64,000 bases of DNA, taken from Haliotis cracherodii (Eukaryota). Positions within the stretch are counted from its first letter, which is position 1. Every line of letters begins with the position of its first letter. Below are positions 1 to 64,000 of this stretch, one piece after another. The position numbers and the translations under genes were made by a program. The notes below the pieces were generated by a model. That model was not told the origin of the DNA. It saw only the letters and a program-made list of their open reading frames with translations, and did no database searches. The stretch is taken from the NCBI RefSeq assembly GCF_022045235.1, contig NW_027266275.1, positions 60,016,001 through 60,080,000 of the forward strand, written 5' to 3'.

Positions 1-3000
1 AAGTAAAGGCGCCATCAAAAACAAAGATTATTGTGTTAAAAAGATCGTCAGTGGAAACACAGGACACCAAAATGCATTCACGGTAAAGAACGCATTGTGC
101 ATTTGACGTCGCTTTACGTTTTGATGACGAGAAAAGCAAAATATTATTTTTAACAACAGTGAATACATGATATGTTTGGCGCTTATTTTGAAGTTATCAT
201 TATCGATATGTGAACCTATTTTGGAACACGTTTTCATTCTAACGTTTGGATATATTTGGGCATTAGTCACGTCTATTTGCATTTGAGAGTTGTATTAACA
301 TGTAACTGTATAGCCGCCTACAAAGGACACATTAACCTTGGATACATACTTACATGATGATATAAGACACATACTAGGGATATACTTACATGATATTGAG
401 GACGCAACATGGAACGAATATCCATTGAGGCATTCTGCAATTAATAAGATTTCTTTTTCTTTTTTAATTTCAAGATTAAGCCTAGCCCTAGGTGACAGTT
501 TAATCGAAGGTTCATTTCATGTACTATGTACACTACACCCTTCGGTGCTAGATTCTCCCCTTGGGATGCAAAACGATGTTATGTTGGTCATGTATTTTTG
601 CCTTGCTTAGTACTATTTGATCAAGAATTCAGAACTAGCTTCCATGACTGTTTAATCTCGTCTAGACTTCAAATAACCTTTCCTTTATCAAAGCAATCGA
701 GAAGTGGTCCAGCGATGTCCAATTCCCTACAAGTTCAATTATTTCTGGTGCTACAGAAGAAATCCTACTTTGTATTCTAACACCATTCTTGCTGTCATGA
801 AAATATTCAGTTGAAGGACTACAGCTCACTCAAACGGAAAAAATAATTTGATTATTGGAAATTGTTTGAAATCGTTCGGTAGCCCAGATTGTACACAGCT
901 TAGAAACTCCTTCCAATCTCACTGGTGTTCTGGTAATCGGAATAAAGATTTATAACCTCTGTGCCCACGCGCAGGAAACGTTGACATGATGGATGTCACC
1001 AAAACATATTTACAATTTTCTGACATTAGTCCCAAGTGGTACAATCAATGAATGCACGTCGTTATATAAGTCCTATAACTTAAATGTGACGTAAAACCGC
1101 ACCTCACCTCAGTAAGGATGTTTACATCTGTAACTGTCCGGGTTGCCGGATTTCCAGAATAACGACATGAAAGGTCTCAGTGTATTCTATACGTACTCCA
1201 TTAATTAAAAGTAATCTTGTTTCGTCCACTTTGAGACACATTCCTAAATCAGAAATACAAATGGATACATTCTACTATATTCAAAGACCTCATCTGTATT
1301 GGGAAACCATAATTAACCTGCTGAGGCCATTGAAACTGCCTCTCCAAAACAACGTTCAGAAATCCTACCTTGACTTTTAAGTCAGGTGTATTAGAGGTTA
1401 AATATATATATACCCATGTACTCAGCGCTAGATTTATCGGTCTGTTCAATGACTCGACAGCATAAGCTGACGTCCTTTATCTTTGTTAAACCGTCTCATC
1501 TTTCTCAATTATCTACCTATTGGGACCAGCATCTATCAATAATTACCAAGTGAGATTGCAACTAAATGCGCGTGTTTTTTTAAGAACGAGGTATTAAGCA
1601 AATATATACGGAACAATTAATCACAATAAAATGTATGTGCATGAGAGCACTACATTGCAGTGTCCATTAAAGTACTATTTTCAGGAGGATGTTTTGTTCC
1701 GAATGTTCTCTCTCATCGCTCTCTTCGGGTCCGGCTCTAATGTTTCCTCCCATTATCGACTGGTGTGTAAAACAGAGATATATGGTCCCTCTGGTTGACA
1801 GATTTTCCTATTAACATTTATACTGTCCTTTAAAGGTATCATTGGTGACATTGCACTCAGTATGGCTGAGGGCACGGGTTGCCAAGATGTCAAAACGTTG
1901 CAATTCATTGTGCAGAATTATTCCCTCGGGATTGCATGAAACCTATAGCTATGAGCGTGAGTTCGTCTCATTGACGAACCCTAATTATGCGTCTAGGTTA
2001 GTCAGCAGCATAGCCGAGATCGTGGGTTTCACCAAGAGCTTGAACTGCTAAGACTGCATCACTTCGAGTTTTCCTCTAACATCAAGCTGACACGCTCAGG
2101 TACGATGTGATGGCAGGATACGCTCACCTTTTTGCGAACACCTGGTATCATAACTATTTGATAGTGATTCATGAGCCGAATCGTACAATGTAAAAGGGGT
2201 TTGTAGCTTATATTAATACAAAACTGAAATACTATTCAAATCGGCGTTGACCCAAACTCATTCAATGGCACTTAGTCCGGATAATGTCTCACACGAATGC
2301 TGCACCATATTCAAATCATGACGGTTCCGAGTATTGTATCATGCAGATCAGCAGCACCAGATCCCCGCACTTCTAGCAATATATAGAAATATAGATTATA
2401 TTAACATATTAAAAGAAACACAAAGGCCTAAAGGGGAAGCAGATACATTTCAAGTTATTCTTCAAAAATAGCTTTGCCTTTCAGTTTTGGTGTTATGCAC
2501 TTCGTTCAGTGTTGCCCCAGGAAGACAACGCGTGAACCGGGAAAAAATGTCATGTACTGATGACTGTTTATATTTCACTTGTATTTGTGTGTTTTTTTAA
2601 CAGAAAACATACCGACAGTGGACTTTTTCATTTTTATATCACACATTCTCAAACACTAGTCTAATGCCATTGCTATATAGAACATGACCACCTGTTCGCC
2701 ATTATCAATCTCTCAAATGTTAATATATTCATTCTCACACTTCTGTAAGACTCTTGTCTCTCTTCTACTGGAAAGTGATTGGTGGAAACTAGAACAGAGT
2801 CTCAAGAGTTATTTCCTGCTCGTGGGATGCCTTCATTATTGCCAGTAAACTGTAGAATAACTCTAAAGGGAACCCTTTAACTTGATAAACAACATAAAAA
2901 GTTAATGAGTTTCTGGCAGTGTGACATTGACTGTGAGGAATGTTGTTTGTGCCTGGCATTCCAAATCCCGGCGTGGAGTTCTTTATAATTCAAGACATCC

Positions 3001-4198
3001 TAATATTAAGACGAGCCTACATGGATCTGTGATCTGTGGTTTTGCAACACAATCTACATGCATTGTTGCATAATTATGTTGTGTTGACATCCGTTAAAAC
3101 ATAATCTAGCTGCCACTACTATAGAAAGTATACACGATCAATGGTGCAGCTAGGGAGTATCTGAGTGCTTCACTAATCTCTTGTTTCCAGTATAATGAAG
3201 ACATTCTTTATTGATGAAGGCAACACCACCGTACCATTGGTACAGTGTACAACTAATTGGTAGAGCGGTTTAAAAGTATGAAAAGGACAGATTACTTGTT
3301 GAAGTAAATATATTGCGCGAGGTCATATAAGTCATGAGGGAGTCATGAAAAATACAAGTTTACATTGCATGTTACAGTCAATATCTAAAGACAGTTAATT
3401 TGTATATTTTCAAAGGTGCGTTTTATTTGAAAAGTTATATCAAGGAGGTTAGTTTGTTCAATTGAGATGAAATCCCAAAGTGACGAAAGACCTTTTCTAT
3501 TCTGGTAAAATCTAACAGCAGTATTACATGCAGTGTGATTGGGTACATGAACTGACAAAACGCCGACCTGTGATTTCAACTTGTGTCTGTGGAAGTACAC
3601 ATGTATATATGAATTAGTTATTAACCATTTGGATAGCAACTTTACATGAGACATGCCACTGTCACGTGAATGTACATTCACTGACTGCCGGTTATGCCTG
3701 ACTCCTGGTACAGTATATCTACATTACATTTTATAATAGGATTCATGTTCACATTCCGATGCAATGAGAGCCGCTTTGCTTGTGTTTGTGACGGATGCCA
3801 CCGGTGGGGCAGGATACTTTCACCTTTTCGCGAACACGTGGTATCATCACTATATGAAAGTGATTCATAAGCACATGTTCATGAATTGTACAATCGATGC
3901 ACCTATTAGCCGTGATTTCTTGTGATTATGGAAAACGTTTTGCTGTTTGTATTTGATTAGTAGGTTTTTCGATTTTATTTATTTATTTATTGATCAGTAT
4001 ATATCAGCAGGACAGCGTAATGTGGAAGAAAATCCCAAGCAATGCTTAAGCATAGTCAGAGCTATTCTGAGATGCCGACCTGGTTACATACCTCTGCACA
4101 GCGAAATATGGTGTGTTTAATGCCACACAATGTTTTTTACATATTGTATCCTGTTTCAAAAATGCACCCTCGACAGTGTTTCATTTCAGCATTTCACT

Positions 4199-4389
4199 GG
4201 GAGATAATAAGTCCTACGTAGGAGATAGTAAGTCCTACGTAGAAGATAGTAAGTCCAACGTAGGAGGTAGTAAGTCCTACGTAGGAGATACTTAGTCCTA
4301 CGTAGGAGATAGTAAGTCCTACACTGGAGATCCTAGTCCTCCGTGGAAGAATCTAAGTCCTACGTAGGAGATAATAAGTCCTACGTAGA
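4199..4389 (+). repeat. Minisatellite, 21-bp unit (ggagatagtaagtcctacgta), ~9 copies
   Basis: Direct tandem copies visible. Confidence 0.95.
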
Positions 4390-5357
4390 AGTATTTCACC
4401 GTGGCCCTACTACGCTTCTGTAAATAAAAAATATCTCAAAAATGATTTTATTTTCGTCCAAAAAAAAGATTTTGGATTTTTAAGGTAGACGGATTAACCA
4501 TGTTTTAAAATGTCAGACATAAATAAACGTGGAAAGGAAATACAGTCTGTTTACAGTCTTCCACACCTGAATTCCTATTGCTTAACGGCGATGAGTTAAA
4601 GTCGCTGAAAAAACTGTAACTCAATTTGCGGGCAATTACCACATGTCAAGCAGCTGCATATTAATTTCCTGAAAGCATGAACTAAACTGAATGGGCATTG
4701 ATTTACAGTCGATAAAAGGTGAACAGAAATAACAGTCTATTTACGTCAGGCATATGGCAAATTAATCGTTGATGAACAGAGAGATTGATCAGTCGATAAC
4801 ATGTAGCTGTGAATCCTTATAACACACCAAGAAGATTCTTAACCATAAACAATAAATATTTTCATTCATTTCATTTCAGAACATAATTCCAAAAGATTTC
4901 TTTGCCCTGTTCAAATGAATTTGGAAATAAGACTGAAGGAAAGGGAAATCAACGACATGAGAATCGACTTTCATCGGGAAAAAACAGACTCCATATCTAC
5001 ATATCATATAAACCATGCAGCGCTTATACATATACATCCAGGAATCAGTACAAGTATGCATATAGCGTTGTTGTCAGCGACTCCATCACTCTCACGCCAG
5101 TACGTCACCAAGCGGACATTTGAGGTAATACTGAGTTTTTAATTATGTGCTACGTCAAAAGCGCATCATGAATGAGGATTGGTTTAGCAGTGATTTCTCA
5201 TAATTAGAGAAAGGGATTTGGCGTTTATATTGTACTACTTAGCGTGAAACTAAACAATATTTGTGATCATAAAACAGTGTATAGACAACATGAGAATCCT
5301 TGTTCGATAATGACCCAGACGATGACGGATACCGTATTCAATCGTGTCTTGTATCTC

Positions 5358-5478
5358 TGTAGTATAGGTGATTGGCGTTCTGCCGCAACCCACCCTAGAC
5401 CATTCCCAAACCCTATAAATGCTTCTACGGAGGCCTTTTTTATGCAAATTATGCGATGCGACCCAACGATCGTCATGG
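5358..5478 (+). repeat. Left terminal inverted repeat of the Polinton-like element (~120 bp)
   Basis: Aligns by eye to the reverse complement of 16028-16150 at roughly 80% identity. Confidence 0.9.
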
Positions 5479-5489
5479 TTGTATTAAAG

Positions 5490-6075
5490 AAAGATTGCTG
5501 CAGTGGCTAAGGTATCCAAAGATGTTGCCAAGGATTGGTTAAAGAAACAAGCAATATGGTAAATATACTTACCGCCCCTCGTTTTATACTGAGGAAAAAG
5601 GTTGATATTTTCACAATGAATGAAGTTCATCAGGCTGACCTCTAGTTTTTTCCTCATGATAAGGCAAGACGCAAAACATATAAATACACTTTAACCGTAG
5701 ATGCAGCTAGTCGCTACAAAGAGGCTGAACCATTAACCTCCAAAGATTCAACAGAAGTAGCTAATACACTAAGCCGCATATATAAACACGGACCACTAAA
5801 ATGGCCCAAGTTGTTTCAAGGGGATGCTGGTCGCGAGTTTATGGGATCAGTAACTAAACTATTAACAAAGCACGATGTTGCTATCAGGCGTGGCGAAAAA
5901 GAGGCCAAACGTAGCCAAGCTATTGTTGAAAGATTTAACTGGACATTAGCAGAAAGTTTGTTTGGATATCAGTATGGGATTGGAATGAAATCAGATCGAT
6001 TAAGATCAATGGAATGGGTGACACGAGTATCAGCCCTGAATAATGAAGTTACAAGATTAATTGGGAAGAAACCAC
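5490..6075 (+). pseudogene. Retroviral-like (rve/c-integrase) DDE integrase remnant
   Basis: Translation across stops: AKVSKDVAKDWLKKQAIW*IYLP...NEVHQADL...YKYTLTVDAASRYKEAEPL...QGDAGREF...QAIVERFNWTLAE...LNNEVTRLIGKKP. The D (QADL), D (GDAG) and E (VERFN) triad is present. Truncated at both ends. Confidence 0.9.
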
Positions 6076-6229
6076 CCAGCACAGATGGTACAACTACAAC
6101 CTTGAAACTATATATCCAAACCCACAAGGAGTGTGTTCTTGAGTTTTGTATGAAAAACTATATTCAGTACTAAGTTCGGTATTTTCTATTTTCGCAGAAA
6201 TATTTCCTTTCCTTATTGGTGGTTGATTG

Positions 6230-7125
6230 TATAATAGCCTGCTTAAACTCTTAATCCATGTATAATGATATTTCCCATCTTTTTCGACCAGAAATAAATT
6301 GATTCTGGGAATATTTTCTGGGGCGGAGCTCAACCTGTATACAACAATTCCCTTGGAATGCCCGAAAACATTCACAGCTAAATCATTTTGCTTTTCCACC
6401 TTATTAATTTGTGAGATTACTGTAGGCGCATCTATACCTTCAAAGTTGAGTCCTTTGTTTTTGGGAAAGCTTGAAGGTCTATTTGCAATTTTAGAATCTG
6501 CAGGAAACAAGGAAGATTTTAATGTCCATCTTAAACAGTTATCATCATTATCTTTTACATTAATTATGGCTTTTTCACCTTATAATATGAGGGCAAATCT
6601 ATATAAGATCCACCTTTCAAAGGCATATAATTTGCTATGTCTAAATATAAAGTATCCATTCTATCCATGCCCCAACCAGAATCTCTATTCTTAAGTTCGG
6701 TATATTCAACGCTATCATCTGCATTATTTTTACTTAATGACAATTTGAGTGTCAGATAATTTAAATAGTATAAAATACCAGCTCCTCATTAATTTTCGGG
6801 ATGCGATGGGTTTAACATCATTAACATCCATGATGGAATTAATATCAATTTTCCAACTCTTAGATATCTACCAATGGCATGATCTGTGGGTACAAATCTT
6901 AACTCTGTTGCAAATGTTTGATTATCATTCAGTAATGCAATCAATTCAGCTTTTCTCATTCGAGAATAACCTCTCAGCCCATGGTTTCTTGTTTGAGCTT
7001 TCAGTTCTCTAACAGTCTGAGGTTTGTTGTATTCCAAACTGAGTTAGGTAATCAATTCTGCTTTTCTCATCCGATAATAACCGCATAAACCACATTGTTT
7101 TGCCAAAGCTTTTAGCTCTCTGGCA
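6230..7125 (-). pseudogene. N-terminal part of protein-primed B-family DNA polymerase (pPolB), preceded by two Rho-N-like helical repeats
   Basis: Motifs RDSGW, LDIANYMPLKGGSYIDLP, KAIINVKDNDDNCLRW, NFEGIDAP..QINKVEKQN..VNVFG, INLFL..HYTWIKSLSRLL resemble the Maverick pPolB N-terminal region. Upstream are RELKALAKQCGLCGYYRMRKAELI and RELKAQTRNHGLRGYSRMRKAELIALL. No catalytic polymerase motifs seen. Confidence 0.8.
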
Positions 7126-7459
7126 TAAACCATTGTGATGTAATGGTATACGCAAAATAAAACAAATATCTAAATGTTTTTTTATTCATACTAGTATGTC
7201 TAAACACTGATTCTCCGAAACCTATTCCTCCCATTGGTGCAATCCTATCATAAATAATCTGGTTTTGAATCTTGTCAGTGCCGTGAGCTTTGCAAAAACA
7301 ATAATGACCTTTGACCCCAATCCAACATACAGAACATGTGTAGTTAACATTACCATGTCTAAGTGAGTAAGAATGAATTCCACAGTCTAGGCCGACACAC
7401 CGCTCGTTACAGTTTAGGGGTTTCCCCATAAGCGTAAATCTACACTGGATTAACATCAT
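7112..7459 (-). CDS. Small Cys/His-rich ORF inside the Polinton-like element (possible Zn-binding), function unknown
   Basis: Open 115-aa frame with CNERC, CGIH, CSVC and CFCKAH clusters, lying between the pPolB remnant and the piggyBac insertion. Confidence 0.35.
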   Translation of the reverse strand: MMLIQCRFTLMGKPLNCNERCVGLDCGIHSYSLRHGNVNYTCSVCWIGVKGHYCFCKAHGTDKIQNQIIYDRIAPMGGIGFGESVFRHTSMNKKTFRYLFYFAYTITSQWFMPES

Positions 7460-7468
7460 GGCTATTAA

Positions 7469-9192
7469 CCCTTTTTCCCCGACTGCCCGATTTATCGGGC
7501 AGCATAAACCGTGTCGCAGTACCCGGCTGCCCGAAAAATCGGGCGGCTACTGTCCAAGCCCCCACACGGCTGCCTGATAAATCGGGCGGCGCGAGCGTGT
7601 TTACAAAATCGCTCTTTCTACTTCCTTTCTCGTGTGTAATCTCGTTCTAAATATGGAAACGAGATCTACACGTAATGACACGTCATTCGATTGAATTTCC
7701 CCGTCTTTTTGGCGCGAAAATGGCGGATGTCACCTGTTTTCGCGACAGGTATTTTTCTCGCTTGAATCGTAAATCAAGCGTAATGGCGGCCAACTACGAT
7801 TCGGATAGCGATCAGATGATAAACAACGACTCTATCGGAAATAATAATGTGTTTAAATTGAATAATTTAAGCGAAGGGTAGAGGGAATTTCGGGAATATT
7901 TTGGTGAAGATTTTGACGGTTTCGACGAGGTGTACCCCCCGCCAACTTTCAAGAATGGGAGTGGCAGAGGGACCACAACAGTGGAGACATGAGGGATTTT
8001 GAAGAGGCGACCGGACTCAAGAATATATATATTGACACGGTGAGTGAAGAGTCATGCTATTGATTTTTTCCAACTGTTTTACAATGATTCTGTGTTTGAA
8101 CAGATTATCAGTCCGACGAATGAGAATGCAGCCTACACGTGAACGAGCGATCACAACAACAACAAAGGTGAGTGGCATGATGTATCTGTTTCTTTTTTTT
8201 TAAATTTATTTTTCCGATCGCAATTCGCTCAATTTGAATAAAATTTATTTCTATATTCATGTTTGTTTTCTTGTTTTTTACATCTAAATTTAAATTTTAG
8301 TAACTGTAAAAATTATTTATTTATTAATTGATTTAATAAAGTACTGATTTAATTTATTAAGCAATTGTAAATAGCAGTGTATTGTAAATATGTTATCACA
8401 ACTTTTATATTTGCAGAACTTGAATTTACGATCTTTCTGTCCTTTAACAATCTTTCCCTCTTCAGATCAATCTGTGATATCTTCCCTGTGATGTCATTCT
8501 TATAGTAGCTGTGGTTCAATGTTCAGGTAATGTGATAAATTACTTTTTAAAAACTTAAATACTTAATTTTTGTTTCAAATCCTGAAAAAGAACAAAATAA
8601 ATTAAATATTTGTGTTTTTACCTGTGTTAACGAGTTTACCTGCGTTAACAAGTTTACCTGTTAAAGAGGCTGTAAGTGTATCATAAGTAATATGTGACAT
8701 CAGTATAGAAAACAAAGTCAGTACCAAGAGTTGTAAACTTGTTTATTTGTTTACAGATGTGCATGAAGAGAATTTACCTGTAACACCTGCGATTACCTGT
8801 GCCGTCCAAGATGACAAGACCACTGTGTTATGTTTACCTTGTATATGTGATTTATTTTTGTGATTTTTAATACAATTTGAGCCAAAATTCATTGTCTGTT
8901 TTCATTTTTTCAGTGCTTTCAAGTTTTATTTCACTTGTAAACACCTGTAATTAGGAAATGACAAAGGTTAGAGACAATAACAACAAAGAATATTAAAGTA
9001 TACTTAATCCTCTTTACAATGGCATATGATAAATGTATATTAAAAGCAAGTTTCTGGTAGAAAAAGTGCATCAAAAATGATGGTGTGATTTTCCAATAAT
9101 ACTGCCAGGGAGGCCAGCGTGCAGGCCTTGTCAGTGTCAGGGACTGCAGGGTTTCAAGGGACATAACTCTGGGGCAGCCAGTGATGAAAGAG
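7469..9192 (+). mobile_element. Non-autonomous piggyBac derivative nested in the Polinton-like element
   Basis: TTAA at 7465-7468 and 9193-9196. Imperfect TIRs ccctttttccccgactgccc and (rc) ctctttcatcactggctgcccc. Transposase N-terminal remnant at about 7782-8135: acidic MAANYDSDSD... then IDFFQLFYNDSVFEQIISPTNENA (PGBD-type F-LF-D-I-TN-A motif). Confidence 0.85.
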
Positions 9193-9679
9193 TTAATACA
9201 CCTCACGTATCATTTGTCTAAATGCAAATCAGCCAAGTCTCTGCTTGGGTGGTGGTGCTTTAACTATCATTTTACCTCTGCGAGCATAGCCTATAGTTAA
9301 GCCACTAACAACTGCTGAATGCTACATCCGTAACTGGAGTAGTCATGCTTTTTAACATTACATGAGGGTTTAACTCTAATTGAACCTCGTCCAAATTTTG
9401 AACTGGTGATGTTTTCTCTTCACCAGTCTTAATAAACAATACTGCTGCTATAACAACAACTCCAAGTGCATAGGGAGCCCACGTTTTAATCCATTGTGAA
9501 CTGTGTTCAGTATTTGAATTGTGTAGTAGTTTTGCCTTCTTGGCTAAAGCCCCCCTTTTACCCGCTGCTACTTTTCTGGGTTCTTAGTCACTCTCACAAC
9601 TTCCTCTTTCACTTGTTGTGTTTCCGCATTCACTTCTGTGATTTCCGCTTCCATTATTATAATGCTGGGTACACACGTT

Positions 9680-10125
9680 TAAATTGACAATACCTAGCCA
9701 TTCTTATAGTGGCAGTAAATGGTGCTAAGAACATTCCGTATCTATGGTAAAACTCACAGCTTACTGCACTTAAAGTGTGTTCAACAAATGGGTCTTTCTC
9801 GAGAGATTCTCATAGATAAAGAAGACTTTCTGATGGGATAGGAAGAAACGTACTAGCGACAGCTGTGTATAGTTGTACCAAAGCCAAACCTATTATTTTA
9901 GTCATGGTAGCTCCCAGTCTAGACTTGTAACATGCGTATATTTTTTTCTTATTTCTTCGTTATGTTATCAATTTTTTCAGTGGTATAATTTCCCCTCAAG
10001 TATTGGGATCATTTTCCACCAGCTACCAAAGCCGCAAGTCTTTCTCAATGTTGTTCTGTATATTTTTCCAATACAGGTTCTGACTCATCTTGGAGCAGTT
10101 TTTCGAGAAATTCGTTGCATTCCAT
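9680..10125 (-). pseudogene. Uncharacterised Polinton-associated ORF (degenerate)
   Basis: Read across stops and frameshifts: MECNEFLEKLL...ERLAALVAGGK*SQYL...SRLGATMTK...LEKDPFVEHTLSAVSCEFYHRYGMFLAPFTA. Resembles, from recollection and unverified, an ORF carried by invertebrate Polinton-like elements. Confidence 0.55.
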
Positions 10126-10384
10126 CTTTTTAATATAATATACTAGCTGATACTTAAGTCTAATATATTTAAATATGATATATCTAATACAGCCTGAAAT
10201 AATAAACTGTTGCAAAACGAATGAGGATTTCCAACCATATTATTACATAAATTGTTGCTAGTGTTCAAATGAACTTAAAATTGCTAAGCAGTTGCTAAAA
10301 TTTGCTGAGCAGTTGCTACATTTCCAGTTTTCTGACTTTATCTCGCTTGAGCTTGGTAGAAATAACATCATTTTGGCGTAGACA

Positions 10385-10785
10385 TTTTGCAATAAAACAG
10401 GGCAATCCATCTTGTCTGCTCTCTGAGATCTTTCAGGACAGAGTTGTATTTTTGAATAAGTACCCAAACAATATGTCGACCAAGAATGCTAAATATGAAA
10501 CGTTTCTTTCTTTTTAGTAAGTTGTTTACTCGCACTACACTAGCCTATTTTGAAAAGTATTGATTCTCCTTTGAATTTTTCGTGGCATACTCGTAAAATG
10601 TCTTGTAAATGATCGACGGGATCAACTTTTTGCACCTCGGGATCCATCATTACCCAATCTCTTGATACGTATGTTTTATTAACGTTAATAGTCGATCACA
10701 AACAAATTTGTGATATTGACTTTGTAAAATATCTAGAATAAAAGCTGTTTCTCCGTAGCCCATTTGCCCGCAGATGATAACACAG
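10385..10785 (-). pseudogene. A32/FtsK-like genome-packaging ATPase remnant
   Basis: Decayed Walker A ICGQMGYGETAFILDIL (about 10735-10780; GxxGxGKT with K>E), then NKTY..DWVMMDPEV, LAFLGRH, VWVLIQKYNSVLKDLREQTRWIALFYCK (GRH, TQ-like and arginine-finger motifs of this family). Confidence 0.75.
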
Positions 10786-11920
10786 ACATAATCACGTACA
10801 ATTATAAGTTTAATTTCCAAGCCCTTTCAGCCTTCTCCATTATCTGTATAGTTACACCCTAACTACCATTCTCTATTCTCCGCAAACTACCGTGTAGTTG
10901 GTCATCATCTGTGGTTTGCATGTCGAGCCATAGCGCATACTTCGAGGTAAGGAATTCAGCCAGCGATGCATTCCCAAGAGCCAGATCTTTTGCAACTTCT
11001 CAGCTTCGTCTTATAGAAGGGAGTTTTTTAATCTCATCCTACTGATGATATGTTCGCTTGCCTTGACTATATGGTTGATTAGACACGCCCTAGATAGTAA
11101 GTTTTACTTTTGTAATCTTTGGATGATAGAACGCCTAGGTATATCTGAAAAATGGTTCAGAAGAGTCCTCGAACAACACTAAAATACCCTCCAATGATCT
11201 AGTGAGCACGTTTAGATTGATATCCCACATGGTATCACCTTTGTTCCTGGAAATCTTTTGGTGTCGAAGAACGCAATCGTACAAAATGGCTTTACGGCTA
11301 TACTGGTTACGAACTTGTCTGGCTAATACAGGGTCTGTTATCATATCAATGGAATAGCTAGCCCCATCAGTGGTTTTGATTACTCTGTGGTAGTCATTAA
11401 AAGTCAGTTCGTATTCTAACCTATCGGCTAGGAATGCTTGATAGAAGGGCATGTGACAATCGAGTAACACAAAGTCAAGTCGAATATAGAATATTATTAT
11501 TAGCAGAATGTACACGCAGTCTCGTTGAAATATTATTATCAATACCTTGATACTGTAAGTTTTCCCATTCTTTTGCCTTTGTCCAGAGATCCATTTAACA
11601 GAAGTGTACATCGCTGTCATCAATACTCAAGACCTCATTACCGCAAATTTTAGTCGTAATTTTCTTTACAATTGCACGACCTATGTTCTGAACAAACTCC
11701 CTGTTAATGCCAGTTGAAGTCAAATTATTGTAAATAACAGTCGGTCTGTTTCTGGAACTAACACATCATGAGCGCTGAGATTGGGAATGTAAACCAGAAG
11801 TGTTTGATTTTGATCAATGTGGTGCTTGGGTTATGAGTTATAGGTACAGACTGCTTCGACTCCTAATTGATCCTGAAGTCCATGTTGTGGATTTAACTTG
11901 TGCCTGTATTGCGAAGACAT
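10785..11920 (-). pseudogene. Putative major capsid protein (double jelly-roll) remnant
   Basis: ATG at 11920. Fragments MSSQYRHKLNP, THNPS, IDQNQTLLVYIPNL, QNIGRAIVKK, LDFVLLDCHMPFYQ..RLEYELTFNDY, SLEGILVLFE, KYALWLDMQT..LHGSLRRIEN. About 1.1 kb, directly upstream of the ATPase, with many stops and frameshifts. The capsid label rests on size, position and recalled similarity. Confidence 0.65.
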
Positions 11921-11962
11921 TCTTTATATTGAAATGATGTTTGCTTATTTTTAATACAAAAA

Positions 11963-13020
11963 ATGGATGATATTAATCTAGATAAGCTAATTGACACTAC
12001 TGCAGTTGAAGGGGGACTGATGAAACCAGCTTTATGAATCTTACTTACGAACTTTTGCAATCAGCTGTTAATGATTATTATGATGTCTTAAAAGAACACA
12101 AAAAGTATGTGACTCCTATAGGCCGTGACTATTCCTAGTTAACAATAGATAGTAAAGGAATATTGCGACTGCATGGCTCTCCAGATATTGATCTTATAAA
12201 TTCTTGTACTAGGAAACCCCTAGCGTTATCTACAGTAGCTGTGCATCGTGGCAGCATCAACATTATTCATAACATGAATAAGGTCTTGTAGACTATGACA
12301 ATTCACAAGTAAAACTTTCTGCAAAGACTACTAAGGTTCTTCAGACTGTGCGAACTGAACTTTAGCAACACTCAAAGGAGGCCTTGGATGGCCTCGGAGA
12401 AATCTTGGCAACCTATGAAGAGTCTACATTACAGGCACCATCCTTAGAGTACAGTATTAGAGGGTTATGAGGTCTTGACAAACAGTGTGGGGTCACTCAT
12501 CAATAATATAGCCAAGGCACATGGACTCGACAAGCATATAGCTTATGAGAAAACAAAAACTTGGCAGATGATGAATTCAGCAGATGCAGAGTTGCTGAAA
12601 GATTGAATAACTTAGAAGAAAGATCAGCCCGCTTGGAAGCAGCTTCCAATAATAGAGAAGTTCTTCATTCACAAATCAGTCGAATTTGAGAAACTATCAA
12701 TCAAGATTTCAATGATGATACCACACTGGCCGAAAAAAATAAAATATTGTTCAGAGAACAGGGGATAACCATTACCAGTATTTTAACTACATTGGGATTT
12801 ATCAACTTTGGCTCTTGGATTAACTGGAGGTGGTGGTATAGGCGGTGGCACACCTCCTAGTGATAAGGATGGTGTAAAAGAGTGGATAAAAAGCATTTAA
12901 AGGCATTAGGAGAAGCACTAGGCAAGCTCGCTGGGATAGCCGCGTCTTCACTTCCTGGTAGCGGGTATAGTATCCTGGCTCTTGAATGTATTAGTCAAGA
13001 CTGCCATTTGGGCAGTAATT
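11963..13020 (+). pseudogene. Coiled-coil protein with hydrophobic/amphipathic C-terminus (Polinton-associated, candidate membrane-active)
   Basis: Starts MDDINLDKL. The C-terminal part reads DDTTLAE..KILFREQGITITSILTTLGFI..LTGGGGIGGGTPPSDKDGVKEWIK..LKALGEALGKLAGIAASSLPG..IVSWLLNVL. Frameshifted. Confidence 0.6.
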
Positions 13021-13059
13021 GTAGCAATTGTCCGACTATTTATCCAAATCATTAGTAAA

Positions 13060-14185
13060 CCCGTCATGACTCTTCCTACTATAAGCCCTGTATTTTCATT
13101 GATATGTTGTTGATTTTGAGTCACAACATGTGGCTGTTGCACTTCTGTTAATTACAGTAGATGACCTTGACTTGACAATTCCTGTTTTGCCTGTGTTTGG
13201 TTGCGCTACTGATACAGTGTTAAGATCTGAATTGAAACCTACAACTACAATCATATTATTATAACCTACCACTTGGCCAACGTTAAGTTGCATGTTACTC
13301 GGTGTAAACATAGTCCACTTTAGATTCGGCAACTGTAGTACATCTTGGTATCAACGGGTGATGAAACAGCATCCTCTACATTTTTGCGCATTGAAAGCTG
13401 TCCCCGCACAAATGATGTTTGAGCGTGTTTGTGACTGAGCTCGAATGAGAGCCCAAACATAAGATCTGATTGAGTCACTAATAATTTCAGCGCCGGGGTG
13501 ACTAAAACCCTCTGATTTATTTTTTAAAATGTTCCAAGCATTATCAGCATCTTGTGCTTGGTCAACCTCTTGGACGGTGAAAGCAACACCACCCTGAAAG
13601 TTCATATGATCGTCTCTCCACTCGTTACTCGAGAGAGCAAAGCTCGGAAGAAGCCGACCCCTTATCAATAAACCATCGCTGACTTCTTTAACAGAGTGTG
13701 CGACACCGTATGGAATACCGAGACAATAGTTAACTCCACACAGACGCCAATCTTTACTCGTAGAAAAACCTAATTCCCCACAATTACGTTCATATGCTCG
13801 CCGATGGTACGGATTATTTGATACATTCTATGCATGATCCTGAATTGATGGTGCACTTATTTCTGTAAGGATGCGCCTAAGCTGATAGTACACATGAAAG
13901 AAGAAAACAGTATTAGTTTGTCGCGATGGTCACTAACAGATACTCCACAGCCTGTTGTGGCACACCATATAGCAAAGTTTAGCTGGTTTTGACAGAACTG
14001 CATCGGATTGGATAACCAGTCATGTACTGTTTTAACTTTTGTTGCTGTGGACCTGTAATTTCTAAAGATATCAGGGAATTGAGTTTTAAACTGAGCACCA
14101 GAGACATCGACTAAAATTGTCGATTACTGCAATACTACTCTCGGTTTTACCAGCTCCAATATTGAAGTAATAATATAGTATCTTT
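13060..14185 (-). pseudogene. Uncharacterised Polinton-associated ORF (degenerate)
   Basis: Fragments QFPDIFRNY, WLSNPMQFCQNQLNFAIWCATTGCGVS, FFFHVYYQLRRIL, NNPYHRRAYERNC, ISDSIRSYVWALIRAQSQTRSNI, NMQLNVGQVVGYNN lie in one orientation over about 1.1 kb. Confidence 0.6.
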
Positions 14186-14196
14186 GTATATTTAAT

Positions 14197-14815
14197 ATGT
14201 ATGCTACACTCCCGGGAATAACAAATGGTCAGTCTATTCAACTGCTTCACACTATTGATAACTTGGCAGGGCAACTTGAAGTTGCTCTCTGCAATATAAC
14301 GTATTACCCACAGTGGACCAATATAAGTACTGTGAGAGATAACGATAAGTTATTACTAGACAACGACTGTCATACTATATCTGATGGGTATTACAGTGTA
14401 TGATCATCACTCAATGATGAAATTTTAAAACCTTTTTGAGCTAGTTTCACACTAAATGAGTCGAATGGGGTGCTGATTTTTTAAGCAGTGGAACACATTA
14501 TATAAACTTGACAGGGACTTAGCAAAAACACTTGGACACAACAGTGGCACCCAACACAACAGTGCATGGAGTTAAATTTCCCGATATAGTTCCCTATCAA
14601 AAGTTGTGCATCCATCTTGAACAGATTAGTACAACAAATAATATTGAATACAAAAGTCCTTCAGCTTTACTAAGAGCTAACAGAATCGTTGTCATCATTG
14701 CAGTATAAGAAGTTAAGGTGGGGTATTATTACAGAGCTAATGATTTCTGTATTAGATGTAAAACATCAACCTGTACATATGGGATATTTGAGCGTGTCAC
14801 TCCATATTATAAATA
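14197..14815 (+). pseudogene. Putative minor capsid/penton (single jelly-roll) remnant
   Basis: MYATLPG...LEVALCNITYYPQWTNI...ISDGYYS, later LCIHLEQISTTNN..ALL..QYKKL..ELMISVLD. The EVAL-I-YP-W-NI and GYY pattern and ~200-codon size resemble Polinton mCP. Confidence 0.55.
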
Positions 14816-15097
14816 ATGGTTAGTGGACTCTATGAAGCATTATACAACCTTGTTCGCGCCAATAACCATGGACTCGAAGCAAAAATCGAATGGCTACTGA
14901 ATATCGTCATTGCCCCACCATATGTGACGAGGGACAAGGCACATCATTTAACTAAAATAATGAATAGTGGGGTCATACTCGGGGCTTATATTCCCTCAAA
15001 ACGAAAGAGTGTGTTAGTCGCTCCCCTGCAAGATGGCCCAGGCTATATGTTATTGAGTCCAGCATTAAAAGATGTTAACTTAACTTTGGTTACTTAA
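14816..15097 (+). CDS. Small uncharacterised ORF inside the Polinton-like element
   Basis: Intact 93-aa ATG-started ORF directly after the penton-like gene, preceded by the AT-rich tataaataATG context seen at other element genes. Confidence 0.35.
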   Translation: MVSGLYEALYNLVRANNHGLEAKIEWLLNIVIAPPYVTRDKAHHLTKIMNSGVILGAYIPSKRKSVLVAPLQDGPGYMLLSPALKDVNLTLVT

Positions 15098-15439
15098 TTC
15101 AATGATATATTAAACAACTTTAATGCTATACCCACAAGCGCTACACTTCTTGTGGAATTCTTGTTTGGGGATGCGCCAGAACATGGCCTCGTGATATTAC
15201 CGGGGCTATCAATTAAATGGTTTAAAAGACATGAACGTCAACGTTGTAGTAGTATTTTCGGAGCGGGATACAATCTTATTACTTCAACCCTTAATGGTAT
15301 TGAAGTTAATATTATGAGTCTTTCGCTTTTTATGATATTTATACCCTATATTATAATCTAAAAAGGATGATGTATACCCCTTGACATTCTCGACCGACCA
15401 GTTAAACCCTCTTGTATAATATAATAATAAATTTACTAT

Positions 15440-15960
15440 GATTATGGGTTTATATCCAGCGCTCGATGAAGCATCTGAAAAAAGGGATACTGTTGATGAA
15501 TTTCGATTACATCAAATAAGTGAAATAAAACATCACATAGATAAGGGGCATGATTCCAGATTATTAGACTTGGATTATATAAAATGTATAGCAGAGCCTT
15601 GAATGCTCTTAGTGGTGTTGAAACTGCACTTAGCTAGTAGCAGCTAGGATGTAGCCGGTGTTGGTTTATTATCAACTATAATCGCCACGCCTATCATATA
15701 TGGCATGGAAGTGCAGTCTCTGGACTGGCAGGAGTAGCTCTTAAATTTATTTGCAAAAACAAAGCATTAAAACATGATAGTATTCGTGTCTTGGCTGAAG
15801 CAAAGTTAAATAGCATTGAGGATCATATCTCAACAACACTGGCTGATTGCAAGATATCCGAGAAGGAGTTTCGTTTAGTGTTATTAGTAAACAGGATATT
15901 CGGTCAAAATCTCATAAGACCAGTGGCATAAGTGAAGACGAGAAAAAAGTTCACAGAACA
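15440..15960 (+). pseudogene. Polinton-associated ORF with two predicted transmembrane helices (degenerate)
   Basis: YPALDE...FRLHQISEIK...ALNALSGVETAL...VAGVGLLSTIIATPIIYGMEV...GLAGVALKFIC...KHDSIRVLAEAKLNSIEDHISTTLADCKISEKEFRLVL, read across frameshifts. Confidence 0.6.
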
Positions 15961-16027
15961 AAGAAAACCAAAACCAAAAAACTGGTTGGAGATTAAGAAT
16001 AAATTGTTTCCTCGATATGCATCGTAA

Positions 16028-16150
16028 TCAATGACGATCATTTGATCGCATTGCATAATTTGCATAAACAATTACGTCTGTAGAAGCATTGATAGGGTTC
16101 GGGCCTGGTCTTGGGCGGGTTGCGGTAGAACCCTCATCACCTATACTACA
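16028..16150 (-). repeat. Right terminal inverted repeat of the Polinton-like element
   Basis: Reverse complement matches 5358-5478; ends ...cctatactaca. Confidence 0.9.
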
Positions 16151-17341
16151 ATCTTCAATCATTTCAACTGGTTCGCCCCAATGCAAATGCAACACGCCTT
16201 CGGTAGTTTGACATTTGTTACTTGCGATTAAACACTTACGACGAACATAAATATCCATATAACACCACCGAGCCTGCATTGAGCAAGGCGATTGGTGATC
16301 ACATCATGCCAACATTTCACAACTATCGTTTCCGGAAGGCATTTATTAAACCCGAGAGTGTTCATGCGTTTACACCAGCGCTACATTGCCTGTTGTAAAT
16401 ACGGTAATCGCTAGCGTTGAATTTATTGCATTTCACTTCTATGCCCGGAAGCAGAACTCCACAACAAATCATTTGGACAGAAATGACATTTGGGCAACCT
16501 TGTCTCAATCACACTTGTATCTTTTTCATATTTCTTGATAAAAAGCAACACACTACGGGTACATTGCAGCATATATCTGAAACGAAGAGTAAATCATGCT
16601 AAAAAACTTGTTTCATTAAAGTATTGCTTGAGAAAAAACTGTTAATTCTTACATGATGACATGTTTCGTTTCAGGGAGTCCTGTTATCTGATTTCATAGC
16701 TATTTTAACTGAATGGCGGTGATATAAAGCACACCTGGTTTATCTCCCTGGGTAGGCATGTCGACAGTGCAAAAACTTAAACAGATTCGTGTGTGGTTTT
16801 CGTGACTATGGATGATACCATATGGCCTGAAATTAGTTTAAGATGTACATAAAAATGCCCCACTTTCATGTTGAATATGAATGTCGAGATAGCTTCGAAA
16901 CGTATGATGTTCTTAAAACCTTATCACCAGCCGCATAATATGATATAGCAGTTCCTCGGAATAAACTCTTAGTGCAGTACTGATATGTTCTTTGTGTTTT
17001 CTTATCAAAGTAAATCCATTAGCGAAGGACACGATACGATCGGAAAGTACAAAAACGGTGTAACACTTCAAACCGTCAACATATAACAGGAAGTTGTCAA
17101 GATTATCGACAGTTGGTTTTATGACGTTTGCACTCATGTTTGCAGGCATAAATGATGAACTCCATCTGTGTAGTTACAGAAATAGACCCAGTGTTGTGTC
17201 CGAGTATCTTCACGTTGCAAAAAAAATGCAAGTTTAATCCAGATGTTTCGGTTCTCTTTGAATATGTTCTATAATTGGATTTTCAAACATGGAGTAATGA
17301 TAGTATGATTTTCTTGTTTCTAAGTGATCATCCGCTGCATT

Positions 17342-17344
<3 letters not shown>

Positions 17345-17383
<39 letters not shown>

Positions 17384-17425
17384 TGTGTGTGTGTCTGTGT
17401 CTGTCTGTATGTCTGTATGTGTGTC
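17345..17425 (+). repeat. (GT)n microsatellite with a GTCT-degenerate tail
   Basis: Visible in sequence. Confidence 0.97.
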
Positions 17426-18899
17426 TGCGTATACCGAAGTCATTGGTGAGTGGGGATGTGACTAGGTAGCATGTCAAGACGTTAAATAACGTTGACGTCA
17501 TGGAATAGTAACGTCACTTTCGACAATAACACCTTAAGGGAATTGTGCCACATCTACAGACTGGCGATATTTATCAACAGATAAAACTCTTGACCAATTA
17601 ACCATGTGAAAAAAAAGAAATGGTTTTCGTTCAACTTGACGTTTTGATTTGTTTACCACACGTAGCCTTTTAGGTATTGTTTTATTAACAATACACATCG
17701 TATCGTTGCATGCAATAGCTAGACTGCAAAGGTTTAAGGCGGATGAAGGAAGTGAAGTTTATATTGTTTTGCAAGGTGATGCTCCTATATTATTTCATGA
17801 AGGTCTCAAACGTCGACGTTGGCCACATATTGATACATTGCTTTTTAGAATGATGTTGGATAGTAAGTAAAATCGACTCGTAGCTTCGGAATATGCTACT
17901 TTCATCTACTCGTGTTGATAGAATTGAAATCAAAAGACCCCCGTGTGGGATTCTGTGTAAAAAAAACAATCTACATACCTCCAGGATATCTGCTAATCAT
18001 CTGAGCTTATATCTACTTCAACCACGGTAAAGTCATGCCCATCCAAGAAGCAAACCCACGTAATTAACGTTAACTGTATTATAATCTGTGGTTAATTACA
18101 ATTTCCACCTTGGCAGTTTCATGCTATTTCAATAAATATTCGTAACGTCTTAATATAATTCCATTACATGTTTAAGGATTGGAATTTCACATGTGTAGAT
18201 ATATCTCATCTTATCCTCAAATATTCAAATTGAAACAACCAAGGTTGAGATGTATGGATTCAATAAAAGTTAAAAGTTTACACCAACCATAAGTTTAACA
18301 CCAGCCACCAAGATAAGGACCACGATAACGATGTTCTATATAATTTTTATACTGCTAAGTGTTGTATCATTATCGTTCATCACCTTATTTATTTTCTGTT
18401 AATCTATTTTGATGGTGTGTCAACCTGATGGTGACCTTTACTTATTGACCATTAGCCGGTCTTGGTGAGGATGCGGTGTCTGCGTACACGTACAGTGATG
18501 TCCCTTAAGCACGGATCAATAACTATGTGTGATATTATCTTCTTTGATATGTATACTCAGCTGCTCCTACTACTTATCCAGTCTATCGGAACGGGGCTAG
18601 ATAAGTGTGATGCATTACATTTGCAGTAAAGATCATAGGTGTCTACATTAGTGTATATTATATCCTAACAGCATGTATATTTGGCCTCTTGAGAATACCA
18701 TGAGGTAATGCTAATCTCTCCACTTCAGTTTAGATATAAGATAGAGATTCAAAATATTCAATGAATAGGACATTTGAAACCTCCCCTGGCATGCAAAAAT
18801 CTGTCAGTTACCTATGCTTTGCTTTGCATTATAAATCATTAAAACCTGCCTATCTGTACCTTGCCTTATTAACTCAAAAAGCAACATAGTAAGCAGATA

Positions 18900-19450
18900 C
18901 GTCATTGTGTCTGTCATACGAGATATCAGCCGAGAATGAACAGAATGCCACATCTTGATTACAACATAACTATTAATTTATAAACCCTTTCCATATTCAC
19001 AAGAAATTGATTCAGTATATAGCATGAGCATATGTTTATGAATCACTATGAACTATTGGTGATGACAAGTGTGCGTGTGCGCGCCCTGCCCCATCGGTGG
19101 AGCAAGTCACAAACACATGCAAAAGCAAGTCAATTTTTCACCTAAAACAACATGAGAACACATGGTCAAAAGAAGGCAAAATAAGAAATTGCACACGTCT
19201 ACCAGAAAACGGTTTGAAAGTTTTACTGAGGTCTTCAATGTAACCTTGATCAAACAACTCGTATAGCGCGCTCTTTGAAATCCTCGTAGAAAGAGCATGC
19301 TTGAATGCACCTCAAAAGTTGTGAAATGTAGATACCAAAGGCTGGAGCTACTGGAATATTGCTCGACATGAAGGGAAAGTAGACCACTGGAAAGTTGAAG
19401 ACATCCTTCTGGCAATGCAGTGTTGTGAATATTTTTTGTCACTCTGAATG
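18900..19450 (-). mobile_element. 3' fragment of a Penelope-like retroelement (RT C-terminus plus 3' UTR)
   Basis: Minus strand QKDVFNFPVVYFPFMSSNIPVAPAFGIYISQLLRCIQACSFYEDFKER matches the DKRDDFNF..FPF..SNIP..AYG.YISQLIR motif of PLE RTs. It is followed by a UTR segment repeated elsewhere in the window. Confidence 0.8.
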
Positions 19451-22153
19451 TTCATGCATAGGTAAAATACTGAAACCGATGATGCGGTTTGACTGGTCTA
19501 TTATATTTCTTGTATTATGTTTATACAGACTGATATAGTATCATTTATACCATGCAAATATTTACAACTGATTTACAAACAAACAAAGTGTTAAAATGGT
19601 GCGTCCAAACGTGCAGATTAAATAATTGGTTTGGACCTCATAATGATGGTTGTAGGAAAATATATAGACAAATGCATTTGCTCCACCAAGGAGCAGCAAT
19701 CTTTCAGAATCTTTAGTAGTATATTTTACACTTTGCACAAAGTGGTAATGTTATAAAGGACATAGTTTGAAGAGATGCCACACGGAGATGCAGTCTTTCC
19801 GACATTTAGTTGAGTATAATGATGCCAGAAGTTATAAAACGGCAATGGCCTACATTGGTACAGATTCATTCGTGCTAAAACAGACCCGCTCCTTTGAGAG
19901 CTAAGGTCCTCGTATAAGTAATGCGATTATATTTAATGTACGTAACTCGTTCCTTGATGTCTTTGCCAGAATCCTCTCTGTCGATTACGTAATAAACTCT
20001 GAACCACTCCCAGGCACTTGCTGAATGACATATTGCCCTCGGAAAATACCACATGTGTTTCGAAATAAGAAACAAATCACAGACGTTTGTGTTGATAACA
20101 TCTGCAGAGGGTTCTCGGGTTCCAATATGCACTTCCAATTATACAGATACAATTAGAATCTGTGTATGTGTTGGCCACATAATTCTCTGGATGTTTATGT
20201 GAAAAAACGTCCAGCGATTATTATCGGTTAACTTTAAATAGCACGGCATGCCCCGTGTGTTATGGAATGGTGTAATTAACTGTAGTGCCAAAGTACGCCA
20301 TTTCCAGGGCGCTTATTGTGAATGAGATTAAATATAAAGGTAAAAACTGTGCTAAAAGAAGAAACAGACATAAAAGAAACTTCTGATAGAATAGTTGCAA
20401 TTATGCAGACATGGACTCGTGATCAAAAGTGGATCCGGAGAAGCTATTTTTGTCGTCGTAGGATCACTGATCCGTACGCAGCTATCACAAACAGTGCCTG
20501 GAAGAGTATTCCTTCTTTGACCGAACTGTGGTGTTCTACTCAACGACAGATGGACATTCACGGTGTCATTGGAATATGTTTGTAGCACCAAATACTGCTA
20601 TATGAAACGAATTGATTGAGTCTTAAGGTGGCGAGGGAGTCCTATTCATGAACTTGTCTTTCAAGGAGGGATGTACATACAGAATCTGTCCCCATTGAAC
20701 CGTATTTTATAGTCACCCGAACGCAGGTCCTAGATGCAAATTACTTTGGATAAAACAAACACAAATTGGAATAATGCTGACAGAAGGAACAGTATCGAGG
20801 CAAACCTGGGAGTCGGCAGGTCATGGGGCAACATAGGGCATACAACTGGTGAACGCTTTAGAAAGGACGGACAGATATGATCAATGACGAGATAGTATAC
20901 ATGTACTTGTTTTAAATGTATCAGTTCTATCTTTGTCCTTAAAGACGACGTTTTTGTGTGTACCAGTCCCGCTTCATAACATATCAAATTACTACATGAA
21001 TAAAAGTATAGATTCAAATATTACCTAATATACCAAACCTTTAAAAAGATAGCAAAGGAGAGTCAAGGGTTCATCTGAACAAACACGGGAACATGCAGTC
21101 ATTTTTGGAGAATGGGGTATGTGTGGCCTAACGGGCCTAAATTCGCTGTGCAGAGGGACCTGTGTCCCTTGGGCACGCCATAAAACCTATGTCAGTGATC
21201 GTGGGTTCGAATCCCGGTTCGCCCAGATTGTATTTATAGGCATGTCAGCACCATACCCGTGCTCGTGGATTAAAAAAGGTTGTAACCGAACTACAGACCT
21301 GAACTACTTCGGGCTTTCCTTCCACATTGGTACGTCGTGATATAACTGGAATAATGTTCAAAGCGGCGGTAAGCCCAACTCACTCGCTCACTTTTGGCGA
21401 AACCAAGATATAAATTGACCTCAGTGGTACTTCCTTGATAGTGGGGGGTCTAATGGTTTCTGGATGCGTATATTTCAACATTGATATTTAAACTGCATCT
21501 ACGCATTATCTTAAGTTTCTTTAAACTGAAATGTCCTCAATGTGAATGTGCCAATAAGCCTAGTTGAATGATTAAGCCTTCCACTAATTGTTATGATGCA
21601 GAATTATAGTTATAATTTTAATTCTCAAAAAATGTCAAATTGTAGATTAAGAGTTCAACAAACATGCCGCAATAAATCTGACTTCATCGTAAAACATTCT
21701 AAACCATCTGTATAGTATAGATACTTACATGAATTACGCTGACATTAAAAGTTAAGAAATTAGATTAAAGTTTTGAAGTGTTCCTGTTTTAGAAGGCCAG
21801 TCTGAGCACATGTTATGGCATTACAATGTGCTTTAAATTTCTCCTGCCCTTCCAGCAGTAAATGGCACCACTAGAGCACATGCCATGGTTACGAATCTTT
21901 ATGATCTATCTCTGTGGCGTTTTCATTTCAGCATGGAGTGCAATGGACCAAAATACCGGTCTCTCCCGCCCGTATTAACCACCTGTCCGCTTGATTAATA
22001 CCATTTCAAATATAGACGGTTGTGAACCCAATTAAAAGCAAACTATTTACCTTGCCAGATTCCACATTAAACTTGGAATATTGATTATTATAGACATTTA
22101 ATGGATTCAAGATTTCCCACATCTTGTTTTAATCGGAAAGTGCCTATTTCTGG

Positions 22154-22422
22154 TTGGTTGGTTGGTTTGTTGTTTAACGCCGCACTCAGCAATATTCGGA
22201 TATATGACGGCGGTCTGTAAATAATCGAGTCTGGACCAGGTAATCCAGTGATTGATATCAAAAGCATCGATCCACGCAATTGGGATCAATGCCATGCATC
22301 AACTAAGTCAGCGAGCCTCACCACCCGATCCCGTTAGTCGCCTTTTACGACAAGCATAGTCGCCTTTTACGGCAAGCATGGGTTGCTGAAGCCCTATTCT
22401 ACCCCGGAATCTTCACGGGTCA
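22154..22422 (-). mobile_element. SINE family B (Nin-domain-like core), full copy with TSD
   Basis: Core gcttgtcgtaaaaggcgactaa, tail gaatattgctgagtgcggcgttaaac plus (caac)n. 11-bp TSD cctatttctgg at 22143-22153 and 22423-22433. Confidence 0.85.
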
Positions 22423-25415
22423 CCTATTTCTGGAGCCACATATAGTTGTAGTTATACTTGTATACTGTACACTCACATATCCTCGGTTCATATGAGATAT
22501 GATCCAGAGGCTATTTCATCTGTCAGCTGCAAATAGATGGGACATTTTGAAACACATTTCTGTTATCTAAATGTCACATGATTCCGATGCACCTAACGAT
22601 TTGAGGTTGAAAAGAGCTACGGCAAGACATGTTTGTTCATAAATAATAATAATATAACTGTTATTACGCAAATGACTAGTTTATAATAAACGTATTATTG
22701 TTAAGTTTCAAGCCTAATATTAATTGATCATGTATCAGTATTTGATTGATGAAATCGTGTATTTGTAATCACCATAAAATATTCTCTTGTTTAGATTCAC
22801 GTTTAGTTCCAATAAAAGCGCCGAAAACATTTCCATAATCATAAGAAATCTCCACTAGTCTATTGTACGAGTGTATTATACGAATACGTATTATACTATA
22901 TTATAAGCACGTTTATATGAATCACTACCAAATAATGATGATACCAGGTATTCTGCCCCACCGATGACACCCGTTGATCCCGCCTTACGTTGATACCGAC
23001 ACAGATCTAGCACTATTATAATTGAGACCTCATAGGGATAGACTGTCATTAATGAGTAGCTCGCGATAAGGGTCATTCCCAGCACAAACCGACATACATT
23101 GGGTTTTTTCGAGGTCTCCATATTTACAATGATTGAACCCTTTATACCCTGAAGCCGTTTGTCTCAGACCATTGTGAAAATAACATCCATATGATACTCA
23201 AATACTCGGAGCCAACGCTAAGCATCAATGTCTGGACCTGTCAGTATTCAGTCTGTTATTATGGTATAAAGTGCACTCATGTCTTTCACATTCCAGTCAA
23301 AGGAAGCAGAATGGTCAATGCAAAGTCGGCGGCGTTAGTCTTCTGCTGCAATTCCAAATGCCAGTGAAATAAGACCTTGTGGACTCTAGTAGCTAATTAT
23401 CGTTTTTGAAAAATGGGTCACATAAAGGTGCGGATACCAGTTGGCCTCATGGAAATCGCTGTGTAATCATGTAACGTAAAGTTATCACTCGGTTAATCGT
23501 ACATCCTGCGAGTGTCGACTTCGAGAATGACAAGATGTGTTATCCAGTTTAAGTTGAACTTGTTAAGACTGAACAGCATAATGGGATTGCGATGCCAAAA
23601 GGTTTGTAGCCTATAGTGATTCATGAATGGGCCTTCACAACGAAAACTGTAAATGCCACATATAAAATATAACTGTAAAACACTTGCAAAAAAAGAATAT
23701 TTTCAAATAGCGAAATTCTCTCGATCTGGATTTCAAGAAGGATTATAAAACATATTGTGCATGTGTATGTGTGGAACGTTTATGTTTGTTTATCTCGTTT
23801 TGTTGTGGTTTACATAAACAAAGGCACATTCAAATTATCAGTATATTTGCATAATTGAATCGGCATCCGCGGATCCTCCACAACTCTTAAGGGATCCCAA
23901 AACGAATATCCGTATTTCCCATGACTGCTACTTTCCGGTCTATGCTCTTTCCACTTTGTCCACACCATTTTTGAGCCCTGGAACAATGTCTACAGGGAGA
24001 CGACGATTCAGACACTCATGAAACATGAATAGATATACGGCAATGTATATGATAAACGAGAAATGATTTTTATTTCATTTGGAAAATGTAAGATGTAATT
24101 CTCGTCTAGTCCATTTTTGTTGAATACAGCAATGTTTGAAACAGAACATATCTATCATTGGTTCCACGCTTTTTATAATGGGTTTGAAGCTTAAGTTTGA
24201 GAACAGACACGTACAAAGCAAGCATACATTAGGGCGAAGAGGACAATTTAACCCACAAATAATCCAGAAATGAATGTTTATCGGATTGTCCTGGTAAAAC
24301 GTAGAGGCTGATGATGACACTTTACATTAGACCTACGTTGATAGTCGCCAAGATAGGCCTTATTCACTTCGTTTCGGCAAAACCTACTTTCCCATTTCTT
24401 CAACCTGCTCTGGTGTTTCTGTATACACTAGCTGCATGCAGTTTCCTGTGCCTTGTATACTTTATCAGCTCGAGATACCGCGCGTGTAACCTTAGATGAT
24501 ACACAGACTTTTCTTATCCAGTCGCTGAGTTCCCAGGAACGTAACTCGAGGGTTAAAATGCGTTGAAATAATGAGCTTACTCTGACACTCTGACACTTCA
24601 AGAATGCAACCTAACACAAGAAAATTTAGCATAAACGTGAACAGAGATTCCATTTGCTTCTGACAAAGTTTATACGTAGATTGATATGTATATAGTAGAG
24701 GCAACAGTTCTTATGAGTACGAGGATGGTGAGAGAACCTTGGTATTGATGCTTGATCAGAGCCCATTGGTAATTTAAACAAGGAGTTATTTCAATTCACC
24801 AAAGGGAATAATACTTCTTTGTAGAGATCATGACGTTGTTCCATTATACGATACCGACAGACCAACTCCATTGTATTATGCGGAAGGTCGACCCCCTGCC
24901 CGCGTCATACTAGAAGACGTTAAAAGATGGTACTTGATGTTACCCTGGCTGCCTCTCGCTTTTTACCATTCACCGAGACAGAATAAACCGGCTGAGTGGG
25001 GAATTATCCATATTAAACTGAGGCGTGCGGCGTGCTATTTCAGTAGGCTAGGAATATATAACTGTACAAGTACAACAGTCACAAATACGTGCATTGACCG
25101 AGACGTGATACCAAAGTTCCCATCACTACATACTGGCAGTCCATTCAAAACACAACCATTCATCAATATATGGGATGCATCAATATGGTCACGTTACATC
25201 GAATTTCATTTATTCTATTTCCTTACTCTTCATACTGTTACAATTATATATTTACATGTACACAAGGATATTGATCAAGATTAAGTTCCGTTATTTCACC
25301 TCAACCATTTTTTCTCAGATAATTCCATGAAGTTTATATATATATGCTTAGCCAGAACCTATGCTTGACACACAAACGTTTACTGGCACCCCAGTGTTAT
25401 TGAATTATCACTCAC

Positions 25416-26108
25416 CTTTTTTTTCGCAGCGGCCAACTGTAATCGGCGTTTGTTCCCCTCGTCGCTTTTGAAGTTCTTTACCCAGATGTTGTAGCCGATT
25501 TTGGAGTATGAAAATATCAGAATCACAAGGGGTCCAAAATATTGTAATACCATCAATGCCACACTGTATGTATATTTCTTTGAATGATCTTCCCAAACCT
25601 CAAAACACTGCCCACTTGTATTTGAATAGTAAACGAGTTTTGAATTCAAGAATATAGGTAGCGGTATCGCCAACGATACAGTCCAAATTGCCGTTATCAC
25701 AAAGACTGTTTTTCTCGGTGTGATTCTTTTAAGGAAAGGGTGCACTATCACAATATAACGATCCAGGCTCATGGCAACAAGCGTGTAAGAACTGAGCACC
25801 ACAGTCACTCCCTGTATATATTGAAGCACCGGGCACATTACAGCAGGAAATGGCCAGTAGTTTTTCAAATTAACAGCAGCAGTGAAAGGTATGCAAAACA
25901 CCGCTAAGAGTAAATCACTGACAGCCAAATTAACAATGAAATAGTTAGGAACTGTGTGCATCCGCTTGTAAGCAAACACTAAGTAGCAAACAACACCGTT
26001 CCCACCAATTGCTGTGATAGTAATAATCGAGTACATTATGATGAGAATGATCTCCATATACTCCGAGATTTTCCAAGGAAACTGATCTTGTAGGTCTGTA
26101 TCGTTCAT
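25416..26108 (-). CDS. Rhodopsin-like neuropeptide GPCR, luqin/RYamide receptor-like, first coding exon (N-terminus to ICL3)
   Basis: GGNGVV (TM1), NYFIVNLAVSD (TM2), YWPF..MC (ECL1), SYTLVAMSLDRY (TM3), W in TM4, C.E.W (ECL2), LQYFGPL (TM5). Ends AAAKKK at a phase-0 donor AAG|GTGAGT (intron begins 25415). N-glycosylation sequon NDT at the start. TM6-TM7 exons not located. Confidence 0.93.
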
Positions 26109-26170
26109 TCTTTATTACTCCTTAGCGGTTCAATGAATAATGGGTCCCAAGAGCCGAGAATAATGTCCAT
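26105..26170 (-). promoter_or_regulatory. Upstream ORF (MDIILGSWDPLFIEPLRSNKE*) overlapping the GPCR start as ATGA
   Basis: ATG at 26170, 21 codons, TGA at 26107-26105 overlapping the main ATG at 26108-26106. Confidence 0.5.
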
Positions 26171-27209
26171 CTCCCTGACTCTACCTCGGCGGTAGAGAGT
26201 CGGCTTGCCTCTGGCTTCTATCGCTCCCGCTTACACCTGCGCCAGGATCAGTCAATAATGTTACCACAGTCCTCCGCTTGGAAAACCCACTGGCCGATTC
26301 GTTCACAGATATACGTGACTCTTCCTTATCAAGGGGTATCCATTGTGCCCCGGGTATCGAAACGACAGACGGGACTTCCAGCGACTGTGTTCTTTATACA
26401 GTGCCTTTCAGTGTATGTTTCCTTTCATGACGGCTCGAAGTCGCAAGGAAGTCGTAATTGCCAGATTAAGGCTCGGTGTCTGTTGATGCACATTAAGATA
26501 TGAGGGACGTTCCACGTGTCAAGAGAATGGAATGTTGAAAAAGAGTTCCAAGTGCAAAATTAAAAGTACATATCGACAAAAAGTAATAATGTTATCTTTC
26601 CAAAGTTCAAAAACGTATTTTAATGTGTATCAGTGAAGACATAGAGGAATATATAAACGGATACGAAATTCATGTTACATCGATCTTCTTCATCGCTCAC
26701 GAGGTGAGGTTAATGAGGTTTATTTAACGTCGCGCTCAAGATTATTGCACTTATATGGCGACGTGCATGCACGTGCTTGTGTGTTAGTGTGTTCTTGTAA
26801 ATGTACTAGTCCGGACTAATGCCAGCTCACTGAGATACCATGCCGCAGTTTATCATGAATACCCCACTCAGACACAGTATATACTGTATCCGAGCCAACG
26901 AGTCGTCGTTTTATCCCTTTGATGCTGAGCGCCAGGCAGGGTAACAACAAGTACAATATTTTAACGTCTTTTGGTTTGACATGGATCGAACCCACGACCT
27001 TCCACTCTAGACAGACGCTCTATCCACCAGACAAGGCGGTCCCCGATATTGTGACAAGTTCACCGAGGGGACGTTTTACCACTAGACCACCAAGGCGGTT
27101 CATCGCTCATTAATGTATGTGAATCACAGCGTAAGTCCATATTATGATGAAACAAATCGTCGAAAAGTTTTTGATTACATAATATTTCTACTTAGTTCTC
27201 TTCTAAGTC

Positions 27210-27480
27210 GCTGTATCATACGCCATATCAGCCGAGTATGAAAGGACGTCACATTACATCTTGATAATAACAAACAGACTTTTTACAAGCAACAAAACAC
27301 TTTCCATAATCACAAGAAATCACGATCCCAACTATATCAAGAGCAATTGTTTATGAATAACTATCAGATAGTGATGATACCAGCTGTTTGGGAAAAGGCG
27401 ACCGTATCCTGCCCCACCGGCTGCATTCATCACAAACACGTGAAAAGGCAGGTCAAGTCTTCACCTGAACAACCCACAAA
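27210..27480 (-). mobile_element. Penelope-like element 3' UTR fragment
   Basis: Colinear with about 18915-19160 (atatcagccgag..catcttgat..tttccata..cacaagaaat..cctgccccacc..cacaaacac). Shorter copies at about 2095-2210, 3770-3950, 22905-22990, 58370-58540, 59005-59060 and 61120-61190. Confidence 0.7.
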
Positions 27481-27620
27481 AAGGGCACCAAATAAGTATT
27501 AGTGAATCTAAAATGCCGTTACACCTCTAGTGCTGAAAGAGCTGCGGAGTAGCCTGGTGGGTAAAACGTTCACACCGCACTCCAAAGACACGGGTTCGAT
27601 TCCCCACATGGGTACAATAT

Positions 27621-27661
27621 CTCTCTCTCTCTCTTGAGTTATATTACTCAAGGAGTGATTC

Positions 27662-27719
<58 letters not shown>
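27621..27719 (+). repeat. (CT)n microsatellites following a truncated tRNA-SINE head (about 27540-27620)
   Basis: Visible in sequence. The head has gtagcctggtgggtaaa and ggttcgattccc A/B-box-like motifs. Confidence 0.9.
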
Positions 27720-27724
<5 letters not shown>

Positions 27725-28685
27725 AGTTATTCACTTAACACAAAATGTATGGTATATGTATATTGGTAAACAAAGTTGTAAGTTTCTTATGCAACTGGAA
27801 ATAATTATTCAATTTACCAATTCTGACATTTAGTATTATTTGTTTTCACGGAAGCGTTTCCAAGTGGTATGATCTATGTTAGCGAGTTTGATGCAACGCT
27901 GCTTTGACAAATGCACGTCCTATATTTTCTGACGTGATTGTTAATCAGTGTTGCTATATACCACAGGTGGTCCAGTCGATTAAAGTGCCGGAACTCGCTC
28001 AGTAGAGTTGTATCCCTTGGGCGTGGCTGAATAATGAATATGGTTCTTTATTTGTCAGAACCATATCCGTGCTCGCGGATTTCACCTCACTGCCCCCTCC
28101 CTCATACAGTTGAAGAGCACATATAATGAAGTGGGATAGCTTGCGGTAGCCTGAGGTTTATTTTATGTTTTTAAATTATTTCTGAAATATGACAATTTCA
28201 CCCTACCAGACATGACGTTTCCATTGCTTTATAACAACATAAACACATTTATGATAAAGTCACTAAGTTTTAATTATAAGATACATCACTGTGGAAGTAG
28301 ATGGCATGGCATCATATCATTTTCATATTTTGAAGCGAAATATTTAATGATAAATTATTATCCTTGTCTCACATATAGTTTTGTCAAACTTTATGACATA
28401 TCAATACTTTCTGTAATTAATGGCAATGTACGCGTTCCAAAGCTCTAACTTTTTAGTTTGATATATATTTTGATTTTATATATTTAAAATGCCACCATTA
28501 TTGTCAGGTTCCAAGCCCGCGTACTATCCCTACTGTGTGAGATGACACATGCCGAGTTCATGTTTATATCACGTTTGTCGGACTTATGTCTGCACTGTGA
28601 GGGAGTGAGTTTGGTGTTAAGACGCTTTAACCACCAGGCTACTCAACCGACCCGGAATTGTATGGGGCTCAACTTATGAGCACGT

Positions 28686-30160
28686 GTATGTGGCTGGACA
28701 TATGTTTGCACTTGTATGTAGCTATAGTTTATGACTAGTTGTATGTGTCTGGACTGATGTTTGCACTTGTATGTAGCTATAGTTTATGAGTAGTTGTATG
28801 TGGCTAAACGTACATGTATGTGTACCTCTATGCGTCTGGACTGATGTTTGCACTTGTATGTGGCTAAACGTACATGTATGTGTACCTCTATGTGGCTGGA
28901 CTGATGTTTGCACTTGTATGTGGCTATAGTTTATGAGTAGTTGTATGTGTCTGGACTGATGTTTGCACTAGTATGTGGCTAAACGTATGTGTACCTCTAT
29001 GTGTCTGGACTGATGTTTGCACTTGTATGTGGCTAAACGTATGTGTACCTCTATGCGTCTGGACTGATGTTTGCACTTGTATGTGGCTAAACGTATGTGT
29101 ACCTCCATGTGTCTGGACTGATGTTTGCATTTGTATGTGGCTATAGTTTATGAGTAGTTGTATGTGTCTAGACTGATGTTTGCACTTGTATGTGGCTAAA
29201 CGTATGTGTACCTCTATGTGGCTGGACTGATGTTTGCACTTGTATGTGGCTAAATATATGTGTACCTCTATGTGGCTGGACTGATGTTTGCACTTGTATG
29301 TTTTCATAGACGTATGTGTACCTCTATGTGGCTGGACTGATGTTTGTATTTGTATGTGGCTATAGTTTATGAGTAGTTGTATGTGTCTGGACTGATGTTT
29401 GCACTTGTATGTGGCTAAACGTATGTCTACCTCTATGTGGCTGGACTGATGTTTGCATTTGTATGTGGCTAAACGTATGTGTACCTCTATGTGGCCGGAC
29501 TGATGTTTGCACTTGTTTGTTGCTAAACGTATGTGTACCTCTATGTGTCTGGACTGATGTTTGCACTTATATGTGGCTATAGTTTATGAGTAGTTGTATG
29601 TGTCTAGACTGATGTTTGCACTTGTATGTGGCTAAATGTATGTGTACATCTATGTGTCTGGACTGATGTTTGCACTTGTATGTGGCTAAACATATGTGTA
29701 CCTCTATGTGGCTGGACTGATGTTTGCACTTGTATGTTTTCATAAACGTATGTGTACCTCTATGTGTCTGGACTGATGTTTGCACTTGTATGTGGCTAAA
29801 CGTATGTGTACCTCTATCTGGCTGGACTGATGTTTGCATTTGTATGTGGCTAAACGTATGTGTACCTCTATGTGGCCGGACTGATGTTTGCACGTGTATG
29901 TTGCTAAACGTATGTGTACCTCTATGTGTCTGGACTGATGTTTGCATTTGTATGTGGCTATGGTTTATGAGTAGTTGTATGTGTCTAGACTGATGTTTGC
30001 ACTTGTATGTGGCTATAGTTTGTGAGTAGTTGTATGTGTCTGGACTGATGTTTGCACTTGTATGTGGCTAAACGTATGTGTACCTCTATGTGGCTGAACT
30101 GATGTTTGCATTTGTATGTGGCTAAACGTATGTGTACCTCTATGTGGCTGGACTGATGCA
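28686..30160 (+). repeat. Composite minisatellite, 54/55-bp units, ~27 copies, with higher-order structure
   Basis: Constant block tatgtg(t/g)ctggactgatgtttgcacttgtatgtggcta alternates with either aacgtatgtgtacctc (A unit, 54 bp) or tagtttatgagtagttg (B unit, 55 bp). Confidence 0.95.
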
Positions 30161-33100
30161 TTTGGCTACGCAGATCCTTATTGCATGAACGCAGCAGACT
30201 GACCATTGGCAGACTACTTCTGCGATATCATGACTACCAGGGACACAATGAACAGGCGACGAAGCGGAAGGCCACCCCACAAAGGACCACCATCTGTGCA
30301 CATTACATCGTCAAGACGATTATCTGCTGCAGGGCTTCGGGTCTACAGTCATTACCGCGGAAACGCGGAAACGTCGGCGAATTAGATGTCAATGGTCTCA
30401 AACTGATTGGTCGAGAACGGGTTCAACTTGTTTCATCGTGGTGGTCGGATGCGAGCGTATCGGCGAAGAGGTGATCGGTTAGAATGCATCCAAGAGTGTT
30501 GCCCCATTTTCGAAGCGGTGGCGTCATGATGTAAGCAGGATTTGTAGTGGAAGAAAGACACATCTTGTCGTTCTCCTTGGAAATTTAAACACCCAACGTT
30601 ACAGGGATATCACTCTGCAGCATCCAGTTATCTTCCCTTTGTCAAAAGACAGCCACAAGGGATAAGAAAATCCAGGACTTGCTCAACGTCTTTAACGTAA
30701 CCCGTGTTGCCTGACGCTCACACGACCCCTCATCGATAAACCATCTCTCGGATCATGCAGGTCGACATATTGTGACGAGGTGAGGATTGAAGGACTGCCC
30801 CTTGTATTATTATGGGTTTCGTATGTTAATTGTTTAATTCCCTTTATGGTTTTAGTTACCTTTTACGCCGTAACGAAGTGACAACTTGGACCATTAGTGT
30901 ATATAAAACAGTTTTCCTAAAGTGCAAACACTGCATCTTTCATGATGATCTTATTATTCATATTAGTTTAAATACTGATCCGTAGAACAGGTTTGATGTG
31001 TGTCAACAAACACACTTAATAGCCTTGGCTGGCTTCCTACCACCAACCGAGCGGAGGCCACCTGCTTCGACGTCCGCTTGATGTAAACATAGCTCATGCT
31101 GTATTTCCTCTGGGAGAGAAGTCCCCAACTTGATCGTACGCTCTTGCCGGTGTCCCCGACCCAAGATCGGAGGCTGGAGTCGCTGTCCAGTTGTGAAGAC
31201 AGAAGCTGGCTACGTAACGGGTTGTTTTCATCATCTGGAAAGGGACGGTTATGATCCCATGAGGCCAGTTAATTTTGACTGCTGTTTGTTAATTCATACC
31301 GAGTACCATGAAAGTGCCTTGTACATGTAGTGGAAAGAAGCTTCACCTTGATATGCCACAAAGAGAACCAACAGTCTCATATTTTAACAGAAAATACTGC
31401 ATATTCAAAATGATATTCTGATTGAATAGAACCGGATAAAATTATATATACGCGGTGTTTATTCATTGGTTTTTAATCCTCAATATTTATGCAGAAAATT
31501 TGTAAATGCATTAATTTGTAATGCTGACAACAAGGCTGAAGATGCTTTTTTGGGTGTACTGTTAACCTGTTCACTTCTTATCCAGGTGAGCTACAGTCGT
31601 ATGATATGGCACTATTTCTGATATTCAAAATCGTGTCCTTGACCAGATGAAATGGCAATAGCTGCAATATAACATCTGTCATGTGTCAAGAAATAAGTAC
31701 ATATATATATATATACTATTACTAATGTGTTTATCAGAGCCATCATGGACTTGCTGCTATTCAGAACATTAATGTAATTCGGTGTTGTGTTCCATCGACT
31801 CTGTGGGACCACATAACGCAAACTCGGTAAAAATATAGAAAACGATCCTGCACGCACTATTTCAGTTCGAGGGTTCGTTGTTATTTTCAGTTTCAAAGCA
31901 AAGCGTTATTGGAAACTCTAAAACATCACATCGATAATTACAAATTGGCGACCATCACATTTAAACGCGATCTTAATTTCAAGGTACATGTGAATCCTTT
32001 TGTAGATGTGATTGTTTGAACTGATTCTTGTTTGGAAATGGTGCATTAACATAGTTTTACCGTTGACAGGTAGCTTGGGCAATTTCGAAAACAACACTTA
32101 CAAATATTGAAGAGATAATTATTTCTAAGTTTAATGGAATGTGAACCTATTTTGTTAATAGAACCTTGTATGGGAACCTTTGCGCCCAGGGTGGTAATTG
32201 TTAAGTTAAATTAAGTTAAATTCATTTCTGGGAATGCATTTTAATAATTAGTGTAACAAATTGAGAAACCGTCTGAGATTACATGGTGTGGTATATATAT
32301 ATCTCATGTAAATGATCTTACCAGTCGTTCATTGGACATAACGGTCGTACACTAATGTCCCTATTGGGACGATAAAGTAACAGTAAGTTTTGGATTACAG
32401 TAACAAAATCCTTAATGTCACATATTGCCTCGAAGCATTAGTAATGTGACATCTGATATTGTATCCTTACTGTATGTTAGGCTCTTTATTGATTGTTTAC
32501 TGAAGAATAATGGCATTTGTTCTTGATTAATAAACTAACTGTCCATCTGAAAAAAATATTTCATGAGAATGTAAATATTTTAAAACAAACTCAAAATTAC
32601 AACAGCCTAACCAAGAATTTGAAAAGTTCTCTCATTATCTTCAAGAAACTTGAAAAATGAATAATGTCGACACTTGAACTGGGCGCCGTGCGAACTCGGC
32701 CCTTGCAGTATCGAAAGGCAAACCCTTCATGGAGGGTGTAACAAGATCAGAGGTTACACGCACTAGCATCTGTTTTGCCGGTGGCGAGTGAAGGGTGCTG
32801 AGGGACAATTCACTCTTGGGCGTTCAGGGACTGCAACTTGATGCTGTTGTCTTATAAGGCCAAAGGTAAGATCCTCAGGACGACAACTGCACGAGAGGCA
32901 TGTGGGTTGTAGACGAGGTAATGCGTGGTCTGGCCGTTTTACCTTATTACGAATATGATCAACATTGAAAACCAACGCAAGTTGGATCTGGGAGCTGAGC
33001 ACTAATCACCCAGTTAGGAGTTCACAATAAAGTGTTGAGGACCTGCAGACGAACTTATGTTGTGAATTAAAGAAATATCCCCACATACTTCGGAGGTAAC

Positions 33101-33424
33101 ATGCTGTGACTAAATGTCATTGTATGGTTAATGTAACTTTATACTCAACAGGCTTTACAAGATTTCTTTGTAAAAACTCAACGGCAAAACGCAATCCTAA
33201 AATAACACAAAGAGGCTGCGTACACGACGAAAGTGGTTTCAATTACTCCAGTGAAACTATGCGGATGTAAGTCACTTTGAAATGTACATGAAAAACGTCA
33301 ACCCCAGAGAATAACCAGTCTTCAATATATCTCGACGAAACAGCCATTTGGCGTAAAAAGCAAAATAGCGAGTCCACTGTATGATTCAGACTATACCATA
33401 AGCATATGTGTTTAGGTGCTTTGC

Positions 33425-33750
33425 GTATCGATGAACGTATCCTGCCTCACCGTTGGCAACCGCCACAAACACATGCAAAGGCATGTAAGTGTTCATATGA
33501 ACTAAGAAGGAAAACATATGGTACAAGTCAAAATAGGAAATGGATCGGATATCACTTTTGTCACTGGTGCTTCAGGTATGGAAATGTCCTGTACGTGTCC
33601 GCCATCAAACATTTTGAAAGCTTTACTAAGGCCTTGTATGATGTAATCCCATTCAAACAACATTTGAGCAAGAGTCCTAGTACACGCTTTGAAGGGAAAG
33701 TTAACTGTTTGAAGTTGAAGACACCATCCCTCTTACCAAACATCTTGTGT
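33425..33750 (-). mobile_element. Penelope-like element 3' fragment
   Basis: Minus-strand KRDGVFNF..FP motif followed by the same UTR motif (gcatgtgtttgtggcggttgccaacggtgaggcaggatacg). Confidence 0.65.
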
Positions 33751-34361
33751 AAAAATGAGACCGTTTCACTGCTCTCATTTATTTTATGTTCAGATGGTTA
33801 AATCAGTGAAAGGGAATTGTCATTTTGACCAAATTGAACGAGATCAGATCATCGATATGCCTGAAGCTAAAGTTAAACATCGTGACCAGGTTCCCCTGTC
33901 AGCATTTTACCAGTCCGAGCTGAAATTTTATTCATACGAATAAAACAAAACAGTAATGGAACATTTTGTGACATACACATGTACATTGTTATGAAGAAAA
34001 TATATTACGGTATACATTGTGGAGCATAAATGACATTTTATATACATTTACATATTTCATTGTATACTTACACAAGTATTATAATTGACTATTTGACCTA
34101 AAGTGAATATGTGCAGCGTAGTACCAACAATGATATTCGACACACGTGTGGATCATGAAGAATTCAGACCGTTCAGATTAGAGAAACGCTCCATACGATG
34201 TTCCCCAGCGTACCTGTACATGCCAAACAACAATTTAAAGGACACAAGTATTGAACGCTTATCACATATCTCCGTTGAGGCGTATGAAAAAAACGCAATG
34301 GAATAAATTTAAAGTCCCTTATTCCTGCACATTCTAGGTTGTGTTCATATTTGTTTGTTTC

Positions 34362-34644
34362 ATAGTTTGTTTGTTTTTTGCTTAACGCCGGGCTCATCAA
34401 TATTCGAGCTATATGACGGCGGTCTGTACATTATCGAGTATGGACCAGACAATCCAGTGATTGACACCATCAGCATCGATCCACGCAATTGAGACACGAT
34501 GTCATGCATCAATCAAGTCAGCGAGCCTGACCATCCGATCCCGTTAGTCGCTTCTTTACGACAAGCATAATCTCAAGCAATTTGTGCAATTGTATGACAA
34601 GCATGGGTTTCTGAAGACCTATTATGACCCAGATTCTCACGGGT
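34362..34644 (-). mobile_element. SINE family B copy
   Basis: Colinear with 22154-22422; same 5' start acccgtga. Confidence 0.85.
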
Positions 34645-35074
34645 GGTTGTTTTCACAAAACTGCGCAACGAGTGTACTTGTACCTCACCTTCAGTCCAGT
34701 GGAGTTAGTGATATATATAGCCGTGCTCGTTGGCTTCATTCAAGAAGTAATTGTCTGAGATCTGTGTCACTTTAGGCTTTTCCTCCAACATTCAAAACGA
34801 ACCACATGTACGCAAGAACTTTACAGCCAAATCAAATCATTCAAACGTCACATCTTCTGATGTTGATCAAGAAAGTATAGTATAGGTTACCCTAGTTGCA
34901 CAGAGATAATACCCCGTTTGAGCATGAATCAGTCGGTGCGTGAATTATGACCAATACTGGATAAAGGTGTGAAACCCTCTTCTTTTGGTCCCTTCTACAT
35001 CCCGGAATCGAGTTGTGAGACGTGGACAGGAACGCAACCAGCAGTCTACCACGGCACAGAAAAGATGTGGATGC

Positions 35075-35076
<2 letters not shown>

Positions 35077-35123
<47 letters not shown>

Positions 35124-35148
35124 TATATATATATATATATATATATAT
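35077..35148 (+). repeat. (CA)n followed by (TA)n compound microsatellite
   Basis: Visible in sequence. Confidence 0.97.
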
Positions 35149-35504
35149 AAAGTGAGTGACCTTGACAAAGACAAAGACACATTACTTGCTACTAGCGTAC
35201 ACAGCATGTTTACTCCCAATAAACACGGTCATAGCAATAGGTAAGTGCTGTATGATGTTACCACTTGAGTAAATACTACAAAGACAACTTTCAAGTTAGA
35301 ATTAGAATTGTAACCTATTTGCAAGTGTCTTTCTTCAGCTTATAAAGAACATCATAAATTTATCTGAAATCGCCCCGTGTAACAAACTGTACAAAACAAT
35401 TAAATCGTTGTTACTATAACATCTACTTGTATCTGTATCCGTTCAGTTGGTTTTTATTTAAACTTGCTTTATCAAATTTAAACCTGTAAGATTGTTATGT
35501 GTAA

Positions 35505-35670
35505 AGTGAGTAAGTATAGTTTAACGCCGCTTTTAGCAATATTCCAGCAATATCACGGCGGGGGACACCAGAAATGGGCTACACACATAATACCCATTTT
35601 GGAAATTGAACACGTGTCTTCTGCGTGACGAGCGAACGCTTTAACCACTTGGCTACCTCACCACCCCCGT
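35505..35670 (-). mobile_element. tRNA-derived SINE family A copy
   Basis: Minus strand: A box gtagccaagtggttaaagcg, B-box-like gttcaattt, tail gctggaatattgctaaaagcggcgttaaac. Confidence 0.85.
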
Positions 35671-37264
35671 TATGTGTAAAGATAACACTTAAAAATGAAA
35701 TGTCAACATGTATATATATATACCTTCTTTGTGACGTGCAATCCTGAATGTGCAATAGAGACCAAAAGTAGGTTTGGCACTCCATTGGTTGATCAGCCGT
35801 CAGTTTTAGGGCTAGTGCATCTGAAGGAGATATTGTGTGATACCTAAACATATAGTTGAGTGTTGATCTGGGAGATAACAAAGCGATTAGGGTTTTTTTA
35901 ACGTGAGTCGATAAATTGAAATGATGACGACATGCCCCCGTAGTTCTTTATCGGTTCTTGTTGCATTATCTTAGATAGCGTGTATACAAAATACTAAAGT
36001 AGAAAATCTGTTGATAAACGTCTATCCAAGGTATATGCATCACATCGTTGGAAATTTAAATATCTAAGTACGAATGTCCACCTACATTTCACTTAAAATG
36101 CACAAACACCATCAAAAGGATGCATGTATTACTTTCTTAAATCCACCGACCTCCCAACATCCCACCCCTTCTCCCCAACATGAACAAGCTTCCAGGACTC
36201 TTGTTTCGTCTCGTAAGAGGACAATGCATTGATTCCTATGGCCAGGCCCTCTGAGTTGTTTGCTTGTATGTCTTCACGCCCGGGTAGGGATGACGTTTCT
36301 TCATGCTCCAGACTTGATCAGCTACAGAAGGCCATGACATAGCTGGAATATTGCTCACCATTCACTGGCTCTCTCACTCACCATCACCCATGTATCTTGT
36401 TAATACTAATTACATATTTTACATAACTATGTAAAGAACGAAATGCAGCTTTCACATTTTCGCTCAAAGCTCTCTTTCTCACAGTGGATGAGCTTTTGAA
36501 TTAGTGAATACACCGTACCCAAATCAATCTTCTTCACCGCTCCATCGATGATAGTGCCTCGCAATCGTGTGTGAACACATTTATAGCATGGTTCTTGTTA
36601 CAACAATTTCGCAATGCGGCTCCTCAACGATTAACTTTTCAATTCTGCAAAATGAGATATTTCTTCCTCAGACAGAAATAACGGCAGAATCAATTTTAGT
36701 TGGAATGAGTGGAAGTTACTTCAAATTTGTTTGAACTGACATTATATTTATATGGTGTTACACGAAGTTTGTTGAAAACAGTGTGCCGCGAATGAAATAC
36801 TTGATGAATTGTAGTTGGATTATTAAGATTGAAGATAACGACTGCTGTTGCCTGAGGTGAAGATAAAAAATCGTGTATTGTTAATTAAATGGTTTATTCA
36901 CTCATTCCGTGAGGGAGTGAATTGGCTTCAATGCAGAGTTTAGAAGTATGTCAGTTGAATCACGATGTAGAACCAAACCTGTGCTGGTGTGATTCACGAA
37001 CTTGGTAAATGTGTAATTTTTTTAAATGTTAAATATCAAGCTGACACGTTGTGATATAACTGAAATAGTTCCCACATCAGCACTTAAAATCGTAAAATAG
37101 AAGAATGAAATTTAATGAGAATATATAATCGATTTATTAACTAAACGTAACGACATACACGAACCCAATTAACTTTAATACCAAAAAACTAACTCACTTC
37201 ATTTGAAACCACTCTCTTTCTGTCACTCATATCATTCACACTTATGATTTCAAATTACTCACAT

Positions 37265-37531
37265 TGGTTGGTTGTTTTGTTGTTTCACGCCGCGCTCAGC
37301 AATATTGCAGCTGTATGACGGCGGTCTTTAAATAATCGAGTCTGGACCAGACAATCCAGTGATTAATATCATGAGTATCGATCCACGCAATTGGGATCGA
37401 TGACATGCATCAACCAAGTCAGGGAGCCTGACCACCCGATCCCGTTAGTCGCCTTTTACGACAAGCATAGTCGCCTTTTACGGCAAGTATGGGTTGCTGA
37501 AGACCTATTCTAACCCGGAATCTTCACGGGT
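37265..37531 (-). mobile_element. SINE family B copy
   Basis: Highly similar to 22154-22422; same 5' start. Confidence 0.88.
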
Positions 37532-38170
37532 TTCTTTTATATTGTTTACATACAAATATTACTCACGCCTCGAGATTGGGAAAACATCGATGTCACCAAA
37601 CCCAAACCGTCTGAACTATGTACGTTTTCTCAAATGATTGCACTGATCATCACGTTACAATGCAATAACTTTACATTCCATTCAGTCCCTCAGCACATAC
37701 AACAAATCCTTCAATCAGCTTACATAATCTCCCAACAAATTACATTAAAGCTTACGAACAGTCCAGTGCGAGTCCCATGTCTACAGTCAAATTAAATTCA
37801 ATGGTATCCCTTGTGATCTTGTCAAATGATTCGGTTGAAATAATTAATATTTTACCGCTTAGAAGTTGCCGTGGTTACAGCGATCTACCAAAACATAAGT
37901 TTGTCTGAGCATAACATTGCTCAGTGTTCGCAATGTTGGAAACTTCAATCGATTTGTCATCGTGTATATGGTAGCACATATATTAAAATAGGTGTAATTT
38001 AGGAGATGCTTATTTGCTTAACCCAGATGTTGTTTTATTAACATACGAATAGTAGATGGTATATATGAGTGATATAATGCAATAGACGTGACTTCGGAAC
38101 AGTTATGTCATGAAAAGTGCCTTATGAATATCTGTCAGGTCACTCGTTTACAGAACATGGAGCAATCAAA

Positions 38171-38360
38171 ACGCATGGGGATTCCGGGGTATAAAAACTC
38201 CTCAGCAACTTATGCTTGACGTAAGAGGCGACAAAACGGATCAGTGGTCAGCCTCGGTGACATGGTTGATTGCGTGTCATCGAAACCTGACGGCATGTGG
38301 AGTTGTTCAGAATATCAATCACTGATTTATATGATCCAGACTCGATTATGTATAGGCTGC
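38171..38360 (+). mobile_element. Older, diverged SINE family B copy
   Basis: gcttgacgtaagaggcgac core and ccagactcgattat motif; single rather than duplicated core hairpin. Confidence 0.6.
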
Positions 38361-38843
38361 CGTGTCTACATGGTCAGTTAAATTGTAAACTTACCATTTT
38401 GTTTACTCATACGTACTCTGAGATTAAATTTATAAAATTGATCTAATTATGTTTTTCTTGTAGATTTTCTCTCCATTCTGTAAGGTAATAATTAAAACGT
38501 CAAATGTTCCTTTTGTATATTTTGTAGTGATCATAATATTTTCTGGTTGCGTGTTTTGATCAGATTCATGGACCTCCAGATCCGAGGCCGGACGCCTTGT
38601 CCACCCTACCAAAAGCAGAGCTCGGTTGCAAGCTGAGAAGGAAATGACACCATCTGTAGCATGGCTTCACGACCGTACACACATTCATTTGCCACACATA
38701 ACACAACCTCGTACATACTTTTTTTATACACTTTGTTCAGAATAAATGAGAAAGTTTGAATTCGTGGTTTGCTAAGTCATGTTAAGCAGTGTCTATAGAA
38801 GCTTGAACAAAATAAGATTATTTATCAAGTAAATAAGACAATG

Positions 38844-40808
38844 GGTAGATTATTTTAAGGAATTACTTAATCCAGTGTCAATAGGGGATGAGAATTTCTC
38901 AGCTAAAGTCAGTGAGTTTCTTCAACATCATAATGATAGCTTATGCCCAGACTGTCAAAATCAAGATGCTATTTTATCGTGTGATTTTATCGAACAAGAT
39001 GTTGTAAACGCTCTTCACCATTTAACCAGAATTTTACAAATCAGTTGAAAATGTATTAACTCCATATCTTGTCATTTTGTTTAATGCAGTGTTGACCAGT
39101 GGACATTACCCAAAATTATGGTCAACGGGAATAATAATGCCACTGCATAAAAAAGGTAGCAAAAGTGATCCTAATAACTTTCGTGGTATATCACTTCTCA
39201 ATATAATGGGTAAAATGTTTTCTTATGTTCTGAATAAAAGACTACAATGTCTCTTAGACTACCAAGGCATAATTGGTGAATATCAAGGGGGGTTTAAGAA
39301 AGATCATTCAACTATTGATAACATTTTCATTTTGCAAGCTATTATACAAAAGTATATCACCCGCAAAAAAGGAAAAGTATATTGCGCTTTTATTGATTTT
39401 CGAAAAGCATTTGATATGGTTGATAGGAGTAAGTTAATGTATATTTTATTGCAAAATGGTATTCATGGCAAGTTTTTATGTATTATCCAGAGTATGTATA
39501 ATCATGTTAAAGCAACTGTAACATACGATTATGGCAAGAAAATTACTGAGTATTTTGATAGTTCATGTGGGGTAAGACAAGGTTGTACTCTTAGTCCAGT
39601 ACTGTTTTCTTTGTTTATCAACGAATTAGTTATATGTTTGGAAAGTAAATTCCAGGATGGTGTTTTTATCTCAGAGGAAATGTTAAATATAATTGCCCTG
39701 TTGTTTGCCGACGATTTAATACTTGTTGCAGACAGTGTATTAAAATTACAAAAGCGTCTTGATGAATTATATTTATACTCTGATAAATGAGGTATGGATA
39801 TTAATACTGAAAAGAGTAAAATTATTGTGTTTAAAATGGGAGGACCCTTGTCAAAAAATGAGAAATTGTATTATAACGGTGAACGTATGAATACGGTTAA
39901 CGCCTATAAATATTTGGGACTTGTTTTCACTCCCAAATTAATTTGGACTAAGGCCTGTAAAACTCTATGTGAGCAAGCAAGCAAAGCACTTTGGTCAGTT
40001 AAATCGTTAATAAGACGTTGTGACATTTCGGTTACGGAAGCATTCTTTATATTTGATAAAAAAATTGTTCCGATATTAATGTATGGTGCTGAGATTTGGT
40101 GATACCAAAAATGGAATACGATTGAAATTGTTCACCGCAAATTTTGTAAATTTTTACTTCACACGGGCTACAGGACTGCAAATGCAGTAGCCTATGATGA
40201 ATGTGGTAGGTATCCACTTCATACTATTTATTATGTAAAATGCATTAAATATTGGTTTAAGAATTTGCAAATGAGTCCAAACAGATACCCATACCAGTGT
40301 TATAAAATGTTATTATCCATTGCTGATAGAAAACGTCCTAACTGGGCATCGCATATCAGACTTTTGCTAAGTCATTATGGTTTTGGGGATGTATGGGCTG
40401 CACAAGGCGTTGGCAATGCAGAATTATTTGTACATATGTTCAGAGAAAGAGTTAAAGATTGTTCGTTTCAAGATTGGCATGCATCTCTAGGCAGCAAGAC
40501 CCTCTCATTCTATAAACTGCATAAATCTAATATCGTTTGTGAAAAATATTTATCAAATATTAAGCATTGTGAATATAGAAGGCTAATAACCAAATTTAGA
40601 TGTGGACAGAATACTCTTGGTATTCAACTTATACGTAGGGGTGTTGCTAATATTGAGGAGGATGCCGTCTTATAAAACACTGTCATGTAATTGAGGATGA
40701 ACTTCATGTTATATAAAACTGTCCTCTTTATGCAAGTCGGCGGGAAATGTATATCCCAAAGACAGTTAATCATAATTATTTTTGTTTAGAAAGACTCTAC
40801 GTGTTCTC

Positions 40809-40850
<42 letters not shown>

Positions 40851-40944
40851 GTATCAATTAGGTAACTCTTAGATAAATAAAATGTAAATGTATTTTGTAC
40901 AATGGGTCAAATGGCCTTATACAAATAAATCTGTCTGTCTGTCA
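38844..40944 (+). mobile_element. 5'-truncated non-LTR retrotransposon (RTE/RTEX-like LINE), inactivated
   Basis: RT motifs PLHKKG..NFRGISLL, QGGF, FIDFRKAFD, GVRQGCTLSP.LF, LFADD, YKYLG; C-terminal IEDELH..CPLY knuckle remnant. In-frame TGA at 39788-39790 and 40100-40102. Ends aataaa plus (tctg)n. 14-bp TSD taaataagacaatg at 38830-38843 and 40945-40958. Confidence 0.93.
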
Positions 40945-43629
40945 TAAATAAGACAATGATTTGATAAACCATTTTCAACATGAACAGACTTTTGAGTGGT
41001 GTAATACACCCATCCACCACACCATTCAGTTCAAGCACTCATAAAACCACACACCAGGGAAGAGGGATACAACTAGAGTCAATACACAATGGACAGTAAG
41101 ATGCTTCCGTTTGTCAGAGATAAATGATGATAATAACAAAATGCTTCCGTTCCAAGCATTTCACCACTTGCATTAACAACCTGCAATCGTCAGAAAAATA
41201 TTATAATTATAATAAGAATCATACAGACCGCCATACATAACTACACATGAATGATACGTAACTTTCTATTTCATATTTGACGTGTTTAAGTAACGCGGAA
41301 TATCCATGCAGATTGAAATGTAAATGTTTACTTAGATTGTGTCAGCATGATGTAAGAGATTCATTATCCACTTTTCATTGTATAATTATAACTGTCAGTT
41401 CCACTTGCACTTGCATTTTGGCTGAATTCGCTACATACTTTGTGTTACGAGGTGATTTCCAAATCGAAACCCATAACTAATTTGTGAAATCAGTAAATGA
41501 TCACCCGAGAACAAGGTATTATTAATACATTTAAAAATTACACACAGTTTTAAGTTTACAATCAAAAGAGACAAGACAATGGAACACATATGTGGCAGCA
41601 ACAATTATTATCAGACCTTTTAATAAATGCTAATGAATTTTAGAATGTTTAGAATTTTGTCACGCTCGAAAGTTTTGAAGGAGTTCTGTTTCCGTTCTTA
41701 AATCTGGTAATAGTAATGGGAGCTGGCAGGAATTCGGTGTTTTCAAAACGGTATCTAATCCGGACTTGGCAAATAAATTAGACGCAAGTAGGGTCGTGAA
41801 AGGCCTCGAATCACCCTCTTCTCACGCTTATAATATAATAGGTAAAGATAACCTCCTTGAAACTGTCCCATGCCGAAACTCCTCGAACGATCAAGCCTGT
41901 CGTATGTGTTTACAACAATGAGGGGCAGAAGACTCTAATCATTTCCTTTTCATGTCTACTACCATACTCGACATCTTATTAGCGTTTGAGTCCTTTGCTG
42001 ACACTGACAATCACTACAAAAACACTTACAGCAATATCTACTACCACATACCACTTGCTATCAATCTGTCAAAAGCCGTACATTTGCTGGTGATGATATT
42101 GTGAACGACACCAGTTTTGTTAATGTAGATGTATGTTCTATATGAATGAAACTGCTATTGATTATTTAAGTAATATGTCAAGATCAAACCTTATCAAACC
42201 CACACGGGGCGTATTGTTTTTATAAAACTGAATGTAATCAAGGAGTAGCATGTAGTAGCAGTGAATGAATGCAAGATTGACCTATCTTATTTCAGTTTTA
42301 ATAATTCTTTAATGTGCCCTTACAGTACATATGAAATTTTAAAGTATCACTTACTTACCAGCAGCCTACCGGAACGTCGTTGAAAGAAACAGAGTTGCAA
42401 AACAGAAGTCAATCATGTTTTTATTTAGAAAACGATATTTCTACATGCAGACTGTTGGGGGAACAGATTTTGTTTTAAAATGTAATAAGAAAACCACGGA
42501 TACCACCCCTGTCTGATGGAGAAATTTAATCAGAATGTGATCTTGTTTTTATTGATAATTATTATTAATGATACAGAAATCAAATTGCATGTATCAAGTG
42601 AATACGTGTACAAGTCTCTTGACAGCAGGATTGATTCGATACAGTTGTGGAATGTTTACAAATAATATATTCTACAGAAAGGGACAGTAAAGAGTATGTT
42701 AACTTCGCCGTTTAAGACATTTGAAACCTAACCCAGCAATCTTTGTTTCATGGAATGTGTATGCAGAGTATTTAGAGTTCGTTCAAAATAAATACAATCA
42801 ACATTGCTATCTCTGAAAACATTACTCTTCAAGTTAGCAGTTTTCATGAAAGATCGGCGTTCATCTTGTGTAACAAGGTACTAAAAGTTTAAGCTTTTAC
42901 CCTCTGGTCGCTGTAGGAGATTTTTGTCCTTAATCTTTCATACCAGCCTGTATTCGCCTAATTTTACCCCAATGTGAAATTGTGTTTCTATCTAATTCTA
43001 GATACATGCAGTGTTCTTAATTACTAAACCGTTTTATGGATTTGTTAATTCATACACGTAAGCTCAAACTTCGTTATCTTCTGTTATTCCCTAGTTTAAG
43101 TAGTTTAAGTTCCAACACTTTCGCTAGTGTGTATGTGTGTTGGTCTCTATGTCTTAACATACTATATATATTTCACGACACACTACACATTCGCTTCGGG
43201 ATAATAAAGTCTTATTAGATCTTATCTATTCTTATTTTATCTTACGATCGATATCTTATCGATTGTGTCAAGAAACATCGCAAGCATAAAGCTAAATTTA
43301 AACACACTTTAAGAGCCATATATCAACTGTAGTGTCATCCGAATGGATGATATATACTTAGGTTCTTTGAACTATGACGAAACTGTGAAGAGAGGTAACG
43401 GCAAAATCTTCCAAAAATTACATTCAGAAATGAATGTCCTAAAACGCGAGGGTACTGCTTTAGACATCGAAAATCCACGAGACTCTGATTTTATTTGGAC
43501 CTGACAGTGTAACTTGGTTTTAAACTTGGCATGAAATGAAGGAATTGTGTGTGGCATGTGTGATTTAGTTTAATGTTTGATTGTGTGCGAATTATGGACA
43601 CGTTCAGAAGCTTAAGATGAAAGAGGAAT

Positions 43630-43663
43630 GGGGGGGGCGGGGGGGGGGGGGGGGGGGGGGGGG
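43630..43663 (+). repeat. Poly-G tract (~33 nt, one C interruption)
   Basis: Visible in sequence. Confidence 0.95.
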
Positions 43664-43714
43664 CTCAGCGATGTTTATAACCCCACATCTAATTCATTGC
43701 TGTATATATATAAA

Positions 43715-43868
43715 TATATGGTATTCATATATAGATGACATAATTTCTTTCATCAATGCTAAGACTTATGAGTATCTTCACCTCATGTGTCCACTTGAAT
43801 TGAAAATGAAAGAAACAGCTAAGAAACCTTATTTAGTTTCCTGTCTGGATTTATTTATTCAAAACTGT
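43715..43868 (+). mobile_element. Penelope-like RT catalytic-motif fragment
   Basis: YIDDIISFIN...YLHLMCPLELKMKET...SCLDL matches the RYIDD..IYP.ELE.K.T...SYLDL pattern of PLE RTs. Confidence 0.7.
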
Positions 43869-46800
43869 TGATATTGTGAAGCTGTATATCAATATTTGAA
43901 ATTCTGTTACGTTTATGGTCACGAAAAGCAGTTTAATGTTTCACATAACACAGACATATGTCACTGATGAATTAACGAACGTATTCTGTGACATGACATG
44001 ACATGACATGAAAATGTCCCTCGATTTTTCCTCCTCGGCCAGTTGGCACGTTCCACCAAGAATGCATTCGTGATATCATTCTGATGATGCGTGGGAGAAA
44101 CCTAAAATACATCTTACTCTCCTATTTTCCTATTTCACAGCCTTATTTGTTGTCACATGCAACCACTCACACGCTGAGAAAACGAAAAGACGATAAAGAT
44201 AATAATCACGACTTCGTGAAACGTAAATGCCATCTTACTGACAAATGTAAAACCTAGTCCATTTCCTGTTGTATACACCGTGCTTCTCAATCTTGAGCAA
44301 CGTAAAAAGATATGTTTTGACACTAGCTTTGCGCAAATATGCTTCATAATTGCTTCTTTTGATTTGCGAACACCTGGTACCTGCAGCATCATGATCTCAA
44401 CTGATTCATGTGGGAATCGTACAAAGGACACTTTCTTATTGTTATGGAAAGGGCTTTGTCTCTACTACTTTAGTGTGTATATCGTCTTTGGAAATATTAA
44501 ACCTAGTGAAAACGTATTTCTCCATGTTGGCGAATCACCCTTGTATGTGTTTATGTTATAGCTATGCACTTAAGCAATGAGGTTCACGTTGAGCTTTACG
44601 ACCGCGAGGAGGGATACATAGTACATGAAATGACACTGTTGAGATTACCCATGATTTTTATATTCGTGGAAGCTTGAACATTTATCAATACGTTCAAATG
44701 ATGAACGGGTCTCACAAGCATACTTCTACTTCATTTACGCATAACATTATTAGTTTTTCTGCAGACATTATAGACATCGTGTGATTGTAATATCTTAAAA
44801 AAACATGTACACGAGCAATATATCAAGATTTCCACTTTCATGCCCCCCGAAAGCCAGGGTTCCCTCTTGTACTCAAATGCCTGCATACAAATACATATGC
44901 ACATCCTGAATATAAACATCTCAAGAGATGAGTGATTATGTCTGAGTTATGAGCATATTAGCAACAGCTATATTCTCCTGCTGTGAACCATGCGTGTTGT
45001 TGTTGCTCTTCCTGAATAAAATAAAAACATGACGACTCCCTCAAGAGAGCGTAAAAGCATATTATCCACTGACTTGCATCCTTCTGAGACGAGTGTTCCA
45101 CTGTCGACGTTTCCCTACCCTCCATCTTACAGTATTTCTCCTATTGAATACACGAGACCACGAAAATAAGTTCTGATGTGCGTTTTACATGATTAGAGGA
45201 AACAGAGTTTGACTCTTCTCCTGCACTTGGACCCGGTGTTGGACTGTGTTCGGAATGTTTTAGGTCAAACTTGATCATCACACTTGCGATTGCAAATGGG
45301 AAATGAGTGTTAATGCGACTATTGTGAGGTCTCTGTGGTTGATACAAGTACAGTATTCAAGATGGCTGTTCATGAAATGTCTCCATGAAAAAAGCAAGTT
45401 GTCAAGTTGTAACGAGACGGTTGGTCTCAGAAGTGTTCATGAACTTGGTAAACATATCATTTCCACTAATTCAGTCAGATTATTATACTTGACAACGACA
45501 AAGTTATCATTTCCGAACACCAAGGCGAATGTACAGGTAGGACGTGATACAGGTTGAAGCAATATATCCATTTATCATTAGAACCACTGTGCCTCTCAAT
45601 GAGAGGCATGTAAAACCAAATTTCGTTGCGAGCATGATATGACGTTTGTTAAAATGAGTACCAATTAACGTCTGAACGAAAAGGCTTAGTCTACACTGTA
45701 ATGGCATGAAAGCAAATTTAAACTTGCTGTTGCAAAACTGGGAGACATGTTTGTTCCCATCGTTCTAAATGCCTGTGCAAGAAATCAAGGTAAACTGAGG
45801 GGGGAAGTATACGGAGTTCGATTTTTACGTAATTGGAAATAGAAAGAACTGTTGATAAATTTGATTGTCTCTAAAAAGATCAAATTTATTGATTTCTAAA
45901 GATAAGATGTCTAAAATGCCCATCAGCTAGGGTTTTATTTGTTTTTAGAGTTTTAGATAATGTATTAAATAATAAAACCATGTGGAGTGTTTTGAGCGGC
46001 AGTATATTACGATTTTTCTATAATATCGCTAACTTAAGGTGTTTTTAATGAAAGCTAATTTTATGATAGAATCAACTGAGGTATTATTTCCTTTGCCCCT
46101 CAGTCTATAAGACGAACTACATTGAAGCCAATTCGATGGTCTGATGTCATTTAAAGGCGGGAAAAAGAAAATATATATCTTTGTCCAGTGAATAGATGCA
46201 CATGTTGACTTGGTTAAGTAAAGTCTGATATTATGAGGATTCCCAAAGATACTTCATTAAGAGCACTCTTTATACCATTTTGGCATTTGGTCTATATATC
46301 TATCGAAACTTATTAAATAGCTTTCGGAATCAAGTTGTGGGTTTCCGAATCCCAACTTCACCTGCAGTCTGATAATCAAATGACAGTTACGCCTGGGAAC
46401 GTAACTACAAAGCTGATTGCAGAGATTTAATTGAACTTGTGTTAAAATCTAAATCAATAGAATGTAGACGTTTTTACTGAAATGACCCACATTCGTTGTC
46501 ATTCAACTCAACAAGGGTAATAGTTATAACACTTTCTAGGATTTTGTTTGTTTTGATCAGCATTAGGATTGAATAGCTCCTGTGACAAAAACGTGCTCTG
46601 AAACAAATCCGTTTATGTATCTCACTTAATTACGTGGGGTTATACTTTCTCAATGATAGATTGTTTTACAATGGAATTAAACATTGTTTTTATGTTTTCT
46701 GCACAAGCCAGTGAAATGAAATGCCAATGAACGAGATAAAGTTGTATTTTTTCTAATAGCTGCTTTTCCTGCTGTCAGACAAAAACAACTTACATCATTC

Positions 46801-47582
46801 AATCTGGTTATTTTCTTTGATGTTCAGCACGTACTTTAGGGATAATTCAAAGTATCCTTTTACAGGCATAAAGTCAGTAAACACAATTCATCAAAAAAGA
46901 GTTTTATGTCTGTGTCTGTGGTAACCTTCAAGCAATGAATGTGTCTCATTTTAAAATAATTACTAATACTTTACTTTCTTGAATTACTTGTCACAATTAA
47001 CTACCTTCTGACTCCTATAATACTGGGATGGATGCTGTTGCTTGCGTTGAGGTCGATGTCAGTATCACCATGACTTCTATCGGATAAATCCGTGCATGTG
47101 CACGTCTACACTACATTATTTCAAACTGGCAAGATTAAATGGTTACTGTCTGAACGAGCTATTGTAAGAAATAACAGTTGCAGACATGTGTCAGCACATC
47201 TTACAAAAAGGAAATCTTCGAGAAGACATAACAGATAACAAATTCAAGATTTGTTTCGTATTTCTGCAAGAAATAATGACAAGAGAGTTCCAGAATCCAT
47301 TTTGTTAAAAAAATAATGAATTAAGGATTTGGCTTTCTTCTGTGTTTGACAGCTATATTGGTTTACACAAAAGTGGTGTTTCCTTTTATGAGCAAGCTGT
47401 GTCAAGAAGTACGCATGTTTCTAATGACTCAAACTATACCGCTTACATGTGAAAATAGTGTAACATATCACATTATCAGCTTTCAAAAACATAGATCGTT
47501 ATGTGGACGTAGTTAAACATGCACTCTCTTGAAATAATCATGCACATTGTTTAAATATCATACATTGCGATTATTATACGAG

Positions 47583-47703
47583 CATGTGTGTCAAACTGAT
47601 GTTACGAAACTAGTGCCATAATTCTTGTATTTACCGAGCGAGAGCGAGGGTAATACATAAATTCTTACACGTGTTTAGTAAAATCAGTATGGCACACAGG
47701 TGA
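47583..47703. repeat. Imperfect palindrome (MITE-like)
   Basis: tgtgtgtcaaactgatgttacgaaactagtg pairs with cacgtgtttagtaaaatcagtatggcacaca. Confidence 0.6.
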
Positions 47704-47836
47704 GTATAATCATTTCTTTGTTACCCATTAATTCCTAATCCTTTTGAGCACCCCTTTAGCAAAATGAACTGATCACGACCACAGTCTTAGAAAACCACAT
47801 TTGTAGAATCACGTCTCTAATCTTCAGCCGGGGCGG

Positions 47837-48075
47837 TGTTTTGATGGTCTGATACTGCAAATATGAACATCTTTCGAATGTGATGTCAACGACGTTGTCA
47901 TGATAAGCATAATGTCTGCAAACATGAATCTGTTGCTGTCCCCAAACATCTAGGCACATAAATCACGAAATCTGTTTCTTAAACAAACTGGCGGCGGACG
48001 GGTAGCCTAGTGGTTAAAGCGTTCGCTCGTCACGCCGAAGACCCGGGTTCGAATCCCGACATGGGTACATTGTAT
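47837..48075 (+). repeat. Inverted duplicate of about 62608-62846 (unique flank plus SINE-A 5' half)
   Basis: Near-identical reverse complement over ~240 bp. Confidence 0.92.
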
Positions 48076-48769
48076 GTCATGCTGTTGATGAATGTTTTGA
48101 AAGTAACCAAACTGCTGATCATTTGTTACCAAAGGAATAAAGCGTAGGGTTGCGTATAGAGACTTTAACCATTAAAGATAAAGTTTTATTACTTTTATGG
48201 ACGATATCTGAGTATATGTGTCATACTTGTGTTTATTCAAACGTTCACACAGAGCATATCTTTCCCGTTGACGATTGAGAAATGCAGCTTCAAAGGTACA
48301 GTGTATATCAAGTTAACACCCGAGCAACCGGATCTGAACCAAACAACGCAGTTCATAACGGCAATCTTATTGTAGAGTCGCTCTTTGTGATCCACTGCCA
48401 ACTCAGTCGCTCAATCACTTGTGTTAGCATGTCTCTGTTGTTTGTCGCTTCAGTGTTTGCTGACGACTGGCTGCATGAGTTAGGTTTAACGCTGATTTGA
48501 CCAATGTCTCTGTTATAGCTCGGTGTGTCAGCTTGATGCGGGAACAAATTCCGACACGATGCAAGTCATAAATTACGGCTTAGGTACTGATATACCCAGA
48601 ATTATAATCAGTGCGAATGTGGGATTAGAGTGGGTGCGAGACAGCTGCATTGCTGTTCTTGACTTCACGAGTCCCATTTATGTTAGATATCCCAAAGATG
48701 ACGACTAAAAGACTGCAAGTTATTGTTACCAGGAGATCTGGTGATTCCACAACTGTGGTGATATTATCG

Positions 48770-49140
48770 ACAAGACTCACATTCCTGGTCCTGCACATGC
48801 AGACTACTGAACAGGAATGGCTGTATAATTATAGTATTTCTTTAATTATATAAACGTTGGATAGTGAATAAGGATACACGATACTCGGGTACAGACAAGG
48901 AATTCAACCACTGGAAAATGCTGCCTTGTTTTATTAAACCCAGGTTGGTAAAACCATATGCACAAATCGTGCTAACCTTTACAGCTTCCCAAATACATAT
49001 CACTACAGGTTAATCCGAGCTAAGATGACCATTAATAAACTGTTTCGGCCAGCTGAGAACAAAAAGAGACTTGATGCGTCTGTTCATTTTGACACTACAG
49101 TGATAACGGCATGTGTTGTACTTCATAGTCTGTGCGAGAT
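48770..49140 (+). pseudogene. PIF/Harbinger transposase (HARBI1-like DDE) fragment
   Basis: DY*/NRNG.Y near 48803, then RAKMTI..CFGQLR and VITACVVLHSLCE, matching the NRKG / IE.AFG.LK / ACCVLHN motifs. Confidence 0.65.
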
Positions 49141-49262
49141 ATAGAGAATACTACACTCATTCTCGTCAGATACCACTTTTACGAAACGAGTGGTTTTAAG
49201 AAAGTTCACGAGTTTCGTAAAAATGGTATCTGAAGAGAATGAGTGTGGTATTTTATTTATTA
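49141..49262. repeat. Long near-perfect palindrome (MITE-like)
   Basis: aatactacactcattctcgtcagataccacttttacgaaacgagtg ... cacgagtttcgtaaaaatggtatctgaagagaatgagtgtggtatt: ~45-bp arms around a short spacer. Confidence 0.8.

Positions 49263-64000: not shown

Follow-up and report, generated by a model that had tools for sequence, protein, structure and literature searches.

Among the closest described systems are the (AGT)2-ended vertebrate Polintons (Barreat and Katzourakis 2021, PMC8097293), which have in common with the element studied here terminal inverted repeats (TIRs), an rve integrase, a protein-primed DNA polymerase B (pPolB; only its N-terminal part in the element), an A32 ATPase, a capsid protein (probable in the element) and the letters GTAGT at end bases 2-6. 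They differ in that 6-bp target-site duplications dominate among them, whereas a 5-bp duplication is seen here, and in that the present element has T at base 1 and is broken and rearranged. The table of vertebrate elements in that study (PMC8097293) gives AGTAGT 713 times and ACTACT 712 times; TGTAGT appears three times as a 5′ motif and ACTACA four times as a 3′ motif, never in one row. End motifs already known served as seeds for that table, and a family with TGT ends would escape it. Its crocodile rows, which we counted by eye, hold 16 duplications out of 35 that are perfect at 6 bp, 8 that match at 5/6 and 1 that is perfect at 5 bp. Polinton duplication lengths have been given as 5-6 bp (PMC8547959) and as 5-8 bp (bioRxiv 2023.08.22.554363). 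Ginger1, Ginger2 and LTR elements, according to PMC2836005, resemble the element in TG..CA ends matching TGTNR, 4-5-bp duplications and a related integrase fold. LTR elements carry direct repeats, whereas the ends of our element are inverted repeats, and a search of the element against the window (the whole 64-kb stretch of DNA analysed) found no terminal direct repeat.

The TIRs of the element (Table 1), at 119-120 bp, lie within the Polinton/Maverick range of about 100-1500 bp. They start TGTAGTATAGG and are 84% alike (100 matches in 119 ungapped columns plus one gap), with the first mismatch at position 16, and the local alignment of both ends opens precisely at 5358/16150. An earlier note on this DNA had described TGT and ACA termini flanked by atctc and atctt, and the letters at 5353-5360 and 16148-16155 are as it gave them. 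The end TGTAGTATAG lines up in register with that of an intact relative, L043 (AGTAGTATAG), from which its sole difference is base 1. This base is T at both ends of the element as compared with A in the relatives, bases 2-6 are GTAGT, and bases 2-10 are identical to those of L043 and nearly identical to those of L002. When TGTAGT is set against the motifs starting with A that were described for vertebrate elements ((AGT)2, (AG)3 and (AC)3A), which are typical rather than defining, it mismatches at base 1 of both ends. A 5-bp duplication is also found in relatives with ordinary ends, so the unusual feature of the element is one end base only. Exact occurrences of the end motif in the window are confined to the two ends of the element, and no second copy of the element was found within the 64 kb. 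The octamer ATGCAAAT, present in both TIRs, was absent from seven ends of relatives, barring a pair far inside one of them; folding of the TIRs gave z values of 0.35 (left) and −2.33 (right) and no consistent hairpin.

With the ends set at TGT, four of five flank positions match at 5 bp and two of six at 6 bp. With the ends set at AGT (5361/16147) the match is 0/6, which bears out the statement of the earlier note that AGT at 5361 leaves no duplication; its use of that AGT as the canonical counterpart does not stand, AGTAGT being in register with TGTAGT. No symmetric placement of the element ends yielded a 6-bp duplication. The chance of a flank match of at least 4/5 is 0.018-0.020, or 0.026-0.034 with other lengths allowed, and a true 5-bp duplication with one mismatch has a probability of 0.40 at the 16% divergence between the ends. 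The likelihood ratio versus chance is about 21 for 5 bp at TGT, 0.02 for 6 bp at TGT and 0.0001 for 6 bp at AGT; the last placement, with ends at AGTATAGG, had been raised in the earlier note against its own reading, and it does not fit. Registers widened outward by one or two bases give 3/3, 7/10 and 6/8, but they presuppose ends that are not complementary and only displace the match already described. Most likely, the insertion has its ends at 5358/16150 and is flanked by a 5-bp duplication; the support that this single copy gives is real but modest. Such a duplication, with one mismatch, fits the reported range of 5-8 bp; 6 bp is typical for Polinton/Maverick elements.

Table 1. Features of the element, in positions of the window
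Feature	Position	Strand	Basis
Target-site duplication, left copy (ATCTC)	5353..5357	+	flank comparison
Left TIR, starts TGTAGTATAGG; inner edge adjoins truncated integrase	5358..5476	+	end alignment
rve integrase remnant	5491..6074	+	PF00665 E 4.5e-05, below curated cut-off
Protein-primed DNA polymerase B, N-terminal part	6100..6716	-	57-60% to proteins with DNA_pol_B_2 above cut-off
Two Rho_N-like repeats	6924..7121	-	PF07498 E 5.7e-13, 2 stretches
Nested insertion, TTAA on both sides, ends weakly similar	7465..9196	.	sequence comparison
Conserved-ORF remnant, function unknown; after ATPase in relatives	9666..10221	-	match to relatives
A32-type packaging ATPase remnant	10386..10781	-	matches L041 ORF (Pox_A32 E 1.1e-07)
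Probable major capsid protein remnant	10790..11917	-	48% over 425 columns to L025 ORF
Conserved-ORF remnant, function unknown	12058..12803	+	match to relatives
Conserved-ORF remnant, function unknown; relative without Pfam match	13174..14090	-	match to relatives
Remnant of ORF nearest one terminus in relatives	15450..15892	+	match to relatives
Right TIR, ends CCTATACTACA	16031..16150	-	end alignment
Target-site duplication, right copy (ATCTT, 4/5)	16151..16155	+	flank comparison

The interior is, by homology, that of a decayed and rearranged Polinton/Maverick with an integrase, the N-terminal part of a pPolB, an A32 ATPase and a probable capsid protein. The integrase remnant can be aligned with residues 20-219 of a 317-aa relative at 71-75%; it is split over two frames, contains one stop and lacks both of its ends. 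Its own PF00665 match is below the cut-off, and 1113 of 1267 candidates matched at E<=0.001, with PF00665 in all of the 120 matches listed. The catalytic region is absent from the polymerase remnant, and in relatives the polymerase region opens with the Rho_N domain. The A32 ATPase is recognised through homology to ORFs of relatives, and the L025 ORF with which the capsid remnant was compared matches Capsid_N at E 2.3e-04, below the cut-off. No Pfam match to an adenovirus-like maturation protease was found in the six frames of the element or in 15 scanned ORFs of relatives. Intact relatives have the integrase internal and the polymerase nearer the end, whereas in the element the integrase-polymerase block is inverted. 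In a comparison over 4420-17250, contigs of four organisms (runs X1, X7, X9 and X14) bridge both junctions, and the insertion is therefore old. Of the 2958 differing places, 855 joints and 5215 loose ends in this comparison, those listed (40, 15 and 24) all lie away from the termini and bear on neither the end base nor an empty site.

The intact relatives belong to the same integrase group as the element, and we infer that they come from host DNA sampled in marine metagenomes and MAGs. Four of them have both ends, and the duplication is readable in three. L043 has AGT ends, repeats that are 99% identical and, like the element, a 5-bp duplication (5/5, and 2/6 at 6 bp); G001:C67 has AC ends and a duplication inside a microsatellite that reads as 5/5 or 8/8 (2/6 at 6 bp); and G001:C9 has AGT ends and a duplication of 6/6. 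The duplication of L095 is unreadable, and G001:C50 has one end only. L043, G001:C67, G001:C9 and L002 have the gene set in common with the element, and the integrase core of the element is 57-62% identical to theirs; the five nearest integrases come without termini. An AGTAGTATA-type end is found in L043 and L002, and the four differ from the element in having ends that start AGT or ACACAC. When relatives whose end is known are compared, AGT-ended L002 is nearest to the polymerase remnant (60% versus 40-46% for AC-ended relatives) and AGT-ended L043 is nearest to the capsid remnant (53% versus 30-33%). A swap to an AC-type polymerase finds no support as the origin of the T, as the polymerase remnant resembles an AGT-ended relative more closely. 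No further complete elements were found in four MAGs searched with the repeats of three relatives, and a search of 380 genomes of one family returned the known locus only. In viral_contigs, single-protein scans found nothing, a TIR-derived pattern gave 0 matches, and an alignment scan gave three distant loci (31-39%).

One interpretation of these results, which we consider probable, is that the locus is an old insertion of an AGTAGTATA-ended Polinton/Maverick, made with a 5-base stagger by DNA that had T at base 1 before insertion. An element of this kind would have inserted at the locus long ago, its rve integrase joining the two ends to target DNA opened by a 5-base staggered cut, as in close relatives, and one base of the duplication would have mutated afterwards. 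The inserting DNA would already have had T as the first base at each end, as a one-base variant of AGTAGT. The integrase may accept several 3′ end dinucleotides (CT, GT and here CA), and if it does, special retrovirus-like processing would be unnecessary. Deletions, inversion of the integrase-polymerase block and the nested insertion would then have inactivated the copy. The T at both ends is the remaining oddity, and decay at both ends is unlikely.

A bolder extension, which we put forward only tentatively and regard as rather doubtful, is that a large host family truly has TGTAGT as its end, which would make a fourth type of Polinton end, kept by third-to-first jump-back priming with dTMP, and that 5- and 6-base staggers switch independently of the end motif. 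TGTAGT would lose the repeat of base 1 at base 4 that AGTAGT has, but its bases 1 and 3 would both be T, so that a third-to-first jump-back could preserve the end. The model is the tectivirus Bam35 (PMC5175343), in which 5′ T at positions 1 and 3 allows such a jump-back with dTMP; Bam35 is a bacteriophage and offers a mere analogy for the maintenance of TGTAGT. If a polymerase began synthesis on AGTAGT ends opposite template base 3, it would place T at base 1 on both sides of the element in a single step, and the symmetry would be accounted for. The integrases of the group would alternate between 5- and 6-base staggers regardless of end motif.

Alternatively, the family end might be AGTAGT, with the T and A seen here arising by later decay or in a one-off insertion event. 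The copy is old, with ends 16% apart, and 7 rows of vertebrate fossils show TGTAGT or ACTACA at a single end, but the same rare change would be needed at both ends, and two independent A-to-T changes have a probability of 7e-4 to 8e-5. Moreover, among 8 matches in the vertebrate table there is no row with both motifs. We think that this alternative is unlikely.

The earlier note had suggested that the lineage may use retrovirus-like end processing and could be a distinct Polinton subgroup. On this reading the integrase would trim after CA and thereby produce TG..CA ends and 5-bp duplications together. The TG..CA letters at both ends, the rve family membership of the integrase and its place in a 6-row group (SH-aLRT 96 in a quick tree), which may be a local subgroup, are all compatible with this proposal. 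However, a 5-bp duplication also accompanies the AGT ends of L043, the integrases of G001:C67 and G001:C9 are 89% identical although the two elements differ in both end motif and duplication length, and none of the 7 relatives whose end can be recognised begins with TG. Because AGT- and AC-ended relatives show non-6-bp duplications, and lengths of 5-8 bp are published, the view of 5 bp as non-canonical finds no support; this length is not tied to TG..CA and does not mark a subgroup. The end has the same length and register as AGTAGT, and trimmed bases therefore need not be invoked. We consider the subgroup improbable.

Ginger-like cut-and-paste ends (TGTNR, 4-5-bp duplication) carrying a captured, rearranged Polinton interior are very improbable: TGTAG does match TGTNR, 119 bp is within the 50-180 bp of Ginger2 repeats and TDD-4/5 produce 5-bp duplications (all from PMC2836005), and the interior is rearranged, with the integrase truncated at the internal border of the left repeat, but bases 2-10 are identical to a Polinton end, Polinton genes reach both repeats, the Pfam matches in the six frames of the element are rve and Rho_N only, the rve protein is of a kind found in elements with pPolB, ATPase and capsid, and, whereas Ginger (PMC2836005) encodes a single transposase that bears an H2C2 zinc finger and lacks polymerase, ATPase and capsid genes, the element has remnants of these rather than a single transposase.

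Returning to the proposed insertion with T already at base 1, the end letter matters in that Polinton ends double as replication origin and integrase substrate. A natural T-at-base-1 family, if true, would offer a convenient way to test the assumed jump-back priming, and pipelines that require AG/AGT termini together with a perfect 6-bp duplication would overlook families of this kind and put their ends in the wrong place. Should the T be restricted to this single copy, the element is an ordinary fossil.

The nested insertion within the element we take to be piggyBac-like. Read depth over it varies among runs.

Alignment of the two terminal repeats starts at 5358 and 16150 and covers the 119-120 bases inside these positions; it holds 100 matches, 19 mismatches and a single gap, and the outermost 15 bases are identical between the repeats. 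We conclude that the ends at these positions are real and that the earlier note read the sequence correctly at both (TGT...ACA, flanked by atctc and atctt). When symmetric ends and duplication lengths of 2-10 were scanned, the 4/5 flank match at TGT...ACA was the sole good fit among placements with complementary outer ends. For a 6-bp duplication, the flanks match at 2/6 positions at TGT...ACA and, as had been noted, fail to form a duplication at the alternative AGT...ACT placement (5361/16147; 0/6). A flank match of at least 4/5 has a chance probability of about 0.02, or 0.03 with other lengths allowed. Because one mismatch is as probable as none in a true 5-bp duplication at this end divergence (0.40 and 0.42, respectively), the 5-bp reading is favored about 21:1 over chance, which is fair support, short of decisive, and the duplication is probably real.

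Both junctions are bridged, with at least 31 bases on each side, by contigs from four sequencing runs of four organisms; those of the three other organisms differ from the window at about 2-4 bases per 100. The junctions are common to all four, and the insertion is therefore older than the split of these organisms. Summed depth within the element exceeds that of the flanks by a factor of hundreds. This hints at a large family, although depth is no copy number.

A six-frame Pfam scan (X at stops) matched rve and Rho_N and no other family, and the integrase remnant had 1113 relatives in 1267 candidates. An alignment of 30 of these was used to fetch 99 loci, of which genome contigs supplied 16, viral contigs 3 and metagenomes 80 (the best of 554). 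ORFs of the relatives matched the window at the integrase, the N-terminal part of pPolB, the A32 ATPase, a probable major capsid protein and several further conserved ORFs; no protease was recognised in the element. These sequence matches identify the element as a Polinton/Maverick. This copy is dead, since its integrase remnant lacks both ends (it breaks off 15 bases short of the left repeat's inner edge), its pPolB remnant lacks the catalytic region, the block that carries both is inverted, and it bears a nested insertion (Table). The latter is a separate repeat family, given that its depth in run X9 is far higher than in the other runs. An octamer present in the terminal repeats was looked for in the ends of the relatives and is not common to them.

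Table. Features of the window and of relatives' loci (L, found through the integrase) and contigs (G001)
Feature	Location	Remark
Element	5358-16150	flanks 5353-5357 and 16151-16155
Octamer ATGCAAAT	5442-5449; 16058-16065	one per terminal repeat; presumably a POU-site consensus
Integrase-polymerase block	5491-7450	reversed relative to intact relatives
Nested insertion	7465-9196	TTAA at both flanks; taken to be piggyBac-like
243-aa open frame	25380-26111 (-)	presumably a neuropeptide G-protein-coupled receptor exon
Frames matching an L012 ORF	39026-40675 (+)	assumed reverse-transcriptase-like, of a non-LTR retrotransposon
Short tRNA-like interspersed repeat (CACT-repeat tail), several copies	47837-48076; 59596-59724; 62607-62846	possibly similar to an abalone SINE
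Palindromic terminal repeats with inner inverted end-motif copy	G001:C67:3805-3963; G001:C9:291-464; L068:6136-6316; L095:2084-2288	
AGT-ended element adjoining 114-bp AC-type terminal hairpin	G001:C9:169-291	
1209-aa ORF at the polymerase position	L025:9967-13596	matches AAA_30/AAA_19 helicase families, no DNA_pol_B_2

The earlier note had inferred that the lineage may use retrovirus-like end processing and could form a distinct subgroup. Loci of at least 6 kb among the 99 were screened for distant inverted repeats, and three contigs were extended; the relatives with ends have integrase cores 57-62% identical to that of the window and are thus more distant than its five nearest neighbours (71-74% for the best), which offered no termini. 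Both ends were present in four relatives. L043, which starts AGTAGTATAG, carries a perfect duplication of 5 bp (2/6 at 6 bp), G001:C67 starts ACACAC with a duplication of 5/5 or 8/8 within an ATT microsatellite (2/6 at 6 bp), G001:C9 starts AGTAGT with 6/6, and L095 starts ACACAC but gives no readable duplication. Three further loci have a single end or terminal hairpin (two AGT, one AC), and none of the seven relatives with a recognisable end starts with TG. G001:C67 and G001:C9 come from one assembly, and their integrases share 88.6% identity across 254 residues and pair as sisters in a quick tree (support 94); yet the two elements disagree in end motif as well as in duplication length. Among these relatives, both traits are labile and mark no subgroup, and a 5-bp duplication is ordinary. 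Moreover, the relatives' integrases join CT- or GT-finishing ends, so that a CA-finishing end needs no special processing, and the TG...CA likeness to LTR and Ginger elements (PMC2836005) hangs on one base. The proposed retrovirus-like subgroup finds no support here.

Published sources give 6 bp as the characteristic Polinton duplication (PMC10045372; PMC3014272), 5-6 bp (PMC8547959), 5-6 bp for Polinton-like viruses (PMC12220804) and a range of 5-8 bp (bioRxiv 2023.08.22.554363). Vertebrate Mavericks end in (AGT)2, (AG)3 or (AC)3A, with jump-back priming given as the cause (PMC8097293). Word search of the 3,512 rows of its supplementary table, which was built from known-motif seeds, gave AGTAGT 713 times, ACTACT 712 times, TGTAGT as 5' motif 3 times and ACTACA as 3' motif 4 times, with no row holding both of the last two. 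In 35 of its crocodile rows with repeats (counted by eye), 16 have a perfect 6-bp duplication, 8 have 5/6 and one has a perfect 5-bp duplication; in this small sample, 5 bp seems rarer than among the relatives examined in this work. Consulted passages of PMC11131425, PMC8502044 and bioRxiv 2025.02.07.637071 hold nothing on Polinton end bases. The literature searched reports no TGT-ended Polinton family, though the founding papers (Kapitonov and Jurka 2006; Pritham 2007), Repbase or Dfam may record one.

The symmetric T at base 1, seen in the window copy, is a small novelty. What is observed directly is the pair of ends, the set of gene remnants and the site common to four organisms; we infer that a AGTAGTATA-type Polinton inserted here, that its DNA would have carried T as the first base at each end before joining, and that the integrase would have joined these ends to a target cut with a 5-base stagger. 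Among relatives with known ends, AGT-ended elements are closest to the polymerase and capsid remnants. One hypothesis, drawn by analogy, is that priming opposite template base 3 of AGTAGT would give T at base 1, at both ends together. In phage Bam35, T at bases 1 and 3 supports third-to-first jump-back with dTMP (PMC5175343), and the TGTAGT end shows the same pattern. Fourth-to-first jump-back, by the mechanism outlined in PMC8097293, should put A back at base 1, and a stable TGTAGT end thus requires a different route. Two separate A-to-T changes are unlikely (probability 7e-4 to 8e-5 if independent). A swapped-in AC-type polymerase as the source of T finds no support, the polymerase remnant being closest to AGT-ended relatives.

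Several arrangements were seen among the relatives. The palindromes with an inner inverted end-motif copy are absent from the terminal repeats of the window. The hairpin arrangement in G001:C9 looks as if one element had inserted into the end of another Polinton. Five loci (L022, L023, L037, L038 and L051) have long matches to the helicase-type ORF of L025, and the polymerase was possibly replaced by a helicase inside the group. Finally, L001-L013 are bacterial-MAG contigs that carry integrases of Polintons as well as complete elements; these contigs are most likely DNA of animal hosts misbinned into bacterial MAGs.

Follow-up and report, generated by a model that had tools for sequence, protein, structure and literature searches.

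The window analysed here (the whole 64,000-nucleotide stretch of Haliotis cracherodii DNA) probably carries a dead member of a family of integrating dsDNA viruses in which Polinton-type replication is combined with a protease-less, PLV-like capsid module. The replication module would be of Polinton type, with an rve integrase and a protein-primed pPolB, and the capsid module, without adenain, would belong to the Polinton-3_NV lineage. As an insertion, the window copy is unremarkable: old, decayed, partly deleted and non-functional. An earlier note on this DNA had proposed that an integrating dsDNA element with capsid genes entered a mollusc genome long ago, and our results support that description. 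The mollusc host was corroborated by 16 haemocyanin beta-sandwich units and by egg-lysin exons, with 0 of 14 control genomes matched in either search.

Boundaries and Decay of the Window Copy

A TIR-bounded provirus, as the earlier note had suggested, was recovered at 5358–16150. Its TIR arms (5358–5431 and 16077–16150) could be extended to ~119 bp, over which 100 of 119 aligned bases agree (84%), and they enclose 13 recognisable genes or gene fragments (Table 1). The flanking sequences ATCTC and ATCTT, which share four of five bases, agree with the 5-bp duplication of the family; a 6-bp duplication or a shifted AG...CT boundary was ruled out for this copy, as only the 5-bp reading fits. Both ends have the rare TGTAGT form, with 8 matches in the genome versus 588 for the A-form. 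The terminal 20-mer motif of the family gave 588 exact genome matches and its reversed control none; the TIR match in the window is therefore not due to chance.

The proposed broken pseudogenes became readable by frameshift-spanning alignment to natural ORFs of sibling copies. Twelve regions aligned across their breaks (56–84% identity), and their 2,708 aligned codons contain 29 stops and 41 frameshifts; the thirteenth is the small ORF at 9353–9580. In blastn against siblings L073 and L077, the alignment skips from ~4600 to ~7200. The small sibling genes o141 and o85 had no match in the window, and a Pfam scan of 21 window fragments yielded only rve and Rho_N as useful matches.

The segment 7469–9192 is an element separate from the provirus; at least 39 further copies match it at 95–96% over the 5′ end, and a full-length match of 93–94% was obtained in 11 of 11 loci. 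We take it to be piggyBac-like from its TTAA flanks and CCC end.

Table 1. Features of the window copy, with coordinates in the window
Feature	Position	Strand	Evidence or remark
Left target-site duplication, ATCTC	5353..5357	.	Sequence; family rule of 5 bp in 31/35 pairs
Left TIR	5358..5477	+	Begins TGTAGT vs family form AGTAGT
rve integrase pseudogene, residues 22–222 of 319, C-terminal third deleted	5488..6074	+	Pfam rve; 2 stops, 1 frameshift
Internal-deletion junction (~2.6 kb gone; 3′ ends of convergent integrase and pPolB genes)	6075..6099	.	blastn
N-terminal third of pPolB without the catalytic domain; repeat resembling Rho_N, OTU-like Cys/His motifs possible	6100..7157	-	
Small Cys-rich (zinc-finger-like) ORF, ~92 aa in siblings	7203..7444	-	No Pfam match over cut-off
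Nested 1.7-kb TTAA-flanked non-autonomous transposon	7465..9196	+	Other copies and full-length matches in genome
o79, small ORF, truncated	9199..9355	-	Weak holin match (E 2e-4) on sibling
Small Lys-rich ORF with hydrophobic segment	9353..9580	-	68% to 121-aa ORF of L031, E 5e-27
o226, conserved gene, function unassigned	9608..10240	-	Homologue in 18/81 outside loci
A32-type packaging ATPase pseudogene, Walker A decayed	10325..10814	-	71% to sibling
Putative double jelly-roll major capsid protein (MCP) pseudogene, Polinton-3_NV type	10787..11920	-	tblastn, profile matches, by-eye comparison
cc400, coiled coil and three hydrophobic segments	12016..13071	+	Homologue in 52/81 outside loci
m410, conserved 410-aa protein, C-terminal hydrophobic helix	13035..14182 (upstream bound approximate)	-	No fold match
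Penton, single jelly roll and insertion domain	14197..14820	+	One copy in window; 2–3 in young siblings
o270, variable slot	14843..15378	+	Slot holds fibre-like genes in two relatives
o201, long hydrophobic stretch, probably two membrane helices	15444..15993	+	Homologue in 37/81 outside loci
Right TIR	16031..16150	-	
Right target-site duplication, ATCTT	16151..16155	.	4/5 bases as left one

Copies of the Family in the Genome

The description as a fossil fits the window copy and not the family, which has hundreds of ends in the genome and young copies with TIRs 92–100% identical. Ten younger siblings, each 14–15 kb long, were picked by their long open m410 frame, so young copies are over-represented. 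In every one of the ten, one or more of the core genes for integrase, pPolB and MCP are broken. Shorter derivatives also occur (470 bp and 4.6 kb), and their duplications are perfect. In four sequencing runs under four organism labels, 30 of 30 bins were covered and the flanks differed at the TIR, which indicates presence and not transcription.

Target-site duplications were scored at 35 insertions of the family: 31 were perfect at 5 bp, two agreed at four of five bases, one was 6 bp long and one insertion had none. Polintons usually duplicate 6 bp, some sources allowing 5–6. The family thus departs from the 6-bp duplication of Polintons in the broad sense and shares their AG...CT TIR ends (588 AGTAGT ends). 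Neither such a family with a 5-bp duplication nor its occurrence in a gastropod was found described in the open-access papers searched.

Integrase and pPolB

Pfam rve matched the window ORF at E 7e-5 and a sibling at 3.9e-9, so the integrase of broad Polintons is present in the family and truncated in the window copy. The pPolB claimed earlier holds for the family; the window copy has lost most of the gene, retaining residues ~5–417 of a 1213-codon frame with the catalytic two-thirds deleted, and the window showed none of the ExoII, Pol A, Pol B and Pol C motifs. A full pPolB in sibling copies had been set as a test beforehand, and one sibling does contain the full 1213-codon frame with the ExoII, ExoIII and Pol A/B/C motifs of a Polinton polymerase. 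Pfam did not detect DNA_pol_B_2 in the full sibling pPolB, which had no PDB sequence match either; fragments matched DNA_pol_B_2 at E 7e-6 and 2e-4, and all four outside pPolB ORFs scanned exceeded the cut-off. The protein may in addition carry an OTU-like protease domain; putative Cys and His motifs of such a domain lie at window positions 6543 and 6267. In sibling pPolB the His motif alone matched, and Pfam gave no OTU match.

Major Capsid Protein and Packaging ATPase

The sibling ATPase matched Pox_A32 over the cut-off (E 4e-10), as expected of a Polinton A32 ATPase. The capsid coordinates of the earlier note proved right for both the MCP (10787–11920, tblastn E 2e-115) and the penton (14197–14820, E 2e-43). 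Jelly-roll similarity of the MCP, likewise chosen as a test in advance, was obtained as matches to Capsid_N and double-jelly-roll clusters: Capsid_N was detected in 13 of 55 family members, below the Pfam cut-off, and the Atlas DJR and Capsid_N clusters were reached at 0.97–0.98, with a recognition value of 1829 that lies under the Atlas reliability mark. These profile matches suggest the double jelly-roll MCP of broad Polintons. PDB searches with the MCP sequence and profile returned 0 meaningful matches. The pN/pS ratios of the ATPase (0.18) and MCP (0.28), like that of the penton base (0.26), indicate purifying selection; o270 gave 0.25.

Compared by eye, the MCP shares 20 of its last 68 residues, without gaps, with that of Polinton-3_NV from Nematostella vectensis, an element of 16.6 kb tabulated as protease-minus, with an ATPase and no penton listed (PMC4028283). 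The Polinton-3_NV MCP groups with PgVV, and cnidarian MCPs lie outside the main Polinton cluster. ATPases from Octocorallia, Hydrozoa and Bivalvia are closest to Aquintoviruses (bioRxiv 10.64898/2026.06.19.733378). The abalone family resembles Polinton-3_NV in MCP type (by eye), ATPase, lack of a protease and size (14–15 kb); it differs in its mollusc host and in having a penton, assigned by fold and present in 2–3 tandem copies. Its MCP thus appears to be of a PLV-like type already known from cnidarians and hinted at by bivalve ATPases, the link to Polinton-3_NV having been drawn by eye.

Penton Fold, Tandem Copies and Diversity

The penton model had a pLDDT of 93.8 and matched the mavirus penton in Foldseek at E 6.9e-8. 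In VIA it aligned with the pentons of PBCV-1 (Z 11.8, rmsd 3.0, 123 aligned), mavirus (Z 11.4, rmsd 8.1, 217 aligned) and Sputnik (Z 11.2, rmsd 7.7, 200 aligned), which was the outcome sought in the remaining advance test, on the fold of the 14197–14815 product. Residues 39–134 alone matched an ADDobody chain of adenovirus origin (Z 5.3, rmsd 3.2, 95 aligned). The fold thus supports a single jelly-roll penton, as in broad Polintons; a PDB sequence search with the penton profile gave nothing meaningful. The pentons of mavirus and Sputnik and the adenovirus penton base are likewise single jelly rolls with an inserted outer domain, but they are longer (~300–500 aa versus 225 aa) and only 8–12% identical.

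All ten young siblings carry two or three tandem pentons, compared with a single one in each of 56 outside relatives. The outer domain (residues 44–133) had a mean identity of 0.50, with 14 types among 20 ORFs, and one type came first in the array of two elements and second in that of a third. Of 2,047 candidate penton ORFs in the genome, 150 were scored. For gap-free columns, the pN/pS of the insertion domain was 1.48 (bootstrap 1.14–2.20) versus 0.26 for the base and exceeded 1 in 200 of 200 disjoint pairings, the ratio being an uncorrected pairwise count over recombining paralogues. Tandem hypervariable Polinton pentons were not found described in the open-access papers searched.

These data bear on whether the family spreads only within genomes as a self-synthesising transposon, with capsid genes that are carried along or used for intracellular particles, and with penton diversity produced by relaxed constraint and gene conversion between tandem copies. 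Such a transposon would fit the hundreds of germline ends, the perfectly duplicated short derivatives, the broken genes of the ten siblings and the differing array positions of one penton type. However, relaxed constraint predicts a pN/pS of about 1, so the value of 1.48, next to 0.18–0.28 for the base, MCP and ATPase, counts against it, as does the module order, which did not vary among the 17 long outside relatives. We consider this explanation unlikely.

m410 and Other Accessory Genes

With 843 homologues, m410 is a widespread protein that gave no Pfam, PHROGs or NCBIfam match, no usable Atlas match and no Foldseek match at E ≤ 0.001 in PDB or BFVD. Its best VIA hit (Z 4.6) covered the C-terminal helix only and barely probed the core, so a new fold is not established. 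No description of an m410-like conserved 410-aa protein was found in the open-access papers searched. For cc400 and o201, neither Pfam nor NCBIfam gave a GasderminX, PLA2X or SLATT match.

Outside Relatives and Polinton-Like Viruses

The gene order of the structural module was the same in all 17 long metagenomic relatives, while the replicase varied among outside loci (SF1 helicase in three, pPolB in four) and an rve integrase was present in 12 of 81. IMG/VR scans with the MCP, m410 and ATPase found no relative, and among prokaryote genomes one contig matched, in a MAG, probably as host carry-over. A fixed gene order accompanied by either pPolB or SF1 helicase was not found described in the open-access papers searched.

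The minimal module of PLVs and Aquintoviricetes consists of MCP, penton and ATPase without a maturation protease; some Trimcap B PLVs have two pentons, and pPolB and SF1 helicase are swapped among PLVs (PMC4642659; bioRxiv 10.64898/2026.06.19.733378). The Haliotis family has the same protease-less module and replicase exchange as PLVs such as PgVV-Gezel and TSV. It differs from them in its animal host, its hundreds of germline copies and its rve integrase, which PLVs usually lack. No methyltransferase was detected among 14 family proteins.

The PLV likeness also raises the idea of a helper-dependent, virophage-like element (cf. Gezel/PgVV). A large DNA virus of the host would activate it, it might be protective, and its penton variation would track the helper and not a host receptor. 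The closest described MCP does group with PgVV, which replicates only alongside a giant virus, and the replicase swapping is in PLV style, but both pPolB and integrase come from the element's own genes, and helper dependence seems to us quite improbable.

Search for Adenain

Starrett et al. (2021, PMC8502044) used the adenain gene to collect adintoviruses. Four adenain-like ORFs of the same genome had no tblastn match at E ≤ 1 in the window or in 22 sibling loci, and an HMM built from them matched 0 of 81 outside loci. Pfam C5 matched none of 16 family ORFs scanned, although the same model matches another family of this genome, and no peptidase Pfam match was obtained in 180 unlabelled ORFs of the 17 long outside loci. 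A very divergent protease may sit among the unnamed ORFs. The adenain-bearing elements of this genome have another MCP type (best blastp against the family MCP, E 0.89) and gave no tblastn match at E ≤ 0.01 to 14 family proteins.

The family shares with adintoviruses and group 1–2 Maverick-Polintons the rve integrase, pPolB, FtsK/A32 ATPase, hexon, penton and TIRs, as well as predicted membrane-active accessory proteins, but differs in its 5-bp duplication, apparently in MCP type, and in adenain, which was not found in the window, 11 sibling elements or 81 outside relatives. The earlier label "adintovirus-like", taken strictly, is unsupported because adenain was not found and the MCP appears to be of Polinton-3_NV type. 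An adintovirus in the canonical sense (Polinton group 1 or 2) whose adenain gene was merely lost or hidden would match the gene set, AGTAGT ends and ~15-kb size, and some canonical Polintons are listed without a protease (PMC4028283), but the lack of any adenain match in 11 sibling elements and 81 outside loci and the Polinton-3_NV-like MCP, of a kind that in cnidarians falls outside the main cluster and that the adenain-bearing elements here do not share, make it very improbable.

Proposed Life Cycle and Implications

For the preferred reading, an integrating virus with Polinton-type replication and a PLV-like capsid module, the known biology of the protein families suggests the following steps. 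The integrase would make a 5-bp staggered cut; after excision, the linear genome would be copied by pPolB starting at the AGTAGT ends, and the ATPase would fill an icosahedral capsid. The penton insertion domain would face outward at the vertices and contact a receptor, fibre or host immune factor; duplicated and shuffled pentons would therefore widen the set of vertex variants. More speculatively, by analogy with protease-less double-jelly-roll viruses, the hydrophobic cc400, m410, o201, o226 and o141 might form an inner membrane or serve membrane penetration or exit. The window copy would stem from an older single-penton sub-lineage and later have lost its pPolB core and gained the TTAA transposon, in either order, and decayed.

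No virion of animal Polintons has been seen so far (bioRxiv 10.64898/2026.06.19.733378). Two or three rapidly diversifying vertex genes in young copies hint at a real infectious virus. It is possible, though we hold this only tentatively, that a recent animal-infecting, protease-less PLV-type virus with a membrane-containing virion colonised the mollusc germline in hundreds of copies, that its tandem-penton cassette, with diversified and shuffled outer domains, is a generator of receptor range or immune escape, and that membrane-anchored m410 has a fold absent from PDB.

With this family, the PLV-like, protease-less animal lineage would reach beyond cnidarians and the bivalve ATPases to a host that possesses egg lysin. 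The lineage, at first tabulated with no penton, would gain one, and a fixed structural module that includes a widespread protein without a fold match would be defined. The amino-acid excess confined to the inserted domain of the penton, with the rest of the capsid module conserved, is the trace expected of an extracellular phase facing receptors or immunity.

Structure and Decay of the Window Copy

The inverted repeats that the earlier note placed at both ends of the provirus are real; each extends over some 119 bp, the two agree at 100 of 119 aligned bases, and they are flanked by ATCTC on the left and ATCTT on the right. Twelve regions could be aligned to natural sibling ORFs at 56-84% identity and are broken by 29 stops and 41 frameshifts in 2,708 aligned codons; a small ORF is the thirteenth gene. 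A deletion of about 2.6 kb has removed the entire exonuclease-polymerase part of pPolB and the integrase end, and a TTAA-flanked element with at least 39 other copies is a separate, later insertion into the provirus. Two small sibling genes (o141, o85) gave no match when searched in the window. Deletion, insertion and this gene pair had all been overlooked by the earlier note. Its proposal of an old insertion was borne out: the TIRs are 84% alike, nucleotide identity to the young siblings (ten copies picked for a long open frame of m410, a conserved 410-aa protein) is 65-87%, and the copy carries the nested transposon, which is 93-94% identical to its own kin. The window copy is an ordinary relic in a mollusc, a host assignment confirmed by matches to 16 haemocyanin beta-sandwich units and to egg-lysin exons; neither search matched any of 14 control genomes. 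Elsewhere, the TTAA transposon adjoins provirus-family sequence in 2 of 11 loci examined (L096, L103).

Features of the window copy, its surroundings and selected family loci (o- and cc-numbers are family ORFs or proteins)
Feature	Location	Remark
Inverted repeats	window 5358 and 16150	
Terminal hexamers	window 5358-5363, 16145-16150	TGTAGT instead of AGTAGT
Gene order, left part		integrase (+); then pPolB, zinc-finger ORF, o79, small ORF, o226, ATPase, MCP, all (-)
Gene order, right part		cc400 (+), m410 (-), penton (+), o270 (+), o201 (+)
Deletion junction	window 6075-6099	
TTAA-flanked element	window 7469-9192	1.7 kb
Small ORF	window 9353-9580	
Tandem array	window 4200-4390	~21-bp unit, palindromic core
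Dispersed repeat	window 2112-2172, 3774-3956, 19023-19123, 22808-22953, 27284-27447	one repeat, both orientations
Nested copy	L043:169-L044:9656	13.3-kb younger copy within older copy of the same family
m410 alleles	L074:3756-4985, L086:3733-4968	differ mainly at residues ~145-210, flanks near-identical
Short derivative	L163/L164, C1:45341065-45341534	470 bp
Longer derivative	L122/L123	4.6 kb
Four family termini	G000:C3:30305921-30311954	same strand, ~2-kb spacing; tandem amplification of one end
Terminus-rich block	G000:C1, 38.7-46.0 Mb	mid-contig, 7.3 Mb

Copies and Insertion Sites in the Host Genome

The terminal 20-mer motif of the family, in its AGTAGT form, had 588 exact matches genome-wide and 0 in the control, versus 8 for the TGTAGT form, whose presence at both ends of the window copy would fit a variant progenitor or conversion of one end by the other. 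The genome searches with m410 and with the penton each gave at least 150 matches (150 scored out of 1,309 and 2,047 candidates, respectively). Of ten siblings selected by TIR similarity, most were decayed or carried interruptions, and one contained the nested copy. Ten others, a biased sample selected by long open m410 frame, were 13.9-15.4 kb in length, with TIR identity of 92-100% (measured on the nested copy and on nine whose two ends were both located). In all of these ten, one or more core genes are broken, yet every core gene is open in some copy. The full pPolB sought among siblings was found as a 1213-codon open frame that carries ExoII, ExoIII and Pol A, B and C motifs. The whole module also occurs, with different flanks, in four sequencing runs under four organism labels (none recorded as RNA).

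A perfect 5-bp duplication was present at 31 of 35 paired ends (one, in a repeat, also fits 8 bp); two more pairs match at 4/5 positions, one has 6 bp and one has no duplication. The usual Polinton duplication is 6 bp, for which a literature search gave no confirmation. Both short derivatives retain both ends and perfect 5-bp duplications and are probably non-autonomous forms. On the 89-Mb contig G000:C1, 52 of the 60 termini listed fall in one block, which is perhaps pericentromeric.

Protein Identities

Pfam matched the integrase to rve and the ATPase to Pox_A32 (E = 4e-10). The predicted jelly-roll likeness of the penton was upheld by a model of a natural sibling ORF folded with 78 homologues (pLDDT 93.8): structure comparison returned the mavirus penton (E = 6.9e-8) ahead of chains from Sputnik and adenovirus, and VIA matched the model to a PBCV-1 chain (Z 11.8), mavirus (Z 11.4) and Sputnik (Z 11.2). 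The MCP had 2,136 relatives at E ≤ 0.001. Capsid_N matched 13 of 55 aligned members, all below cut-off; Atlas matches of 0.97-0.98 included double-jelly-roll clusters, their recognition value being rated weak by the tool, and PDB sequence searches gave no match.

Of 843 m410 homologues, one is named, from the bivalve Mactra. Its fold prediction was confident (pLDDT 87.5); since Foldseek found no match in PDB or BFVD and VIA matched the last helix alone, a new fold is possible for the modelled protein. Hydrophobic segments occur in cc400, m410, o201, o226 and o141. Homologues filed under bacterial MAGs (Thiodiazotropha, Saprospiraceae; P0016, P0030, P0418, L263) are probably host DNA carried into bins.

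Relatives Outside the Host Genome

The outside loci number 81: the best 80 of 305 relatives from a metagenome scan with m410, and one MAG contig in addition. Among them every absence is limited by the many short contigs. In all 17 loci that span 7 kb or more, the genes run penton, m410 (opposite strand), cc400 and MCP; ATPase and o226 come next in the 16 long enough to include them, and o201, o79, o141 and integrase are also present where the contig permits. The replicase is pPolB in four loci and an SF1 helicase in three (L215, L228, L229), where a 900-1140-aa helicase protein replaces pPolB beside the same structural module and integrase. The post-penton slot is variable. Because it matched a phage tail-fibre model in one outside locus and, weakly, C1q in another, o270 (four homologues), which occupies this slot, may by analogy be a fibre.

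A Diversifying Penton Array

Tandem pentons were found in all ten young siblings (two in nine, three in one) and in the nested copy; a single penton is present in the window copy, in one older sibling and in 56 of 56 outside loci whose penton ORF spans 150 aa or more. Among 20 intact natural penton ORFs, identity is 91-94% in the N- and C-terminal parts, versus a mean of 50% and 14 types at residues 44-133, where paralogues of one element share only 37-60%. As uncorrected counts on recombining sequences, pN/pS for these residues was 1.36 over all pairs and 1.48 when gap-free columns were used and each type was represented once (column bootstrap 1.14-2.20), exceeding 1 in 200 of 200 disjoint pairings; elsewhere it was 0.26 (penton outside this domain), 0.18 (ATPase), 0.28 (MCP), 0.25 (o270) and 0.55 (m410). 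Residues 39-134 of the model, taken as one unit, align to an adenovirus-derived ADDobody chain (VIA Z 5.3), which represents the penton base's outer crown domain. One penton type comes first in the array of two elements and second in that of another, suggesting, from sequence, that pentons are shuffled between positions. For some protist Trimcap B PLVs, two pentons per genome have been described before (bioRxiv 10.64898/2026.06.19.733378).

Affiliation and Proposed Life Cycle

By eye, the family MCP matches the capsid of Polinton-3_NV of Nematostella vectensis (Fig. S3, PMC4028283) throughout, and an ungapped alignment of the last 68 residues has 20 identities. According to published work, Polinton-3_NV is tabulated with MCP and ATPase and without penton or protease, its MCP grouping with the PgVV element (PMC4028283), whereas our family has a penton by fold; only cnidarian MCPs among metazoan ones lie outside the main Maverick-Polinton cluster (PMC10120064); Octocorallia, Hydrozoa and Bivalvia ATPases lie near Aquintoviruses (bioRxiv 10.64898/2026.06.19.733378, 2026); and PLVs lack a protease and nearly all lack the rve integrase (PMC4642659), which our family has. 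From these reports the lineage is already known in outline, and the family reads as a mosaic, Polinton-type in its replication module and PLV-like in its capsid module; this placement is indirect.

The family quite probably represents an integrating virus. Its integration, gene content and selection pattern were observed, and insertion would proceed with a 5-bp stagger. Going by the known roles of these protein families, the genome would be copied through protein priming, the A32 ATPase would pack DNA into a protease-independent jelly-roll capsid, and the vertex domain would vary under selection by receptors or immunity. A membrane-containing virion is a more tentative suggestion.

A purely intragenomic transposon is unlikely. 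A helper-dependent element resembling the virophages, compatible with other readings, is slightly less likely again. A canonical adintovirus is highly improbable: the adenain HMM had 0 matches in the 81 outside loci, a peptidase search of the long ones' 180 unlabelled ORFs (130 aa or more) found none, and the four adenain-like ORFs elsewhere in the host genome, three adjoining a different MCP type, matched neither the window nor any of 22 sibling loci. In a second Polinton family of this genome (L091, L093, L094), adenain directly follows that other MCP type. The earlier note's observation held and its interpretation did so in part, as a capsid-encoding integrating element rather than an adintovirus-like one. 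For the family, the interest lies in a diversifying penton array and in m410, a conserved protein of unmatched fold.
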